Origin: an uncultured Candidatus Binatia bacterium
Lineage (GTDB): Bacteria; Desulfobacterota; Binatia; Bin18
Direction: 5' to 3'
Assembly: GCA_965200965.1 (NCBI GenBank)
Contig: OZ241744.1
Span: 2,784,001-2,848,000, forward strand
DNA length: 64,000 bases
The notes under the pieces are model-generated. The model saw only the letters and a program-made list of their open reading frames with translations. It was not told where the DNA came from and ran no database searches. Positions within the stretch are counted from its first letter, which is position 1; every line of letters begins with the position of its first letter. A program made the position numbers and the translations under genes. Positions 1 through 64,000 of this stretch are shown piece after piece.

Positions 1-1463
1 ATTTCTTTGACAAAGAAGGTCGTTTCGTACAGTTCGGTGCGGGTCTGTATCGCTCCTGTCACATCAACCACCGCGGAAATCCCGGTATTGGCCGCCCGGA
101 CGAGCGGGACACGGTTTTCAACCGCGCGCAGGGCTTCCATCATCAGGTGTTGATATGGGGCCGCGGTCCGGCCGAACCAGGCGTCGTTGGTGATGTTGAC
201 CAGAAAGGTAGCGCCCTGCTTGACAAAGTGACGGGCAAAGTCAGGAAAAATTCCCTCGTAACAGATCAGGACGCCAAAGGCGTGCGGCAGGTCGTCTTGT
301 TTGCCGCTCGAATTCGTCTTTGGGAGCGTGAAGACGGTTGGCCTGGTACCGGGGGCAAAGTCGCCAATGCCTTCAACAAGTTTATCCAGAAAAAACAGCA
401 AGCTGTTTTGAAAAGGAATAAACTCGCCAAACGGAGTGAGAATCATCTTGTCGTAACGGTCTACGACCTCGGCGTCGGCAGACAGCAGATAGGCCCGGTT
501 GAACAGGGTGAGTTGTCGTGCGGTGCGGCGAAAGGCGGGGCTGCCGAACAGCAGCGGAGTTGTGGTTTCGCGCGCCAGATTAAGAATCTGACCCCGGTAG
601 GTATCGTCTGACTGAAAGAAAAAGGGTACCGCGGTTTCCGGCCAGACGATCAGGTCGGCGGCCGCGGCCTGGCGCGTCATGTGGGCGTAGTGGGCGATCG
701 TGTCGACCTGAAAAGCCGGCTGCCATTTTTCGTGCTGTTCGATGTTGCCCTGGACGACGCCGACGCGCAGACGCTGGTCGTGGGGTAAGGCGGCCAGCTG
801 AGAGCGACGCCAGGAACCCCAGGCGATGACGCACAGGACGAGGGCTGCAGTCCCCAGCAGCAGGCGTCCGCGCCCGGGACCGCGTGTAGACACCAGGGTG
901 AACAGGACCAGGTTGCCGAAGATGACCAGGGCGGAGATGCCGTACACGCTGGTCACCTCGGCAATCTGGATCAGATTCAGCGAACGATGTTGCGAATAGC
1001 CCAGACTGACCCACGGAAAACCGATAAAGAAAAACGACCGCAGCCACTCCAGGCTTACCCACAGCAGGGGACCGAAGACCAGCAGCCGTCGCCATTCGCT
1101 TGGGGAAGGCGATTCCTCTTTGCACCAGCGGACGCCGAGGGCAAAGGTGCCGGTGTAGACGGCCAGAATGCTGCACATCAGGAAGAGGGGGATGACGGCC
1201 ACGGCCGGGGGGATATTGCTATACAGACCGATGGTATGCACAACCCAGTAGACGGTGCAGAGATAGAAGCCCATACCGCTGACCCAGCCATAGAAAAAGG
1301 CGTGGCTGAGGGGGCGCTCCCATACCACCCGCAGCAGCGGGACAAAGGCGAGCCAAGCCACCAGACCGAGGTCGGCTTTGGGGAAGGCGAGCGACAGCAG
1401 CATACCGCTGACAAAGACGACCAGGGTTGGCCGGATGGCCAGATGGCGGGATACCTGTTTCAT
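1..1463 (-). CDS. lnt: Apolipoprotein N-acyltransferase (3' end outside window)
   Basis: Not in the ORF track because it runs off the edge. Manual translation from ATG 1463 gives MKQVSRHLAIRPTLVV... with multiple TM segments, GVLICYE, LVNITNDAWFG and RAVENRVPLVRAANTGIS motifs. Confidence 0.93.
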   Translation of the reverse strand, partial: MKQVSRHLAIRPTLVVFVSGMLLSLAFPKADLGLVAWLAFVPLLRVVWERPLSHAFFYGWVSGMGFYLCTVYWVVHTIGLYSNIPPAVAVIPLFLMCSILAVYTGTFALGVRWCKEESPSPSEWRRLLVFGPLLWVSLEWLRSFFFIGFPWVSLGYSQHRSLNLIQIAEVTSVYGISALVIFGNLVLFTLVSTRGPGRGRLLLGTAALVLCVIAWGSWRRSQLAALPHDQRLRVGVVQGNIEQHEKWQPAFQVDTIAHYAHMTRQAAAADLIVWPETAVPFFFQSDDTYRGQILNLARETTTPLLFGSPAFRRTARQLTLFNRAYLLSADAEVVDRYDKMILTPFGEFIPFQNSLLFFLDKLVEGIGDFAPGTRPTVFTLPKTNSSGKQDDLPHAFGVLICYEGIFPDFARHFVKQGATFLVNITNDAWFGRTAAPYQHLMMEALRAVENRVPLVRAANTGISAVVDVTGAIQTRTELYETTFFVKE

Positions 1464-1531
1464 GCCGAAACGGCCACTCCGCGAAGGCGCATCGCCGTAT
1501 CCGGTCGGGAGGAAGGCAAGACGAGGCCCCT

Positions 1532-2032
1532 TTAATCCCGCCACTCCTGGAGTCCTGGCAGGGCTTTGAGTTGGCGTTCTTTGGACCGCATCTGCCGGGC
1601 GGCGCTGGTTGAGACCTCGTGGTCGTAGCCCGCCAAGTGTAAAATCGCGTGAATCAATAAGACCTGGATTTCTTCGGCCGTGCTGGAGCCGCGCTGGGCG
1701 GCTTGGCGAGCTGCGGTCTCGACCGAGATGATGACCTCGCCGAGCAGGAACGGGCAGGCCGCGTCGGCCAGGGGGAAGGCCAGCACATCAGTCGGGGTGT
1801 CCTGGTGACGGTACTGACGGTTGAGACGGCGCATCTGGGGGTCGCTGACCAGGGCGATGCTGAGTTCGGCCGGGGTCTGTCCCAGGTGGCGCAGGATCGT
1901 CGTGGCCCAGCCTTGCAGCGCGGTCCGACTGACTGCCGGTGTCGTCCCGCAGATGTCGATGACGAGCCCTGGCCTGGCGGCGACGGCGGTCTCGGCGTTC
2001 TTGTCTGAGTTGCTCTCGGTGTGCTTGGTCAT
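1532..2032 (-). CDS. ybeY: rRNA maturation endoribonuclease YbeY
   Basis: LNRQYR..D.PTDVLAFP and HAILHLAGYDH motifs; lies between phoH and lnt. Start uncertain. Confidence 0.93.
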   Translation of the reverse strand: MTKHTESNSDKNAETAVAARPGLVIDICGTTPAVSRTALQGWATTILRHLGQTPAELSIALVSDPQMRRLNRQYRHQDTPTDVLAFPLADAACPFLLGEVIISVETAARQAAQRGSSTAEEIQVLLIHAILHLAGYDHEVSTSAARQMRSKERQLKALPGLQEWRD

Positions 2033-3020
2033 GTTCGTAAGCGCTAATCACATCTTGGACAAGCCGGTGGCGGACCACATCTTGTTCGGTGAAGAAGGTA
2101 AACTTGATACCGTCAATATGGCGCAGAATATGGTGCGCCTCTTTGAGGCCGGACCGGCTGCCGGGCGGCAGGTCAATTTGGGTGATGTCGCCGGTGATGA
2201 CCGCCTGTGAGCCGTAGCCAAGGCGGGTCAGAAACATGTGCATCTGCTCACCCGTCGTGTTCTGGGCTTCGTCCAGGATGACAAAGGCGTCGTTCAGCGT
2301 CCGTCCCCGCATAAACGCCAAGGGCGCAACCTCGATTGTGCCACGTTCAATCATTTTCTGGGCCCGGTCAAAATTGACCATATCGTACAGGGCGTCGTAC
2401 AGCGGCCGCAGATAGGGGTTGATCTTTTCGGCCAGGTCGCCGGGCAGAAAACCGAGTTTTTCTCCGGCTTCAACCGCTGGCCGGGTGAGGACGACCCGGC
2501 TCACCTTCTGTTTCATGAGTGCGGCGACCGCTACGGCCATCCCCAAGTAGGTCTTGCCCGTTCCCGCCGGACCGATACCAAACACGATGTCGTGTGTGCG
2601 GATGGCGTCGATATAGGATTTTTGGGCCAGACTTTTGGGTGTGATTGTGCGGCGTTTGGACGAGATATAGACGGTATCAAGAAAGATGTCGCGCAGCTTG
2701 GCCGAGCGGTTGCGGCTCAGAATACGAATGGCGTAGTCAACGTCGCTGGGATAGACGGGATAGCCGCTTTTGATCAAACCGTACAGTTGGGTCGTCACCC
2801 GGGCGGCCAGGTCGCGCCGGTAGTCCTCACCGGCAATGGTCAGACTCGAACCTGCGGCCGAGATTTTGACCCCCAGGGCTCTTTCGATACCGCGCAAGTG
2901 CGCGTCCTGGTTCCCCAGCAAATCGCGGAAGAAACGCGGGTTGTCAAACTCCTGTTGGGAGGTGTCTTGGAGGTGGTGGTCAACCTGGATTTCAGGAGTG
3001 TTCCGGTCGGCAAAGGTCAT
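1788..3020 (-). CDS. phoH: PhoH/YbeZ family ATPase
   Basis: GPAGTGKT, RPAVEAGEKLGFLPG, LAFMRGRT and DEAQN motifs. The C-terminal tail overlaps ybeY. Confidence 0.93.
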   Translation of the reverse strand: MTFADRNTPEIQVDHHLQDTSQQEFDNPRFFRDLLGNQDAHLRGIERALGVKISAAGSSLTIAGEDYRRDLAARVTTQLYGLIKSGYPVYPSDVDYAIRILSRNRSAKLRDIFLDTVYISSKRRTITPKSLAQKSYIDAIRTHDIVFGIGPAGTGKTYLGMAVAVAALMKQKVSRVVLTRPAVEAGEKLGFLPGDLAEKINPYLRPLYDALYDMVNFDRAQKMIERGTIEVAPLAFMRGRTLNDAFVILDEAQNTTGEQMHMFLTRLGYGSQAVITGDITQIDLPPGSRSGLKEAHHILRHIDGIKFTFFTEQDVVRHRLVQDVISAYEHDQAHREQLRQERRDRRRRQARARHRHLRDDTGSQSDRAARLGHDDPAPPGTDPGRTQHRPGQRPPDAPSQPSVPSPGHPD

Positions 3021-3070
3021 CCTGCCCTCCTGCCAATTCCTGATAATTCGGTCATCCTGCGCAATCCTGG

Positions 3071-5707
3071 TCAGGAACCGTGCTCAATCAGTTCATATAC
3101 CTTTTGCAGCGCTTCATCGAGCCGGGTGGGGTCTTTGCCGCCGGCTTGGGCAAAGTCCGAACGACCGCCCCCACCGCCCCCTACAATCGGGGCGAGCTGT
3201 TTCATCAAATCGCCGGCCTGATAGCGCCCGGCAATATCTTTACTGACCGTGGCCAGCAGACTGACCCGATCGCCGTTGACCACGCCCAGTACGATCACCC
3301 CCGGCTGGAGTTTATCCCGCAGCCGGTCGGCCATCTCCCGGAGGCCGGTGGCATCAACGCCGTCAACCCGGCTGGCCAGGACCTTGATGCCGTTCAGCTG
3401 CCGAGCCGTGCCGAGGATCGCGTCACTCTGCGAGCCGGCGACTTGGCTTTGCAGCGCGGCCAATTGCTTTTCCAGCTCACGCTGTTGGGCTAAGAGACGT
3501 GCTATTTTATCGGCGACTTCTTCTTCTGCACCTTTGACCAGCGTACCAAGTTCTTTGAGCAGCTGCTCTTTGTGGCGCACCCAGCCGAGGGCGGTGCCGC
3601 CTGTCGTGGCTTCGAGGCGCCGCACCCCAGCGGCCACGCCACTCTCGGCCTTGAGCTTGAACAGACCGATATCGCCGGTCCGGCCGATGTGGGTGCCACC
3701 GCACAGCTCGGTTGAGAAGTCGCCCATCCGAACCACCCGGACGCGCTCGCCGTACTTTTCGCCAAAAAAGGCCAAGGCACCGCTTTTCAGGGCCTCGTTG
3801 AGGGACATGTCGTCGCTGCTGACCTGGGCATTTTCACGAATATGGGCATTGACCAGGGTCTCGATCTGCTCCAGTTCGTCCGGTTTGAGCGGGCTGGTAT
3901 GGGTAAAGTCAAACCGCAGGCGGTCGGGCGTCACCAGGGAGCCGGCTTGACGGACATGGCTGCCCAAGACCTGTCTGAGAGCGGCGTGCATCACATGCGT
4001 AGCCGAGTGGTTGAGCCGGGTCGCTTCTCGCCGGGCGGTGTCAAGGATGAGACGCACCCGGTCTCCGGTTTGAATGGCACCGCGGCTGACCCGGCCCCGG
4101 TGGATGGTCAACAGCGGCTGGGGTGTCTGGGTATCGACAATCTCAACGATATCGCCCCGGCTGGTTTCCAGCCGGCCGCGATCCCCTACCTGGCCGCCAG
4201 ATTCGCCGTAGAAAGGCGTCTCCGCGGTGACAATATCGACCGTCTCGCCCTGGCCGACCGCACGGTGCTGCACGGTGCCGTTGAGCAGCACGGCGACGAT
4301 CTCGGATTCCCATTCGGTGATGCGGTCGCCAACAAAACGCGAGTGCAGATCGCTCAGGTCGGTGGTGAGCGAAACCGGGGGTTTCCGGCCGGCGCGGGCG
4401 CGGTTGCGTTGCCCTGCCATGGCCCGCTCAAAACCGGCTTGGTCCAGCCCCAAGCCCTCGGACGACAGGATGTCTTGGGTCAGGTCGGGCGGGAAGCCGT
4501 AGGTGTCGTACAGCCGAAAGGCTATCTCTCCAGACAGGCGGGTGCTCGTGCCGCTGCGCAGGCAGCTGAGCTCGTGTTCCAGCAGGGCCAGACCCCTGGC
4601 CAGGGTGTCTGAGAAGCGCGCTTCCTCAGTCCGAATGACTTCGCTGAGATAGTCGCGGCGCTCGCGGAGCGCAGGATAGGCCGCGCCCATCAGGGCCACC
4701 ACACGGTCGGCCACGCGCCACAAAAAGGGCTGCTCCAAGCCGAGCAAGCGCCCGTGGCGGAGCGCCCGGCGCACGATCCGGCGTAGCACATAGCCCCGGC
4801 CCTCGTTGCTCGGCACAACGCCGTCGGCAATGGCAAAGGCCGCGGCCCGGGCATGATCGGCAATCACCCGGAGCGAGATGTCGCTGTCCGGCGCGCGGCC
4901 ATAGCAGGTGGTGCTTAACGCTTCGGCGGCGCGGATGGTGTCGCGCAGCAGGTCCGCGTCATAATTGCCCGGTACGCCTTGGAGGACGGCGGCGATGCGC
5001 TCGAGGCCCATGCCGGTGTCCACATGCCTCGCCGGCAGATCGTTGAGCGAGCGGTCGGGATTGCGGTTGTGCTGAATAAACACCAGGTTCCACAGTTCAA
5101 TGAAGCGGGGACAGGCGGTGTTGATCTCGCAGGTATGTCCCGGCGTGTTGACCCGATCGCACGCGCCCGGTCCCCGGTCAATGTGAATCTCAGAGCACGG
5201 ACCGCAGGGGCCGGTTTCGCCCATCTCCCAAAAATTGTCCTTGTCCCCAAAGCGCAGAATCTGGTCTGGGTTGATAGTGGTCTTGGTCCGCCACAACTCA
5301 TCGGCTTCGTCGTCGGTCGTATACACGCTTGCCCACAGGCGGTCCGAGGGCAGTTTCCACACCTCGGTCAGCAGTTCCCAGGCCCAGCCGATGGCCTCTG
5401 CTTTGTAATAATCGCCAAACGACCAGGTGCCAAGCATTTCAAAGAAGGTGTGATGATAGGTATCCCGGCCAACTTCTTCGAGGTCGTTGTGTTTGCCCGA
5501 TACCCGCAGACACTTCTGGGCATCCACCACCCGGGGGTGGGTCGGCTGTTCCATTCCCAGAAAGATGTTCTTGAACGGCACCATGCCGGCGTTGGTGAAC
5601 AGGAGCGTCGGGTCGTTGGCTGGAATGAGGGACGCGCTGGGCACGATGCGATGACCCCGGTCCGCAAAAAAACGCAGAAAACTGTCTCGAATTTCGTTTC
5701 CGGTCAT
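3071..5707 (-). CDS. alaS: Alanine--tRNA ligase
   Basis: DPTLLFTNAGM, HHTFFEMLG, HSATH editing motif, ELCGGTH and GGGGG..FAQAGG. Confidence 0.98.
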   Translation of the reverse strand: MTGNEIRDSFLRFFADRGHRIVPSASLIPANDPTLLFTNAGMVPFKNIFLGMEQPTHPRVVDAQKCLRVSGKHNDLEEVGRDTYHHTFFEMLGTWSFGDYYKAEAIGWAWELLTEVWKLPSDRLWASVYTTDDEADELWRTKTTINPDQILRFGDKDNFWEMGETGPCGPCSEIHIDRGPGACDRVNTPGHTCEINTACPRFIELWNLVFIQHNRNPDRSLNDLPARHVDTGMGLERIAAVLQGVPGNYDADLLRDTIRAAEALSTTCYGRAPDSDISLRVIADHARAAAFAIADGVVPSNEGRGYVLRRIVRRALRHGRLLGLEQPFLWRVADRVVALMGAAYPALRERRDYLSEVIRTEEARFSDTLARGLALLEHELSCLRSGTSTRLSGEIAFRLYDTYGFPPDLTQDILSSEGLGLDQAGFERAMAGQRNRARAGRKPPVSLTTDLSDLHSRFVGDRITEWESEIVAVLLNGTVQHRAVGQGETVDIVTAETPFYGESGGQVGDRGRLETSRGDIVEIVDTQTPQPLLTIHRGRVSRGAIQTGDRVRLILDTARREATRLNHSATHVMHAALRQVLGSHVRQAGSLVTPDRLRFDFTHTSPLKPDELEQIETLVNAHIRENAQVSSDDMSLNEALKSGALAFFGEKYGERVRVVRMGDFSTELCGGTHIGRTGDIGLFKLKAESGVAAGVRRLEATTGGTALGWVRHKEQLLKELGTLVKGAEEEVADKIARLLAQQRELEKQLAALQSQVAGSQSDAILGTARQLNGIKVLASRVDGVDATGLREMADRLRDKLQPGVIVLGVVNGDRVSLLATVSKDIAGRYQAGDLMKQLAPIVGGGGGGRSDFAQAGGKDPTRLDEALQKVYELIEHGS

Positions 5708-6228
5708 AGCTCGTCTTCTTTCGGCCGCGGACGGCCCAATAGCTGTTCGGCAAACTCGGAGGAATATCCCCGCCGCACGAGCAGGCGCAGCGCCCGGGCA
5801 CAGGTCTGCTGTTGTAGCGCGCCCGCCGGAAAACGGCTAGACAGCAGCTTGCGGGCACCGCTGATCTCAAGGTCTGCCTGTCGGGCTTCCAGTGTCTGCT
5901 CAATCAGGGCGGCGTCAAGCTGGTGGTGAACGAGTTTTTGCCGGATGGCGGCCGGGCCAAAGCCGCGCGTCTGAAAACGCTGGGTCAACTCCGCGGCCAG
6001 GCGGGCATCGTTGAGATAGCCCTGGCGGGTGAGGTCTAGGGCGGCTTGCTCCACCGCGCGTGGGCTGAAGCTAAACAAGCCTTACCTCACTCCGTGCTGA
6101 GTCGCTTGCTCCACCGCGCGTGGGCTGAAGCCTTTGGCGCGCATCTTTGCTGCCAGGCCAGCCGCACTATAGGCCCGTTGGCCCAGCAGACGACAGGCGT
6201 AGTCAAGGGCGGTGAGCGTGCCGGTCAT
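5704..6228 (-). pseudogene. recX: RecX regulator interrupted by an in-frame 60-bp insertion that carries a TAA stop
   Basis: From ATG 6228 (ATGA overlap with the aroC stop): MTGTLTALDYACRLLGQRAYS...KGFSPRAVEQATQHGVR*GLFSFSPRAVEQAALDLTRQGYLNDARLA...GFGP..IRQKL...LVRRGYS. Removing 60 bp restores a 154-aa RecX upstream of alaS. Confidence 0.85.
6044..6131. repeat. Perfect 28-bp direct repeat (6044-6071, 6104-6131) around a unique 32-bp insert
   Basis: GCTTGCTCCACCGCGCGTGGGCTGAAGC x2, separated by TAAACAAGCCTTACCTCACTCCGTGCTGAGTC. Confidence 0.95.
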
Positions 6229-7358
6229 CTGCGAAGCCGCCGCCGCCGTGTTCCAGCCGCGGAATCGTAGTCAATATAATCGCGCGGCGAAAAATACTCC
6301 CGCGCCCCCCGGGTGGCTGAATCCTGGAGCACAGAGTCGGCCAGGACCAGGGCGAGCATGGCCTCGGCAATCGGGACGCCCCGGATCGCCACGCACGGGT
6401 CGTGGCGGCCGCGGGTGGCAACCGTGCGCGGCCGAAAGTTCACATCAATCGTGCTTTTGTCCTGGGGGATTGACGAGGTGGGCTTGACGACGAGCCGCAC
6501 GACGATCGGTGCGCCAGAGGAAATGCCGCCCAGCGTCCCGCCGTGATTATTGGTGACAAATCCTGTTGGAGACAGTTCGTCGTTCATCTGGCTCCCGCGC
6601 ATGGCCGCGGCGGCAAACCCCGCCCCGAACTCAACCCCCTTGACCGCGGGGATGGACATCAGCGCCGCGGCAATCTCGGCGTCGAGCTTGCCAAAAACCG
6701 GCTCGCCAAGCCCTGGCGGAACACCTTCGGCCATGACCTCAATGACCCCCCCGACAGAATCCCGCTCTTTTCTGGCCTGTTCGACCTCGGCGCGCATGGC
6801 GGTCACGCTGTCCGGGTCAAGGCTGCGCAGCTCATTGTCTTCGACCGCGTCCCAGGCCCGTTTGCTGGCTCGCACCGTGCCGACCTGGGTGACGCCGCCG
6901 CGTATCGTGATGCCAAAGCGGACCAACAGCTGCTTGGCCAGGGCACCGGCAAACACCCGCCCCACAGACTCTCTGACCGACGCCCGACCACCCCCGCGAT
7001 GGTCACGGTGCCCGTACTTGGCAAAATAGGTAAAGTCGGCGTGTCCGGGACGGAACAGGCGGGCGAGTTCGTCATAGTCTTTGGAGCGCATATCGGCGTT
7101 GAAAACCAGGGCCATCAGCGGAGTCCCGGTGGTCTTGCCCTCAAACACGCCCGAGAAAATCTCAACCTTGTCCCCCTCTTTGCGTTGGGTCACCAGTTTT
7201 GATTGTCCAGGCCGGCGACGGTCCATCTCGTGTTGAATGGCTGCGAGGTCCAGTGCAAAGTCGGCCGGAAAACCATCCACAACGACGCCAACGGCTCTGC
7301 CGTGGCTCTCCCCGAAGGTCGTCACGCGCAATACGGTGCCAAACGTGTTTCCTGGCAT
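6225..7358 (-). CDS. aroC: Chorismate synthase
   Basis: NTFG..LRVTTFGESHG, RPGHADFT, GGGRAS.RE and RGRHDPC motifs. Confidence 0.97.
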   Translation of the reverse strand: MPGNTFGTVLRVTTFGESHGRAVGVVVDGFPADFALDLAAIQHEMDRRRPGQSKLVTQRKEGDKVEIFSGVFEGKTTGTPLMALVFNADMRSKDYDELARLFRPGHADFTYFAKYGHRDHRGGGRASVRESVGRVFAGALAKQLLVRFGITIRGGVTQVGTVRASKRAWDAVEDNELRSLDPDSVTAMRAEVEQARKERDSVGGVIEVMAEGVPPGLGEPVFGKLDAEIAAALMSIPAVKGVEFGAGFAAAAMRGSQMNDELSPTGFVTNNHGGTLGGISSGAPIVVRLVVKPTSSIPQDKSTIDVNFRPRTVATRGRHDPCVAIRGVPIAEAMLALVLADSVLQDSATRGAREYFSPRDYIDYDSAAGTRRRRLRR

Positions 7359-7391
7359 AGCTGTCCTGACATATCGGAAGAGGCCAGGCAA

Positions 7392-8555
7392 TCACACGAC
7401 CTTGTCTTCCCGCAAGCCCTGGATATCCTCCGCGCTCAAGCCCAGTTCGTGCAAAATCTCATCGGTCTGCTGGCCTTTCTCCGGCGTAGGAGTCCGGACC
7501 GCACCGGGGGTGCGGCTGAGGGTGACGGGCAGACCCAGGACCCGGATTTCGCCCAGTTGGGGGTGGGCAACCGGGGTGGCCAGGCCCAGATGCTCAACCT
7601 GTTCGTTGGCAAAGACCTGGTCAATTGACAGAATCGGACCGCTCGGCACGCCGGCGTCATTGAGCGCGGCGATCCATTCGGCCGCGGTTTTCCGGGCCAG
7701 CCGTTTTTCCAGTTCACGGCTTAACTCGTCACGGTTGCGCGAGCGCCGGCCCGGCGAGGCAAAACGCGGGTCCTCGTACAGGTGCTCGGCCTCAAGCACC
7801 TGACACAAGCGTTTCCACATATGCTGGCCACCCGAGGCGATATTGATGTGGCCGTCTTTGACCCTGAAGCTGCCGGTCGGGATACTCGTCGGGTGGTTGT
7901 TGCCGGCTTGGGGCGGGACCTCGTGGCCGATCAGCCAGCGCGTGGCCTGAAAGTCGAGCATGGAGATCATGGCTTCGAGCAACGAGGTGTGGACCCACTG
8001 GCCTTCACCCGAGCGTTCGCGCTCCAGCAGGGCAAGCAGAACTCCCTGGGCGGCCAGCAGCCCGGCGCTCAGGTCGGCAACTGGAATGCCGACCCGCCAG
8101 GGTCCACTGCCCGGCTGCCCGGTGATGCTCATCAGGCCGCCCATGCCCTGGGCAATCTGGTCATAGCCGGGGCGGTTGCTATACGGCCCGGTCTGGCCAA
8201 AGCCGGAGATACTGGCGTAGACCAGCCGCGGGTTGAGCGGTTTCAAGGACGCATAGTCAATGCCGAGTCGGTTCTTCACCTCGGGCCGGTAGTTTTCGAC
8301 CAGCACATCTGCGCTACGCACCAGCTTTTTGAGAATGTCCTTGCCGCGTTCGTCTTTGAGGTTGAGTATGAGGCTCTGCTTGTTACGGTGCAGGTTCTGG
8401 AAATCAAAGTGATGCCGGCGCGTGCCTTCCTCGTCGTCGGGCTGCTCGACTTTGATAACCCGGGCACCCATATCGGCCAACTGGCGGACACAGGTCGGGC
8501 CGGAGCGGGCGCGGGTGAGATCAATCACGCTGATATGGCCAAGGGGGAGTGACAT
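7392..8555 (-). CDS. CaiB/BaiF class III CoA-transferase
   Basis: LADMGARVIKVE, RNKQS, DVLVENYRP, SISGFGQTGP and GYDQIAQ motifs. Confidence 0.93.
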   Translation of the reverse strand: MSLPLGHISVIDLTRARSGPTCVRQLADMGARVIKVEQPDDEEGTRRHHFDFQNLHRNKQSLILNLKDERGKDILKKLVRSADVLVENYRPEVKNRLGIDYASLKPLNPRLVYASISGFGQTGPYSNRPGYDQIAQGMGGLMSITGQPGSGPWRVGIPVADLSAGLLAAQGVLLALLERERSGEGQWVHTSLLEAMISMLDFQATRWLIGHEVPPQAGNNHPTSIPTGSFRVKDGHINIASGGQHMWKRLCQVLEAEHLYEDPRFASPGRRSRNRDELSRELEKRLARKTAAEWIAALNDAGVPSGPILSIDQVFANEQVEHLGLATPVAHPQLGEIRVLGLPVTLSRTPGAVRTPTPEKGQQTDEILHELGLSAEDIQGLREDKVV

Positions 8556-8687
8556 GGCTGCGGGTCCTCCTGCTGCGCACCGCCCATCATCATACACAGG
8601 ATAGCGGCGATCAAGCCGTCTCAGACAGGCGTAGTCCTGCGGGGCTGGCCCGTGATAGGGGCCATGCTGAAAGAAGGAGGCGACGAC

Positions 8688-8932
8688 ATGACGACTTCAA
8701 TTCGCCTTGATACTGAGACCGGGCAACGGCTTGACTTTCTGGCAGCCTGGACCGGACGCCCCAAGGCTCTCCTCCTGCGTGAACTCATCAAACGCGGCCG
8801 GTTGAGGATGTGGAAGAGTATTATCTGGCCGTGGAGTGGCTGGAACGTCTCTGACACGACCGGGAAGAAACACACTCCGCTGCGAACCTAAGGGCAGCCC
8901 CTGGCCTGGATGGATCTCCGCAGATGCGCTGA
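8688..8932 (+). pseudogene. CopG/RHH (RelB-like) antitoxin pseudogene
   Basis: AAGGAGG RBS, then MTTSIRLDTETGQRLDFLAAWTGRPKALLLRELIKRG. A frameshift leads to VEDVEEYYLAVEWLERL* with an internal stop. No toxin gene follows. Confidence 0.7.
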
Positions 8933-8940
8933 TCACAAGA

Positions 8941-11900
8941 TTAAACCAGAAGCTTCTCGATTATCTTGGCAATGTGCTCTGAATCCAAGCCACCGTCTGA
9001 ATTGTCGCAGGTCTCAATCAAGATGCCTGCCGGGTCGCCTCCGTCTTCGTGGGGGAGTATACCGGCGTTGATGTACTCGTTCCGTTTACGCTCCCAGCGG
9101 GCTCGGTATCCTGGATCAGCGAGCATTCCAAGGTGCTCCCAATAGAACGTTATCCCGCTTGCAGGATCGGCGATTGTGAAATCTGGATAGCGCTCTTTCC
9201 CATTGGGAAGGACGAGCCGCTTCTCGTATGCGTAGTCAATCCCGCGGGCGTGGAGTTTGTCGGCGATGACAAGCTCGGATTTGGATCTGACCAGTTCCCC
9301 GCGCTCGGTGCGGTGGATAAGGCTTTCTTCAAGAAACCGCGTTTCGTTGACTTTGCGGGGTCGCGGGTCCACAAACAGGTTCGTCATGCGCCGGGCGATC
9401 TCGGAGTACTCTTCACCGGCAAATCGCCGGAAGTCCGCGATCTGCCCTTGGTGGAGAATAACCAACCGCTTGCGATGCCTCGTTAGCGCCGTGTATAGCA
9501 GTTCGCGAGAAAGCAGCCAGCAGGGATTCGGCAGTACCACGAAGGTTATTCCGAACTCACTTCCCTGCGTCTTGTGTACCGTCAATGCATAAGCCAGTTC
9601 AAGCTGGTTCCTCGCCTCGTCGCCAAATTCTTGCTTGCTGAATCCGTACTTGATACCGAGTTGACCGGCAAATTCGACCTCTAATTTCTTGGGAGAACCC
9701 CGTAAATTTTTGTGCTTGTATTGGCCGACAACAATGCCGATGTCTCCGTTGGCAATGTACGCTTCGTCCTCTGGAACCCGAGGGTATACGTCGTGACGGT
9801 GCTGATTGACAATGTTGATTACTTTGTCTCCGTACAAAAGCCCCTGTGGGCCGAAAGGCTGGGGAACTTTTCTATTCCGTCCCACTTTCTCCGCGACCTC
9901 GCGCCAGTGTCTGCGGAACCGTTCCTGAACAGCCCGGTTGAGGGCATCCACTCCCTCAAGACCAGCTCTGACGGGCGACAGAATTTGCCAATCCTCAACC
10001 TTCCGCGCTGCTCCCGGTTTGTTATTGTATTTGTTCCAGAAGAACGCCCGGTCAAGGTCTTTGAACGGAGAACCGCCCAACGATATCTCGAAACCCAGCT
10101 CGTCGTCAGATTCTTTCAGATCAAGCCCAGCAACTAACTCTTCAATCATCTTCTGCTGGAGGTCCCGCGTATCGCTCCACTGGACCACTCGAAGACGCTG
10201 ATTGCCTCCGGCTGCGATAGTGTCCCACACTTGATCGGCGTCCGGGGCCAGCGGGTGACCGTTGAAATGGGAGGCGAGCAATACATCGTCCGCGCGTTCT
10301 CCAGCAGTCTGCCGGCGAGGCACTGTGAGCTCAGCGTAGCATCGGGCACAGCGCGGAAAGGAGGCCTCAATATTTTCTGGCGCTAACTTTTTGACGATAT
10401 CAACGAACGGACGACCGGCACCGATGGGCGGAAGCTGCCTGGGGTCGCCGACCAATATGTAGCGTTCAACGTTCGTGCAGGCGTCGAACAGGGCCGCGAG
10501 TTGGTCTTCGGTGAGCATTGAGCATTCGTCAACGATTACGGTGCAAAAGGTATCGCACCGCGGCGCGGCTTGGTTGGGAAAGTAAGCCCCGGTCTCTCTG
10601 TCGTAGCGTTGGTATCGACTCAGAAACTGCGCCAGCGTCCGCCCCTTCCCGCGTTGTCCTGTCTGCTCTTCCAGACGGACACGGGCCTTTCCGGTCGGCG
10701 CGAGCAAGAGAATGTCCTTTTGCTGAATATCGGGCAGGCGGCAAACCATCTTGAGCAGTGTAGTCTTGCCAGTTCCAGCGGGTCCGATGAGCACGGAAAG
10801 TCGTGACCGACACAATTGTTCAATGGCGGCCGCTTTTTCCGAACGCGCCCGGTCTTCAAGCGCCCGGTCTTCAAGCGCCCGGTCTTCAAGCGCCCGGTCT
10901 ACCAACTCACGCCAATCGTAGGATGCCCGATGGGGCTTGCCCTTTTGCCTCCTCTCAACCTCTCGGCGGATAATTTTTCGGCAGTCTGCCAGCCGATCAG
11001 TCTGGTAGGCAGGCTCACCCGTTCCCGTATCTACCCGCTGTACGACCTGCTCGAAAGAAGGTTCGGTGGCAGCGAGCACATCTTCGCCAAGCGGGCATGG
11101 CGGTTGTAGTGCCCGGTCCCGAGCGTGTTGGATGAGCAGGTTTTGAGGCAATAGCGTATGTCCCTGCGCGGCAGCTTCTTCCAGCAGTTCCACTACTCGC
11201 GCCCGTACCCGGCGCGGGTCCGATGGATCATCGACGCAGCTAGGCTTTGGGATAGGGAATTGGGTGCGGATTGCCTCGTCAGGAAACAGCCCGCGATCCA
11301 CGACGCCAAATGCGATTGGGATGACACTCCGGCGATCCTGTTCAAAGAGGAGATAGGGATTGGCCAGAAGATCATCGTCGCTTGCCTCAATGCCGGCTCT
11401 CTGCCGCTCCGTTTTGTCATAAATTCGAAGCGCTTGTTTTTCGTCTATCGCGCAGCGACTGAGCAATTGAAGCAAAGCCCGCCGCTTCTTACTCAGGCGG
11501 CTCCACCCATTGCACAAACTCGGCTTGATGAATTGTCGGGCGGGTCCCTCAAGGCGTTGCGGATCTCGCATTACCTTATCAAGAAGGTCCCAGGAGTTGG
11601 GATTGCCGGAACGCTCTCGTTCACGTTCAATCTCGTAGGCGAGCAAGGTTCCGTGCTGAAAGCCCCACTCATATCCGAATGCCGAGAGCGCTGAGCCAAG
11701 CCCGGGGAAGGCTCCCCGGGCCTGCCATAGCCTGTTGAGTTGCGTGTCAATCCAACTCAAGCATGCTTCCCACGGCCCCTCAATTCGCATCCGGATACGC
11801 TCCAGGGTGGCGGAACAGGCAATGAGCGATGCAACTGCGCCGTCATGCGTCAGGAGTTCTGAACCGTAGGAGTATTCGTTAAAATACTCGTCCGGCGCAA

Positions 11901-12726
11901 AGGCGACGAATTCTTCTGGATTGGCGAGCTTACCACGCGCGACGAGTTCCATGATTGCCTGATACGGAAAGAGAAACCCGTCCTTAAAATTGGGATGGCG
12001 GATAGAGTGGCCGATATTGCGTTCCCACAACATTGACCGTAGCTGTGGATTGCCCATATGATACTTGTACTCCGTTGCCTGTCCGACCGAGAGTACGCGC
12101 CCGACACCAATAATCACACGCCGGGCTTGCTCCGAAAGTGGTGTGCGCTTGGCATAGAAGAAGCACAGCGACTCTTTGGGATGCAATGCGCCATAAAAGG
12201 TGTCCAGGAGGGCAAGTTGATTGTCACGATTCTGCGCCCACCTTGTTTTGAATCCAAGCTCCGGCTCATCTTCGGGAGCCCAATCGATTTGCAGTCGTTC
12301 CGCGAGGCCCTGCTCATCCTGCTTACCCTCAATATTCTCGCGCAGCATCCAGCGGAAGGGTATGCAGGCTGCTGAGTAAGGCGGTTGGACATAGGGCGTT
12401 GTCGCAAAGTGGCTGTAGGTGTCTTGGCTGGTCTTGGTATAAGGATGTTGCTTCCTGTGGGTCATCTCGAACGGAGCCATGAACGCCACCCGCTCGTTGA
12501 CGCACGGCGGTGTGTCCTCTTCGGGTAGCTGATCAAACCGTTCTCCGGTACACCGCGCTTCGACCTCATCGCGCTTTCCCTTGCCGATGTATGGCAGGAT
12601 CAGGCAACTCGTATTTTCCTGCGGACGGGTGCAAACTTTCCCCGCCCAACCACTATCGTGCCAGGGTACTCGGATGGTGATGTGATGAGGCGGCAGCAAA
12701 CGCGCGCCTGGGGCAAGACTTGTCAT
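8941..12726 (-). CDS. Large RecD-like SF1 helicase with N-terminal Cys/His region and C-terminal PD-(D/E)XK-like nuclease domain
   Basis: GPAGTGKT, LLAPTGKA, VDECSM, GDPRQLPPIGAG, AYALTVHKTQGSEF and LLYTALTR; C-terminal RSKSE..IA...YE...YPDFTI...WEHLGM. Confidence 0.88.
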   Translation of the reverse strand: MTSLAPGARLLPPHHITIRVPWHDSGWAGKVCTRPQENTSCLILPYIGKGKRDEVEARCTGERFDQLPEEDTPPCVNERVAFMAPFEMTHRKQHPYTKTSQDTYSHFATTPYVQPPYSAACIPFRWMLRENIEGKQDEQGLAERLQIDWAPEDEPELGFKTRWAQNRDNQLALLDTFYGALHPKESLCFFYAKRTPLSEQARRVIIGVGRVLSVGQATEYKYHMGNPQLRSMLWERNIGHSIRHPNFKDGFLFPYQAIMELVARGKLANPEEFVAFAPDEYFNEYSYGSELLTHDGAVASLIACSATLERIRMRIEGPWEACLSWIDTQLNRLWQARGAFPGLGSALSAFGYEWGFQHGTLLAYEIERERERSGNPNSWDLLDKVMRDPQRLEGPARQFIKPSLCNGWSRLSKKRRALLQLLSRCAIDEKQALRIYDKTERQRAGIEASDDDLLANPYLLFEQDRRSVIPIAFGVVDRGLFPDEAIRTQFPIPKPSCVDDPSDPRRVRARVVELLEEAAAQGHTLLPQNLLIQHARDRALQPPCPLGEDVLAATEPSFEQVVQRVDTGTGEPAYQTDRLADCRKIIRREVERRQKGKPHRASYDWRELVDRALEDRALEDRALEDRARSEKAAAIEQLCRSRLSVLIGPAGTGKTTLLKMVCRLPDIQQKDILLLAPTGKARVRLEEQTGQRGKGRTLAQFLSRYQRYDRETGAYFPNQAAPRCDTFCTVIVDECSMLTEDQLAALFDACTNVERYILVGDPRQLPPIGAGRPFVDIVKKLAPENIEASFPRCARCYAELTVPRRQTAGERADDVLLASHFNGHPLAPDADQVWDTIAAGGNQRLRVVQWSDTRDLQQKMIEELVAGLDLKESDDELGFEISLGGSPFKDLDRAFFWNKYNNKPGAARKVEDWQILSPVRAGLEGVDALNRAVQERFRRHWREVAEKVGRNRKVPQPFGPQGLLYGDKVINIVNQHRHDVYPRVPEDEAYIANGDIGIVVGQYKHKNLRGSPKKLEVEFAGQLGIKYGFSKQEFGDEARNQLELAYALTVHKTQGSEFGITFVVLPNPCWLLSRELLYTALTRHRKRLVILHQGQIADFRRFAGEEYSEIARRMTNLFVDPRPRKVNETRFLEESLIHRTERGELVRSKSELVIADKLHARGIDYAYEKRLVLPNGKERYPDFTIADPASGITFYWEHLGMLADPGYRARWERKRNEYINAGILPHEDGGDPAGILIETCDNSDGGLDSEHIAKIIEKLLV
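10845..10900. repeat. 15-bp coding tandem repeat, ~3.7 copies (RALED peptide repeat)
   Basis: GCGCCCGGTCTTCAA x3 plus an 11-nt partial copy, all identical. Confidence 0.95.
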
Positions 12727-12863
12727 CTTCTATTCACTCTCTATCTGTCCTCTTAACCTACAGCCAATTTGACATTCTGTCAACGAGAATACGCCCACCC
12801 TGTTCGGCTGGACAACACCGGCTCATGTATGCCATGTAGGGAGAGTGTGGAAGGAGGACAGCC

Positions 12864-14381
12864 ATGACACTCCGCAAGCCAACCGGGGATGAGTTGCAAC
12901 GCTTGGCCGAGGCGCACTATTTTGAACTGAGCGACGATGAGCTTGAGGCGGTCCAGGCGATGCTGCCGGCCATGTTCGCGTCTCTGGACGAGTTGGACCA
13001 GAAGCCGTCCACCCTGCCACCGATCGTCTACCGGGACCGTGATCGCGGGGCGCGGCCAAGTCGGCAGGACGACCCGCTGAACGCCATTGTGCGGCGCTGT
13101 TCGGTCAAGGGCGCGGCCTCGGGCAAGCTGGCCGGCAAACGGCTGGGCATCAAAGACAATGTGTGCATTGCCGGGCTGCCCATGACCTGCGCCTCGCTGG
13201 TCCTTGACGGCTATGTACCCGATATCGACGCCACGATCATCACCCGGATTCTGGAGGCCGGGGGGGAGGTGACGGCTGTCCTCAACATGGACAACTTCGC
13301 GTTCTCGGGCGGCGGTCATACCAGCGCTTACGGCCCCACCTGCAACCCGCATAATCCTGCGCATAGCGCCGGCGGGTCTTCGGGAGGCTCCGGGGCCGCC
13401 CTGTCCTACGCTGATATCGACATGACCATCGGCGGCGACCAGGGCGGTTCCATACGCATCCCCGCTTCGTGGTGCGGGGTGGTGGGGCATAAGCCGACCC
13501 ATAGCCTCGTCCCCTACACCGGGATTGTCGGCATTGACGCCACCTTTGACCATGCCGGGCCGATGGCCAACACCGTGGCCGACGCCGCCCTGCTGTTGGA
13601 GGTTATTGCCGGCAAGGACCCGCTGGACCCACGCCAGTACGATGTGCCGGTCCAGTCCTACACCCAGGAGTTGGACAAGGATATCCGCGGCCTGCGTCTG
13701 GGCGTGGTGCGCGAGGGATTTGGCACGCCGGTGTCCCAGCCGGGGGTTGATGACAAAGTCCGCGAGGCGATAGCCGCCCTCGGTGAGCTGGGGGCGGAGG
13801 CGCACGAGGTCTCCATTCCGGCCCACCTGGAGGCCGGGGGTATTACCTGGGCGCTGCTTGCCGAGGGCATGGCGGCCCTGGTGTATGGCAATGGTGTCGG
13901 CCACCATTGGAAGGGCCTCTACAACGAGGGATTTGCCAATACGCTCGGCAAATCCCTCCAGGCTCAGGCCCGGGACTTGCCCATCCAGGTGAAGCTGGTG
14001 GTGCTCCTCGGCTCGTATCTGAACACCGCCTATCACGGGCGTCTGTACGCCAAGGCCCAGAACCAGCGCCGGGCGCTCCGGGCGGCCTACGATGCCGTGC
14101 TGGAGCGGTGTGACGTGCTGGTGATGCCCACCACGCCGATGCTTGCCCAGCGGCATGAGCCGCACCAGTCGGCACGGCAGAACCTGAACTTTGGCTGGAC
14201 CATGCTGGCCAATACCGCGCCGTTTGACATGACCGGCCACCCCTCGCTGAGCCTGCCGTGTGGCAAGTCCGAGGGCCTGCCGGTCGGCCTGATGCTGACC
14301 GGGCGGCATTTTGAGGACGGGCTGCTGCTCCGCGTTGGCCATGCGTTTGAGCGACAGATGGCCTGGGAAGCGCGCTCGTAG
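12864..14381 (+). CDS. Amidase signature family amidase
   Basis: IKDN, GGSSGGSG and GGDQGGSIRIPASWCG..GHKPT motifs; AAGGAGG RBS. Confidence 0.95.
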   Translation: MTLRKPTGDELQRLAEAHYFELSDDELEAVQAMLPAMFASLDELDQKPSTLPPIVYRDRDRGARPSRQDDPLNAIVRRCSVKGAASGKLAGKRLGIKDNVCIAGLPMTCASLVLDGYVPDIDATIITRILEAGGEVTAVLNMDNFAFSGGGHTSAYGPTCNPHNPAHSAGGSSGGSGAALSYADIDMTIGGDQGGSIRIPASWCGVVGHKPTHSLVPYTGIVGIDATFDHAGPMANTVADAALLLEVIAGKDPLDPRQYDVPVQSYTQELDKDIRGLRLGVVREGFGTPVSQPGVDDKVREAIAALGELGAEAHEVSIPAHLEAGGITWALLAEGMAALVYGNGVGHHWKGLYNEGFANTLGKSLQAQARDLPIQVKLVVLLGSYLNTAYHGRLYAKAQNQRRALRAAYDAVLERCDVLVMPTTPMLAQRHEPHQSARQNLNFGWTMLANTAPFDMTGHPSLSLPCGKSEGLPVGLMLTGRHFEDGLLLRVGHAFERQMAWEARS

Positions 14382-14400
14382 CGATACTGGCCCGCCGCTG

Positions 14401-16575
14401 TCAGTCCCAGAGCGACGGGTCTGAGCCGCAGCCGCTCCCTTCAAGGGACTGCTCCAGTGCTTCAACGAGCCGCATCTGATCCGGCTCTGTGGCGGCAGAG
14501 AACACCGCACCTTGTGTCGAAATCACCTGCTTGACATAGCTATCGAGACGCTGCTCCAACTCGCCAAGAACCCTCTCCTCTTGACAAGTCTCCCTCATGG
14601 TATGGATTTCGCACAGAAAGCAGCCCATCAGAATGACTTTCGCGTCACTGAGGGACACCTTGATCCCGGCTGATTTCAGCCGCGCGACCTGTTCTCTTGC
14701 CGTGTCAAGCGCAGACCGATGCCGTGTGCTGACTTGGCCCTGCGCCTTACGGCAGACCAGAATGAGATCAAACTGAATTGGCGAGTGCGCCTGTTGCAGA
14801 GGCACAGACACCGACATTTCGGCCTTGATCGGGTAGGCCCGGGTACAGAACAACCCGGCCTGTCTGATCGCCCGATGGACACAGGTCCAGCCCTCGTGTC
14901 GGGCGTGGTGATAGGTGAAGATACATAGACCGGCGTCACTGAGGACCCGGCTGCATTCGGCAAAAACCGCGCTGAGCTTTGCCGTAAAGCGGGCAGGGTC
15001 AGTGTCCTGTACCTCGCTGGCTCTTCTCGTGGTCAGGGTAGAGGAAAATTCGAGCGCCTGATTGAGCCAGTAGTAAAAGAAGTCGGCAAGCTGCGAGTAA
15101 TGCACATTGTCAAAAAAAGGCGGGTCGGTCACAATGACATCAACGCTTTTGTCGGGGAGATCAACGCGACTGGAATCTCCGCAGGCGAGGTAGAGTGTCT
15201 TTGGCTGCGAGGCGAATTGGGCCGAACTGTCTGCTATCGGGGCCGAGCCGGGCCGATTGATCCCGCCGACCTTGCTGCTCTTTGCGGCTCGAATCAGGAG
15301 TTCGGACGGATCAGCCTTATAGGTCAGCGCCCGCTCAACGCGCGAACGAAACAGGCCCGAAAATGCCCCCGAAGACTTGCTCGTTCCCCACAGATTGGCT
15401 TCAATCGGCATCATCTCCGGCTTCAGGACATGGTGAGAAAACATATGTCGTACGGCTCCTGTCCCTTCTCCCTTGAATGACGCGAACAGGTTGTTGAACT
15501 CCAAGGTTCCAGAGAAGAGACAGGCAAACAGGCGTTTCAGGTCCGCACCTTCGATGCTCTTGGTTGCCTCCAGAAGATGCTTGATGCAGACGAGTTGTCT
15601 GTCGGAGAAGAGCTCGTGCCAATACCGATAGTTGTGGTTGAGGAGTTGGTCTGTATTGTAGCCGGGTACGATAGCCGCGAGCGGAAAACTGTCTGAGACT
15701 GCGGCGTACTCTTTGGCGACACGACCTTCAAGGGCCGTGTCAGATCCATTCATCGGCTCGTACAGCTTCTGCCCGTCTGCTGTCAGCAGCAGCTTGGCAT
15801 AGCGCCGAACGGGCAAGGGCCCTTCAAGGGTTTTCATCCTGTCAGTGAGGCGGAAGGTATGCCGGCAGCCGTCGCACCGGACATGCGCGCCGCGTCTATT
15901 TCCCTGCTGGGGGTTGTAGACAAACGAACATACCGGGCAGCGGACACAATCGGCGTTGTAGACGGTCACATTGACCGCGCCACAGGCCGGGCAGAGCGCG
16001 CGGGCAGTTGGGTCTTTTCTGGCAACGGCGTTCTTGGAGAACACCCGCGTCTTGAAAAGGTCAATCGCTTGCTCGCATTTCGGACAAGAGACCACTTTGA
16101 CCAGGAAATAGTACAACACGGTCGCGTCCTGTCCCGTGCTGGTTCGGGTCTGGAAGTAGCTGAGGAGTTTCGGGGCCAGGCTTCGCTCTACACGCCGGTA
16201 GGTGGAGAGCACTTCAGGGACCGAGTATTCGGAGAACGCCGCCCGGCAGGCGATGTAGGCAACTGGATTGATGTCGCGGCCGGCGACCTTGCAGCCGAGC
16301 TTGAGCGCTTCGCCAACCGCAACCCCACTGCCCATGAAGGGGTCAAAGACGACGGTGTTCGCAAAGCTGTTCCTGGTGTAGAAACGCTCCCAGAAATCGT
16401 CGTCATCCTCTAAACACGCCCCTAGGATGATGCCCCGGAAAACCGAGCCTAACCTCCGCGCCCACCACTTGTGGAGATAGTAGAGCGGCCGGTAGACCTC
16501 CTTGCGCCAGGATTCCCGCTCGGCCACGAGCGAGAGTTCGGCAAAAGGAAAGTCTTGCTCTATGAGTTTTGGCAC
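14401..16575 (-). CDS. Amino-DNA methyltransferase with Zn-ribbon insert (DUF1156-like)
   Basis: HKWWARRLGSVFR, DPFMGSG (SAM binding), several CxxC pairs and the catalytic TDPPF motif. Confidence 0.88.
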   Translation of the reverse strand: MPKLIEQDFPFAELSLVAERESWRKEVYRPLYYLHKWWARRLGSVFRGIILGACLEDDDDFWERFYTRNSFANTVVFDPFMGSGVAVGEALKLGCKVAGRDINPVAYIACRAAFSEYSVPEVLSTYRRVERSLAPKLLSYFQTRTSTGQDATVLYYFLVKVVSCPKCEQAIDLFKTRVFSKNAVARKDPTARALCPACGAVNVTVYNADCVRCPVCSFVYNPQQGNRRGAHVRCDGCRHTFRLTDRMKTLEGPLPVRRYAKLLLTADGQKLYEPMNGSDTALEGRVAKEYAAVSDSFPLAAIVPGYNTDQLLNHNYRYWHELFSDRQLVCIKHLLEATKSIEGADLKRLFACLFSGTLEFNNLFASFKGEGTGAVRHMFSHHVLKPEMMPIEANLWGTSKSSGAFSGLFRSRVERALTYKADPSELLIRAAKSSKVGGINRPGSAPIADSSAQFASQPKTLYLACGDSSRVDLPDKSVDVIVTDPPFFDNVHYSQLADFFYYWLNQALEFSSTLTTRRASEVQDTDPARFTAKLSAVFAECSRVLSDAGLCIFTYHHARHEGWTCVHRAIRQAGLFCTRAYPIKAEMSVSVPLQQAHSPIQFDLILVCRKAQGQVSTRHRSALDTAREQVARLKSAGIKVSLSDAKVILMGCFLCEIHTMRETCQEERVLGELEQRLDSYVKQVISTQGAVFSAATEPDQMRLVEALEQSLEGSGCGSDPSLWD

Positions 16576-16580
16576 TGGCG

Positions 16581-17420
16581 TTATTCCGACAGCTGGGGCA
16601 TGGACGCCGTGCGGTCCTTTGGCCGTCGTGACTTGCAGGCGCGAAAGATGTCCTGTCGAACTGGCAGTTGGTCGAGATGCAGGGAATGTCCGGTTGAGTT
16701 GTCGATCACGGCGTAGAGGAAAGAGTTCTGGTACTTGTCGTCTCTGATAATGAGGTCGGTGCAGTTTGCCTTATGCGTGGCGAGATAGGACAAATCGTGC
16801 TGTTTGATGACAAGGATGTGACGAAGATGAAAGAAGCGTAGTTTGTAATTCAGTGGATTTGGATAGGTGTACATTCGTCGATGCCGGACTGAGCCTTCTC
16901 CGTATGGGCCATGATCGTACTCGCTTTGATTGGCGTGCTTCGCATCCTTGTGCAGAGCAAAGTCATAATTGAGGAAATCACCGTCCATCAGAATTGACGT
17001 GACCATTGAGGAACTGTCGTTGCTCAGCAAGGCAAAGAGATAGAAGCAGGGGACCTCCACGGTGTCTTGTCCAACCTTGACCAGCGCCTTCCCACAAGGA
17101 AGACAGCTATTGTAATCGATCGTCAGGCCCCTTGGGTCTTTCCCATTAGTCTGCTGAATCAGCTTTTTTACCTCAAGGCCGAGAATTGAGTTGCTCGGCT
17201 TATGTCGCAGCACGATATCGGGCGTTATCAGCTTTCCAGCGTGAACCACTTCGACATTGGGAAGCGCCTGCCTGATCTCGTTGCCTAGCCAGAAATCGAA
17301 TGGATCGTCTTGAACTGTGCCAATCAGCGACGGAGCCCGCAGAGCAACGGGAATGACACCTTGCTGTATCTTCGCAGACAACTCCGCATATATCCTTTCA
17401 ACGAGTTGTATAGGATTCAT
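16581..17420 (-). CDS. Putative restriction endonuclease (PD-(D/E)XK)
   Basis: TPDIVL...GLEVKKL motif; 5 bp upstream of the methyltransferase; lower GC. Start chosen at MNPIQL. Confidence 0.65.
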   Translation of the reverse strand: MNPIQLVERIYAELSAKIQQGVIPVALRAPSLIGTVQDDPFDFWLGNEIRQALPNVEVVHAGKLITPDIVLRHKPSNSILGLEVKKLIQQTNGKDPRGLTIDYNSCLPCGKALVKVGQDTVEVPCFYLFALLSNDSSSMVTSILMDGDFLNYDFALHKDAKHANQSEYDHGPYGEGSVRHRRMYTYPNPLNYKLRFFHLRHILVIKQHDLSYLATHKANCTDLIIRDDKYQNSFLYAVIDNSTGHSLHLDQLPVRQDIFRACKSRRPKDRTASMPQLSE

Positions 17421-17461
17421 CAGAACTACGAGAGAAACGTTTGCCGCGACCCCTAATTCCT

Positions 17462-17812
17462 TTACCGAAGAGAATAAGTGCGTCCCTCTTGAGCTTGAGT
17501 CGTGATCCAATCACGGGGATCGTCCCACATAACCGTCCACATAATTTCGCCGAATAAGGAACCACCCGTCTTCGGAAAATGTGTCTTCCAGTCAGTCTGA
17601 CGATGCCAGGAGCTTAGGATTTGCCTTCCCAGCCGACTTGAATTCAGGCTTTTCTCCCCCCGATTCAATTCGCTCTCCACGGCCCTGACAATGGTACCGT
17701 ACATAGCATCACAAAGATCAGGGACATCACACTTTGCCTGACGATATAATTTCCAATGGGAGCCTGAACCTGTCCGGTTTGCCGGTGTCGGAGAATCGTT
17801 GTAGTAAAGCGT
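17462..17812 (-). CDS. Hypothetical protein with an ACG (mutated or non-canonical) start; first ATG at 17704
   Basis: AAGGAGG-aaacc-ACG is in frame and stop-free to ATG 17704; co-oriented with the nuclease/MTase genes. Confidence 0.4.
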   Translation of the reverse strand, partial: TLYYNDSPTPANRTGSGSHWKLYRQAKCDVPDLCDAMYGTIVRAVESELNRGEKSLNSSRLGRQILSSWHRQTDWKTHFPKTGGSLFGEIMWTVMWDDPRDWITTQAQEGRTYSLR

Positions 17813-17885
17813 GGTTTCCTCCTTTTTCTTCTCTCCCGCCCATCGGGCAGGAGAGATTTCGATGTGGACGACAGGCCGGAGGCGG

Positions 17886-18431
17886 CTAGGCGGCCTGCTG
17901 CTGTCTGTCTCTCAGCAGCTTGGCGATGATCTGGTCAATGACCTGATCGGCCAGGGCGCGGACCTCGTCCTGGGTTTTGGGCTGGATGGGGTGTGTGACC
18001 AGGATCGGCTCGTAGTCCGGCAGACCCAGAGCGGTGCATTGGGCGTGGGCCGCGCCGATGAACTCGGTCGTGGTCACGTTGGCGGTTGGAATGCCCTGTT
18101 CTTCAAAAAAGATGACATCGTGCGAACTGCACGAAATACAGGCCCCTCAATCGCTGAGGGCTTCAATAACGGCGTCGCACTTCTGGCTGAGTTCGGCCTT
18201 CAGCGGCTCGGGCGCGGTGCGGGCGACCGTCGGTTTCATGCGGCGCAGGACATCCTTGACGCCGTACTGCTCGCGCAGCACTTCTTCCACCCGGTCGAGG
18301 AAGAACGCGCCTTTGGCCTTGCTGATGTCAAGCAGGCCCACAGTCTTGCCGGCCAGGGTCTCCAGTCGGGGGGCGAAGGCTTTGCGCTCGCGCTCTACGA
18401 CATCCGTCGGGTCAAGTAAAATATCTCCCAT
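17886..18431 (-). CDS. UGSC-family selenoprotein (UxxC motif), TGA at 18147-18149 read as Sec
   Basis: Two ORF-track pieces are in one frame: ...DAVIEALSD-U-GACISCSSHD...EEQGIPT...HPI (181 aa). Hairpin TCGTGC-AGTTC-GCACGA starts 12 nt after the UGA. Confidence 0.85.
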
Positions 18432-18445
18432 TGAACACCTCCTTC

Positions 18446-19534
18446 TCAGGTTTGGATTTCCTTGGTGGTCATGCGGCTGCCGGCGTCGGACCCGGCCCAG
18501 CCCTGGACTGCTGCCGAAAAGCGGCCAGCCGTACCGCCGGCCACAATGATAACGATATTTTCGGGTTTGGGAAACTTGGGGAAGAGCGTGTCGTCGGTCG
18601 GCGGCGGGCGGTCTTTCCTGGGCGTTCTGAGCATACTGACGCCGGCACCTTCGCCGCCGTTCACGCCGGGCCGGAGTTCGCGCAGCGGCCGGCGGATGTT
18701 CTCGTACAGGAATTGGCGCAGGTCGTTCTTTGACCAGCCGTCTTGGGCGAAGGTCTTGGCGTGTTCGGGGCAGACAACCAGGACGGTATCCGAAAAGAGC
18801 GGATAGTTTTTATGGTTCCACAGGCCGGCCATTGTCCAGCCCAGGGACAGCGCCAGCTGCTCGGCGCTGCGGCTGGCGTGATCGTTGATCTGGAGCGGCG
18901 AGTGACCACCGAACAGGGTCACTGTGCTCTGGTCGGGGCGGAAGCCTTTTTCAACGTGGAGCGGCTCCCACGGGCTGTCTTCCTCATTTTCGCCCACGCA
19001 GAAGGTGTACTGGGCGGGGTGGCCCATTGTGGCCTTGGTGATCTCGTGGGGCTTGGCCCCGCCAATGTTGATAATCATCAGCCGCAGGGCGCGGCCAATG
19101 GTGGCGTTGGCCCGGAAGCCGTGGCCGAGCGCGTTATGCCCGCAGTTTATCCCGATGCGCTGACGAATCGGGCCGTTGATAATCGTCATCGGCGAGGCCG
19201 AGAAGGTGGTGACGTTGATGCCGTGGATGCAGAACTGCTCCTCACACATCGCCTCGACCGCGGCCAGCACAGTCGGAAAATATGACGGGTGACAGCCGGC
19301 CATGACCGCGTTAATGGCGATCTTTTCCAAGCTGGCCCGACCGTAATTGGGGCCGATGGTGCCAATTTCCTCGTGCGGGTGACGCGTCGTGGCGGCCAGC
19401 AGGCGCGTCACCCGCTCCTGGGTCGGCGGGACAACCGGCAGGCCGTCCGTCACCCCCCGGGCGTACAGGAGTTCAACCGGGTCGTCGGCCTGGACCTCAA
19501 TCTGGTGTGAGGACAGTGGTGTTGTCGATGCCAT
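18446..19534 (-). CDS. UGSC-associated conserved protein (DGLPVVPPT family)
   Basis: TDGLPVVPPT, EKIAINAVMAGC, RANATIGRALRL and ENEEDSPWEPLH motifs; adjacent to the selenoprotein. Confidence 0.8.
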   Translation of the reverse strand: MASTTPLSSHQIEVQADDPVELLYARGVTDGLPVVPPTQERVTRLLAATTRHPHEEIGTIGPNYGRASLEKIAINAVMAGCHPSYFPTVLAAVEAMCEEQFCIHGINVTTFSASPMTIINGPIRQRIGINCGHNALGHGFRANATIGRALRLMIINIGGAKPHEITKATMGHPAQYTFCVGENEEDSPWEPLHVEKGFRPDQSTVTLFGGHSPLQINDHASRSAEQLALSLGWTMAGLWNHKNYPLFSDTVLVVCPEHAKTFAQDGWSKNDLRQFLYENIRRPLRELRPGVNGGEGAGVSMLRTPRKDRPPPTDDTLFPKFPKPENIVIIVAGGTAGRFSAAVQGWAGSDAGSRMTTKEIQT

Positions 19535-19550
19535 AGCTGTGTCTCCCCGA

Positions 19551-20504
19551 TTATTTGATCGACTGCGGGTTCACCGGCGAGCCGACCGCACCGGTAATCG
19601 TCAGCGGCGGTGCGACAAACATGAACTCGTACACCCCGTCGGCGGCGCAGTCTTCGGCCAGTTCTTCAAGGTCAAAAATCTCTCCGACCAGCATTCCGGC
19701 GTGGACAATCAGAATCATGTGCAGGGGTTGGAAGATGTCGGGCGTTTCGTTGGGAATGACCTCCGTGCCCCAGGTGTCGGTGGCGTAGCCGGCAACCTGT
19801 TTGTCGCACAGCCACGAGGCGCAGGCCACCCCCAGCCCTGGCGCATCGCCGCCGCTGTAACTGCCCCAGTCGTTTTCGGCCCGGACCTGGGCGATCTGGC
19901 CGGTGCGGATAATAACGATGTCGCCGGTACCAACAGCCACCCGGCCCATTGCGGCTGCGGCGTCGAGGTCTTCGGGCTGAATCGCTTCTCCGGGGTCCAG
20001 CCATTGTTTGCCTTTGCAGCGGGGGATATCGAGCAACACGCCGCGGGAGATAATTTTACTCTTGGCGTTTTCAATCCCGTTTTTCTTGGCCCCGGTGCTG
20101 GTCACGGCCTCGGCCCCATAGCCGTTGTACATCTTGTCTTTGTACAGGATATGGGCCAGGGCGTCCCACTGGGTGGCGCACTGGAGCGGCATGGTTACGG
20201 CGTCGTCGGTATATTGCAGGTTGGGCAGATGCTTCTGGGCACCGACGGCGATGTCGCCCCCGTCCTGGATCATGAAATGAATAGGATTAAAGCGTCCAAA
20301 GGCACCGGTCTGCGGGCCTTTGTCGTCAAAGGGAATGGCCAGCGAGATGGACTTGCCCCGGGTGACGAGCTTTGCGGCGTTGACCACTTTTTCGGGGGTG
20401 ATGTAGTTCAGTGTGCCGAGCTGATCGTCGGCCCCCCACTTGCCCCAGTTCTTATATTTGTCGGCCAGGGCTTCGATGTCTGCCATTGAGTATTGGTGTC
20501 CCAT
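19551..20504 (-). CDS. Cyclase family metal-dependent hydrolase
   Basis: NWGKWGADDQLGTLN, TQWDALAH, RGVLLDIP and GAVGSPVNP motifs. Confidence 0.9.
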   Translation of the reverse strand: MGHQYSMADIEALADKYKNWGKWGADDQLGTLNYITPEKVVNAAKLVTRGKSISLAIPFDDKGPQTGAFGRFNPIHFMIQDGGDIAVGAQKHLPNLQYTDDAVTMPLQCATQWDALAHILYKDKMYNGYGAEAVTSTGAKKNGIENAKSKIISRGVLLDIPRCKGKQWLDPGEAIQPEDLDAAAAMGRVAVGTGDIVIIRTGQIAQVRAENDWGSYSGGDAPGLGVACASWLCDKQVAGYATDTWGTEVIPNETPDIFQPLHMILIVHAGMLVGEIFDLEELAEDCAADGVYEFMFVAPPLTITGAVGSPVNPQSIK

Positions 20505-20610
20505 GCGCTGCTCTCCTTTTGGACGAATCGTTTTGTCTTCCTTTCGAAAGGTCAGGACGATTCATCGCTGTCTTTCCACATCTGACAGCTATCCGTCAAG
20601 CGATGAGAGA

Positions 20611-21555
20611 TCAGGTTCCGAGCCGTGTGCCGGGCACTTGGGGATGACCCTTGAGAAACTCGGCAACGGCCAAGCGCTTTTTCCCGGCCAGTTGCACTTC
20701 TTCGAGAGCCAGGATTCCGCGGCCGGTGGCGATTAGCAGTTGGCCGCGGGCAGACCGGACTACAGTCCCCGGTGCTGCGCCGGAGACCGGGGGGTGGGCC
20801 AAGTGGGCGGCGTGGATTTTGAGCAGTTTGCCCCCCAGGCTGGTGTAGGCCGATGGCCAGGGGTTGAAGGCCCGAATGCGTCTTTCAATACTGGCCGCGT
20901 CCTCGGTCCAGTCGATGCGACCGTCTTCTTTTTTGATGGCCGTGGCATAGGTCGCTTGGCTCTCATCCTGTGGCCGGGCGACGAGCCGGCCGGCTCTGAA
21001 CAGGCTCAAGGCCCGGTTGAGCGTCTCGGCCCCAAGGGCAGCCAGGTTATCGTGCAGGCTGCTGCCGGTTTCTGTTGCGCTGATGGGCAGGGCTTTTTGC
21101 AGCAGGATATCGCCGGCGTCCATCTGTTCATTGACCCGCATGATGGTGATGCCGGTCTGGGTCTCACCATTGACAATCGCCCGCTGAATGGGGGCCGCCC
21201 CCCGGTATTTGGGCAGCAAAGAGGCGTGGACATTGATGCAGCCGTGCAACGGCAGGTCAAGCAGGCCCTTGGGCAGCAGCTTGCCATAGGCCGCAATCAC
21301 CAGCAGGTCGGGCCGCCAGGCGCACAACCGTTCCAGGACCTCGGGCGGGCGCAGCTTGGCCGGCTGGAAAATGGGAATATCGTGTTCGAGAGCACAGGAT
21401 TTGACCGCAGAGGGGTACCGCGCCAAGCCCCGACCGGCCGGTTGGTCGGGCTGGGTCACTACACCGATGAGGGGGTCTTCGCGCGTCATCAGAACCCGCA
21501 GAGATGGTACGGCAAATTCCGGCGTGCCCATGAAGACGAGACGCAGAGGTTGCAC
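20611..21555 (-). CDS. fmt: Methionyl-tRNA formyltransferase
   Basis: FMGTPEFA, INVHASLLPKYRGAAPIQ and MDAGDI motifs. Confidence 0.98.
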   Translation of the reverse strand: MQPLRLVFMGTPEFAVPSLRVLMTREDPLIGVVTQPDQPAGRGLARYPSAVKSCALEHDIPIFQPAKLRPPEVLERLCAWRPDLLVIAAYGKLLPKGLLDLPLHGCINVHASLLPKYRGAAPIQRAIVNGETQTGITIMRVNEQMDAGDILLQKALPISATETGSSLHDNLAALGAETLNRALSLFRAGRLVARPQDESQATYATAIKKEDGRIDWTEDAASIERRIRAFNPWPSAYTSLGGKLLKIHAAHLAHPPVSGAAPGTVVRSARGQLLIATGRGILALEEVQLAGKKRLAVAEFLKGHPQVPGTRLGT

Positions 21556-21860
21556 AGCGCTGATTACCTGTTAGTGATTTCGCAGGAAATCACTCTTCGT
21601 CGCGTTTCGTGCCCTTGGCAAGCAGAGGAGTATACTTACCGCACCCCTCTGTGGAACTTTTGAAGGAATGTGATGGCTCGGGATTTTGTCTGAAAATTGC
21701 CGCGTACTTCGTCTCCCGTGGAGTATTGGACAGGAATCTCATACCGCACAACTTGCATGGCGGGCGCAGTTTCATCATGGGATGCAATGAACTGAACAGC
21801 TATTGATACTGACGAACAGTTGGGGATGGGCGCTCGGCTGTTCTCTCATGCTTCGACAGG

Positions 21861-22406
21861 TTAAGACGATTCATCTTTCGGCTCTTTATCGGCTTTGAGC
21901 GGCCGACCTTCGCGGATCAGCTTCTTGACCCGTTGGCTGTAGATATCCCGCTTGAGGCGGCTGATGCGGTCAATAAACAGTTTGCCGTCAAGATGATCGA
22001 GTTCGTGCTGGAGAGCCACGGCCAGCAGGTCTTCGGCCTGGATGGTGATTTCTTTCTGGTCAAGTGTCCAGGCGTTGACTTCGACCTTGGCGGCCCGTCT
22101 GACCTCGGCGGTATAATCAATGACGCTCAGACAGCCTTCTTCCCAGACCAGACAGCCTTCACTGGCGGTGATGCGTGGATTGACCAGTTTCAGCAGGTCT
22201 TTGCCGGGTTCCTCGTGATTCACGTCAAGCACGACAATGCGCTGGGTCGTGCCGAGTTGGGGGGCGGCCAGACCAACGCCCGGGGCGTCGTACATGGTTT
22301 CCACCATATCCCCAATCAAGCGCACCAACTCGCCATCCATGTTCGTGACCGGGGTTGAGGTTTTGGTCAGGCGCTTATCTGGAAAGTGCAGAATTTCTCG
22401 TATCAT
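21861..22406 (-). CDS. def: Peptide deformylase
   Basis: GVGLAAPQ, EGCLS and QHELDHLDG motifs. Confidence 0.98.
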   Translation of the reverse strand: MIREILHFPDKRLTKTSTPVTNMDGELVRLIGDMVETMYDAPGVGLAAPQLGTTQRIVVLDVNHEEPGKDLLKLVNPRITASEGCLVWEEGCLSVIDYTAEVRRAAKVEVNAWTLDQKEITIQAEDLLAVALQHELDHLDGKLFIDRISRLKRDIYSQRVKKLIREGRPLKADKEPKDESS

Positions 22407-22414
22407 CAGGCCCT

Positions 22415-24739
22415 CTATAACATACTATACGGATCAACATCAACGATTGTGCGCAAGGTGGGCCGGCCTCGCGCCGCGCTCGGCCCGCCGTCGTGCAGGA
22501 GTTCTTGACGAACCTGCCGGACCAGGCTGTGCAGGGCGCGGGGGCGTTTGCCTTTGAGCAGCAGGTGCCAGCGGACGCGGCCTTTAATCTTTTCAATCGG
22601 GGCTGGGGCCGGACCTAGCACAGCGGGTGAGCCGTGGTCTTCTTTGATGAGGGCCTGTAAACGCCGGGCAAAGCGCTCGGCGTAGGCCATGACTGTTTCA
22701 CTGTCGGCGCTCTCAAAGCGGATATTCACCGCGCGGGCAAACGGGGGGTAGTCGAGCCGCTTGCGGTAGCCCAACTCCTGCTTGGCGAAGCCGGCGAAGT
22801 CGTGCTGAAGTGCGGCCTGGATGCTGTAGTGAGCGGGCGAGTAAGTCTGAATGATGACCCGCCCAGGGTCATCTCCGCGCCCGGCCCGGCCGGCCACCTG
22901 AGCCAGGAGTTGAAAGGTTCTCTCCGCGGCACGGAAGTCGGGCAGGTTGAGAGAGATATCGGCCAGCAGTACGCCCACCAGGGTGACGCTTGGCACATCG
23001 TGCCCCTTGGCAATCATTTGGGTCCCGACCAGAACGTCAAGCTCCCCTGCCCGCCAAGTGCCTAAAATCCGGTCCAGCGCGCCTCGCCGGCGGGCGGTAT
23101 CGCGGTCGAGCCGACCGACCCGGGCGCTGGGTATCAAGCGTGTCAGGGCCTCTTCCACCTGTTGGGTCCCGACTCCACTGTCCCGCAACAATGCACTCGA
23201 ACAACTCGGACAGCGCTGTGGCGGAGGTTTGGAGAAGCCGCAGTAATGACAGCGCAGCGCACGGTCGGCGCGGTGCCAGGTAAGCGTCACGCTGCACTGC
23301 CCACACGCCACTGCCTGCCCGCACTGGCGACACTGGAGGTAGTTCGCATACCCACGGCGATTCATGAACAACAGACTCTGCCGACCGGCTTGATGATTCT
23401 CTATCAGAGCCTGTTGGAGGGGGACCGAAAAAATTCGAGTTGGACTGCACGGCTGGAAAGATGGATCGTCTTGCGGCCGGCCTTGGCGGCGCAGGTCTAC
23501 GACCTCCACCTCTGGGAGCGGACGCGAAGCGATCCGTTGAGGCAGGCTCAGCAGGGTGTAGCGCTTGGACTGGCTATGCAGGTAGCTTTCGAGCGAGGGG
23601 GTGGCCGAGCCTAGGACCACTGGGCAGGAGGATATCCTGCCGCGGACGACCGCCAAGTCTCTGGCATTATATCGCACGCCCTCTTCCTGCTTGTATGCGC
23701 CGTCGTGTTCTTCATCAACCACGATCAGACCCAACCGGCTCACCGGGGCAAAAATCGCCGAGCGAGCACCAATGATGACCTGCGCCTCTCCGCGTGCAAT
23801 CCGCTGCCACTCAGCCCAACGCTGGCTGGGTCGCAGGCCGCTGTGCATCACGGCGACCTGCGACCCAAAACGCTGCCGGGCGCGTTCAACCAACTGGTGG
23901 GTCAGCCCGATCTCCGGGACTAGCATCAGCACATGCTTGCCGCTGCGCAGGGCGGCGTGAGCGGCGCGGACATACACCTCGGTTTTGCCGCTGCCAGTCA
24001 CCCCGTGGAGCAGGAACACCCGAAAAGCCACTGACCCAAGGGCGGCGCTGATCTGGGCGTAAGCAGCTCCCTGCTCAGACGAGAGGCAGAAGGGAGGAAC
24101 GCTCGTCCCGGTTCCGGCCGGGGCCAAGTGGGCTTTGGGCTGTCGTGTCTGCGGGATATGCTCCCGGACGGTGAGCAGATTTTGGGCTTCCAGACTGTGC
24201 AGAATTCTGCCAATCGGCAGGCTGGGAAAGCGCTGACTGAGGGATTTTGTTGTGACCTGCTTCCTGGTCACAACAAAATCCAGGATTGTTCTTTCCCTCC
24301 CGGTCAGTTCCAGAGCGCCCTTTTGAACATCAGGTCCATCACTTTTGACTTTTGACTTTTTCACCAGCGTCACTACCCGCTTACTCTCACGCCGCAAGCC
24401 GCTGGGCAGTATTGTGCTCAGTATGTCGCCTAACGACGCCAGGTAGTAATTGGCTGTCCACCGCCACAATTCCATCATTTCTTTCGAAAAAACAGGGGTT
24501 TCATCAAGAACATCAAGGATGTACTTCAAATTTTTACCAGCCAGATCGTGCGAAGGGCTGAAGCGGGTCACAATGCCAGTCATTTTCCGACGGCCAACGG
24601 GCACAAGAACCCGCATACCAGGGAGGACACCTGCCTGAAACACCTTGGGGATGGCGTAGGTAAGTTCCTGGTGGCAGCCAATTGGAGCCGTAACCACCAC
24701 ACAAGCGAAAGGAAAAGATGAAGTTTTCGCCTCAGACAT
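22415..24739 (-). CDS. priA: Primosomal protein N' helicase
   Basis: GVTGSGKTEVY, VDEEHD, GSATPSLES, four CxxC pairs, QVAGRAGR and C-terminal DVDP. Start uncertain. Confidence 0.97.
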   Translation of the reverse strand: MSEAKTSSFPFACVVVTAPIGCHQELTYAIPKVFQAGVLPGMRVLVPVGRRKMTGIVTRFSPSHDLAGKNLKYILDVLDETPVFSKEMMELWRWTANYYLASLGDILSTILPSGLRRESKRVVTLVKKSKVKSDGPDVQKGALELTGRERTILDFVVTRKQVTTKSLSQRFPSLPIGRILHSLEAQNLLTVREHIPQTRQPKAHLAPAGTGTSVPPFCLSSEQGAAYAQISAALGSVAFRVFLLHGVTGSGKTEVYVRAAHAALRSGKHVLMLVPEIGLTHQLVERARQRFGSQVAVMHSGLRPSQRWAEWQRIARGEAQVIIGARSAIFAPVSRLGLIVVDEEHDGAYKQEEGVRYNARDLAVVRGRISSCPVVLGSATPSLESYLHSQSKRYTLLSLPQRIASRPLPEVEVVDLRRQGRPQDDPSFQPCSPTRIFSVPLQQALIENHQAGRQSLLFMNRRGYANYLQCRQCGQAVACGQCSVTLTWHRADRALRCHYCGFSKPPPQRCPSCSSALLRDSGVGTQQVEEALTRLIPSARVGRLDRDTARRRGALDRILGTWRAGELDVLVGTQMIAKGHDVPSVTLVGVLLADISLNLPDFRAAERTFQLLAQVAGRAGRGDDPGRVIIQTYSPAHYSIQAALQHDFAGFAKQELGYRKRLDYPPFARAVNIRFESADSETVMAYAERFARRLQALIKEDHGSPAVLGPAPAPIEKIKGRVRWHLLLKGKRPRALHSLVRQVRQELLHDGGPSAARGRPTLRTIVDVDPYSML

Positions 24740-25436
24740 TTGACAATCTACTTTTTGTTTGCCATAGTAACTATCGGAAGGGCTGTAACATACCCCGGAT
24801 ATTGGCACAAGCTCGGTAAAAATGATTCGGAATACAGGTGAGACACTTGATCCGCTGGTTTCGGCAATACGGGTCAGCAGCTATCAGGGCAAAATACGGC
24901 CTGACGGCCTGTATCGGTCACAAGCAGGACGACCTCAGACATGGGAAACAGGGATTCCGTACCTGCGTGCGGGAACGGCCGGAAATAAAGATGAATTACC
25001 GGTTTTGGACCGGCGGCAGGAGCGTAGAGCATCAGACGATGCGTGGGAAGGGAGAACGACGGTATTGGCTGGGACACTCGGAGGCTTGGCTGTCAGTGGT
25101 GAGGCGGGGCGGTGGAGTGGTGGAAGCGAGGGGTAGTGCGCTTCTTGACTCCGAGCCTCCGAGTGTCCCTGTCGATGTGGTAAGCGGGTGGTTGCGGTAG
25201 TGGAATGACAGGGATCAGATAGGGGTGAGGGGGAGGAAAATATTTCCTCAAATCCTTGTGTCACCTCCACCCCTATCAAAAAATTTGCCTTGAGACAAGA
25301 GCGGCAACACATATGCGCCTGCTCAGGGAGAAGAAAACAGCAGCAGGGTGGGAGAGCAGGGGGAATAGGCCTCAGGTCAGGACGGTGTGTTGGGGAGGAA
25401 TGACGGTTGGGATTCCTGACCGGAAGGTCTGCACCT

Positions 25437-25988
25437 ATGCCGGACAATATCATACTGACCGGCTTCATGGGGACTGGCAAAACCCAGGTCGGCAGACGGC
25501 TGGCCAGGCGGCTGGGGTGGCCGTTTGTTGATACAGACCTCGTTATCGAACGAGAACTCAATATCTCTATCCGACAGCTCTTTGCGGAAAAAGGGGAAGC
25601 CTGTTTCCGCCAGCAAGAACGGTCGGTGATCGCCCGGGTATGCCAATACCAACGGCATGTTATTGCGACCGGGGGCGGAGCGATTGTTGATCCGGCCAAC
25701 GCCCAACAGTTCAAAAACAGTGGTTTGGTGGTGTGTTTGACCTCGGCCCCTGAGGTTATTTTCGCCCGGGTGCAGGGGAATACCGACCGGCCGCTCTTAC
25801 AGGCCGAAAAATCGAAAGGAAGCCACGATGATTCCTCTTTCGAGCCACTCGCAACAATTCGGACCCTGATGGCAAGTCGGGCTGACGCCTATGCCAGAGC
25901 ACAGATCGCTATTGACACCTCGCAGCAGAGTGTGGAACAGGTTGTTGCAGCAGTCCTGAGCGTATATCGGGACTACGCCAGAGCCTGA
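25437..25988 (+). CDS. aroK: Shikimate kinase
   Basis: GFMGTGKT, DTD, ATGGG and RPLL motifs. Confidence 0.96.
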   Translation: MPDNIILTGFMGTGKTQVGRRLARRLGWPFVDTDLVIERELNISIRQLFAEKGEACFRQQERSVIARVCQYQRHVIATGGGAIVDPANAQQFKNSGLVVCLTSAPEVIFARVQGNTDRPLLQAEKSKGSHDDSSFEPLATIRTLMASRADAYARAQIAIDTSQQSVEQVVAAVLSVYRDYARA

Positions 25989-26165
25989 AAAGGCAGGACA
26001 CCTGTTCGTACCTCTGCCTATGGAGAGCATCACCGTTCATCTTGGCCAGCGTTCCTACCCGGTCAGGATCGGGTCTGGAGTTGTGACCCGTCTCGGCCCG
26101 CTGTTGGAGATGAATCATCCTGATACGCAGTCGAAAGGAAGCCACGACGATTCCTCTTTCGAGCC
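25812..26165 (+). repeat. 35-bp imperfect palindromic element, copies at 25812-25846 (aroK) and 26131-26165 (aroB)
   Basis: TCGAAAGGAAGCCACGAYGATTCCTCTTTCGAGCC, 34/35 identical; both copies encode SKGSHDDSSFEP. Confidence 0.92.
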
Positions 26166-27159
26166 GGGCCTGACCGCCAGGCGCGTTGCGGTGGTGACGG
26201 ACAGTAATGTCGCGCCATATTACCGTGAACCGCTGGTACAGAGCCTGACCGGGGCCGGTTATGAGCCGTGGGTGATTGTACTGCCGCCCGGTGAACAGCA
26301 AAAGGACTTGGCAACGCTGTCTCTGGTGTATGACAAACTGATTGAAGGACGGATTGAACGTCGTTCTCCGTTGATCGCTCTGGGCGGAGGAGTGATCGGT
26401 GATCTGACCGGATTTGCCGCGGCGACATTTCAACGCGGCGTCCCCTTTATCCAGGTGCCGACAACGCTGTTAGCCCAGATTGACGCCAGCGTGGGGGGGA
26501 AAACCGCGGTCAACCATCCGGCTGGCAAGAATTTGATCGGAGCTTTCTATCAACCGCGTTTGGTCCTCATTGATGTTGATACGCTCAAAACCCTGCCCCA
26601 ACGCGAGTTTGTGGCAGGGGTTGCAGAGGTGATCAAGTACGGGGCGATTCTGAGCCCAGACTTGTTCGCCCTCTTGGAGGAGCAGCTCGACCGCTTGCTC
26701 GGGCTGGAGCCGATGTTGCTGACCTCGATCATCAAGACCTGCTGTCAGCTCAAGGCGCAGGTAGTTGAAGCGGACGAGCAAGAAACCGATTACCGGGCAA
26801 TTCTGAACTTCGGACATACCCTGGGTCACGCGGTTGAGAGAGCGACCGGGTATGAGCGGTTCCTGCACGGCGAGGCAGTCGCCATAGGTATGGCGTTTGC
26901 CGCCAAGCTGTCGCTCCAACGCGGTCTGTGTGGAGCGGCAACCCATGACCGCCTTGTGGGATTGCTCCAACGGGCCGGTTTACCGGTTGATATCCCGCCG
27001 GACATTGCCCAGGAGCATCTCCGTACAGGCATCGGGGCAGACAAAAAGGTCTCGGCCGGCAAGGTCAAATTCGTCTGTCTCGAGCAGTTCGGCAAGACTC
27101 GCTTTGAGGTGCTCAGCACCGCCGAAATTGTCCGCCACATATCCCAGGATGAACGATGA
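26020..27159 (+). CDS. aroB: 3-dehydroquinate synthase
   Basis: GGGVIGDLTGF, PTTLLAQIDASVGGKT, LNFGHTLGH and LHGEAVAIG motifs. Confidence 0.98.
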   Translation: MESITVHLGQRSYPVRIGSGVVTRLGPLLEMNHPDTQSKGSHDDSSFEPGLTARRVAVVTDSNVAPYYREPLVQSLTGAGYEPWVIVLPPGEQQKDLATLSLVYDKLIEGRIERRSPLIALGGGVIGDLTGFAAATFQRGVPFIQVPTTLLAQIDASVGGKTAVNHPAGKNLIGAFYQPRLVLIDVDTLKTLPQREFVAGVAEVIKYGAILSPDLFALLEEQLDRLLGLEPMLLTSIIKTCCQLKAQVVEADEQETDYRAILNFGHTLGHAVERATGYERFLHGEAVAIGMAFAAKLSLQRGLCGAATHDRLVGLLQRAGLPVDIPPDIAQEHLRTGIGADKKVSAGKVKFVCLEQFGKTRFEVLSTAEIVRHISQDER

Positions 27160-27191
27160 TCCCTTCCTGATGAGGGGGTCATCATCGTTCA
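27150..27191. terminator. Stem-loop at the aroB stop (no U tract)
   Basis: Arms TGAACGATGAT / ATCATCGTTCA with inner CCCTTC / GAGGGG. Confidence 0.45.
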
Positions 27192-27292
27192 CCTCGCTCT
27201 CGGTCTTCCCCCCACCGACTCACGGTTGATCGAGAGCATCGGACGTTATACCCTGAGACGAGTCGAACGCTCCGAATCCGTACAGGTATCCT

Positions 27293-27991
27293 ATGGAGTT
27301 ATTGCACAAGAGAAGAGTGTACCAGGTGTGTTTTGCCCTCGCGTTGTCTGGGTGCTCAGTAAGTACAGCACCGAGTTCAAATCCAAGCCCCGGCCCGCCG
27401 CCCTCTTCGGCCTTGCCGCCCCCGGCTGCTCCCACTCCCCCGGAACTCCAGACGAATTACCAGAATGACCCATCGCTGACCCGAGGGGAGAAAGTCAAGC
27501 GCATGGACCGGGCACTGTCCCGTTCGCTCAATACGTTTGACGACCGCCGGAATGCGGCCGCGCAGGATGGTGGGAGACCTTCTTCCGTCACAGCCGGGAA
27601 CGCCACGGGTTCGAGCGACATGCCCGAGGCGAGCTTGGGCGGGTCGATCGCCTCTTCCGAAATATCTGGAACCGAAGTGCTGTCGCAGGTCCCAGGCGGC
27701 CCGGCTGTCGGCGCACCACCGCTCACCGACGTGACGGGGGTAGACCCGGCCTTGGGCATCCCGCCGACCTCTGACGGGATGGAAGCACCGAACAGGAACC
27801 CCACACGGATACTCGGACGCCAGCCGGTCCCTGGCAGCGGCCAGTTGCCGAAAGACATTCCCGCCGCCGACAACGACAGCGTCCTTGAGGCGCAGATCCG
27901 TGCGGCGGCAATGCAGGAACAAGATCCGCAGATGCGGGAACGCCTATGGAACGAATACCGCCGATACAAGGGTCTGCCGCTCAAAGAATAA
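27293..27991 (+). CDS. Putative Pro/Ser-rich lipoprotein
   Basis: Lipobox LALSGC; low-complexity body; ordered C-terminus DIP.ADNDSVLEAQIRAAA..E.DP..RERLWNEYRRYK. Confidence 0.75.
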   Translation: MELLHKRRVYQVCFALALSGCSVSTAPSSNPSPGPPPSSALPPPAAPTPPELQTNYQNDPSLTRGEKVKRMDRALSRSLNTFDDRRNAAAQDGGRPSSVTAGNATGSSDMPEASLGGSIASSEISGTEVLSQVPGGPAVGAPPLTDVTGVDPALGIPPTSDGMEAPNRNPTRILGRQPVPGSGQLPKDIPAADNDSVLEAQIRAAAMQEQDPQMRERLWNEYRRYKGLPLKE

Positions 27992-28017
27992 GCGCGGTTC
28001 GGTGCCCGATAGGACTC

Positions 28018-29274
28018 GTGAAGAAACTGACCGTCTACCTGGTGTGCGTCGCCCTCACCCTATCGGGCTGCGCCGCAAATCCAGTCTTGAGCCCGGGTCA
28101 GAGCGTTGGATTGCCGCCCTCCTCCACTCTGGCTGACACGCCCGCGCCGAAAAGACGAACCGTCTCAACCAATCGAGAGAAAGACAAGACGAATCGTCTT
28201 TTGAGTCAGAAACCCAGACTGGACATCATCATCCCGGTCTTTGACCCCGGGCTTGAGGGCACATCCGCCAAGGACGAGGTATGGCCGGAACTGCGGCGGG
28301 CTGAAGCCAACCGCTTTGCCCACAAGCTGAAACTGGCCCTTGAAGAAACCGGTACCTTCGGGGCCGTGCGCGTCACCCCCGACACAACTGCGACCGGCGA
28401 CCTGTACGTCATGGGCCGCATTCACGAGTCGACCGGCGAGCGGGTTGAAATCGGCCTGGAAGTACGCGATATTTCCGGTGCGGCCTGGTCTGGCCGGTCC
28501 TTCGCTCATACGGTGGACAACCGCTTCCATAAAAATATTCGTCACAAGGGCCAGGACCCCTACGACCCGGTGTTCAGGAGTGCCGCCCAGTATCTCGTCC
28601 AACAACTCCAGCAGCGGCCGGCTGCCGACCTGGAACAGCTCAAAATGCTGACCGACCTCCGCTTTGGTGTCAGCCTCGCCGAGGAAGCCTTCTCTGAGCA
28701 TCTCAAGCAAGATGACGGCAGCTTCGCCCTCGCCAGTTATCCCAGCAGCGCTGACCCCATGCTGCGGAGAACCAGGGCCATTCGCGTCCGCGATCAGCTT
28801 TTTGTTGATGATCTGCAAGAGCACTACCGGTTGTTCAGCGAGAAGATGAACACCAGCTACCTGGTCTGGCAAGAACAGAGCCTGGCCGAAGTCGAGGCCG
28901 AGAGACAGACCAGGCGCAAAGCCCTCGTCCAGGGGCTTGCCGGCGCGGTGCTGCTTGGGCTTGGCGTGGCTGGTATCGCTATGGCCCCCCAGGGCAACCT
29001 CGGTACCGTGGCGACAACCGCCGGCTTGGCCAGTGGTGTGGCCGGCGCGGTCATGCTGGGCAAGAGCTTTCAGACCAGCAAAGAAGCCAAGGTCCACCGT
29101 GACGCGCTCAACGAGCTTGGCGAGTCGATTGACGTTGAGCTTGCCTCTCAGGTCGTCGCGTTTGAGAAAGACACGGAGAAGCTGACTGGGACGGCAAAAG
29201 AACAGTTCGGTCAGTGGCGCGCCTTTCTCAAGAAAATCTACCAACAAGAACGAACTCCGGAGGTGGAACTCTAA
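28018..29274 (+). CDS. Putative lipoprotein
   Basis: GTG start after AGGA; lipobox LTLSGC; Gly-rich hydrophobic hairpin near the C-terminus. Confidence 0.8.
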   Translation: MKKLTVYLVCVALTLSGCAANPVLSPGQSVGLPPSSTLADTPAPKRRTVSTNREKDKTNRLLSQKPRLDIIIPVFDPGLEGTSAKDEVWPELRRAEANRFAHKLKLALEETGTFGAVRVTPDTTATGDLYVMGRIHESTGERVEIGLEVRDISGAAWSGRSFAHTVDNRFHKNIRHKGQDPYDPVFRSAAQYLVQQLQQRPAADLEQLKMLTDLRFGVSLAEEAFSEHLKQDDGSFALASYPSSADPMLRRTRAIRVRDQLFVDDLQEHYRLFSEKMNTSYLVWQEQSLAEVEAERQTRRKALVQGLAGAVLLGLGVAGIAMAPQGNLGTVATTAGLASGVAGAVMLGKSFQTSKEAKVHRDALNELGESIDVELASQVVAFEKDTEKLTGTAKEQFGQWRAFLKKIYQQERTPEVEL

Positions 29275-29327
29275 CAAGGTGAACGAGGCCCTCTCCTTGG
29301 GGAGTTCACCTTGCCTGGAGCGCAGGA

Positions 29328-30824
29328 ATGCTGGACGAGCGGCTCGCCGGCGCGAATCGCCAAGCGCAGAAAAGATGGATCAAAGCAGCCGTGGCAGTGC
29401 TCATCGGCCTGTCGGGCTTCGGCTTGTGGTTCATGGAAATGTTTATGGAACGCGAGCCGCCGGCCGTCCCTCCGTCTGCAATCCAGGACTTTGGCGCACG
29501 GGCCGAGGCCGACCAGCCTGTGCAGCCAATCGACGCAGACCCCCGGGAAGGCTTTAAGCAGACCTTGGGCGAGTATGTGCGTGAAGCCGAACCGGTCGTC
29601 CGCAGCCCAGAGTTTGCAAACTGGGACGCGCCTGCCCAGCGCGACTTGGTGGCAATGAAGGCAGCCGCGGTGCAGACCTTCGGCGAGGGCCGGCACGCAG
29701 ACGCCCTGTTCCAGATTGAAGCGCTGCTTGAAAAGGCGCGCAGCACCCTGCGGCGGCGCGAAGCCGCTTTCACCACCGCGCTTTCGGCTGCGGACGCCAG
29801 CCTCGGACAAGACAACTACGCAGACGCTCTCCTGCACATACGCGAGGCTCTGCGCATCAAGCCGGAATCATCGGAGGCCCTGCGTCTCCAGGCCGAAATT
29901 GAGCGATTACCACAAGTGCTGGCTCACCTCAAAGCTGCCCAGGTGGCAAAGCTGGAGAACAATACGCAAGCGGAACTGCATGCCCTTCAGCAGCTCGTCA
30001 CGCTTGATCCATCCCGTTCGGCTGCCCGGAGTCGTCTGGCCAGCCTGAGGGGAGCGGTGCAGGACGACCGCTACCGTGCGCAGATTGCGCGCGGCCTTGC
30101 GGCCTTGGAGAAGAACGATCTCGACACGGCCCACAGCCATCTCGCCCAAGCCCGGCAGCTCTTTCCGAATCGGACCGAAACCGCCCTGCTGGCAAAACAG
30201 GTGGACGATCTCGACCGCGCCCGGCAGGTCGAAGGTCTGCTCCAGAACGCCAGCGCTGCGGCCCAGGCGGACGACTGGCAGACGGCCGCTCGCGCCTATC
30301 AACGGGTGGAGGCGCTGCGGCCCGGCCACGCGCTCGCGCTCCAGGGCCGCCAGACAGCCGAGCGCATCCTCTCCCTGCTCAGCGCCGTCAGGGCCCACCT
30401 CGGCGCTCCTCACCGGCTGTCTTCGCCAAACATTGCCGCTCAGGCCCAAGAGTTGATTGAGCAGAGCAGGGAAGCCGGGCGGAACAGCCCGGAACTCGCC
30501 GTCCGGGCCTCAGAACTCCAACAGGTGCTGGCGCGCTATTCCAGGCAGGTCCCGGTTCGGATCGTTTCCGACGGAAAGACAAATATTGCAGTCAGGGGAG
30601 TTGGCCGGGTCGGGGCTGTGCTCTCAAAGCTGATCCATCTCAAGCCGGGCGCGTACAAATTCGAGGGCAGGCGGAGCGGGTATAAATCGGTGATCGTGAC
30701 CAGGCTGATAGGATTAGAGGAGGCTCAGGATGGGGGAAGAGGGAGTGCGAATCCTGCAATCCATAACCCTGCCCATAATCCAGAAATCCCGGTCGTTGAA
30801 ATTGTGTGCGATGAGCCGATTTGA
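29328..30824 (+). CDS. Membrane-anchored TPR-like helical protein with C-terminal PEGA-like domain
   Basis: N-terminal TM, Ala-rich helical repeats, C-terminal LKPGAYKFEGRRSGYK. Confidence 0.75.
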   Translation: MLDERLAGANRQAQKRWIKAAVAVLIGLSGFGLWFMEMFMEREPPAVPPSAIQDFGARAEADQPVQPIDADPREGFKQTLGEYVREAEPVVRSPEFANWDAPAQRDLVAMKAAAVQTFGEGRHADALFQIEALLEKARSTLRRREAAFTTALSAADASLGQDNYADALLHIREALRIKPESSEALRLQAEIERLPQVLAHLKAAQVAKLENNTQAELHALQQLVTLDPSRSAARSRLASLRGAVQDDRYRAQIARGLAALEKNDLDTAHSHLAQARQLFPNRTETALLAKQVDDLDRARQVEGLLQNASAAAQADDWQTAARAYQRVEALRPGHALALQGRQTAERILSLLSAVRAHLGAPHRLSSPNIAAQAQELIEQSREAGRNSPELAVRASELQQVLARYSRQVPVRIVSDGKTNIAVRGVGRVGAVLSKLIHLKPGAYKFEGRRSGYKSVIVTRLIGLEEAQDGGRGSANPAIHNPAHNPEIPVVEIVCDEPI

Positions 30825-32832
30825 GCAACGTATTCAAAGCGCCCGACAATACCAACGTAGCCGCTACTCGACCATCGCCCTTGTTCTGGCGTGCGGCGTC
30901 CTGATTGTCGCTCTCACTGTTGTCTATGCGACCGGAACATCGGTCAGGATCGCGCCGCCGGACGCGGCCCGGGCCGGCTCCGTCAGCGTTGAGGACGGCA
31001 TTGCAGTGGCCGTCTCGGGCGTGGTCTATGCCCTCAGTTCGCAGCCTGTAGTCGCTGTGAGTGCGCCGGGCTTCAGACCCGCCCGCCGTCAGATTCAGTC
31101 CCATGAACGGGGCGGCGTGATCAACATCATCCTTCAAGAACTCCCCGCCCGCCTGCTGGCTTCAACCAGCCCGGCGGCCCAAGGCACGCGCTGGTCCGTC
31201 AACGATACCCTGCTGGCCACGGGTAGCCGGTTTGAGCGAGAACTCATGCCAGGAGCATACCGGATTGGCGTCAATCATCCCTATTACGCTCCTGCCGAAC
31301 AGCAACTCACTCTTGGCCGTGGTGAACAGCGTGAACTCGACATCCCCCTCCGGGCTGTGGCCGGCGAACTCGTCATTGAGTCCCTGCCGGCCGGCGCAAC
31401 GGTCAGGCTCGACGGCGTTGAGGCCGGCACTACGCCCTTCCGTCGCAGCCTCGCCGGTGGGCAGCATCAGCTCGAGGTGTCGCTCGACGGGTATGCGCAC
31501 ATCTCCGAACATGTTGAGGTGACGAACACCGCGGCCTTGGTCACACGCTCCTATCGCCTTCGGCGGCCAAGCGCAACCCTGGCCTTTGAGATCAGTCCGC
31601 CGGGCGGCACTCTTCTTGTCAACGGAAAAAAGATAAACCCCGTTCAGCACTACGGCGTGCCGGCCAACACCCAGCTTGATGTCACCTATCTCAGCCCAGG
31701 CTACACCAGACTGACCCGCATGGTGCTTGCCCGGGCCGGGCAGACCACCCGCGTTCAACTGCACTTGCAGCCCGAGTTCGGCCGGGTAGACATCCGCTCC
31801 CGGCCCCCGGCCCGCGTCTTCATTGACGGGACGGACAAAGGGATGACGCCGCTGAGCCTGAACTTGGCCGCCAAACCCCACACACTCTCCCTCAGACGCC
31901 GGGGCTACCGGACGATTGACAAACGGATCACGCCGTCAAGTTCCCACACAACGGTGATAGACGAAACCTTGGCGACCGAGTTGGCGGCACGTCTGGCGGA
32001 AGCCTCCCAGCAGTATACCAACTCTGCCGGTGTGACATTGGTCCTGTTTCATCCGACTCCTTTCACAATGGGCGCACCACGCCACCAGAAAGGCCAGCGG
32101 GCCAATGAGTTTGAGCGGCCTGTCACCCTCACCAAGCCGTTCTATGCAGGCCAATACGAACTCACCAACGCCGAGTTTCGCCGCTTCAAGCCTGACCACC
32201 GCGGGGCTGCCGAGTTGCCCGTGACCTCGGTTCGCTGGATAGACGCGGCCATGTTCTGCAACTGGCTGAGCCGCCAGGAAGACCTGCCGCTGTTTTATCG
32301 CATCAATAACGCAGAACTCCTCGGCATTGACCGGACATCGGACGGCTACCGGCTGCTGACCGAGGCTGAATGGGAATGGCTGGCCCGCCGGGCCGGGCGG
32401 AAAGCCGACACCATTTTCCCCTGGGGTGATGATCCCATCCTGCCGCCAAAGGCCGGCAATGTCGCCGACGAAAGCGCCCAAGGCAGCACCCCCTCGTACA
32501 TCCCCAAGTATGTTGACGGTCATGCCGGCCTCGCCCCGGTCGGCAGCTTTCCCCCGGAGGCGTCCGGGCTGTACGACCTGACCGGAAACGTCAGCGAATG
32601 GGTCCACGACTATTATTCAATCGTGGCCGACCCTACGCCGGCCAGCCAGTCCGACCCGTTCGGCCCGGCTGCCGGCCGGTCGCATGTCGTCAAAGGGTCA
32701 AGTTGGCGGTCCGGCTCTCTCACCCCTCTGCGCGCGGCCTATCGGGACGGCCTGCGTGAAAGCCGCGACGATGTCGGCTTCAGAATAGCCAGATATCTCT
32801 ACGCCGATGACGAAAACGCGTACCACCGCTAG
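30811..32832 (+). CDS. PEGA-repeat plus FGE/SUMF1-domain protein
   Basis: N-terminal TM; S.PAGA.V.LDG...GTTP PEGA repeats; FTMG, RLLTEAEWEW, GLYDLTGNVSEWV.D and VGFRIAR motifs. Confidence 0.88.
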   Translation: MSRFEQRIQSARQYQRSRYSTIALVLACGVLIVALTVVYATGTSVRIAPPDAARAGSVSVEDGIAVAVSGVVYALSSQPVVAVSAPGFRPARRQIQSHERGGVINIILQELPARLLASTSPAAQGTRWSVNDTLLATGSRFERELMPGAYRIGVNHPYYAPAEQQLTLGRGEQRELDIPLRAVAGELVIESLPAGATVRLDGVEAGTTPFRRSLAGGQHQLEVSLDGYAHISEHVEVTNTAALVTRSYRLRRPSATLAFEISPPGGTLLVNGKKINPVQHYGVPANTQLDVTYLSPGYTRLTRMVLARAGQTTRVQLHLQPEFGRVDIRSRPPARVFIDGTDKGMTPLSLNLAAKPHTLSLRRRGYRTIDKRITPSSSHTTVIDETLATELAARLAEASQQYTNSAGVTLVLFHPTPFTMGAPRHQKGQRANEFERPVTLTKPFYAGQYELTNAEFRRFKPDHRGAAELPVTSVRWIDAAMFCNWLSRQEDLPLFYRINNAELLGIDRTSDGYRLLTEAEWEWLARRAGRKADTIFPWGDDPILPPKAGNVADESAQGSTPSYIPKYVDGHAGLAPVGSFPPEASGLYDLTGNVSEWVHDYYSIVADPTPASQSDPFGPAAGRSHVVKGSSWRSGSLTPLRAAYRDGLRESRDDVGFRIARYLYADDENAYHR

Positions 32833-32989
32833 GCGGCTCATTGCCCCCCTGGTCATCCTGACCTTGGGAGTGCTGGTCGCCGCCGGCCTGCTGGCGGTCG
32901 CCGTCGCCCAGTCGAAGCGGCTCTCCTTCAGTCTCAACTCCCCGGCGTCCTTCCCGGTGGATATCAAGATGCGTCGTCTGATTTTCTGA
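32807..32989 (+). CDS. Small membrane/secreted protein
   Basis: 60 aa with a basic N-terminus, a hydrophobic helix and SFPVDI; fills the gap between its neighbours exactly. Confidence 0.6.
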   Translation: MTKTRTTARRLIAPLVILTLGVLVAAGLLAVAVAQSKRLSFSLNSPASFPVDIKMRRLIF

Positions 32990-32991
32990 CC

Positions 32992-33861
32992 ATGACCAAA
33001 ACCCTGTCAAATATCCTGGCCCTCGTGGTGTCGGTGGTGGTCGTGCATATCACCTATATCGGCTACATCCGGCCCCAGGCGTCGCTGATTCTCGAGGCTT
33101 CGAGACAGGCCGGCCAATCGGCCCCCCGCCACCTCGTTGTCATCCTCAGGGATTACGAGCAAGAGATTTGCCTGATCCTCATGTTGTGGGGCATGTTTCT
33201 CATTCTTGTCAAATGCCTTGCCATTCTGCGGGAGCAGTACCTTTTTTCAGTTGACCTGCTCGAAGAAGCCGCCCAAGAGGCCCAAGCAACCCACGAGGCA
33301 GAAGAGACGAGCGACCCCGGCCAGGCTTTTCAGGATACCAGCAATCCAGATGTCCCGGTCGGCTTGAGCCGCACACTGAAAACGCTCCAAGCCCTGCCCT
33401 CCGATATCCGGGAAACACCCCTGGTCAGGACCCTGATGACCAGTCTGCGCCGCTTCCTCATCACCCGTGATGTCCAGAACACGTCTGACGCTATTGAGTC
33501 CAGCGTTGAGGCGCTGGCGCTCAAACAGGACGCCGAGAACTCCATGATCCGCTATCTCATCTGGGCCATCCCATCGATCGGATTTATCGGAACCGTGCGC
33601 GGTATCGGTCAGGCCCTGTCTCAGGCCGACCAGGCCCTTGCCGGTGACATTGCCGGGATGACCGAGAGCCTTGGCATCGCGTTCAATTCTACCCTGGTGG
33701 CGCTGTTGATCAGCATCGCCCTGATGTTCATGTTGCACCAACTCCAGCGGCTGCAAGATAACCTGGTGGTCGATACGCAGGACTATTGCGAGACCTTCCT
33801 GCTCAACCGCATCAGCGACCAGGATTCGGGGATTGACAGGATTGAGACCAGAGAATCCTGA
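32992..33861 (+). CDS. MotA/TolQ/ExbB proton channel family protein
   Basis: WAIPSIGFIGTVRGI and LGIAFNSTLVAL TM motifs. Confidence 0.9.
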   Translation: MTKTLSNILALVVSVVVVHITYIGYIRPQASLILEASRQAGQSAPRHLVVILRDYEQEICLILMLWGMFLILVKCLAILREQYLFSVDLLEEAAQEAQATHEAEETSDPGQAFQDTSNPDVPVGLSRTLKTLQALPSDIRETPLVRTLMTSLRRFLITRDVQNTSDAIESSVEALALKQDAENSMIRYLIWAIPSIGFIGTVRGIGQALSQADQALAGDIAGMTESLGIAFNSTLVALLISIALMFMLHQLQRLQDNLVVDTQDYCETFLLNRISDQDSGIDRIETRES

Positions 33862-33881
33862 GCATCACGATCAAGCCAGGT

Positions 33882-34946
33882 ATGAAACGGCGGCGCACTA
33901 CACCGGGCTTCAATATCGCCTTCCTGGACATCATGTCATGCGGGCTGGGGGCGATTGTGCTCGTGTTCATGCTGGTCAAAGACGATGTAGAGCGAGCCGT
34001 GCCCGAAACGAGCCGGCTGGAGGCCGACCTGAGCCGCCTTGAGCAACGCCACCGACAACTCCGCCACACTATCCAGGAACTCGGCGACCAGAGCAGGGCC
34101 GTGAGGAGCCGCATTCAGTCCATCTCCGCAGACCTGTCGCGGTTGCAACAGGAGGCGGACCGGAGCCGCGACGCGGCACAGGCCAAGCGCAGACGGCTGG
34201 CGGCCCTTGAAGAGACGATCACACACGCCAATGTCACCACCAAATCAGACGTGATCGAGATTCCCAAGGCTGGCCAGGAGACCTACCTCATCGGCCTCAA
34301 GGTCGAAGGCCGGAAAATCGGCCTGCTCATTGACCGCAGTGCCTCCATGACCGATGAAACCCTCCTGGCGGTCATTCGCCGCAAAAACTCTTCGGACAGC
34401 GAAAAAAAAGCCGGCCCCAAATGGCGGCGGACCAAAGCGATCGTCAGGTGGCTGCTGGCCCGCCTGCCGGCCCGCTCGCAGCTCAGCGTCGTCACCTACA
34501 ACGACACGGCCGGCCATCTGGGCGGTGCCAACTGGAAGCCGAGCCGCGACCCCGCCAGCCTCGATCGCATCCTGCGTGAGCTCGAAGCCGTCGTCCCCTC
34601 CGGCCCGACCAATCTCCAGGCCGGCCTGCAAGCCATGTACGCCATGGCCCCCACCAACCTGTACATTGTCACCGACGGCCTGCCGACCCAGGGCAGTTCG
34701 GGCTACCAGCGCCTCAACCCGTTTGCCGCCTGCGGCGCACTGTGGGGCCGCTCCAATCGTATATCCGGCGAATGCCGGGCCAGACTCTTCCGGCACACGG
34801 TCCAACACACCCGGCCAGCGTCCAGCCCGCCGGTCAACGTGATCCTGCTGCCGATTGAGGGCGACCCCGGGGCCGCGGCCGAGTATTGGCTGTGGACGGC
34901 CACCTCGGGCGGCCTGCTCATCACCCCTGCGCAGACTTGGCCGTGA
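33882..34946 (+). CDS. ExbD/MotB-like TM + coiled coil + vWA protein
   Basis: FNIAFLDIMSCGLGA TM containing Asp; coiled coil; MIDAS DRSAS...T...TDG. Confidence 0.85.
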   Translation: MKRRRTTPGFNIAFLDIMSCGLGAIVLVFMLVKDDVERAVPETSRLEADLSRLEQRHRQLRHTIQELGDQSRAVRSRIQSISADLSRLQQEADRSRDAAQAKRRRLAALEETITHANVTTKSDVIEIPKAGQETYLIGLKVEGRKIGLLIDRSASMTDETLLAVIRRKNSSDSEKKAGPKWRRTKAIVRWLLARLPARSQLSVVTYNDTAGHLGGANWKPSRDPASLDRILRELEAVVPSGPTNLQAGLQAMYAMAPTNLYIVTDGLPTQGSSGYQRLNPFAACGALWGRSNRISGECRARLFRHTVQHTRPASSPPVNVILLPIEGDPGAAAEYWLWTATSGGLLITPAQTWP

Positions 34947-34980
34947 CAAAGGCGATCGTGAGAACGACCGAGAGCCCGAA

Positions 34981-35934
34981 ATGAGATCAGCTTTTCAGTC
35001 GCAACGTCGGTCGTTCGATATTTTCAGCCTGTCGTTTTTGGATGTGGTGTCGTGCGGATTCGGCGCGGTGATCCTTCTGGTCCTGATCTCCGATTTTTCG
35101 GAGGCGGTCACGCCCCAAGCCCAGACGGATGTTCTGTTGAGGGATATTCTGGCCGCTCGGGCTGTTGCCGACAGCCTGCAATCCGAGCTTGCCGACAAGC
35201 GGGCAGAGGCCGCGGCCCGCCAAACCGTCCTGGCCCAACTGCGGGCCGCGGCTGAGGCGGCCCGCCAGAGCCTCAAGACGAGCAAAGACGAGAACCAAAC
35301 GCTGGACAACAATCTGGCCGGGCTGACGCTGGTTGACCAATCCATACGGCGCGCCGCGGTCCAACAGAAGACTGCTGAGGAAAATGACGAGGAGGTGGGC
35401 GGCATCCCGGTTGACAGCGACTACGTCATCTTCATTGTTGACACATCCGGCAGCATGCAGCAAATCTGGAGCCGGGTGACCCGAGAACTTGAGAACGTCA
35501 TCACCATTCACCCCCAAATCAAAGGCTTCCAGATTCTTAACGACAACGGCGTCCATCTGCTCTCAGCCTATGCCGGCCGCTGGATTCCCGACACCCCAGG
35601 ACGACGCCAGAGCGTCATCAGGCTGTTCAGGACCTGGAACAGCACCTCCAACAGCAGCCCGGTTGAAGGGCTCCACATCGCCTTGCAGCGCTACGCCAAA
35701 CCCGGCCTCAAGCTCTCCATCTATATCTTTGGCGACGACTACACCGGCGGCTCCTACGACCCGGTCATCGAGGTCCTGGCCCGGCTCAACACCAACGCCG
35801 CAAACGGACAACGCCTGGCCAAGGTCCACGCCGTCGGCTTTGTCTCCCCCCACACCAAAGAGCGTTTTCCCATCCTGATGCGTGAACTGACCCGCCAGAA
35901 CGGCGGCACCTTCCTCGCCCTGCCGGTCCGCTGA
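34981..35934 (+). CDS. Second ExbD/MotB-like TM + coiled coil + vWA protein
   Basis: FSLSFLDVVSCGFGA TM containing Asp; MIDAS DTSGS; IFGDD. Confidence 0.85.
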   Translation: MRSAFQSQRRSFDIFSLSFLDVVSCGFGAVILLVLISDFSEAVTPQAQTDVLLRDILAARAVADSLQSELADKRAEAAARQTVLAQLRAAAEAARQSLKTSKDENQTLDNNLAGLTLVDQSIRRAAVQQKTAEENDEEVGGIPVDSDYVIFIVDTSGSMQQIWSRVTRELENVITIHPQIKGFQILNDNGVHLLSAYAGRWIPDTPGRRQSVIRLFRTWNSTSNSSPVEGLHIALQRYAKPGLKLSIYIFGDDYTGGSYDPVIEVLARLNTNAANGQRLAKVHAVGFVSPHTKERFPILMRELTRQNGGTFLALPVR

Positions 35935-35953
35935 AACACCCATGCCCCGCCAC

Positions 35954-38900
35954 GGTCTATCCCCGCGTGTGCGGGGGAACCCTCGGATTGATACAGCCGC
36001 CCCGGTGTGTGAACGGTCTATCCCCGCGTGTGCGGGGGAACCGCGCTCCTGAGCCAAGCCTGCTATGTGGAAAAGGGTCTATCCCCGCGTGTGCGGGGGA
36101 ACCAACTGACAGGGCAGAACATGACGAATGAACCCGGGTCTATCCCCGCGTGTGCGGGGGAACCTCACTGGAGACCTAGAGCACCCGAACGCTGGCAGGT
36201 CTATCCCCGCGTGTGCGGGGGAACCTGGAGACCAACACCCGCGAAGCCTTTCTCTGCGGGTCTATCCCCGCGTGTGCGGGGGAACCTGGAGACCAACACC
36301 CGCGAAGCCTTTCTCTGCGGGTCTATCCCCGCGTGTGCGGGGGAACCGGCGACGTGCGCGACTGCTATAGTCGGTTGAGCGGTCTATCCCCGCGTGTGCG
36401 GGGGAACCTGCCAGGCGGACAGAGTGAACTCGCCCTTTTGGGGTCTATCCCCGCGTGTGCGGGGGAACCACCCGACTTCGGCACGGTCTGGATTGGATGG
36501 AAGGTCTATCCCCGCGTGTGCGGGGGAACCGCTCGTCTTCCAGCAGGTGTGCCAAGGGCATGAGGTCTATCCCCGCGTGTGCGGGGGAACCGCGCTTGCG
36601 CTGGGCTGAGGGTCTGTGTCCGGAGGTCTATCCCCGCGTGTGCGGGGGAACCATTCAACAGCTGGGCAGGGTGATGCGCCCGTCGGGTCTATCCCCGCGT
36701 GTGCGGGGGAACCTCACCGGGAGTTGCGTTCGATCTGGAGGGATGAGGTCTATCCCCGCGTGTGCGGGGGAACCACCTCCTGAACCCACCACCACCAGCC
36801 AGCCAGCGGTCTATCCCCGCGTGTGCGGGGGAACCTCCTGGACTCAGGATAAGAATGCCTCATAGGAAGGTCTATCCCCGCGTGTGCGGGGGAACCATCG
36901 AGTGGGCGCATGTGATAGACGCGGATGAGGGTCTATCCCCGCGTGTGCGGGGGAACCCGACTCTGGCCCTGTTCCGTCTAACTGGACGGGGGTCTATCCC
37001 CGCGTGTGCGGGGGAACCATGGTATCAATCAGTTGATTGACGGCAAGCTGCGGTCTATCCCCGCGTGTGCGGGGGAACCGCCCGGCGGTCACTCCTGACG
37101 GGGTGACGGGGAGGTCTATCCCCGCGTGTGCGGGGGAACCCCCTAGTTAGGAGGGCAAGGGTAAGCCTTAGGCGGTCTATCCCCGCGTGTGCGGGGGAAC
37201 CCACTGCGAGCGGCCACCTGGTAGCCTCGGCGCGGTCTATCCCCGCGTGTGCGGGGGAACCCCTCATCGACCAGGTCCATCACTAGGCGCTTCAGGTCTA
37301 TCCCCGCGTGTGCGGGGGAACCTACGGCGGGGATGTTCTGATAGTCGGACAGACAGGTCTATCCCCGCGTGTGCGGGGGAACCGGGATACCGCCAGGGTA
37401 AGCCGACTCGATATCCGGTCTATCCCCGCGTGTGCGGGGGAACCGCACAGGACCGTATCAACGGACACCGGCAGATCGGTCTATCCCCGCGTGTGCGGGG
37501 GAACCATGACCGACGAGAGCCGCATACCGCAAACGACCGGTCTATCCCCGCGTGTGCGGGGGAACCTCAACAGTCAGCAATCCGGCGCAGTTCACCACAG
37601 GTCTATCCCCGCGTGTGCGGGGGAACCGACATCCGTGTGCAGCTTGCGGGTCAGCTCATCGGTCTATCCCCGCGTGTGCGGGGGAACCCGGACCACAGAG
37701 CGACTTGGCGATGTCGTCTTAGGTCTATCCCCGCGTGTGCGGGGGAACCCAACGTCGGTCTCCGCAAGCTCCGCGGATGCCGGGTCTATCCCCGCGTGTG
37801 CGGGGGAACCCGGCTCTCTGAGCCGGGGCTATCCGTCTCAAGAGGTCTATCCCCGCGTGTGCGGGGGAACCCTATCTATACTAATGTCAATAGCCTGTCT
37901 AAACGGTCTATCCCCGCGTGTGCGGGGGAACCCCATCCACCCGGCGGCATAGGGATCGCTGAATCGGTCTATCCCCGCGTGTGCGGGGGAACCTTTCCAA
38001 AGACGAGGGGCAGACCTGGACGCAAGGGTCTATCCCCGCGTGTGCGGGGGAACCGGAGAAGAAGGCAGGAAGGTAGGGGGAGTTGGAGGTCTATCCCCGC
38101 GTGTGCGGGGGAACCGAGGAGACGCTGAGTGAGGCGGCGCTGCGCCTCGGTCTATCCCCGCGTGTGCGGGGGAACCGCCTCTGTTCCACGCGCTGCCAGA
38201 AGGTGGAGAGGTCTATCCCCGCGTGTGCGGGGGAACCCACCGATTGTTCAGCGCTGTCATATTGGAGATAGGTCTATCCCCGCGTGTGCGGGGGAACCAC
38301 GATTGCAGTTCCTCAATCAGCTTCTTGCACCGGTCTATCCCCGCGTGTGCGGGGGAACCGGTTTGGGTTAGCCTCGGAGATCCATCTCCAGAGGTCTATC
38401 CCCGCGTGTGCGGGGGAACCGTGCTCATGTGTCCTCCTGGGCGCGGGCTTGGAGGTCTATCCCCGCGTGTGCGGGGGAACCGTGCTCATGTGTCCTCCTG
38501 GGCGCGGGCTTGGAGGTCTATCCCCGCGTGTGCGGGGGAACCCTTCCTGGACCAGAAAACCGGCGTTTTCGGCCTGGTCTATCCCCGCGTGTGCGGGGGA
38601 ACCAGAGAAGATAGGCCCGCAGCCTATCGGATAGTGGGTCTATCCCCGCGTGTGCGGGGGAACCATACGCAATATGTACCACCGCGTCGGCCAAGAGGGG
38701 TCTATCCCCGCGTGTGCGGGGGAACCGGGTATGGCTTGAAGGATGGCCTGACTGGACTGGGTCTATCCCCGCGTGTGCGGGGGAACCCGGTCCAGCTACT
38801 ACCCGGCCATGACAGGGGGAGGTCTATCCCCGCGTGTGCGGGGGAACCATCCCCAGCCCCCGCCCTCGGTCGCCAAGTCCGGGTCTATCCCCGCGTGTGC

Positions 38901-41900
38901 GGGGGAACCTCGCAAATGCGCCAGCTCAAAGGGGGAGTCGCGGGTCTATCCCCGCGTGTGCGGGGGAACCGAGCTTACGCGCAAGCTGCACACGGATGTA
39001 ACCGGTCTATCCCCGCGTGTGCGGGGGAACCTGAGCGAAATTAAATCTGACCCGGGCGTGAAAAGGTCTATCCCCGCGTGTGCGGGGGAACCTAGGCGGT
39101 CCGCCGATGTGTGTCGCGTGAAACAGGTCTATCCCCGCGTGTGCGGGGGAACCGCATAACACTCTTTGCTATCAAAGACGTATCCCGGTCTATCCCCGCG
39201 TGTGCGGGGGAACCGCTGGAAGAGCTCTTCTGCTTGCGCCTTCGTGAGGTCTATCCCCGCGTGTGCGGGGGAACCAGGCAGAGGGTCATCCGGCAGTGCA
39301 GGCCTACGGGTCTATCCCCGCGTGTGCGGGGGAACCCCTGGAAGATGCCCTTCGGGTAGACATGAGCCGGGTCTATCCCCGCGTGTGCGGGGGAACCCGT
39401 GCTCTGAGTGCAAAGCCTCCGACTCCCGGGGGTCTATCCCCGCGTGTGCGGGGGAACCCGGGCGATCGATCGGCTCGAGCGCACCGAGTTTGGTCTATCC
39501 CCGCGTGTGCGGGGGAACCGATCATTGGCTTAGCCTTGGTAGGACGCTTAAAGGTCTATCCCCGCGTGTGCGGGGGAACCACGCTGAGCGAGGCGGCGCT
39601 GCGCCTCCTGGCGGGTCTATCCCCGCGTGTGCGGGGGAACCAGATCGATGCGTACCTCCAGGCCGTGGGGCGCGGGTCTATCCCCGCGTGTGCGGGGGAA
39701 CCATCTCGCCTATTCCGCAGAGAAAGGGCTCGAGCGGTCTATCCCCGCGTGTGCGGGGGAACCCGCGGGTACGGCGATCGTGATGCGAGCCGCGACGGTC
39801 TATCCCCGCGTGTGCGGGGGAACCATGACAGGCCGCCATTTGCGTTGCTTCATATTCGGTCTATCCCCGCGTGTGCGGGGGAACCTTTACCGCTGGGTCG
39901 ATACGGAAGCTCTCAAGAGGTCTATCCCCGCGTGTGCGGGGGAACCGAACAAATCCACGCCGCCCATGACGAGGAAGACGGTCTATCCCCGCGTGTGCGG
40001 GGGAACCTTGCCCGCGAGCTCTGCGACCCGGTCTATGCAAGGTCTATCCCCGCGTGTGCGGGGGAACCCGCGTCACTCCCAGCGTGGTGGCGGCGCAGCT
40101 CGGTCTATCCCCGCGTGTGCGGGGGAACCCGCTATGTTGATGTTCAACATTGGCTACGCGCGGGTCTATCCCCGCGTGTGCGGGGGAACCATCAACCAGG
40201 GCGGACAGCGCCAGCAGCTCATGGGTCTATCCCCGCGTGTGCGGGGGAACCCAGTACCAGGATGTCCCTGACTCTATGCGCCGGGGTCTATCCCCGCGTG
40301 TGCGGGGGAACCCCAAGAGGCGATCCGCCGTAACGTCCCAGATGGGTCTATCCCCGCGTGTGCGGGGGAACCTCTTCCAGCATGCACGGCAACGGGCCCG
40401 GGCCGGGTCTATCCCCGCGTGTGCGGGGGAACCACGGGGAGGCGCATGTGCGTTTGGCCTATCTGTGGTCTATCCCCGCGTGTGCGGGGGAACCGATCGG
40501 GCCGTGCTGGCCAAGTCTCGCATCCGGGGTCTATCCCCGCGTGTGCGGGGGAACCGCGCTCTGAGACTCCCCCTCGATATAATCCGGCGGTCTATCCCCG
40601 CGTGTGCGGGGGAACCTTGGGCGGTAGTCATGTTGAAACCCCTTTCAGGGGTCTATCCCCGCGTGTGCGGGGGAACCCAAAAGGGGGCTGTATGTATGAG
40701 TCATTCATGCGGTCTATCCCCGCGTGTGCGGGGGAACCGAATACCTGGCTAGCCTTTTTGGGGCTAGCTGCGGTCTATCCCCGCGTGTGCGGGGGAACCC
40801 GTGAGGCGCTTTCAAGCAATGGGGCTGACAAAGGTCTATCCCCGCGTGTGCGGGGGAACCTCAAGAAGACAGTCGTTCACGGCAAGCTGGTGGGGTCTAT
40901 CCCCGCGTGTGCGGGGGAACCCTTACGCCTGGAACAATACCACGGCGACAACCCGGTCTATCCCCGCGTGTGCGGGGGAACCTTGTTGATCTGCCTCTGA
41001 TGACTGAGCGCAAAAGGTCTATCCCCGCGTGTGCGGGGGAACCCCCGGCGCAGTCACCATGTACGGCACCCGGTACGGTCTATCCCCGCGTGTGCGGGGG
41101 AACCGGCTTCGGGTTGGTGTACAAGTTCCACAACTCAGGTCTATCCCCGCGTGTGCGGGGGAACCAGGATAGCCAGTGACGTACATGCACCACTGGCAGG
41201 TCTATCCCCGCGTGTGCGGGGGAACCCGCGGTTCTTCCCACGGAGCCGATGATCCGAACGGTCTATCCCCGCGTGTGCGGGGGAACCGCGTTGCGCCAAC
41301 GGATCAAGTACTTGATGACGGGTCTATCCCCGCGTGTGCGGGGGAACCCATCGCGATTTTTTGGCGCGTCGCCCTGCTCAGGGTCTATCCCCGCGTGTGC
41401 GGGGGAACCCGCGCCTCGCTCCTGCAGTTTTTTGTCCATGCTGGTCTATCCCCGCGTGTGCGGGGGAACCCCAGAGAGATTTTTTTTAGGGTCTTTAGGA
41501 AGGGGTCTATCCCCGCGTGTGCGGGGGAACCTACTGGCAGTACAATGATCCCCACGACAATCAGGGTCTATCCCCGCGTGTGCGGGGGAACCTTACCAGT
41601 ATTGGCGTCAGGATCGCGAAAGAAAGGTCTATCCCCGCGTGTGCGGGGGAACCAACCGACGGTAGAGGCCCAAATACACACCAGAGGGTCTATCCCCGCG
41701 TGTGCGGGGGAACCCATAGACTGCATAGCAGCGAGGCGAGCTTCATGGGTCTATCCCCGCGTGTGCGGGGGAACCGGATCCGCCAGCTGGGTGAGAAACG
41801 GCAAGATGGGTCTATCCCCGCGTGTGCGGGGGAACCCGCACCGGTCCCCGACCGAACTGGCGGCTGTACGGTCTATCCCCGCGTGTGCGGGGGAACCATA

Positions 41901-44900
41901 CTCCGGAGACTCGGCGTGCCACGGGACTTCGGTCTATCCCCGCGTGTGCGGGGGAACCACTACGCTCGGCTGGCTGCCGCGTCTTGAATACGGTCTATCC
42001 CCGCGTGTGCGGGGGAACCCGATCCGCGGGCCTTTGGTCCCGTGCGCAAATGGGTCTATCCCCGCGTGTGCGGGGGAACCCGCTGCGTCGTCAAGGCGTT
42101 GTCAAACCGCCCAGGTCTATCCCCGCGTGTGCGGGGGAACCACAGGTAGAACGGTTGCTCACTATTCCCCAGAGGGTCTATCCCCGCGTGTGCGGGGGAA
42201 CCCATCGGTGTTAGGCGCTCGGTGCGTCTTCACAAGGTCTATCCCCGCGTGTGCGGGGGAACCGCGTCAGCCGGGATTGTAGCCTCTCCTGCCTCGGGTC
42301 TATCCCCGCGTGTGCGGGGGAACCTCTTTATCTCAGCGGTGGAGCAGCTATCCAAGAGGTCTATCCCCGCGTGTGCGGGGGAACCACAGGCATCGAGGAG
42401 AGCACGGGCCGCATGGACGGTCTATCCCCGCGTGTGCGGGGGAACCACCCAGTTAGCCGACTGACGGAAATATTCCAACGGTCTATCCCCGCGTGTGCGG
42501 GGGAACCAGAATCCCCCGCCCGCTTGGTGGCAGACCCGTAGGTCTATCCCCGCGTGTGCGGGGGAACCACAAGGTCAATCAGAGCCTCAATCAGATATGG
42601 AGGTCTATCCCCGCGTGTGCGGGGGAACCCTGGACCAGCCGGAGGCGTAAATGGCATTCTGGGGTCTATCCCCGCGTGTGCGGGGGAACCACCTTCAGGC
42701 GAGAACCGCCTTGAGCAACCCCAGGTCTATCCCCGCGTGTGCGGGGGAACCATCGAAACAGGAGCCAGTACCCAACCGTTATAGGGTCTATCCCCGCGTG
42801 TGCGGGGGAACCGTTCAGCCCGATTTCGGTACGGTATGGATAGGCGGTCTATCCCCGCGTGTGCGGGGGAACCGAGGATCGCCAGTCGGCTTCCGGGTAT
42901 GGACGCGGTCTATCCCCGCGTGTGCGGGGGAACCCGTCATCTTATCTCCGAGATCGACATAGCCAAAGGTCTATCCCCGCGTGTGCGGGGGAACCTCCAC
43001 TGGCAAGAGCCGGTCGTTCGGCACGAAGGGTCTATCCCCGCGTGTGCGGGGGAACCGCCAACACGCATCGTCGATGACGCTGACGGTACGGTCTATCCCC
43101 GCGTGTGCGGGGGAACCCATGCGAGTATTGCCGGGTAGCGAAGAAGCAAAGGTCTATCCCCGCGTGTGCGGGGGAACCACCCAGTTAGCCGACTGACGGT
43201 AGTACTCCAGCGGTCTATCCCCGCGTGTGCGGGGGAACCGCTGGTAAGCGGGAAACCAAGTATCGCGTGACAGGTCTATCCCCGCGTGTGCGGGGGAACC
43301 CGTCTGATATTTCGGCGACAAAGCGCGGTTGGAGGTCTATCCCCGCGTGTGCGGGGGAACCAATCGAACCGACCTTCATAGCGGAATGTAAAGGGGTCTA
43401 TCCCCGCGTGTGCGGGGGAACCCCCATCCAGTCGATACGACCTTCGAACCGGAAGGGTCTATCCCCGCGTGTGCGGGGGAACCTACGGCAGCCTACCGTA
43501 CAGATAGTTGATCGCGGGTCTATCCCCGCGTGTGCGGGGGAACCGACGGGCTTCCTACTTTCGTGAGACGCTGAATGGGTCTATCCCCGCGTGTGCGGGG
43601 GAACCACTATGGTCCGGCGGCTGGGCGGTGGTGGCGCAGGTCTATCCCCGCGTGTGCGGGGGAACCACTTGCTTGCAAGTCATGCGCAACCGTCGTCACG
43701 GTCTATCCCCGCGTGTGCGGGGGAACCACCGAGACCAAGGCGGAAACGACGATACGCGGGGGTCTATCCCCGCGTGTGCGGGGGAACCCATCGCCCGATA
43801 TCCAGGCCCAGGCTGTGCGTAGGTCTATCCCCGCGTGTGCGGGGGAACCACCACAGACCAATCGAGCCCGGGCAAGAAAATAGGTCTATCCCCGCGTGTG
43901 CGGGGGAACCGCCGCCCAACCTTCTTCGTAGATGTGCCTCAGCGGTCTATCCCCGCGTGTGCGGGGGAACCGCGGAGCGCCCGGGCGCTGGGCCGCGTTG
44001 ATTGGGTCTATCCCCGCGTGTGCGGGGGAACCACTTCCAGAAGACGGGAGAATGGCGCTGGTTTGGGTCTATCCCCGCGTGTGCGGGGGAACCTGCAAGA
44101 CCTGAGCGATCATTGCGCGATGTTGGGGTCTATCCCCGCGTGTGCGGGGGAACCGTCCGACAGTAGATGATGCTCACATGCCGTCTCGGTCTATCCCCGC
44201 GTGTGCGGGGGAACCACTGGCTGACCAATGTCAGATGCACCAGTCTTGGGTCTATCCCCGCGTGTGCGGGGGAACCGTTCAGCCCGATTTCGGCACGGTA
44301 TGGGTCGGGGGTCTATCCCCGCGTGTGCGGGGGAACCACTCGGCCTTCCTGGCTCAATACGGTGTCCAGGGGTCTATCCCCGCGTGTGCGGGGGAACCAC
44401 AATCTGGCTCAACTCGGCTGGCTCTGGCCTCGGTCTATCCCCGCGTGTGCGGGGGAACCGTCAAGCGGGGAGCTCGTATCGTCCCAGTACGGGGTCTATC
44501 CCCGCGTGTGCGGGGGAACCGCTGCCCTGCGTCGTTGGCTGATGCCTTTGCGCGGTCTATCCCCGCGTGTGCGGGGGAACCCCCGTCGGCTTGGGCTGAT
44601 GTGTGGTCCGAGGCGGTCTATCCCCGCGTGTGCGGGGGAACCAGACACCACAGCCAGCCATGTTCCGAGAAGAACGGTCTATCCCCGCGTGTGCGGGGGA
44701 ACCAGACATATATGCCACCCGGCGATTTTCTCGCCAGGTCTATCCCCGCGTGTGCGGGGGAACCGCAGCTGCTCCGCTCCACTGGCATCTGGCCGCGGGT
44801 CTATCCCCGCGTGTGCGGGGGAACCCGAAGGAGAAAATGACCCAGTGGGAATACATAGGGTCTATCCCCGCGTGTGCGGGGGAACCCGATTTAGCCATGC

Positions 44901-47900
44901 TATCGATCCACTTTCGAAAGGTCTATCCCCGCGTGTGCGGGGGAACCGGCCCTATCGCGTCTCATCATCGCCGGTCAGGAGGTCTATCCCCGCGTGTGCG
45001 GGGGAACCGCTCATATCCGGTACTAAAGTACCAGTCCGGAAGGTCTATCCCCGCGTGTGCGGGGGAACCACATGGATCCAGCGCCCAAACTCGGAAATGA
45101 CTGGTCTATCCCCGCGTGTGCGGGGGAACCTAGTGAATCTCACCACGCGATCGGACATGCTGAGGTCTATCCCCGCGTGTGCGGGGGAACCGGCCCTGGA
45201 GCCACCAACCAGGCGCAATCCAAGGGTCTATCCCCGCGTGTGCGGGGGAACCATGCATCTGAGGCATCAGGCATCCTCCCGAAAGGGTCTATCCCCGCGT
45301 GTGCGGGGGAACCTGGCAATGGATGAAGGGGCATGGGTGAAATTTAGGTCTATCCCCGCGTGTGCGGGGGAACCCGATAACGTGGACAACTCCAAGCCTC
45401 CCCAGGCGGTCTATCCCCGCGTGTGCGGGGGAACCACACCTCCTCTCTTAACTCGATCGTCTTGCTCCGGTCTATCCCCGCGTGTGCGGGGGAACCCCGG
45501 CCTTGGTAGAGGTACGCTGCAGGGCCTGAGGTCTATCCCCGCGTGTGCGGGGGAACCTATCCTGGACGAGCTCGGCGAACTAGAGGAGTGGGTCTATCCC
45601 CGCGTGTGCGGGGGAACCTCACTGGATGTAATCGCGCAGGCGGGCATCCAGGGTCTATCCCCGCGTGTGCGGGGGAACCACTGGCTAAGTCCGGCCTGGT
45701 CCCTGAGGTCCAGGTCTATCCCCGCGTGTGCGGGGGAACCGTCCGGCGCTCAACGGTGATCTGACATCCCGCAGGTCTATCCCCGCGTGTGCGGGGGAAC
45801 CGCACCAATGCCCAGGACGGGCCGAACCTGAACAGGTCTATCCCCGCGTGTGCGGGGGAACCCGTGCCCAGAAGATGGCTATTGGAGGTATCAGGGGTCT
45901 ATCCCCGCGTGTGCGGGGGAACCCAGTCAAAAACAGCATCCACCACGACCGACGGAGGTCTATCCCCGCGTGTGCGGGGGAACCGACTTTGGCACGGTCT
46001 GGCTTGGTTGGTCGATGGGTCTATCCCCGCGTGTGCGGGGGAACCACCCAATTAGCGCTTTGCCTGAAATACTCAAGCGGTCTATCCCCGCGTGTGCGGG
46101 GGAACCCTCGTGCGTCCAGTGCTACTGATCGGTGCTGCAGGTCTATCCCCGCGTGTGCGGGGGAACCTCACTGGATGTAATCGCGCAGGCCGCCATCCAG
46201 GGTCTATCCCCGCGTGTGCGGGGGAACCATCTGCTGGATACTGGTGTAGTCTCTGGCACGGGGTCTATCCCCGCGTGTGCGGGGGAACCTGATATGGCCT
46301 TCTCGTTCTGCCACGGAAGGACGGTCTATCCCCGCGTGTGCGGGGGAACCCTTCTTTGTCTCTTGCCACTTGGGATGGGTCCCGGTCTATCCCCGCGTGT
46401 GCGGGGGAACCACTTTCACCAAGGAGGTGGAGAGTATCCGGGGGGGTCTATCCCCGCGTGTGCGGGGGAACCCCGAAACGGGCCGGCGCATAGTAGAACC
46501 AATAAGGTCTATCCCCGCGTGTGCGGGGGAACCCTCGGACCGGAATATCCGGTCCGAATCCTATTGGGTCTATCCCCGCGTGTGCGGGGGAACCCCTGAC
46601 GCCGGCGAGATATTTGCTTGGCTCTCAGGTCTATCCCCGCGTGTGCGGGGGAACCGCCGGTGCCGGTAGAGGTCTACTGTCTGGTCTCGGTCTATCCCCG
46701 CGTGTGCGGGGGAACCATTGCCTGGACTTATGGGCGTATCTACGACAATGGTCTATCCCCGCGTGTGCGGGGGAACCAAGATAGGCCTGGATAGCCACAC
46801 GCATGGGCCGGGTCTATCCCCGCGTGTGCGGGGGAACCATGTCCGAAATGCCTTTAAGGCCCAGTACTGTCGGTCTATCCCCGCGTGTGCGGGGGAACCG
46901 AAAGATAATCGCGCATGACCTTACCACGGCGCGGTCTATCCCCGCGTGTGCGGGGGAACCCAGCGTGACCCCCGGCCGGTCATCCCAGACTGCGGTCTAT
47001 CCCCGCGTGTGCGGGGGAACCGATTACAAGGTGTACCGGAGAGCATCCAGCCGCGGTCTATCCCCGCGTGTGCGGGGGAACCAAATCTTACGCGATCACG
47101 GGTAAGGCCCGATGCGGTCTATCCCCGCGTGTGCGGGGGAACCGAGGACGGACTATGAAGAAGAAGCTCAAACCCAGGTCTATCCCCGCGTGTGCGGGGG
47201 AACCAACGATGCGACACCGACTGTGAGAAGGGTATCAGGTCTATCCCCGCGTGTGCGGGGGAACCGGGACGCGACCCCGAACTGAAAGAGTTCACAGGGG
47301 TCTATCCCCGCGTGTGCGGGGGAACCTTCCACTACGGACAAACTCACCTTATCGGGATGGGTCTATCCCCGCGTGTGCGGGGGAACCGGGGCTATGTTCT
47401 TCGTGCTGAATCGTTGCAGCGGTCTATCCCCGCGTGTGCGGGGGAACCATAAGCTCTGCGTTTACATCAGTCTCGACCGGGGGTCTATCCCCGCGTGTGC
47501 GGGGGAACCGTGGCGACCGAGAACTGACACATATCCCGGCCGGGTCTATCCCCGCGTGTGCGGGGGAACCACAGCTATCGGAAAGATGGATAAACCCAAA
47601 GCGGGTCTATCCCCGCGTGTGCGGGGGAACCGATGACCCTCATGCATCACCTTCAATCTCAAGAGGTCTATCCCCGCGTGTGCGGGGGAACCAGACATAG
47701 CCATCTTCCTGATTTCTTCCTTCTGGGTCTATCCCCGCGTGTGCGGGGGAACCCAGCCCAACCTCCGCCAGCGGGATTTCCTGGCCGGTCTATCCCCGCG
47801 TGTGCGGGGGAACCGCTGACGAACTCTATTCCCTGGCGGCGCTCAGCGGTCTATCCCCGCGTGTGCGGGGGAACCGAGCTTTCGCCGCGTCCACGAACAG

Positions 47901-49583
47901 CCTGTAGAGGTCTATCCCCGCGTGTGCGGGGGAACCGCCTATTGATCGCTCCCTTCCCTGACCTCTGCCGGTCTATCCCCGCGTGTGCGGGGGAACCGCC
48001 GTGGCGGTGGCCTCGGAGCCGTGAAGAGCGGGTCTATCCCCGCGTGTGCGGGGGAACCTATCAGAACATCCCCGCCGTAGTAGTCAGCCACGGTCTATCC
48101 CCGCGTGTGCGGGGGAACCGCCGCCAAGGACGCCAAGCTCACGGGCAAGTCAGGTCTATCCCCGCGTGTGCGGGGGAACCCACTATTCGGACGGATACCA
48201 GGCAGATACGGCAGGTCTATCCCCGCGTGTGCGGGGGAACCTGGAACATCAACGACCACACCGAGCTGGAAGTGGGTCTATCCCCGCGTGTGCGGGGGAA
48301 CCCCCAACATCCGCTTTCATCCAACTCTTCCTACCGGTCTATCCCCGCGTGTGCGGGGGAACCAGCGCCTCAAACCGGGCGTTCATCAACGCAAACGGTC
48401 TATCCCCGCGTGTGCGGGGGAACCCCGCTGCCCGGTTAGGATACTGCATGAGGACCAGGTCTATCCCCGCGTGTGCGGGGGAACCTCTCTGAGATTTCAC
48501 AGATCACAACCCCAAGCGGGTCTATCCCCGCGTGTGCGGGGGAACCGCCGTGAGCCGGGGATAGTCTCTCAATCCAGGAGGTCTATCCCCGCGTGTGCGG
48601 GGGAACCGCGGCGTCATCGCGCTCCTCGTCGAGTCGGCACGGTCTATCCCCGCGTGTGCGGGGGAACCCTGCTGAAGTCAAATATGACGTCCGTATTCAA
48701 CGGTCTATCCCCGCGTGTGCGGGGGAACCCTGGGGATGGCTCATGCTGTTGCCCCTTGCTTCGGTCTATCCCCGCGTGTGCGGGGGAACCTAACCAACCG
48801 CCCCTTCGGGGGCAATCCCAAGAGGTCTATCCCCGCGTGTGCGGGGGAACCATGACGTACCGAGCAAGCGCGAAGGCTATGGAGGGTCTATCCCCGCGTG
48901 TGCGGGGGAACCAGAAACCATCGGCCTAGGCGGGGTTTTGGCAGAGGTCTATCCCCGCGTGTGCGGGGGAACCATGCTGAAGATCATGCACGAAAAGCTC
49001 ACTGAGGGTCTATCCCCGCGTGTGCGGGGGAACCCCGCCAGCCCTCGCGCCATCGGGGTAGCCGTCAGGTCTATCCCCGCGTGTGCGGGGGAACCTATTC
49101 CTGGCCCGAAAATCCCGACGGGGTGAAGGGTCTATCCCCGCGTGTGCGGGGGAACCGTCTACAGCGAGGTCCATGATCTCGCCGTCAGCGGTCTATCCCC
49201 GCGTGTGCGGGGGAACCAGCTTCGCCATCGTGTCCTCCTCAATCTCAAGAGGTCTATCCCCGCGTGTGCGGGGGAACCGTCACATCAGCATAAGTCAGGG
49301 TCAAAAAGTAGGGTCTATCCCCGCGTGTGCGGGGGAACCACGCTAATGTGGTCCGGCGTGGGCATTGCGTCGGGTCTATCCCCGCGTGTGCGGGGGAACC
49401 AGTACCGTTGTCAGCCATTAGGGAGCCTCCGAAGGTCTATCCCCGCGTGTGCGGGGGAACCTGGACGACGCCGAGGATAGCGAAACCAATAGGGGGTCTA
49501 TCCCCGCGTGTGCGGGGGAACCTCCCACAAAGGACGGTATGAGACGCCCAAGAAGGGTCTATCCCCGCGTGTGCGGGGGAACC
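35954..49583 (-). CRISPR. Type I-E CRISPR array, ~224 repeats / ~223 spacers
   Basis: 28-bp repeat GGTTCCCCCGCACACGCGGGGATAGACC (minus strand), period ~61 bp. Count estimated as span/61. Orientation inferred from the leader next to cas2 and the ATAGACC handle. Confidence 0.99.
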
Positions 49584-49661
49584 TCTCCTGATTTTATTAC
49601 ACTTTTGGCGCACTGCGTCCAGCGTCGGGTGTGGGAAGACGCGATTCGGATTGTCAAAGAG
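49584..49661 (-). promoter_or_regulatory. CRISPR leader
   Basis: Between the cas2 stop and the first repeat; contains CTTTGACAAT and an AT-rich TGTAATAAAAT just before the repeat. Confidence 0.75.
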
Positions 49662-49973
49662 CTAGGTATCCTGACCCGGACCCGGGCCGGTTCGCCTGGA
49701 GAGAATGACACCCTCCTGATCTACCAGCTCGACGGGGGGCGTGCCAAGGACGCGCACGGACTGCCCGCTTGGCTGGCGCGAGTCCTGCCAGGTCATGACA
49801 ATGGACCGCCCCCCAAGCCCGAGGAACCAGTCTGAGATCACTGCCCATATGCGGTCCCGGACACGCGCGGAGAGTCGTGGGGCGGTGTAGACCCCCGGCG
49901 CAATCTCCAGCATGCACGAGGCCAGAAACCCGCGGATGCGCGGGGCAACATCACGGGTGACTATGACTGTCAT
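49662..49973 (-). CDS. cas2: Type I-E Cas2
   Basis: MTVIVTRDVAPRIRGFLAS.MLEIAPGVY...RDRIW; lies after cas1. Confidence 0.93.
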   Translation of the reverse strand: MTVIVTRDVAPRIRGFLASCMLEIAPGVYTAPRLSARVRDRIWAVISDWFLGLGGRSIVMTWQDSRQPSGQSVRVLGTPPVELVDQEGVILSRRTGPGPGQDT

Positions 49974-50832
49974 CGTCGTCAATCAACTGGATGATCCGGT
50001 CAATCATCTTTGTGATGAGTTTTGTCTGTCTGAAGCGCCGACCGGCCAGCCGTCGGACATGCCGTTCAAGCGGGATATGTCCGTTTGCGGAGTAGTGGCT
50101 GACCGCTTCAAAGGCGACCGGGATGGTGACTTCGGTCCTATACAGGTCTGCAATGTCGAGACAAAAGGCAATGGAAGCGTCCTCGTGGACAAAGCCGAGC
50201 GGGGGCAGGGTTCCAGTGGCGGCGACGGCCACAAGGGCCGCGGCTTCGGTGGCCGTCGCCGCGTGGTTGATGGCTTGATTGGGGTCGTCGGCTATGTCGG
50301 GGCGCTGCCTGTCGTAGCGGCGTCCGTACCAGTCAATGCCGTAGCGCTCGGCCAGCAGGCGGTAGGATTCTTTCATCCGGGCTCCTTCGATCCCGCGCAT
50401 GATGGCGATGTCCTGTTCGGGCAGGACTTCGCCCAGCCGCCAAGCGTACATCCGGCGGGCGGTCCGCAGCCGTGACCGTCGGTCGTTCCAGAGTTTCGCC
50501 TGACGGCGTGCTCGTCGTGAGTCGTTCGGCCCAAAGGGCTGGGCACTGTACATGCGCACGCCGTCTTCCCCAACGGCAACAAGGCCGGTCCCGTGTCGGG
50601 CCAGCAGCCGGAAAACGTCGTGGCTGACGGTTGAGCCAGGCCCGAGCAGAATGAATGAGATATTCTGAAAGGGGATGGCATAATCGCCGGCCTGCATATC
50701 CGCAGACCCGGCGGTGCGAAACCGCAAGGTCCCATCCTCTACGGTGAGATTTCCCCGCGCCAGCCACAACAGGCCGTGGCGGTCGGCGTGGGGGATCCGC
50801 GCCTCCTCCAGTCCTAATCTGCCTTTCAGCAC
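49951..50832 (-). CDS. cas1: Type I-E Cas1
   Basis: LLGPGSTVSH, RGIEGARM, DPNQAIN, LGFVH and DIADLYR motifs. Confidence 0.96.
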   Translation of the reverse strand: MLKGRLGLEEARIPHADRHGLLWLARGNLTVEDGTLRFRTAGSADMQAGDYAIPFQNISFILLGPGSTVSHDVFRLLARHGTGLVAVGEDGVRMYSAQPFGPNDSRRARRQAKLWNDRRSRLRTARRMYAWRLGEVLPEQDIAIMRGIEGARMKESYRLLAERYGIDWYGRRYDRQRPDIADDPNQAINHAATATEAAALVAVAATGTLPPLGFVHEDASIAFCLDIADLYRTEVTIPVAFEAVSHYSANGHIPLERHVRRLAGRRFRQTKLITKMIDRIIQLIDDDDSHSHP

Positions 50833-50834
50833 TG

Positions 50835-50862
50835 GGTCTATCCCTGCGTGTGCAGGGGAACC
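50835..50862 (-). repeat. Solitary CRISPR repeat variant at the cas6/cas1 junction
   Basis: GGTTCCCCTGCACACGCAGGGATAGACC, 26/28 identical to the array repeat; the two changes pair with each other. Confidence 0.93.
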
Positions 50863-51596
50863 GCCTTGGCGGCCGCGGGACGCAAGAGCAGCATTCCATA
50901 GCCGTAGGCGCGGTGCCGGCCAATGCCCCGGGCCAGCAGTTCGGCGAAGGTCCCGGCATTAGTAATGGTGAGGGTGCCCCGCATGAGCGCGTCCGGCCCC
51001 TCGCTAGAACGGGCGTGTCGCTTGCGAATAGCGCGGCTGCGCTGAAAGGATTGCAGGCCTGCCTTGCCTTCCAACTTTGCCCCGCCATGCCGCCCGAACT
51101 GCTTGGCCAGCCAGTCGCTATAGACCTCTTCACGGCTGCGCTTCATTTTCCTGTCCGGGTCCTCCTTCGGGTGCTGAAGGGCTTCCCATAAGAAAGCGTC
51201 GCACTCCGTATCTGCGCAATCGCCTGCACCACGGGGACGGCGGATAATGGGACGCACCCGCGTCTCAAAGCCGAGGCGCTTGCCGGTCTGCCAGGCTGCC
51301 GGCATGGGCTTGCTGTCGAGGCTGGCGGCAGGAATTACCCTGGCTTGGAGCGGGCAGGCATGGATGTCAGCCTCGGCGCGCAGGGCTTCGGCGTCAGCCT
51401 GCCCATAGCCGTACAGAACGCCGCGGGGCTGAGCGCGGCCGATCATCAGCCGAAAGGGCTTGGGGGCCAGTTCGCCGAACATTTCGGTCAGCAGGCAGTG
51501 CATGGCGTGGTCGCTGTCCTGCAAGCGCCTGGAGCCGGCCCAGCGCTGGAGGTTTTGCGCGTCTATGTCGGCGCGTATCATGTGGAGTGAGGCCAT
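50838..51596 (-). CDS. cas6e: Type I-E Cas6e (Cse3/CasE)
   Basis: C-terminal LARGIGRHRAYGYGMLLL Gly-rich loop; start MASLHMIR after an AGGAG RBS. Confidence 0.95.
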   Translation of the reverse strand: MASLHMIRADIDAQNLQRWAGSRRLQDSDHAMHCLLTEMFGELAPKPFRLMIGRAQPRGVLYGYGQADAEALRAEADIHACPLQARVIPAASLDSKPMPAAWQTGKRLGFETRVRPIIRRPRGAGDCADTECDAFLWEALQHPKEDPDRKMKRSREEVYSDWLAKQFGRHGGAKLEGKAGLQSFQRSRAIRKRHARSSEGPDALMRGTLTITNAGTFAELLARGIGRHRAYGYGMLLLRPAAAKAVPLHTQG

Positions 51597-51598
51597 AG

Positions 51599-52321
51599 TC
51601 AGGACTCCTTCCTGAAAGATGAATCGTTGCCTTCGCACACCAGCCGCCCGCCGCCGTGCAGGCCGGATAGCCAGTTGCGTTGGTCGGTAAGCGGATAGCT
51701 CCGGCTGGGGGCAATCGTTTCGATACCTTCGCCGTCGGGCCACAGCAGTTGTCGGGGGGTCGGCTCATCTGGTTCGGGGGCGCACAGGGCGGCCAGGGCG
51801 GTAGCGCCGTCGCGGCACTCGGCAAACAGCGGCGCTGAGGGCAGACACGGTTTGCGCCCGATGAACAGCGGACGCGCCGGCTCTTGCAGCGCCTCGGCTA
51901 GGTCGTCCAGGGTTGGCGCGTCGTCTGGCGGTTCCAGGCGCACGGCGAGGCTGACGCGCATATCGGCGAAGTAGTCGCGGTAGCGCAGATGGGGCGCGTC
52001 ATAGGTCTTCTGGCCGCCGGTCCGACCCTCGGGCTGTCCGCGCGTGGTCCAGGCCGTATCTTTGTCCCCGAGTTGCGCGGTCTGAAAGTCGGTCAGATGC
52101 GCATCGCCGGCCGGCTCCCGGTCAATGCGGGCGGCGAAAATTAGCCGGTCTTGCAAGTGCTGATGCTGCTCTCGCTGGGTGCGTCGCCAGCCCAGGGCAT
52201 TCGCGAACAGGCCGGTCAGCATGGACGCCGCGGGAAACTGGCGGATGACTCCATAATTGTCAATTGTCTCACCGCCAAAGGCCATAAGCGGGCTTTCCAG
52301 GTTCAGGATCAGATGCCGCAT
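51599..52321 (-). CDS. cas5e: Type I-E Cas5 (CasD)
   Basis: LNLESPLMAFG...P..S.LTGL.ANALG, R.RDY.AD and PLFIGRKPCLPS motifs. Confidence 0.95.
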   Translation of the reverse strand: MRHLILNLESPLMAFGGETIDNYGVIRQFPAASMLTGLFANALGWRRTQREQHQHLQDRLIFAARIDREPAGDAHLTDFQTAQLGDKDTAWTTRGQPEGRTGGQKTYDAPHLRYRDYFADMRVSLAVRLEPPDDAPTLDDLAEALQEPARPLFIGRKPCLPSAPLFAECRDGATALAALCAPEPDEPTPRQLLWPDGEGIETIAPSRSYPLTDQRNWLSGLHGGGRLVCEGNDSSFRKES

Positions 52322-52323
52322 GA

Positions 52324-53544
52324 CTAACTCACCTCACCGTTGCGAACCGCGGCCGCGGCCCAGCTCGCCAGGTCGTCCAGGCACACGCGCTCGGCGTTGG
52401 GCAGATCGCAGTCTCCAACAGACATGATCCGCCGGCGCTCACGCACCCCATAGGCCGTATCGAGTTTGCCCAGATGTGTAGACAGGGCATCCGTTGCCGC
52501 GGCCACTTGGGGCTGAACTGGGTCGCGGAAGGCGTTAGCCAGGCTGCGCGGCTGGCGCACTCCGGCCTCAACCAGCATCAGGTCGGCGCAGCTATAGGGG
52601 GCGGTTGAGCCCAACTTTGCCCCGGGCGAGACAGTAGCAATGAGATGAAGCAGATGCTCAATCACCTTGCCGGCCAAGGTCGTATCCGCGTTCTTCCAAT
52701 CGCTGGCCGGGCAGCCCTCCAGGTTGGAAACCAAGCCTGGAACGTCCACCACCGCATAGCCGTAGAACAGCCCCGCGGTCAGTTCTACATCGCCGATGTG
52801 AGCCGCGCCGGCATCTTCGTCTTTTCGTTGAAGGTCGTCCACCACCGAGAAGTAATCGCTTTCGCTCTCTTCCTGATGCACGGTAAAGGCATGAGCGACA
52901 TGAACGGCGGCGTCAATGTTCGCGCCGGGGTCAGATGTCACCATGCGACCAAACAGCGCGCCTTCCAGCCCGCCGGGCAGGCGTGCCTGTTCCCGGAAAG
53001 CGCGAAAGTTGTTGCCTTCACCAAGTGATTTCTGTTTGAAAAGGTCGTCGGCAGCCGTCTTCGCAGCCTTGGCATCAGTGGGATGCTCAATACAGATCAC
53101 CCTAGCCTTCTCCTGAAGGTATTCAACTTCGGGAAGGCCGAGCAGAAGGGTCTGCCGATTTTTTCTGTCTTCCGCCTCCTTTGCGCCTTTCTCGTCTTTC
53201 TTGTCGCCCTTATACACGCCGTTGTTGAAAGCCTTCTTGACCGCATTGAGCACATCCTCTGCGACTTCGCCGGCCTCGCATAAGGGTTGTAAGGGCGGGA
53301 TTACCTTTTGCTCGACAACATTCCGGGAGCGTATCGCTTCCGCCGCGCCAGAAATGTTGCGGAGGGAGAACTCATCTTCCGCTACCCGCCAGTGTCGCTT
53401 GAGACACTGCGACGATATGCGGGTCCGTACCGCGCCGCCAAAAGGCATCCGCTTGGCGAGGCCGCTGTCATCCCGGTTCAGCAGGGCCGCCGGGTAGGAA
53501 TGCAGGGTATGAATCTGGAAAAAACGTGCTGTGGTCATGGTCAA
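52324..53544 (-). CDS. cas7e: Type I-E Cas7 (Cse4/CasC)
   Basis: IHTLHSYP..LNRDDSG.AK, RISSQCLKR, ALFGRM and VAHAFTVH..E.DYF..VDD motifs. Confidence 0.96.
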   Translation of the reverse strand: MTMTTARFFQIHTLHSYPAALLNRDDSGLAKRMPFGGAVRTRISSQCLKRHWRVAEDEFSLRNISGAAEAIRSRNVVEQKVIPPLQPLCEAGEVAEDVLNAVKKAFNNGVYKGDKKDEKGAKEAEDRKNRQTLLLGLPEVEYLQEKARVICIEHPTDAKAAKTAADDLFKQKSLGEGNNFRAFREQARLPGGLEGALFGRMVTSDPGANIDAAVHVAHAFTVHQEESESDYFSVVDDLQRKDEDAGAAHIGDVELTAGLFYGYAVVDVPGLVSNLEGCPASDWKNADTTLAGKVIEHLLHLIATVSPGAKLGSTAPYSCADLMLVEAGVRQPRSLANAFRDPVQPQVAAATDALSTHLGKLDTAYGVRERRRIMSVGDCDLPNAERVCLDDLASWAAAAVRNGEVS

Positions 53545-53565
53545 TCTCCTTGTGGTGATGCTGTG

Positions 53566-54162
53566 TTAGTCTGTTGATTGCGGGGCATTGCGCCGCTCGG
53601 CCTGATAGTAGGTGCGGGCGATACCGCGGCGTGCTGCTTCGGCCTGTTTTTCGTTATAGCCATCGTTCAGGATGAAGAATGTCATTTCACGCCAGTTGAA
53701 GGGTTGGTTGGCAGCGGCCAACATGCGGAACAGCCGTGCCAGCAGAACACGCAGCATCGGCCCTCGTGCCGTCAGCAGTCGGTTCAGGCGTGTCTCGCTG
53801 TAGAAAGCGGCTGTCCGCCGGGCGTCACCGCCGAAGAACAACGCTCGGCCAACAGGCATCGATCCGTCGTGGGCGGAGCGTCGGTCAGCCGTGCCGGTCA
53901 TCAGCGCGATGCCGTGCAGGATGAGCGCCCATTTGCGTTCGAGGGTGGGGTTGCCCAACAGTTCCCGGTATGCCAGGAGCCGCCAGAAGGCCGCTGCATC
54001 GGGGGCGTCCGGGTCCATGCGCCGCAATTCGGCTAGATCGCCCCGGCGAAAATCGGGCTGTGATAGAACATGGGCAAAACCCGCCGCAATAGCGTCCCAA
54101 GTCTGCTGTTCGCCTTCCAGCGTCGGCGTAGCGGACGCTGGAAGAGGTTGCCTATGTGTCAT
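53566..54162 (-). CDS. cse2: Type I-E Cas11 (Cse2/CasB)
   Basis: GDLAELRR, SETRLNRLL and IARTYY motifs; operon position. Confidence 0.88.
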   Translation of the reverse strand: MTHRQPLPASATPTLEGEQQTWDAIAAGFAHVLSQPDFRRGDLAELRRMDPDAPDAAAFWRLLAYRELLGNPTLERKWALILHGIALMTGTADRRSAHDGSMPVGRALFFGGDARRTAAFYSETRLNRLLTARGPMLRVLLARLFRMLAAANQPFNWREMTFFILNDGYNEKQAEAARRGIARTYYQAERRNAPQSTD

Positions 54163-55763
54163 TCCTGGTCCTCCTTATTCGCTTCGTCAAACAGAAACGG
54201 CAGTCCTTTCGGTCTACGGAGCCGCCCCTCAAACAGCCCCTCGGCCTTGACCCGGGCGCGGTAGCGGTGAATGGCCGGGCAGGGCAGGGTGGCGGTTGCG
54301 TCTTGCAGGATGCGGCGGGCGTGGTCAATCACGCCGTCTTTGCGGTTCATCAGCCACGCCTTTCGGATGCGCTTGCGTTTGTCGTCGTTGTCGGCCTCAA
54401 ACTCGGTTTGCAGGTCGTCAAAGAATCGGGCGTCAACGATTGCGTCCAGCCTGTCCGACCAGGGATTTGCCAGCGTGCGGTGCTCCGAGCTGGTCTTGTC
54501 ACCCTCACCGCGGGCGGCAAACGTTGCGATAGCGCGGCGCACGATGCTCTTCACAGTGCCAATCTGCTCAATACGCTCTTGGGCGAGGTCGCCCAATTCC
54601 TGAGCCTGTGCACTGTTGCGGCGCAGCATAGCTGTTCTGGCCTTGCTCCTGATGGGGATGATGCGTTCGTGATAGCCTTCGGTCATACCCTGCTTTCTGG
54701 TGTTGCATTTTAGACTTCGGGCGACGAGTTGCATCGTTTCCGGGGAATGCTGTTCAGACGGTGTTGGCTTCAGCAGGACCGGGTGTTCCCAGTCGGCCGA
54801 GATCAGGTATTTCTTCACCAGATCATAGGTAAAACCCTTTGGGCCGATATTGAGAGCTTCGCCCTTTGTCGTGTTGATGGGGGTCCACGGGTCGCCTGTA
54901 CGCCCTTTGATCTTCTCTGCCTCAATTCGTGTCGCGTCCGAGTTTGCCTTGAGGCCGCTGAGCTTGCCGTCCGTCCCGAGGCGCAGGCGGACACGCCGGC
55001 AGACCTCGATGTAGTAGGGGGCGAGTTCGACCAGCGGCAGTTTCTCCGCCTTGGTCCCATCCCAGGGGATGGTCCAGAGTAGGCCGATATCGCCATTGGT
55101 CAGAGAGAGATCATCCATCCGTTCCAGTAGGGCTATGATATCCCGCCGGGCGTGCGCACCCGGTCGTAGGGAGGGTGTGAGGCTGAACGCTGGGCGTCCA
55201 GAATAAGCGCTCTTGAGCCTAGAAACAGAGTAATTGCCACGACCGTTCTGAGCCGAGGTAGTTTGCAGGGTAATCAGCGCAAACAACCAAGCGTCTACGC
55301 TTGCCTCGGTCGCCACCTCCGATTTGAGGTCGTGGTTCTTGGACGTGACCAGCATATCCAACTTGTCTGGAGTTGGGAGAATGTTCTTTTTGTCCTCCTC
55401 GGCTCTCTCGTAGGTATCGGCCTTGTCTGCGGAGGCCGGCGGCTGCATGAAGGCCGGTTCTGTGATGTCATTCACCACTACCTGCCAGGGTTCGTCGTCT
55501 GGATAGTCCGGCGTCAGTCCACGGATCAGGGCCACCCACTCTGCCGCGTTCTCCGGTGGTTCACCGCGGCCGGCCCGGCGCAGTGCCATCACCCCGAGCT
55601 GGACGAGAAAGGCGTGCCAGGCGTGACGCTGGTGGGGGCGCAGTGCGGGAAAAGTGTTTACCTCGTCCTGCATCAGCGCAGCGAAGATCTCCGGCAAGGA
55701 GACCTCCACGCCCGCGCCTGCCGTATCCATCCGAATCAATGGTTCCGTGAGAATGTTGAGCAT
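54159..55763 (-). CDS. cas8e: Type I-E Cas8e (Cse1/CasA)
   Basis: NILTEPLI, LRPHQRHAWHAFLVQL, YIEVCRRVRL and TGDPWTP motifs; first Cascade gene. Confidence 0.9.
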   Translation of the reverse strand: MLNILTEPLIRMDTAGAGVEVSLPEIFAALMQDEVNTFPALRPHQRHAWHAFLVQLGVMALRRAGRGEPPENAAEWVALIRGLTPDYPDDEPWQVVVNDITEPAFMQPPASADKADTYERAEEDKKNILPTPDKLDMLVTSKNHDLKSEVATEASVDAWLFALITLQTTSAQNGRGNYSVSRLKSAYSGRPAFSLTPSLRPGAHARRDIIALLERMDDLSLTNGDIGLLWTIPWDGTKAEKLPLVELAPYYIEVCRRVRLRLGTDGKLSGLKANSDATRIEAEKIKGRTGDPWTPINTTKGEALNIGPKGFTYDLVKKYLISADWEHPVLLKPTPSEQHSPETMQLVARSLKCNTRKQGMTEGYHERIIPIRSKARTAMLRRNSAQAQELGDLAQERIEQIGTVKSIVRRAIATFAARGEGDKTSSEHRTLANPWSDRLDAIVDARFFDDLQTEFEADNDDKRKRIRKAWLMNRKDGVIDHARRILQDATATLPCPAIHRYRARVKAEGLFEGRLRRPKGLPFLFDEANKEDQE

Positions 55764-55945
55764 ACGTCTGCTTTCCCTTTCAGTCGCTTCTGGTCAGAAG
55801 CGTGTCTGTTCTGTACCCTTACTCGCATCGCCCCGTATTGAGTCTGCAACGTCAGGGACGCAGGAGAGGGGAGGACAGCGCGAACAGCGGCAATATCCGG
55901 TATCACCATTTCCACCAGGGCTTCGGTAGCCTTGTTTTGTTTCAT
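55736..55945 (-). CDS. 69-aa hypothetical ORF leading the Cascade transcript
   Basis: Strong RBS AGAAAGGAGAAAAA-ATG just after the promoter; overlaps the cas8e start by 28 nt. Confidence 0.45.
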   Translation of the reverse strand: MKQNKATEALVEMVIPDIAAVRAVLPSPASLTLQTQYGAMRVRVQNRHASDQKRLKGKADVCSTFSRNH

Positions 55946-55973
55946 TTTTTCTCCTTTCTTTTAGACATAGACA

Positions 55974-56001
55974 TTGAAACACAAAAATTAGATGTTAGAC
56001 T
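55974..56001 (+). promoter_or_regulatory. Divergent promoter for the mini-array RNA
   Basis: TTGAAA, 16 bp spacer, TAGACT with an extended -10 TG at 55993-55994; ~18 bp upstream of pseudo-repeat 1. Confidence 0.5.
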
Positions 56002-56013
56002 TGGATTTGTCAA
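55985..56013 (-). promoter_or_regulatory. Sigma70-type promoter for the Cascade operon
   Basis: TTGACA (56013-56008), 17 bp spacer, TAATTT (55990-55985). Confidence 0.75.
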
Positions 56014-56018
56014 GCTTT

Positions 56019-56101
56019 GATTCCCCGCACGGGGATAGACCGTTTTGTGTTGCGATGTCAAACATCGTGCTCAAATTTCCCCGCACACGCGGGGTTGTCC
56101 T
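56019..56101 (+). ncRNA. crRNA-like regulatory mini-array (CreR/CreA-like)
   Basis: GATTCCCCGCACGGGGATAGACC, 32-nt spacer, AATTTCCCCGCACACGCGGGGTTGTCCT. The spacer matches 55986-55968. Confidence 0.85.
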
Positions 56102-56127
56102 GTGGTGTCCGGGGCTGTGGCGGTCCA

Positions 56128-58941
56128 TTACATCCGACGCAGTCCCAGACGGTCGTATTGGAATCGGGCGTCACCGAGGCGGAAGGTGAAGCCGCCGGCG
56201 GTCAGCTCGGGCGCGACCGGCTCGTCGCTGGCCAAGTCACGCGCCAGATGGTTGGGAATGGCTATCTGGGAGATCGTTTCGCCGGTGAAAGGGCTGGACG
56301 GGGCCGGCTCTAACTCAACCGCTATGCCCTCATCGCCCAGCCGCGTGCGTATCTTCTCTTCCAGAGAGCCAAAAACCACGTCCTGGTTGTCCGTGAAAAA
56401 GGACTTATCGCGCCGGACGATGGCGCTCCGGGCGGTCAAGCCCTCGGCCAATTCCGCCCCCATCATGCTGTTGGCGTGATCCCGCCAAGCGTCGCCCAGC
56501 TCTGTGGTAATGGCTTCCAACGCCTCGGGGTGGGTCGTTCGTTCGACCAGCTCCCGGTTCATCTCCGGGATGCGCCACGGTCTGGCGTTCTCGGTATGCT
56601 CTACGATCAGCCGTCGCGTAGCCTCCAGGATGCGCAGGTCCTTATACACATGACCGTGCGGCCCCAAGCCGTTTCGGCCCGGCCCTTGAGGAGTGAACGT
56701 GTCATCAGATTGACCGGAAGGCGACACATTGACTCCTTTTGCCAGCAGGGGCGAGAGATCGGCACCCGCCGGCAGCAGCACGACGCAACTCGGCGTCTCA
56801 TAGCCGGGCGGGCGATCGTGCCGTTGGTGTCGGTGCAGGCGGCCAATTCGTTGAAGCAGTACGTCCATCGGGCACAGGTCGGTTATGAGCAGGTCGGCAT
56901 CAATATCGAGGGACTGCTCCAGGGTCTGGGTCCCCACAATAATGCGCCCGCCGGCCGGCCGGTCTTTGCCGAGTTGCTCTTCAACCGCTCTGTCGAGGTG
57001 GCGGCGGTCACTGGCGGCGAACCGGCCGTGGTGGAGGGTGGGAGTGCCGTTGCAGGCGTACAGCAGGCCGCGTTCGTCAGACAGGGCCGTTTTTTCCAGG
57101 GTCTGCTGGGTGTTGATCGCGTGGCCGACTGTGTTGCGAATGACCAGCACCTTCGCCCCGGTGCGGGCCGCGTGCAGGGCGCGTTCGGCCACCTGAGCGA
57201 AGTCATCCATAGCCGTGGCCTCAATCTGTACCGTTTTTTCTTTGCCAAAGATGAACCGTGTCGCCGTCCTCTCGTTCGGGTAAGACGATTTATCTTCATT
57301 GTGAGCGACGGCGATCATCTGTTCACCACCGCCGGCCTGGGTTGTGACCGCGGGGTAGGGGGCGGTGATGGTTTCACCGAGTGGCGGAAGGTCCTGCAAA
57401 CCGGATACCCAGCGACGACGTGCCACCGCACCTAGCGTGGCCGACATCAGCACCGCGTAGCCGCCGGCCCCGATATGGGCGTCAAGCAGAGCTTTGAGAA
57501 TGGCCCGCATATACGGGTCGGAGGCGTGGACTTCATCCACGACCAGCAGGTGACGCGCCAGGCAGGCGGCGCGCAGATGGGCGTGTTTCACCTTGAGGGC
57601 TGCCATCATGGCCTGGTCTACCGTGCCCACGGCAATTTGCGCTGCCAAGTAGCGCTTGGCGCTTTCGGCGGCCCAGCGGCGTTTTCCGGTGGCGACACCG
57701 GGATCATCGTCCCACCAGACCTCGTAGTTCGGCAACTGCCGACCCTCGGCGGTGCCGGCGCGCAGATAGCCGGGGACGGCTAACACCGGCTCCGGTCGGT
57801 GTTTGTTAGGGAACAGATTGGCAATGAAGCGCGTGACGCGCGCGTGCATCTGGCTGGCCGCGGCCCTGGTCGGCAGGGCAAAATACAGCCCGTCCACCAG
57901 TTCGGCCTGATACAGTTGGGCAAAGCGCCACAGGGCGGCCTCGGTTTTCCCAGAACCGGTTTCGGACTCGATGATGACCAGCCGCTCATCCGTCGGGACC
58001 GCCCTTACCACCTGCTGGACAGGGTTGGGCGTGGCATTGGGAAGGCTGAACAGCGGGCCGAAGTCGGGGAGAGCCGGCAAGGAGTGCGCGTGTCGCCTTC
58101 CGGTCGATCTGATGACATGTTCACTCCTCAGGGTGCGAAAAGCGGTCCGCTGACTTTTCAGGTTCAGCCCGATTTCCGAAACCGCCCGCTGGGCGTTTTG
58201 GCGCGCTGTGCTGATGTAGTTGTCGCGCGGCTCGGCGCAAAACGGAAAATTGCGCTCATCGGAGCCGATCCAGTCGGCCAGTATGCACAGGCCCAGAAAC
58301 ATATGCTGGAAGGCGGACGTGGACGGCAGGGGCGGCGCATCGGGACTGAAGGCCAACGGGAACCAGTGGCGCACGAGCTGGCTGATGCGCTCCACATGAC
58401 TTTTGGGGTGCAACTTGCCAAAGTCACGCCATACTTTGGGGTTGGGGTGTCGCACGCCTAGTTGCAGGGGCGAGCCGTGATGCGACAGCGCAGCGATGAA
58501 CAACCCGCACACGGTCTCGCCCTCGCCGGCGTCCCAACTCAGCAAATCATCCCACCAGCCCAGGGCGTCAAAGAACCAAGCGGATGTTGTCGCATCAGTG
58601 CCATTCAGGACCGGCGTCAGGTCGGCGATGTGACCGGCGCGATGTGGCATTTTCTTGTCCGCTGGCGCGTCCGCGGGCTGCCAGATCTGCGTCTGAAAGC
58701 CGATGTTGACCTTACCGATGTCGTGGAGGGCGGCAAAGACGGCCAGCCGCGCCGCGGTTGCGTCGTCCAGCCTGTCCAGCCCGCCGGCCCGCGCCAGGCC
58801 TTGCCCGATGGTCGGCTGCTCCAGCAGGGCCTTAAAGCAGACCCCCACATCGGCCATGTGGTGCTCTAACAGATGGATACGCTGTGGGTTTTCTCGGTCC
58901 GATTTTGCCCAGAAGGCCCGGGTGTAGGCTGTGGCTGTCAT
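56128..58941 (-). CDS. cas3: Cas3 HD nuclease-helicase
   Basis: WAKS, H..DV, LHDIGK, LADWIGS, SETGSGKTEAA, VDEVH, MSAT, EQSLDID.D and QRIGRLHRH motifs. Confidence 0.97.
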   Translation of the reverse strand: MTATAYTRAFWAKSDRENPQRIHLLEHHMADVGVCFKALLEQPTIGQGLARAGGLDRLDDATAARLAVFAALHDIGKVNIGFQTQIWQPADAPADKKMPHRAGHIADLTPVLNGTDATTSAWFFDALGWWDDLLSWDAGEGETVCGLFIAALSHHGSPLQLGVRHPNPKVWRDFGKLHPKSHVERISQLVRHWFPLAFSPDAPPLPSTSAFQHMFLGLCILADWIGSDERNFPFCAEPRDNYISTARQNAQRAVSEIGLNLKSQRTAFRTLRSEHVIRSTGRRHAHSLPALPDFGPLFSLPNATPNPVQQVVRAVPTDERLVIIESETGSGKTEAALWRFAQLYQAELVDGLYFALPTRAAASQMHARVTRFIANLFPNKHRPEPVLAVPGYLRAGTAEGRQLPNYEVWWDDDPGVATGKRRWAAESAKRYLAAQIAVGTVDQAMMAALKVKHAHLRAACLARHLLVVDEVHASDPYMRAILKALLDAHIGAGGYAVLMSATLGAVARRRWVSGLQDLPPLGETITAPYPAVTTQAGGGEQMIAVAHNEDKSSYPNERTATRFIFGKEKTVQIEATAMDDFAQVAERALHAARTGAKVLVIRNTVGHAINTQQTLEKTALSDERGLLYACNGTPTLHHGRFAASDRRHLDRAVEEQLGKDRPAGGRIIVGTQTLEQSLDIDADLLITDLCPMDVLLQRIGRLHRHQRHDRPPGYETPSCVVLLPAGADLSPLLAKGVNVSPSGQSDDTFTPQGPGRNGLGPHGHVYKDLRILEATRRLIVEHTENARPWRIPEMNRELVERTTHPEALEAITTELGDAWRDHANSMMGAELAEGLTARSAIVRRDKSFFTDNQDVVFGSLEEKIRTRLGDEGIAVELEPAPSSPFTGETISQIAIPNHLARDLASDEPVAPELTAGGFTFRLGDARFQYDRLGLRRM
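56687..58130. repeat. 52-bp hairpin element, two inverted copies inside cas3 (56687-56738 and 58079-58130)
   Basis: TGAGGAGTGAACRTGTCATCAGATYGACCGGAAGGCGACAC-N4-ACTCCTT, 46/52 identical. Confidence 0.88.
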
Positions 58942-58971
58942 GGTGTTTCTCTCTCCGCGGTGTCGGTGTCT

Positions 58972-60222
58972 CTACAACTTGCCCGCTGCCCGCAACTCCC
59001 TGACCCGGGCTTCCTGCATAATCACCCCGTCCTGGTACAGGGCGGCAATCTGTTCGTCGGTACAGGCCAGGTAGTGCCGGAGGACCTCCTCGTTGTGCTC
59101 GCCCAGAAAGGCGGCTCGAAAAGGAATGGCGACCTGGGCGGCGGACAGACGGAAGGGCGCTTTGGCAATCGGGGTCGGCCCCAGCAGCGGATGCGGTATG
59201 TCCTGAAAAAAGTCGCGGGCCTGGAGTTGGGGATGCTGGGCGGCGGCCGGGATGTCAAGAATCGGAGCGGTCGGAACCCGGGCTTCTTCCAGAACTTTCA
59301 GCGGTGTTTCGTCGTCATCAAAACCTTGCAGCCAGTCCTCAATATGTTTGCGGACCTCGGGCCGATGCTGACAGCGCCCGATTTGCGTTGCGTAGCGCGG
59401 GTCGGTCGCCAACTCGGGCTTGCCCATCGCCTTGACCAGCGACGGCCATTGGTGCTCGGCAACGGCAAGGACGATAGAGCCGCGCCTGGCCTTGTAGACG
59501 CCGTAGGGACAGATATTAAAAAAATCGCTGCCAAAACGGTGGGGTTGAATAGCGCCCTGACTCATCAGGAAGAGTGGGAAATTGATGTAGTCGAGATAGA
59601 CCAGGGATTCAAGCTGCGAGATGTCGATATACTGGCCTTCCCCGCTCATGGCGCGGTGGAACAGGGCCGCGCAAATCCCCAGCGTGCCGTGAATCCCGGC
59701 GTTTGGGTCGCCGAAATAATTGCCGACATAGGTTGGCGGGCCGTCCGGCTCGCCCGTCATGGCCATCACTCCGCTCTGTGCCTGGGCAATAATGTCGAAG
59801 CTGGTGTGTTGCGCATACGGCCCGTCCTGGCCGTAGCCCGACACCGAACACATGATGAGACGCGGATTCAGGATTTTGAGCGAGTCATAGTCCAGGCCGT
59901 ATTTTGCCATCACCCCGGGGCTGTAGTTTTCCACGACCACATCAACCCGCCGGACCAGCTCGCGCACAATGTCGAGCGCCTTGGGCTTGTGGAAATCCAC
60001 GCACAGGCTTTTTTTGCCCGCGCAGGCCGACAGGAAGAGCGCGCTTTGGCCGTGCTCAACCAGGTGAATTTTGCGTCCCAGGTCACCGTCGGGCGCGCGT
60101 TCGATTTTGACCACCTCGGCCCCGAGGTCGGCCAACAGGCGGGTGGCCGAGGGCCCGGCCAGATACTGGGTGAAATCGAGGACGCTCACACCAGTCAACA
60201 GCTGCGTAGCGGCATGTGTCAT
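58972..60222 (-). CDS. CaiB/BaiF class III CoA-transferase
   Basis: LAGP...LADLGAEVVKIE, DVVVENYSPG and SVSGYGQDGP motifs. Confidence 0.93.
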   Translation of the reverse strand: MTHAATQLLTGVSVLDFTQYLAGPSATRLLADLGAEVVKIERAPDGDLGRKIHLVEHGQSALFLSACAGKKSLCVDFHKPKALDIVRELVRRVDVVVENYSPGVMAKYGLDYDSLKILNPRLIMCSVSGYGQDGPYAQHTSFDIIAQAQSGVMAMTGEPDGPPTYVGNYFGDPNAGIHGTLGICAALFHRAMSGEGQYIDISQLESLVYLDYINFPLFLMSQGAIQPHRFGSDFFNICPYGVYKARRGSIVLAVAEHQWPSLVKAMGKPELATDPRYATQIGRCQHRPEVRKHIEDWLQGFDDDETPLKVLEEARVPTAPILDIPAAAQHPQLQARDFFQDIPHPLLGPTPIAKAPFRLSAAQVAIPFRAAFLGEHNEEVLRHYLACTDEQIAALYQDGVIMQEARVRELRAAGKL

Positions 60223-60347
60223 AACACCTCCTTCAAGGTAGACGATTGTCGCTTCTTCCTACTCAACCCGGGCCGGAGCGGCAAGTTTGTCTGGCCTTCG
60301 GTTGACTTTTCGCGTCCATCCATTTTGAATAAAGCGGGAGGAGGAAC

Positions 60348-61334
60348 ATGACCATGCTGATTCGTTCTCGCCGCGGCTGGGAGATGCCGCAACGCCTGGC
60401 CACCCCGGAAGATGTGTATGTCAACCGGCGCAGGTTTCTCCAGGCCGTGGGGCTTACCGGCCTGAGCGCACTTGGCCTTGGGTGTGAGAGCCGGGCCGAA
60501 AGCCAGGCCGCCGCCGAGTTGGGCGCGCTTCGGGGTCTGCCCGCGCCCAGCCCGACCGCGGACCTGTATCCGGCCAAACGCTCTGCGCGCTATACGCTGG
60601 ACCGGCCGCTGACCAGAGAAACCGTCGCCGCCACCTATAATAATTTCTACGAGTTCTCACCCCGCAAAGAACACGTTGCCCGCCTGGTGTCCAGTTTTCA
60701 AACCCGCCCGTGGCAAATTGAGGTGGCCGGCCTGGTCAGGAAACCCCGGACCCTGGATATTGATGAGCTCGTCCGCCTCATGCCGCTTGAAGAACGGCTG
60801 TACCGCCATCGGTGTGTCGAAGCCTGGTCTATGGCCGTGCCCTGGACGGGGTTTCCGATCTCGGCTTTTCTCGATCTGCTTGAACCCCTGTCCTCGGCCA
60901 GATTCATGCGTATGCTGACCTTCAACAAGGTTGACCAGGCCCCGGGGATGCGGGATAGGAGCTACCCCTGGCCGTATTTTGAGGGCCTGAGCCTGGCCGA
61001 GGCGAGCAACGAACTGGCCCTCTTCGTGACCGGCATCTATGGCCACGAGTTGACCAAGCAGCACGGCGCACCGATTCGACTCGTCGTGCCCTGGAAGTAC
61101 GGCTACAAGAGCATCAAGTCGATCGTGCGGATTGAGTTCACCGCCGAGCAGCCGGGCACATTCTGGTCGTCTCTTATTCCGTGGGAGTACGATTTTGCAG
61201 CCAACGTCAACCCGGCGGTGCCCCATCCCCGCTGGTCGCAGGCGTATGAGCGGGTAATCGGCACCGGCGAGCGCCGGCCGACCCTGGCCTATAACGGGTA
61301 TGCAGAGTTTGTGGCCGGTCTGTACCGGACCTGA
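60348..61334 (+). CDS. msrP: Protein-methionine-sulfoxide reductase catalytic subunit
   Basis: Tat motif NRRRFL; YNNFYEF, RCVEAWSM.VPW.GFP, GAPIRLVVPWKYGYKSIKSI and HPRWSQA motifs. Confidence 0.95.
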   Translation: MTMLIRSRRGWEMPQRLATPEDVYVNRRRFLQAVGLTGLSALGLGCESRAESQAAAELGALRGLPAPSPTADLYPAKRSARYTLDRPLTRETVAATYNNFYEFSPRKEHVARLVSSFQTRPWQIEVAGLVRKPRTLDIDELVRLMPLEERLYRHRCVEAWSMAVPWTGFPISAFLDLLEPLSSARFMRMLTFNKVDQAPGMRDRSYPWPYFEGLSLAEASNELALFVTGIYGHELTKQHGAPIRLVVPWKYGYKSIKSIVRIEFTAEQPGTFWSSLIPWEYDFAANVNPAVPHPRWSQAYERVIGTGERRPTLAYNGYAEFVAGLYRT

Positions 61335-61339
61335 TGCGC

Positions 61340-62287
61340 CTAATGCGCAAAGGTCTCAATCGCATTGCGCACCGCCTCTCCATAGCTCTCGCCGCCAACC
61401 GGCGACGGGTTGAAGATCGGCATCTGAATCCCGGCCTCTTGAAACGCGGCCAAGCGCTCGCGGCAGCGGGCCGGCGGCCCGATCAGGCACAGATCATCGG
61501 CCATCTTGTCCGACACAAAGCCACTGCCGTCACCCGCGAGCAGGCTGGCCGCCTCGTCCTCATAGCCGCTGTCGTGAAACAACTTGTTATAGAACGGCAG
61601 GCCGCCATAGAACATCAGGCTCTGTTTGGCCGTCTCCATTGCCGTGGCCATATTGTCGTGAATACAGGTGATGAGGCCGGTCGTCACATCTATCTCAGCA
61701 ATCGAACGGCCGGCCCTGGCCGCGCCTTTTTCCAGGGCGGCCAGGGCGGTCGGCAGCCGGCTGGTCGGACACAGGTAGAGCATCACCCCGTCGGCCAGCT
61801 CGCCGCTGAGTTGGACCGTGCCCAGGGCCAGCGCACCGATATAGACCGGAATGCCATAGCTGGCCGCCCGGGGTTGCATCGCCATGCCGGGGATTGTTTT
61901 GCCGGCCGCCACATCGCGCAGCGCACTGATATAGGTGCGCAGAAAATGGCGTGGCTTGTCCATTTTCTCCTGGTAGACGCCCTCAACAATAGGTCTATGG
62001 CTCACCCCGAGTCCGAGAATCAGGCGGCCTTTTGAGGTGTCGTCAATAGCAACTGCGGTCTGGGCGCACAGGGCAGGATGGCGCAGATAGATATTGGCGA
62101 TCCAGGTACCGACCTTAATTTTTGTGCTTGCTTGGGCCATGATCTGGCAGTTGATGAGGGAGTCGTTCATAAACTCCGGCGAAAAAATTGCCTCAAACCC
62201 GGCCGACTCGGCATGACGCGCCATGTCTCGCAACTCGCTGAAACTGAGGCCCGACATGTTTGCGGCAACAATTCCTCGTCTCGCCAT
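61340..62287 (-). CDS. LLM-class flavin-dependent oxidoreductase
   Basis: RHPAL.A......D..S.GRLILGLG, PVYIGA and GELADGV motifs. Confidence 0.88.
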   Translation of the reverse strand: MARRGIVAANMSGLSFSELRDMARHAESAGFEAIFSPEFMNDSLINCQIMAQASTKIKVGTWIANIYLRHPALCAQTAVAIDDTSKGRLILGLGVSHRPIVEGVYQEKMDKPRHFLRTYISALRDVAAGKTIPGMAMQPRAASYGIPVYIGALALGTVQLSGELADGVMLYLCPTSRLPTALAALEKGAARAGRSIAEIDVTTGLITCIHDNMATAMETAKQSLMFYGGLPFYNKLFHDSGYEDEAASLLAGDGSGFVSDKMADDLCLIGPPARCRERLAAFQEAGIQMPIFNPSPVGGESYGEAVRNAIETFAH

Positions 62288-62487
62288 AAATCCGTCCTCC
62301 TTTTTTCATGCCTGTATGACCGGGCAAGTGTTCCATACAATTGAGGCCTCTGCAATGTGACGTTTCCCAAGGATGGAAATACCAAGTGTACTTTTCGTCT
62401 CAATAATCTCTTGCTTTATGTGCGGCTTTCTAGTAAGCGGTCTTGGAACTTGTTGAGTGCCAAACCAGATAGAAGGGAGAAAGACGT

Positions 62488-62841
62488 ATGGCAGAAGGGG
62501 TCGTGAGGTTGCAGAAACAGGCCGCCCGAATCCTGGCCAGTTTAGAAAAAGAGATTGCCAGAAAAGAAAAGGAAATAGTCGCTCTCCGGGAAGAGGTCGA
62601 TATCTGCGTGCAAATTCTGGGAAAGCAAGCCCCCCAGGCTCCGGCCGAAGCCCCAGCCAAAAGCGCGCCTCGGAAACGGATCGATTGGGCCGCGGTGCTT
62701 GACAGCTTGCCGGACCACTTCACTGGCAAAGACGTGGCGGACAAGATCAAGAAGCCGCCGGCCGCGGCCTACACCCGACTCTACCATATGGTAAAGACGG
62801 GTCGGCTGAATCGGACCGAGGACGGATACGAGAAGGTATAG
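62488..62841 (+). CDS. Hypothetical coiled-coil plus winged-helix-like protein
   Basis: AGGGAG RBS; N-terminal heptads; C-terminal FTGKDVA...[18 protein letters not shown]. Confidence 0.65.
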
Positions 62842-62848
62842 GAGCTCA

Positions 62849-64000
62849 ATGCTGGCAACGGCGCTGTCGGGCGCATTAGTAGGTATTGATGGGCTGCTGG
62901 TAGAAGTTGAAGTTGATGTCGCCCTCGGCTTACCCCAGTTCACCACCGTCGGCCTGCCTGAAGGAGCGGTCCGCGAGAGCAAAGACCGCGTTCGCTCGGC
63001 TATCAAAAACTCCGGCTATGCGTTTCCCTCGCGGAAAATCACCGTCAACCTCGCCCCGGCCGATATCAAAAAAGAAGGCTCGGCCTACGACCTGCCGATC
63101 GCCCTTGGCATCCTGGCCGCCGAGGGCTGGCTGGAGAAAGACCGGCTCGCCGAGTATGTGCTGCTCGGAGAACTCTCTCTCGACGGTCGGGTAAAGCCCA
63201 TCCAGGGCATCCTGCCCCTGGCGGTCATGGCCAGGGAGCGGGGCCTCAAGGGCATCGTCGTCCCCCGCGACAACGCGGCTGAGGCGGCGGTGGTTGAGGG
63301 CGTCAAGGTGTTTGGCGTGGCCAGCCTTGGCGAGGCGTTTCTGTTTCTCAACCAGGAGCGGGACATCGCCCCGGAGTTGGTCAATCTCGAAGACGTGTTT
63401 GCCGCCCACTCCGGCTATGAGCTTGATTTTCACGATGTCAAAGGCCAGGACCACGTCAAGCGCGCCTTTGAGGTTGCCGCCAGCGGCGGGCATAATCTGC
63501 TGCTGGTCGGACCGCCCGGGGCCGGAAAAACCATGCTGGCACGCCGCCTGCCGACCATCCTGCCCGATATGACCCTGGCCGAGGCCATTGACGCCACCAA
63601 GGTCCACAGCGTTGCCGGGCTGCTGGACGGCAACGCCCTGGTTGCCACCCGCCCGTTCCGCTCGCCGCACCACACGATTTCCGACGCCGGTCTGATCGGT
63701 GGCGGGGCGATTCCCAAGCCGGGCGAGGTCTCGCTGGCCCATCACGGGGTGTTATTTCTGGACGAACTGCCGGAGTTCCGCAAAAACGTGCTGGAGGTCC
63801 TGCGCCAACCGCTGGAAGACGCCCGGGTGACCATCTCGCGGGCGCTGGGGTCCATCACCTACCCGGCCAACATCATGCTGGTCGCGGCCATGAACCCCTG
63901 CCCGTGCGGATTCTTCGGCGACCCCCAGCACGAGTGTCGCTGCACCCCGCAGCAGATTCAGCGCTACCGGGCCAAGGTGTCCGGGCCGCTGCTGGACCGG
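62849..64000 (+). CDS. comM: YifB/ComM Mg-chelatase-like AAA+ ATPase (3' end outside window)
   Basis: Manual translation: [54 protein letters not shown] and AAMNPCPCG. Confidence 0.95.

Follow-up and report, generated by a model that had tools for sequence, protein, structure and literature searches.

Spacer-sized insertions at one position of recX in Candidatus Binatia, very probably the work of off-target type I-E Cas1-Cas2 integration

In this study we analysed a window of 64,000 nucleotides (contig OZ241744.1, positions 2,784,001 to 2,848,000) from the genome of an uncultured Candidatus Binatia bacterium (assembly GCA_965200965.1, referred to as G000), in which the gene of the RecA inhibitor RecX is split by a 60-base insertion that brings a TAA to recX codon 49 on the minus strand. 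This insertion was very probably made by off-target type I-E Cas1-Cas2 integration: the enzyme of G000 would have placed a captured 33-bp fragment not in the CRISPR array but in a part of recX that resembles the repeat. We base this reading on the empty sites in relatives, the presence of the cognate system, the repeat-like target and sibling scars with chromosomal donors, and the same observations support the original prediction, in which the locus had been regarded as a natural ectopic adaptation event. Different inserts were detected at the same place in another strain and in a sister species. We lean, with modest confidence, towards the view that the recX stretch is a recurrent, leaderless second address of the type I-E Cas1-Cas2, used at the same nucleotide across strains and species, so that CRISPR adaptation would extend or inactivate the RecA inhibitor again and again. 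Off-target type I-E integration is known from laboratory E. coli; for repeated natural insertion at one nucleotide no report was met in the literature searched.

A direct-repeat scan revealed an exact 28-bp duplication (6044-6071 identical to 6104-6131) enclosing 32 bp that are unique in the genome; both this duplication around unrelated DNA and the TAA at codon 49 had been described earlier, and they were borne out by the sequence. Between aroC and alaS the minus strand contains 48 codons, the TAA and then a 124-codon open reading frame starting with TTG, and RecX models are matched by both pieces in the profile search. The genes are tightly packed: the aroC stop overlaps the recX start, and the stop of the recX 3' piece overlaps the start of alaS (ATGA). 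The features of the locus and of the resident type I-E system are as follows.

6044..6070, plus strand (repeat-sense orientation): target copy 1, 27 bp, or 28 counting base 6071
6071..6103, plus strand: spacer-like insert in single copy, 33 bp, or 32 if base 6071 is assigned to the duplication
6104..6130, plus strand: target copy 2, the duplicated target
6082..6228, minus strand: recX 5' piece, 48 aa, ending at the insert-borne TAA and containing most of three-helix repeat 1
5704..6078, minus strand: recX 3' piece, 124 aa from the insert-internal TTG, with repeats 2 and 3
6076..6093, minus strand: Shine-Dalgarno-like stretch and TTG in the insert, a predicted restart signal
3071..5707, minus strand: alaS, directly downstream of recX, with a weak ribosome-binding site of its own
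6225..7391, minus strand: aroC, upstream of recX
35954..49583, minus strand: type I-E CRISPR array, 224 repeats of 28 bp, spacers of 33 bp, leader at the right end
49662..50832, minus strand: cas2e and cas1e, the likely integrase
50838..58941, minus strand: cas6e, cas5, cas7, cse2, cse1 and cas3 of the same type I-E system

The profile search showed that the type I-E cas operon is complete and adjoins the array of the window, where 220 of the 223 spacers are 33 bp long; the resident array had accordingly been described correctly as one with 28-bp repeats and spacers of about 33 bp. There are six cas1 loci and six CRISPR loci in G000, and units of 28+33 (repeat plus spacer) are found in the type I-E system only, the unit sizes of the other five being 37/38+33-37, 36+34-38, 37+30/31, 37+36-46 and 25+18.

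The insertion is real, derived and strain-specific. The comparison was carried out on contigs assembled from sequencing runs that carry the same DNA (X1, X3, X7 and X11), several of the runs holding window DNA being labelled sponge metagenome and no RNA run being among the holders listed. In run X1, possibly the source sample, the whole 901-bp stretch (5600-6500) was present in one contig with 0 differences; since this evidence consists of assembled contigs, rare variants within X1 may be present. Exactly 60 bp were missing at 6043-6104 in runs X3, X7 and X11, which belong to three other studies (empty site in 3/3), and the X3 contig was otherwise identical across the 901 bases. Furthermore, recX is uninterrupted in six of the seven other genomes of the genus. 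The junction support and the comparison with the recX of close relatives that had been proposed earlier were therefore both obtained, and the named pitfalls did not materialize: the junctions are spanned, and an origin from a multicopy element or by slippage disagrees with an insert that is single-copy and unlike its flanks (identity 0.38).

Two further alleles with inserts were recognized at the same recX position. In G004, a genome of the sister species (81-83% DNA identity), the target, in the version of that genome, is duplicated over 27 bp around a different 33-mer, which is in frame and contains no stop; the empty allele of that species is represented by protein P0006. P0043, the RecX of another strain of the window's species, is known from its protein sequence only and agrees with the intact form of this species in everything but a 9-aa duplication and 11 new residues in the same place; its junction codon, as inferred from the protein, encodes Asp and is thus incompatible with a duplication of 28 bp in that register. 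In the window's species five intact RecX sequences on 17 contig records stand against two with inserts on one record each, these records not being independent samples; expressed as distinct RecX sequences, 2/7 bear an insert in this species and 1/2 in the sister species. Each of the three insert alleles holds one insert, with no expansion to two or more spacers. They could have arisen by three separate events, or two of them could be derived from a two-spacer stage, and both histories need repeated integration at the site. A search for short RecX fragments with other stop-carrying inserts gave no scoring hit, and no RecX loci were found in the JGI metagenomes.

Base 6071/6131 is ambiguous, as it can be assigned either to the duplication or to the insert. 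Because a 27-bp duplication is present in both other insert alleles of the site (G004 by DNA, P0043 from protein), the event in the window was most likely 27+33 rather than 28+32, with one base matching by chance. Thus the exactness of the repeat in the original prediction stands and its 28+32 geometry is the less probable one; the terminal GCTT/AAGC palindrome becomes incidental. The sum of 27 and 33 is 60, consequently the reading frame is kept, two alleles adding 20 RecX residues and that of the window bringing a stop. A stop would come with 30% of the array spacers at this site, in line with one of the three alleles. Selection for frame was considered as the cause of the 27-bp duplication and dropped, since 27+33 is found in an intergenic scar too. 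Read in repeat sense, all three inserts begin with C or T, as do 152 of the 223 array spacers, which fits and does not discriminate.

The likeness of the target to the type I-E repeat depends on the register in which it is read. The ungapped 28-mer shares 13/28 positions with the repeat in repeat sense and 12/28 when reversed, near the identity of about 12/28 claimed earlier. The target was then parsed on the plus strand into two six-base motifs separated by a loop, with five bases before the first and seven after the second; as a 27-mer it is identical to the repeat at 16/27 positions (0.17% of random genome sites are as high) and its inverted motifs match at 9/12 (0.33% of random sites as high), the loop having 3 bases versus 4 in the resident repeat. 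The 28-bp register gave 13/28 and 7/12 only. The targets of the other two 27+33 scars of G000 also reach 9/12 in the inverted motifs. The recX target is able to fold as a hairpin, weaker than that of the repeat.

In E. coli, according to Goren et al. 2016 (PMC5039180), a single-base deletion upstream of the second inverted motif led to 27-bp repeats in >97% of the products, and the spacer was joined 8 nt after GCGGG. The recX insertion boundary lies 8 nt after GCGTG, and since the target loop is one base short, the 27-bp duplication is what the two-ruler model predicts; it should be emphasized that the loop-length rule is an E. coli result fitted to the recX site after the fact. The two cases therefore share the one-base shortening between the inverted motifs and the joining 8 nt after a GCGGG-like motif, but the E. 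coli experiments used plasmid-borne mutated repeats with a genuine leader, while the recX site is natural, leaderless coding DNA. By this model, Cas1-Cas2 would have docked on the inverted motifs of the recX target, the two strands would have been attacked 27 bp apart, and gap filling would then have duplicated the target.

Type I-E cas1 was above the cut-off in four of the eight genomes of the genus, G000 and G004 among them, and both genomes with a DNA-level recX scar hold the cognate cas1; G001 and G006 also possess it and their recX site is empty. Altogether, five of the seven features expected of a type I-E off-target integration were found at recX: a duplication of about repeat length, a 33-bp insert, empty relatives, cognate cas1-cas2 and array (examined in G000 and G004) and target likeness.

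The event in recX is accompanied by others in the same genome. The scan of G000 for exact direct repeats yielded five arrays and 14 isolated duplication-insert units, the sixth, 25+18 mini-array having been found separately. One unit (C1:3449078) proved to be a tandem duplication within an rpoC-like gene and was excluded; this left 13 scars sized to resident CRISPR systems, the recX scar included, so the genome scan suggested earlier for further duplication-spacer-duplication structures was productive. Four of them are I-E-sized (three 27+33, one 28+33), and one 27+33 scar is intergenic; the remaining ones fit the I-C, I-B, II-C-like or III-B unit sizes, this fit not being a one-to-one assignment. 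The targets of the longer scars mostly have no significant likeness to their repeats. An insert donor was identified elsewhere in the G000 chromosome for 5/13 scars, four exact and one with three mismatches. AAG stands in front of the donor of one 27+33 scar and TTC in front of the donor of one 38+34 (I-C-sized) scar, which we take to be the usual I-E and I-C PAMs; both scars are empty in 3/3 other runs. In G004, of which 1.8 Mb of 4.4 Mb were scanned, three further 28+33 scars and one 35+35 were present, and no scar was seen in 400 kb of G006. The I-E-sized scar at G004:C1:500128 has a donor with GAC or CCG in the PAM position, not AA plus one base; hence one of the two sibling I-E-sized donors is AAG-flanked and the other is not.

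No source match was obtained for the recX insert itself in G000 or its array spacers, in IMG/VR viral contigs, INPHARED phages, GTDB contigs and JGI metagenomes, or in 300 other genomes of the class at up to three mismatches. Likewise, the G004 recX insert had no second copy in the five genomes searched, and the P0043 insert peptide had no match of at least 7/10 in six frames of G000.

Between 1,708 and 13,610 sites of G000 mimic the repeat as well as the recX target does, therefore repeat mimicry alone does not explain the recurrence at recX. With these numbers the probability of two or more further recX hits is at most 0.002, a rough value that assumes 4 scars per genome and 10-25 alleles. 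The recX site looks to be preferred for a reason beyond its likeness to the repeat, and our best guess is that an extra local preference and tolerance of recX damage are behind the recurrence, which mimicry explains partly. It might also be, though we consider it unlikely, that the same enzyme acts without any special hotspot, the usable motif being rare, recX dispensable and the repeated hits a matter of chance and survival. If a strict motif derived from the scars found first is required, G000 has only 568 such sites, and the roughly estimated probability of two or more further hits rises up to 0.014. Cells hit in an essential gene would not survive, so that the pool is smaller still, and recurrence was seen only at recX, a site examined by prior choice. 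However, the strict motif had to be rejected, as it fails on 3/3 new G004 scars (their inverted-motif scores are 9, 6 and 7 of 12), therefore the pool of usable sites is larger and the lower probability of at most 0.002 applies. Moreover, the sites of the other three I-E-sized G000 scars are empty in the relatives searched, without recurrence, and the oxidoreductase gene split by one of them is intact in 6/6 other cluster members. Recurrent natural off-target integration at one site or nucleotide was not reported in the literature searched, most subscription papers being outside its scope.

A repair accident independent of Cas proteins, by template switching or capture of short fragments at staggered nicks, is in our judgement quite improbable. 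The wider scan (duplications of at least 25 bp, periods of 30-200, identity threshold set after seeing the data; one further scar was lost to the neighbour filter) returned 40 isolated units, in 19 of which the filler was unlike the flanks; 12/19 fell within the CRISPR size range, and the 7/19 outside it are what such repair could leave. The possible hairpin of the recX target and an insert that has no shown PAM point the same way. Nevertheless, such accidents would hardly produce, three times over and at one site, unrelated inserts that share both their own length and that of the duplication; in addition, the scar size classes follow the resident arrays, donors have PAM-like flanks, and the insert does not resemble its own flanks.

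Still more doubtful is the action of another integrase, whether from the five remaining Cas1 systems or from a small mobile element, intact or as a remnant. With six cas1 loci in one genome the cross-use of integrases between subtypes is conceivable, yet none of the other five unit sizes gives 27/28+33, and no type I-F (28+32) system was seen among the cas1 loci of G000; a type I-F origin was dropped when the sixth locus proved to be the 25+18 mini-array with a stop-broken cas1. An IS or MITE insertion was rejected as well: the insert is single-copy, the duplication measures 27-28 bp, and the three inserts are not related to each other, as copies of one element would be. That the duplication and insert were made by the assembly is hardly credible: all sampled words of the stretch are held only by runs of one sample (X1 and X2), maybe the source of this genome, but the independently assembled X1 contig crosses the insertion unchanged and unrelated assemblies carry different inserts at the same site.

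E. coli RecX requires most of its concave face, and an arginine of repeat 1 matters especially (PMC2500204). R18, invariant in the RecX sequences compared, is the likely equivalent of this arginine. The RecX of the window's strain is probably impaired: helices I-II of repeat 1 would be missing from the 124-aa piece, and R18 sits in the 48-aa piece. In P0043, the predicted model has high confidence in the RecX helices and low confidence only around the insert and the termini, which is weak evidence consistent with a tolerated loop.

The GAGG-N6-TTG of the insert was noted earlier and is indeed present (GAGG at 6085-6088, TTG at 6076-6078). The predicted ribosome-binding energy of this TTG is -9.0 kcal/mol, better than 97% of random TTGs; an equally strong restart at the recX site would be supplied by 0/67 stop-carrying array spacers, and the value for alaS itself is -1.1. 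From the predicted signal, re-initiation of translation at the TTG is plausible. Speculatively, this strong signal may let ribosomes continue into alaS, and surviving recX alleles may have been filtered to keep translation coupled to this essential gene, a thought that comes from one case noticed after the fact.

It is unlikely that the recX scar works as a new CRISPR array, because it has no leader, only one spacer, and its repeat sense (plus) is opposite to the operon, which is transcribed on the minus strand. The leader motifs common to the four native type I-E leaders are absent beside the recX site, no clear IHF-like sequence was seen there on comparison with the consensus, and there is no Rfam match at 5600-6500. 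Of the original designation as a nascent one-spacer array, the single spacer-like insert remains and the array reading is weak.

Off-target integration by the type I-E system of E. coli, resulting in 'neo-CRISPR' loci, was described by Nivala, Shipman and Church 2018, as cited in PMC7054753, 10.1101/148544 and PMC6698737. The type I-E Cas1-Cas2, the spacer-sized insert and the repeat-length duplication of a repeat-like chromosomal site are common to that work and to recX; there, according to these sources, Cas1-Cas2 was overproduced, oligonucleotides were supplied, and the evidence in two other species was circumstantial, whereas here wild uncultured strains are concerned, two species share one and the same insertion point, and the scars of a single genome apparently stem from several subtypes. 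Repeat-like non-CRISPR (plasmid) sites are used off-target also by Cas1-Cas2 of Pyrococcus furiosus (PMC6698737), but this is in vitro work on an archaeal system and does not document heritable population events. Ectopic acquisition in Streptococcus thermophilus CRISPR3 similarly occurs away from the leader end; it is reported to stay at true repeats inside the array (PMC7999890), whereas here a housekeeping gene is the target. A 2018 analysis considered it unclear whether neo-arrays are a common product (10.1101/148544).

The natural frequency of Cas1-Cas2 misfires, and what the enzyme reads without a leader, are open questions of the field. The recX site offers a natural, replicated case, with one 27-bp target, three inserts and otherwise identical empty alleles; it is suited to integration assays on leaderless preference and tests the E. 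coli ruler model on wild DNA. Adaptation acts here as a mutagen on recombination genes (recX, dprA), a possible cost of having six CRISPR loci.

The genes affected by other scars deserve mention. The scar at G000:C1:1842262 (L063:9762-9871) is I-C-sized (38+34), has a chromosomal donor and adds 24 residues in frame to dprA; two RecA regulators of G000, recX and dprA, carry scars. The 27+33 scar at G000:C1:1833927 (L063:1427-1513), with an AAG-flanked chromosomal donor, splits the gene of an FAD-dependent oxidoreductase. A 37+41 scar (G000:C1:2540592, L117) lies in frame in a gene of 495 aa with predicted PT-TG and ADP-ribosyltransferase domains, which by its domain content looks like a bacterial polymorphic toxin. 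In G004 the target cores of two 28+33 scars (C1:500128 and 1399850) are alike; they may belong to one dispersed repeat favoured as a target. The window also encodes a RecD2-like helicase of 1,261 aa (8941-12726, minus strand) with a long extension at its N-terminus and, internally, a short 15-bp tandem repeat.

Several observations concern the CRISPR loci themselves. A solitary, near-perfect type I-E repeat (26/28) at 50835-50862 of the window (minus strand) overlaps the stop codon of cas6e, two bases ahead of the cas1 start. It bears no insertion and was not seen at the equivalent place in the G001, G004 and G006 loci; in the cas mRNA it might be cut by Cas6. In the locus at L011:8577-9116 and 9176-10201, the mini-array of 25-bp repeats and 18-bp spacers has as its neighbour a short cas1 interrupted by a TAG stop, with a Cas12f/TnpB-like gene close by; the 25-bp repeat is present in G004 too. 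Beside the cas1 and the 37+30 array of another locus, a protein of 1,232 aa is encoded (L014:2034-5729, minus strand) that gave weak Cas9-domain matches (E 0.005-0.04) and is possibly a divergent Cas9. Finally, seven array spacers of G000 match its own chromosome over their full length, and three of the four type I-E ones among them end in the rarest terminal base (6/223 spacers), a hint that they have slipped or been flipped and in this way escape self-targeting.

Follow-up and report, generated by a model that had tools for sequence, protein, structure and literature searches.

CRISPR repeats that stand outside an ordinary array have been described in several settings. Solitary repeat units (SRUs) are near-identical single copies of a repeat that lie outside the array and have no partner; in the accessible text of the survey that describes them, only repeats not overlapping open reading frames (ORFs) were mapped, and those of type I-E were enriched around cas3 (Shmakov et al., 2023, 10.1101/2023.03.03.530964). 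CreR, CreA and the crlRNAs are likewise repeat-derived, belong to type I cas operons and could feed back on cas expression and sense the crRNA load; as far as the accessible parts of the reports go, they are guide RNAs that act on transcription and have a PAM-flanked target in a promoter (10.1101/2023.03.10.532045; 10.1101/2024.12.27.630466). Racr RNA anti-CRISPRs also hold a solitary repeat that could engage Cas6 and Cas7 and, in the available portion of their description, are phage-encoded small RNAs that work in trans (PMC10651486). Lastly, engineered Cas6f/Csy4 cuts a hairpin within a longer RNA at its 3' base and stays bound, according to the accessible sections of that article (PMC13478208). 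The Cas6e of type I-E systems cuts at the 3' base of the repeat hairpin, leaves a 7–8-nt 5' handle with a 5'-OH and remains on the hairpin, as stated in the available parts of two papers (PMC5965381, PMC5965380).

Here, we describe a solitary repeat at the junction of cas6 and cas1 in a type I-E operon whose closest relatives carry the label Candidatus Binatia. The stretch of DNA that was analyzed (64,000 nt, hereafter the window) is contained in sponge metagenome runs, and the listing of runs that contain it showed no RNA run. Like an SRU, the junction repeat is a near-identical single copy, outside the array and partnerless. Unlike the repeats of the SRU survey, it is not intergenic but overlaps coding sequence as well as a stop codon and a translation start; it is a variant of an SRU, not a plain member. 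In contrast to CreR and CreA, it lacks a target and a second repeat, and any action would be confined to the mRNA that carries it, in cis. It is not a Racr, being chromosomal and part of the cas mRNA, in a genome assembled as one 3.62-Mb contig. Whereas the Cas6f/Csy4 case is synthetic and concerns another Cas6 subfamily, the junction repeat is natural and sits in Cas6's own message, and its cutting is putative. Natural Cas6 cleavage of its own operon mRNA through such a repeat was not found in the accessible portions of the open-access literature.

A CRISPR repeat spans the cas6-cas1 junction

A complete type I-E system lies on the minus strand of the window, in the order cas3, cas8e, cas11, cas7, cas5, cas6e, cas1, cas2, leader and array:

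56128–58941, minus strand: cas3 (PF18019, TIGR01587)
54159–55763, minus strand: cas8e/cse1 (TIGR02547 E 6.9e-13, below the curated cut-off; operon position)
53566–54162, minus strand: cas11/cse2 (PF09485)
52324–53544, minus strand: cas7e (PF09344)
51599–52321, minus strand: cas5e (PF09704)
50838–51593, minus strand: cas6e, 252 aa when started at the ATG of database protein P0001 (PF08798, TIGR01907)
49951–50832, minus strand: cas1e, GTG start (TIGR03638 above cut-off)
49662–49973, minus strand: cas2e, ATG at 49973, in-frame TTG at 49982 (PF09707, TIGR01873)
49584–49661, minus strand: array leader, from position and A-rich composition
35954–49583, minus strand: type I-E CRISPR array, 224 identical repeats and 223 spacers

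His33 of Cas6 is shared by 118 of 122 aligned homologues (the remaining four have gaps there) and, by analogy with the invariant His of E. coli Cas6e, would be the catalytic residue; the Gly-rich loop is intact, and a search of solved structures returned one weak Cse3 match (E 0.066). Neither a promoter nor a terminator was predicted inside the minus-strand interval 49500–52400. A tmRNA gene is present in the genome.

Four of the 223 array spacers match the chromosome perfectly elsewhere (222899, 3130262, 1890517 and 2069142), none of them with an AAN PAM in register. Three of the four begin with A, a base that follows only 6 of 225 repeats, and have AA at or across their start, as in slipped acquisitions. 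This pattern is consistent with active interference purging correct self-spacers. Elsewhere in the window we noted a 15-nt tandem repeat (10830–10904) and a 35-nt dispersed repeat family with inverted ends (25812–25846, 26131–26165 and 28173–28207).

The junction itself comprises the following features:

50835–50862, minus strand: solitary 28-nt CRISPR repeat, stem arms 50857–50852 and 50847–50842
50841–50845, minus strand: weak SD-like site for cas1 (AGGGA, repeat positions 18–22), 8 nt before the GTG
50841–50842, minus strand: predicted Cas6e cut, between repeat positions 21 and 22, from I-E processing rules
50838–50840, minus strand: cas6 stop codon TAG, repeat positions 23–25

Twenty-five of the 28 nt lie inside the cas6 ORF, stop included, the last seven cas6e codons are wholly repeat-encoded, and the cas1 GTG (50832–50830) begins 2 nt past the 3' end of the repeat. 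An earlier note on this DNA had placed the element at 50830–50862; the repeat proper accounts for 50835–50862 of that interval, and the remainder is the 2-nt link and the cas1 GTG. Compared with the 224 array repeats, the first of which is 1,279 nt away, the junction repeat is identical at 26 of 28 positions. Its only two differences, C9U (50854) and G18A (50845), fall on partners in the 6-bp stem, so the earlier claim that they swap a C-G stem pair for U-A is borne out. Crossing the junction is also a 266-codon open frame (50333–51133, minus strand), out of frame with both cas6 and cas1 and without a Pfam match.

The match to the repeat is not chance: its anchored alignment score was 50, against a control maximum of 26 over 2,125 positions. 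Outside the array it is the sole copy in the genome at fewer than 8 mismatches; five other sites, including the second repeat in the CreR-type mini-array described below, are reached at up to 8 mismatches. Between 49583 and 56074, no second repeat was found with up to 8 mismatches, an interval that covers the distances of 55–65 nt and 15–60 nt from the junction repeat. No array leader lies upstream of the repeat. Origin from another array type was rejected, the variant having no second copy in the genome, and for a spacer-derived origin, no array spacer had at least 5 bases in common with either flank of the junction repeat.

The best available SD-like site of cas1 lies in a predicted hairpin

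We folded the junction repeat alone and in its mRNA context. The hairpin has a predicted energy of –13.9 kcal/mol (array repeat, –15.4 kcal/mol; z –4.0 alone), and its six stem pairs form at a probability of 0.97–1.0 in context; folding of the wider junction is no better than that of shuffles (z –1.1). The repeat supplies the best available SD-like site for cas1. As the earlier note had it, AGGGA stands 8 nt from the GTG; the 3' stem arm takes in four of the five bases; the SD bases are paired, with a probability of being unpaired of about 0. Its predicted duplex with this genome's anti-SD (–4.7 kcal/mol) is weaker than that of the array allele (–5.7 kcal/mol) and those of 12 of 14 close relatives (–5.2 to –10.3 kcal/mol). 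Only 5 nt separate the cas6 TAG from the cas1 GTG. The cas1 GUG is itself predicted to be paired in a second hairpin, which begins at the handle and consists of cas1 coding sequence; pairing of the start codon is common in relatives that lack the repeat.

The features expected of a Cas6e substrate are present in the junction repeat, namely a 4-nt loop, C-G pairs at the stem base, a G before the cut and a 7–8-nt handle. The related TtCas6A reads the lower three C-G pairs (PMC3902920), and these pairs, G21 and the handle are all intact here. The literature search for stem-mutant data gave nothing usable. At the predicted site, a cut would leave an upstream piece that ends two bases into the last cas6 sense codon. 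Since the cut precedes the TAG, this piece would be a nonstop mRNA, and tagging of Cas6 would be expected because the genome has a tmRNA gene. The downstream piece would begin with the 5' handle and have 9 nt up to the GUG, no SD pairing and two paired start-codon bases. The earlier note had correctly drawn a handle-first fragment without an SD; it had overlooked both the loss of the cas6 stop and the CreR-type autoregulator of the locus.

The repeat is confined to one lineage among the loci gathered

We gathered 122 I-E loci (at most the best-scoring 30 per search), which reduced to 100 distinct loci; for 85 of these, the locus's own array could be seen. One of the 100, the locus described here, has an intact repeat at the start of cas1. 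Its local score was 48; the next was 24, and no other locus with its own array attained 24. The 14 closest loci (Cas1 87–93% identical) lack the junction repeat altogether and have 12–67-nt spacers or gene overlap at this place. A 22-nt pattern with 1 mismatch, searched in 401 genomes of the phylum, hit this locus and, by chance, a large unrelated ORF (L028). Among the best 120 Cas6 clusters, a repeat-read tail was found in two, P0001 and P0002, both near-identical to this protein, and two other members of the P0001 cluster share it; this protein test detects only in-frame repeats. Because it is absent from close loci and from other Cas6 clusters, the junction repeat appears to be young and lineage-specific. 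That relatives lack it speaks to its age and not to whether it functions. With one of 100 loci carrying it, and with one compensatory and one stem-breaking change inside the lineage, the junction repeat does not behave as a conserved cis-regulatory RNA, which would be kept across loci with repeated covariation. The earlier note had suggested surveying cas6-cas1 junctions in related I-E loci and had named absence or random decay in homologous loci as one half of what would count against its proposal, the other half being biochemical. Absence is what the closest loci show.

Might other loci hold older, decayed copies? Seven to nine exact bases of the locus's own repeat 3' part were found before cas1 in 3 of 84 other loci (L148, L006 and L009; null mean 0.84, and 0 of 300 permutations reached 3). 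L006 and L009 are kin, and in both the candidate relic falls in the last 10 nt before cas1. In L148, from a distant lineage, 17 of 28 positions match ungapped directly before the ATG, with an anchored score of 23 that is below the control maximum of 26 (2,125 positions). These three are possible older repeat relics serving as a cas1 SD, and are suggestive only.

A metagenome scan for the handle plus a Cas1-start pattern gave at least 118 loci (146 – 28), and none of those listed encodes Cas1 or Cas6 by tblastn; the scan was uninformative. A module swap at the junction was considered and is unsupported, since the Cas6 tree and the Cas1 tree (the latter built in quick mode) both place L002 nearest. 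Reshuffling of modules (Cascade/cas3 versus cas1-cas2) is seen among other loci: L003, L009 and L012 have Cas1 at 88–89% and Cascade at 36–55% identity, and L023 is also reshuffled (Cas6 58%, Cas1 59%). L001, L002 and L004 have in common a different spacer, 45–60 nt before cas1, with short inverted ends followed by a strong SD; in L004, 15 nt of this spacer look like the repeat's 5' half (p 0.025 against shuffles, in one of 36 tests). The 5' part of cas2 (~49930–49955), at the codons for VAPRIRG, also resembles the repeat in its DNA (local score 20–24 in the clade), and the repeat reads VPPHTRG in one frame; this resemblance is probably a coincidence.

Alleles of the junction repeat

Contigs of runs X4 and X6 (study P1, which may be the source study) and X7 and X9 (study P3) span the junction and carry U9/A18 in each case. 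A single contig of run X11 (study P4, depth 66) also spans it, and runs X12 and X13 gave no junction-spanning contig. The U9/A18 allele is thus found in four of the five runs with a spanning contig (two studies), and in all four database proteins with a repeat-read tail. Three alleles can be compared: C9-G18 in the array, U9-A18 in this strain, and U9, U10 and G18 in X11. The X11 allele folds to –8.6 kcal/mol with canonical pair probabilities of at most 0.1 and does not fit the Cas6e substrate pattern; an alternative 5-pair stem still covers its G run.

The X11 contig has 18 differences over 799 nt. Of the 41 X11 places, 40 were listed, with 2 of 28 nt differing in the repeat, 31 of 649 in the cas6 body and 4 of 533 in cas1, and on these counts we see no sign that the repeat is under extra constraint. 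The A-to-G places of X11, all five listed, do not include 50854. Cas6 also has a swapped variable segment: 82 nt of its gene (51099–51180) give way to 91 other bases in X9, X11 and protein P0002. A CpG or methylation hotspot was rejected as the source of both transitions: CpG accounts for 9 of the 28 transitions in X11 and for 33% of C/G sites. CCGC/GCGG is not depleted in the genome (ratio 1.03), which has three DNA-methylase-family genes (four matches).

Two random changes would be compensatory with a probability of only 0.6–1.0%. All three changes of the two junction alleles are in the stem (P 0.07–0.10, not significant alone); neither allele has a change at any of the 16 non-stem positions. 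Set against the conserved stem of natural I-E repeats, the junction repeat departs at its changed pair: C9-G18 is present in 56 of 56 parsed distinct I-E repeats, and three unparsed repeats likewise have C9 and G18. The neighboring pair 10-17 covaries (36 GC, 20 AU) in the same 56. Among array repeats in close loci, 9 of 656 vary, none at position 9 or 18. The invariance of C9-G18 may reflect the anchor motifs that Cas1-Cas2 needs in repeat DNA, as set out in the accessible part of one study (PMC5039180), as much as Cas6e.

The earlier note had read the compensatory pair as a mark of selection on the hairpin. This does not hold up: the repeat is found at a single locus, the stem is broken in X11, the altered pair is invariant in natural repeats, and template switching can make compensatory pairs or repair stems without selection, according to the available text of PMC8794818.

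A CreR-type mini-array as an internal control

A second repeat-derived element lies antisense to the operon, between cas3 and cas8e:

56019–56101, plus strand: CreR-type mini-array (first repeat 56019–56042; spacer from 56043; second repeat 56074–56101)
55970–55989, minus strand: predicted CreR target with an AAT PAM, ~220 nt upstream of cas8e

Fourteen of the 15 scored positions of its spacer match the predicted target. L002 and L008 have counterparts with different, self-matching spacers, and these too retain C9-G18; the copy in the window was found by similarity, those in L002 and L008 by position. No CreR-type element was found by the handle motif in 12 other loci examined. The mini-array is an ordinary element of a known kind, and we took its repeat as a control for how a retained Cas6 substrate ages. 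The second repeat has eight differences, none in the 12 stem positions (P 0.004). The CreR-type repeat therefore keeps its stem while its flanks drift, and the junction repeat does the reverse.

Discussion

Function and selection are separate questions for the junction repeat. On function, the comparative evidence from sequence is mixed to negative. We favor, at roughly 60%, the reading that it is a recent ectopic copy of an array repeat which was co-opted as the cas6 stop and the cas1 ribosome site and is now eroding in its stem, not kept as a Cas6 switch. Its likely donor would be the nearby array (~1.3 kb), and gene conversion or template switching from it is a plausible copying route; the repeat ends and the relatives' native junctions have only short microhomologies. 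With the copy, Cas6 gains the repeat-encoded tail, and the element occupies the place of the 12–67-nt spacer or gene overlap of close relatives. In the accessible text of Shmakov et al. (2023, bioRxiv 10.1101/2023.03.03.530964), many or most solitary repeats are traced to spurious duplication. Translation of cas1 is probably coupled to that of cas6, given an SD sequestered by the repeat stem, a GUG within a second predicted hairpin and a TAG just 5 nt ahead of the GTG: ribosomes halting at the cas6 TAG would melt the hairpin and restart.

The alleles suggest how such erosion may have proceeded. By parsimony, U9 would have come first, as it is common to both junction alleles, followed by A18 in one line and U10 in the other. 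A18 would have restored the pair, by template switching or mild selection, and U10 would have broken the stem. None of the three stem changes touches the stop or the SD-distal handle. This would be expected if the stop and the ribosome site were retained and if the repeat's recognition (by Cas6e or by Cas1-Cas2) or its recombination with array copies were lost or disfavored by selection. The two mismatches leave three uninterrupted matches to the first array repeat (8, 8 and 10 nt), and identity this broken would lower deletion of the cas1-cas2-leader segment between the direct repeats. Several observations sit uneasily with erosion. A compensatory pair is a rare outcome of two random changes, the prevalent U9/A18 allele keeps the lower three C-G pairs, G21 and the handle, and the stem-breaking allele is known from one contig of one run. 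The invariance of C9-G18, moreover, may stem from what Cas1-Cas2 needs in DNA and not from Cas6e.

The same rarity of a compensatory pair argues for a selected feedback switch, an extension of the proposal in the earlier note, in which free Cas6e would bind the repeat within the mRNA of its own operon and cut there. Lacking the cas6 stop, the upstream piece would be handled by tmRNA as a nonstop mRNA and yield less Cas6; the downstream piece, with a 9-nt leader, no SD and a paired GUG, would leave cas1-cas2 silenced. Abundant pre-crRNA would titrate Cas6e off and so release adaptation, and the U-A pair would tune the affinity below that of the array. The hairpin predicted to form in context, the placement of the cut before the TAG, the His33 and Gly-rich loop of Cas6, the tmRNA gene and the recurrence of one allele in two studies all fit such a switch, as does the cleavage of solitary repeats inside I-C operons by Cas5c, reported in the accessible part of 10.1101/2024.12.27.630466. 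However, the repeat is private to one lineage, its stem is broken in X11, the changed pair is invariant in natural repeats, and a paired start codon is nothing special among relatives. Ribosomes would often melt a hairpin that lies in translated codons, and the locus already has CreR-type transcriptional feedback. We regard a selected switch as possible but unlikely. Whether free Cas6e may still cut some transcripts in this strain, as a side effect and not as an evolved circuit, is an evenly balanced matter.

A bolder form of this idea, which we judge unlikely, is that the junction is a natural Cas6e-operated mRNA switch seen soon after it arose. One Cas6e cut would produce a nonstop Cas6 message and sever cas1-cas2 from its ribosome site, which would tie spacer uptake to the balance of Cas6e and pre-crRNA. 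Repeats would land recurrently at the starts of adaptation genes, where the 3' arm offers a ready-made SD, and would afterwards either be adjusted at stem pairs that are invariant elsewhere or wear down to an SD alone, with L148, L006 and L009 as candidate relics.

The hairpin might also work without Cas6. In this lineage, the stem would be retained only to hide the cas1 SD so that synthesis of Cas1-Cas2 requires ribosomes finishing cas6, and the U-A pair would preserve the structure and let it escape Cas6e. Such a coupling hairpin would account for the compensatory change and for its place at an invariant pair; the paired SD, the 5-nt distance from TAG to GTG and the alternative X11 stem over the G run point the same way. 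Relatives do without it, however, and the wider junction folds no better than shuffles, which leaves this reading distinctly improbable.

It is highly improbable that the repeat, with the cas1 5' end as a spacer, forms a crRNA-like guide that sends Cascade to a promoter. The 5' handle is intact with a hairpin predicted directly after it, and I-C solitary repeats with a downstream non-repeat hairpin yield crlRNAs in the accessible text of 10.1101/2024.12.27.630466. However, no genomic target rose above chance: AAN-PAM seeds to position 9 gave three matches (median of array spacers, five), none reached position 11, and the best of the matches agreed at 12 of 27 positions. A second repeat is lacking, and in the same test the true CreR scored 14 of 15 beside cas8e. 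Lastly, an assembly or consensus artefact of the 224-copy array only 1.3 kb off is largely refuted, and its chances are negligible, since independent contigs from three studies span the junction with alleles not found in the array.

Returning to the favored reading of an eroding ectopic copy, even as a scar the junction repeat is a natural experiment: its three alleles offer a direct test of how Cas6e reads the fourth stem pair and of what follows when a cut site lands in cas6's own message. It also exposes a blind spot, as the published survey omitted ORF-overlapping repeats. If functional, the repeat would provide post-transcriptional self-control aimed at adaptation, above the CreR transcriptional loop of the same locus.

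Follow-up and report, generated by a model that had tools for sequence, protein, structure and literature searches.

A probable CreR-type mini-CRISPR matched to the predicted promoter of a small non-cas gene and the Cascade genes in a type I-E locus

The closest described relatives of the element reported here are CRISPR-derived guides that repress promoters within CRISPR-Cas loci. In Salmonella enterica the type I-E CreR RNA repressed the casA promoter 8.6-fold through E. coli Cascade, and this repression was relieved by an extra crRNA or by AcrIE8 (Liu et al., 10.1101/2023.03.10.532045). The CreR target has an AAG PAM, is matched over 15 consecutive nucleotides and lies ~140 bp upstream of casA; no toxin gene is seen with it in the accessible text of that study. 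Shmakov et al. (10.1101/2023.03.03.530964) called the variable cargo between mini-arrays and cas genes hot spots of shuffling and noted TA enrichment there for type I-E as well. The cargo examples in the available portions of their paper are type I-D and known TA genes, and these portions describe no hairpin inside a spacer. In the subtype I-F CrePA system of Acinetobacter baylyi, CreP is a 103-aa KilA-C protein of demonstrated toxicity (10.1101/2024.01.05.574328). The CRISIS systems are of type I-C, consist of single repeat units and include tested anti-phage systems, and the term I-E is absent from the main text of that report (10.1101/2024.12.27.630466).

We analyzed a 64,000-nt stretch of DNA from an uncultured Candidatus Binatia bacterium (hereafter the window). 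Its minus strand carries a type I-E locus that is complete, in the order cas3, a 364-nt gap, cas8e, cse2, cas7, cas5, cas6e, cas1 and cas2. The cas3 gene (56128–58941) is an open frame with HD and helicase matches. The first Cascade gene, cas8e (54159–55763), was recognized at an E-value of 7e-13, which is under the curated NCBIfam cut-off. The genes cse2, cas7, cas5, cas6e, cas1 (cas1e) and cas2 (cas2e) follow cas8e as far as 49662. Beyond them lies the main CRISPR array (35954–49583, minus strand in the crRNA sense), which has 224 identical 28-nt repeats and is a source of competing crRNAs. An Rfam search of the window gave 0 matches.

Several additional features of this locus were observed. 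A lone repeat copy (26/28) at 50835–50862, at the cas6e-cas1 junction and in the crRNA sense of the mRNA, may be a Cas6e cut site within the operon transcript. Within cas3 there is an inverted repeat with 55-nt arms (56684–56738 and 58079–58133) that are 87% complementary and 1340 nt apart. Four of the 223 array spacers match their own chromosome 33/33 (G000:C1, positions 222867, 3130262, 1890485 and 2069142). Their sites follow the non-AAN triplets CAA, TCA, CAA and CCT, and three of these spacers belong to the six array units that have A as the first base. One of the four falls in cas5/Cmx5/DevS of a second, type I-MYXAN system, and the site of another is presumably ilvC.

The gap between cas3 and cas8e contains a mini-array at 56018–56101 on the plus strand, in which two degenerate repeats enclose one spacer. 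The initial annotation had recognized two such repeats antisense to the cas genes, with a handle in the first and a hairpin in the second, and this anatomy was confirmed. It is the anatomy of a type I-E autorepressor, with PsiR1 supplying the 5' handle and PsiR2 the 3' hairpin. PsiR1 (56018–56042) lacks 4 nt of the stem-loop, forming a 5-bp stem (56022–56035), and keeps the 8-nt 5' handle (56035–56042), which is conserved in alignment A6. PsiR2 (56074–56101) is identical to the array repeat at 20 of 28 positions and has an intact 6-bp hairpin (56079–56094), the predicted Cas6e site, while its 3' end is decayed. The spacer (56043–56073) is 31 nt long, compared with a canonical length of 32; its positions 1–19 match the neighboring promoter and the remainder does not. 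In the lowest-energy fold of the precursor, which makes up 0.5% of the ensemble, PsiR2 pairs with downstream sequence and the Cas6e hairpin is not formed. Both this alternative fold and the shortened PsiR1 stem count against autorepression.

The target (55968–55986, minus strand) spans the predicted start site of the cas-side transcript. Its PAM, AAT (55987–55989, minus strand), is inside the predicted -10 box. The spacer-promoter match proposed at the outset, 16/19 with mismatches at positions 10, 12 and 18 behind AAT, was found as described at 55986–55968. Cas6e cuts 3' of the repeat hairpin, and one base in six is flipped out by Cas7. If positions 6, 12 and 18 are left out of account, 15 of 16 positions pair, making this the best site in the genome other than the spacer itself (3,620,516 bases, both strands); the next-best sites are one at 14 and 15 at 13. 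When all 19 positions are counted, one other genome site ties at 16. Only 2 of 20,000 shuffled spacers reached the observed 14/15 in the same intergenic region, which is AT-rich (38% GC versus 61%), and the 223 canonical spacers reached a maximum of 11 there. The pairing is a partial, seed-side match at the predicted promoter of the effector genes. The mismatch at position 10 adjoins the seed, and it was counted against autorepression.

The AAT flank agrees with the AAN targets of homologous loci and with the main array. Among the 223 array units, C (82), T (70) and G (65) are common as the first base and A (6) is rare, which fits PAMs of AAT, AAC and AAG. The type I-E PAMs listed in PMC8482600 include AAT and AAC. 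Comparison of part of the array (42000–49600) with 50,697 phage records, intended to read the PAM from protospacers, gave no match, no spacer match of at least 27/33 was found in 19 stretches from relatives, and overlaps among spacers gave no PAM reading. One degenerate pattern for the guide had 0 exact matches in viral contigs.

The target overlaps a predicted sigma70-type promoter for a small gene and the Cascade genes (55985–56013, minus strand), consisting of TTGACA (56013–56008), 17 nt and TAATTT (55990–55985). This promoter was named in the initial annotation, and it is present in the sequence with a perfect -35 box. However, its -10 box has only 3 of the 6 consensus letters and the promoter scan did not call it. 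The only call of the scan here is a plus-strand site, the predicted divergent promoter of the mini-array (55974–56001, TTGAAA-16-TAGACT with an extended -10). Among relatives, 22 of the 23 lineages show a -35 box of at least 5/6 at a distance of 20–60 nt on the upstream side of the target.

It had also been suggested that Cascade at this site closes a second feedback loop by covering the -35 box of the divergent promoter. The target does include that box (55974–55979). When 80 offsets were scored for an antisense -35 box in 23 lineages, target position 13 came out best (mean 5.74 versus 4.26 ± 0.53), but a full antisense promoter at position 13 reaches 8/12 in only 4 of the 23. These observations weakly suggest that a second loop is plausible at this locus, and as a general rule it is weak.

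Further evidence that guide and target belong together comes from relatives of the locus. We collected 184 loci with a Cas8e relative (152 after removal of duplicates), in which a motif scan made 42 mini-array calls at 41 loci, with 40 distinct spacers. The covariation sought in homologous cas3-cas8e regions is present: for 36 of the 40 spacers the best in-region match, at the locus's own promoter, follows AAN (AAT 20, AAC 12, AAG 3, AAA 1), where the PAM played no part in the search and the AA background is 5.9%. The remaining four match at 9–12 of 15 behind other triplets, and among them is L020, a locus in which the promoter is lost and cas8e is truncated. In the 36 AAN cases, positions 1–5 and 7–11 pair in 32–36 and positions 6 and 12 in six each; pairing at positions 1–17 is partly selected by the best-match search, in which positions 6 and 12 and the PAM were unscored. 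Spacers pair with their own target at a mean of 13.0/15 compared with 6.2 on targets of other loci, and the own target is best or tied for 33 of 36 spacers, in a set of relatives that are not independent of each other. A profile scan of 90 non-duplicate loci with identity of at least 50% found 48 mini-arrays, of which 45 have an AA-PAM target, and made no call in the other 42 of these close loci; it missed L177, which the motif scan had found. The same clade-trained profile, which is unsuited to E. coli, gave no mini-array in the cas3-casA gap of strain K-12.

In contigs from study P2 the sequence of the window is reproduced without change at 56064–56300 and with 14 differing letters over 55600–55911. 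Between these segments, 111 other letters replace 55912–56063; the replacement keeps the handle, which is followed by the start of a different but related guide. Guide, promoter and gene start are therefore exchangeable as a block, as seen in this near-identical strain.

Other arrangements occur among the relatives. In L029 (2900–3100) the regulatory guide is the first spacer of a three-repeat array whose other repeats deviate little from the canonical form; this may be a mini-array at the beginning of its decay. In four more distant I-E loci (L017, L018, L042 and L064) the mini-array is in sense and downstream of the targeted promoter, and in L017 and L018 it lies inside a 71–73-codon leader frame running into cas8e. 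Stand-alone arrays of 2–5 repeats are found away from the cas locus in relatives (L201–L205), including two genomes without a match to the Cas8e query (G056 and G061).

Based on the published type I-E mechanism and the covariation, both of which support the CreR-like reading of the initial annotation (Cascade placed at the cas promoter by partial pairing), we consider it highly probable that this mini-CRISPR guide steers the cell's own Cascade to the neighboring promoter and damps expression of the cargo and Cascade genes. The claim that Cascade represses its own operon is supported as well, except that the first gene under the promoter encodes a small non-cas protein. By analogy with known I-E biology, the mini-array would be transcribed on the plus strand from about 56008, and Cas6e would cut after both hairpins to give an RNA of ~60 nt (56035–56094). 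Cascade loaded with this guide would read the AAT in the -10 box and open a 17–19-bp R-loop across the start site, which would block RNA polymerase without cutting. Cutting is not expected because 17–19 bp is too short to lock and call Cas3; for another I-E complex, the S. thermophilus Cascade, R-loops of less than 28 bp neither locked nor triggered Cas3 (PMC6859484). The 223 ordinary crRNAs would compete for Cascade, and through this competition a shortage of Cascade, or its inhibition by an anti-CRISPR, would relax the repression. The cargo protein would then be made first.

The small gene (55736–55945, minus strand) was overlooked in the initial annotation. It encodes 69 aa, is located between the predicted promoter and cas8e with its start 41 nt past that of the target, and has an AGGAG ribosome-binding site (55951–55955, minus strand). 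It is a non-cas gene, conserved as a protein, under the promoter that the guide targets, and we refer to its homologues as family A. Purifying selection is indicated by pN<pS in 64 of 66 pairs, in a protein-guided alignment that favors this outcome, and third positions vary most. A profile search of 1.84 billion representatives gave 48 matches, 44 of them 46–99 aa long, and homologues are in the same place at 18 of 90 loci. The family-A profile matched in 1 of 301 genomes of the phylum and 3 of 201 of the class, and was not found in the others searched.

AlphaFold2 predicts a four-strand beta protein (strands within residues 8–44, pLDDT 87–90 at residues 11–40, mean 74.8). The protein had no match in Pfam, PHROGs, PADLOC, Atlas or a phage tblastn search. 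Foldseek returned nothing at E<=0.001, and the best VIA-align Z scores were 3.1 and 2.7, which leaves the fold unassigned and does not establish it as new. A metagenome scan with the single 69-aa protein found no relative. Homology to KilA-C had no Pfam, PHROGs or fold match, and the predicted all-beta fold gives it no support. A PDB sequence match to a 21-residue stretch of MauG (E 0.015) was rejected. We also rejected a sequencing error as the origin of the separate small frame, since an independent contig, which may be from the source sample, shows 0 differences and homologues keep the overlap with cas8e.

The same slot holds different genes in related loci. Of the 18 family-A matches in 90 loci, 14 have a mini-array, and 12 of these have a start and a binding site by rule. 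A second family, B, is a coiled coil. Elsewhere the slot is either empty or occupied by Cys-rich proteins, an HNH_3 protein or DUF3800. On a rapidly built Cas8e tree (52 rows, with L183 and L020 dropped as truncated and cargo labels assigned by us), family A requires 12 changes for 14 rows, no fewer than with shuffled labels (234/500), and we conclude that the cargo has been swapped often.

In three loci (L011:560–1333, L004 and L020) a DUF3800 gene and then a conserved GC-rich hairpin stretch lie between the targeted promoter and cas8e; the gene is frameshifted in L020. A DUF433/DUF5615 pair, or pieces of it, is antisense in or near the cas3-cas8e gap of several Binatia loci (L012:367–926, L009, L013, L015, L005 and L016), with the domain match tested in L012.

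The nature of the cargo raises the possibility, which we regard as real but tentative, that the guide serves chiefly to keep a toxic or defensive protein in check, as in CrePA or CRISIS. This would add to autorepression and would not exclude it: an anti-CRISPR that removed Cascade from the promoter would release the 69-aa protein, which would stop growth or phage spread. No other gene precedes the small gene on the far side of the target, and it has a good ribosome-binding site and the signature of purifying selection described above. In L029 the target of the guide is on the antisense strand, immediately in front of a family-B gene pointing away from cas8e. HNH_3 and DUF3800 are among the slot cargo, and cargo is scattered over the Cas8e tree. 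Intact cargo also goes with the mini-array. All four family-A members without a mini-array lack a start, and the six family-B genes with a mini-array all have one (6/6) while the one without is a fragment. However, this co-loss does not require toxicity, since mini-array, promoter and gene start are adjacent and a single deletion removes all three. Furthermore, no toxin-like family, fold or motif was found in the 69-aa protein, at least 13 loci on the tree have a mini-array and no visible cargo gene, the alignment method favors pN<pS, and in L002 a shortened family-A copy is fused in frame to cas8e.

That fusion would fit better with a harmless accessory, either a leader through which translation is coupled to cas8e or a protein that modulates Cascade, in which case the guide would serve autorepression only. 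The small gene also shares 28 nt with the start of cas8e, read in a different frame, and this overlap is kept in the close homologues P0002, P0004 and P0005. Several observations speak against such a role, which we consider slightly less likely than a toxic or defensive one: most family-A genes stop 40–70 nt short of cas8e, sister loci have unrelated proteins in the same slot, and the residue-level conservation of the four strands exceeds what a leader peptide needs. It is very improbable that decay or chance alone accounts for the element, as a relic or an accidental match without a present regulatory role; the repeats are degenerate, the region is rich in A and T and decayed copies occur in L020 and L171, but the PAM, the six-base periodicity and the covariation argue otherwise, as do the intact handle, hairpin, target, promoter and cas frames of this locus and the close strain in which the handle is kept beside a different guide.

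The CreR-type guide itself has a predicted internal hairpin at 56052–56068, as the first reading of the sequence had claimed. Alone, this hairpin is not significant (z -1.5, p 0.09). Across the family, the 36 guides have a mean folding z of -1.6 relative to shuffles, with 20 below -1.5, compared with a mean of -0.12 and 25 of 223 below -1.5 for canonical spacers. With one guide per lineage, z is negative in 25 of 26, which gives the hairpin comparative support. The tendency to fold is family-wide and the register is variable. A recurring register, picked afterwards from 13 diagonals, accounts for 70 of 120 cells versus 57.7 ± 4.0 in permutations and shows 22 double-sided changes versus 12.4 (2/500 shuffles). 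A single fixed consensus helix for the spacer hairpin was rejected, being only 60% paired and not predicted by RNAalifold.

Guide lengths cluster at 20–21, 26 and 31–33 nt, in steps of ~6. Excess folding is seen in all three 26-nt guides and is not seen in six of the eight shortest. We infer two alternative fates for the unpaired guide tail, namely deletion in Cas7-sized steps and folding back. A 3' tail folded back on the paired part would likely make the guide a weaker loader than ordinary crRNAs. In the accessible portions of the crlRNA papers, hairpins are mentioned only in repeats or 3' ends, and our literature search found no paper on a hairpin inside a guide.

Considering these observations together, we tentatively propose that a I-E clade found in Binatia, Dehalococcoidia, Caldilineaceae and Entotheonella carries a swappable cassette of guide, promoter and small effector. 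The 69-aa beta protein may be the founder of a new toxin or anti-phage effector family under Cascade repression, possibly the first I-E protein-toxin version found in our searches. Removal of Cascade by anti-CRISPRs would release it, and the trigger threshold might be set by the guide tail, folded or stepped by 6 nt. No tested protein toxin under a I-E guide was found in the literature searched, where subscription papers were largely outside coverage. The slot behind the presumably repressed promoter contains several small-protein families without a name (beta protein, coiled coil, Cys-rich, HNH and DUF3800), which are candidates for anti-anti-CRISPR or anti-phage functions in type I-E. In addition, the 40 natural guide/target pairs display the six-base geometry of Cascade in evolution, and they suggest a design rule for repress-only guides in which the unpaired tail is shortened by 6 or 12 nt or folded back.

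The autorepression mechanism is not new, having been published for the Salmonella I-E CreR, and the self-repression part therefore matters little. As in Salmonella (Liu et al., 10.1101/2023.03.10.532045), a degenerate mini-CRISPR lies upstream of cas8e/casA, PsiR1 provides an 8-nt 5' handle and PsiR2 a 3' handle, and a PAM-flanked site in the cas8e promoter region is partially matched. Unlike Salmonella CreR, the PAM here is AAT in the -10 box, the guide is of near-full length and its tail is predicted to fold, and the first gene encodes a small protein. Like the mini-arrays of Shmakov et al. (10.1101/2023.03.03.530964), this one lies between cas3 and cas8, is opposite to cas3, and has a PAM-flanked target, with mismatches at positions 6 and 12 in the family. 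In contrast to the TA genes of that study, no library match exists for the cargo families of the present loci (beta protein A, coiled coil B and Cys-rich). The Acinetobacter baylyi CrePA (10.1101/2024.01.05.574328) shares with this locus a small gene that lies between cas3 and the effector genes and has a promoter matched by the guide of a mini-array. However, our locus is I-E, the protein is unrelated by every search and a putative toxin, and the promoter is seemingly shared with the Cascade genes. In type I-C CRISIS (10.1101/2024.12.27.630466) a crlRNA, as is proposed here, represses promoters of diverse non-cas genes before effector genes; the present locus is type I-E and has two repeats instead of a single unit. 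The swappable cassette, with an unnamed protein first in line, is the locus-specific addition to this known class.
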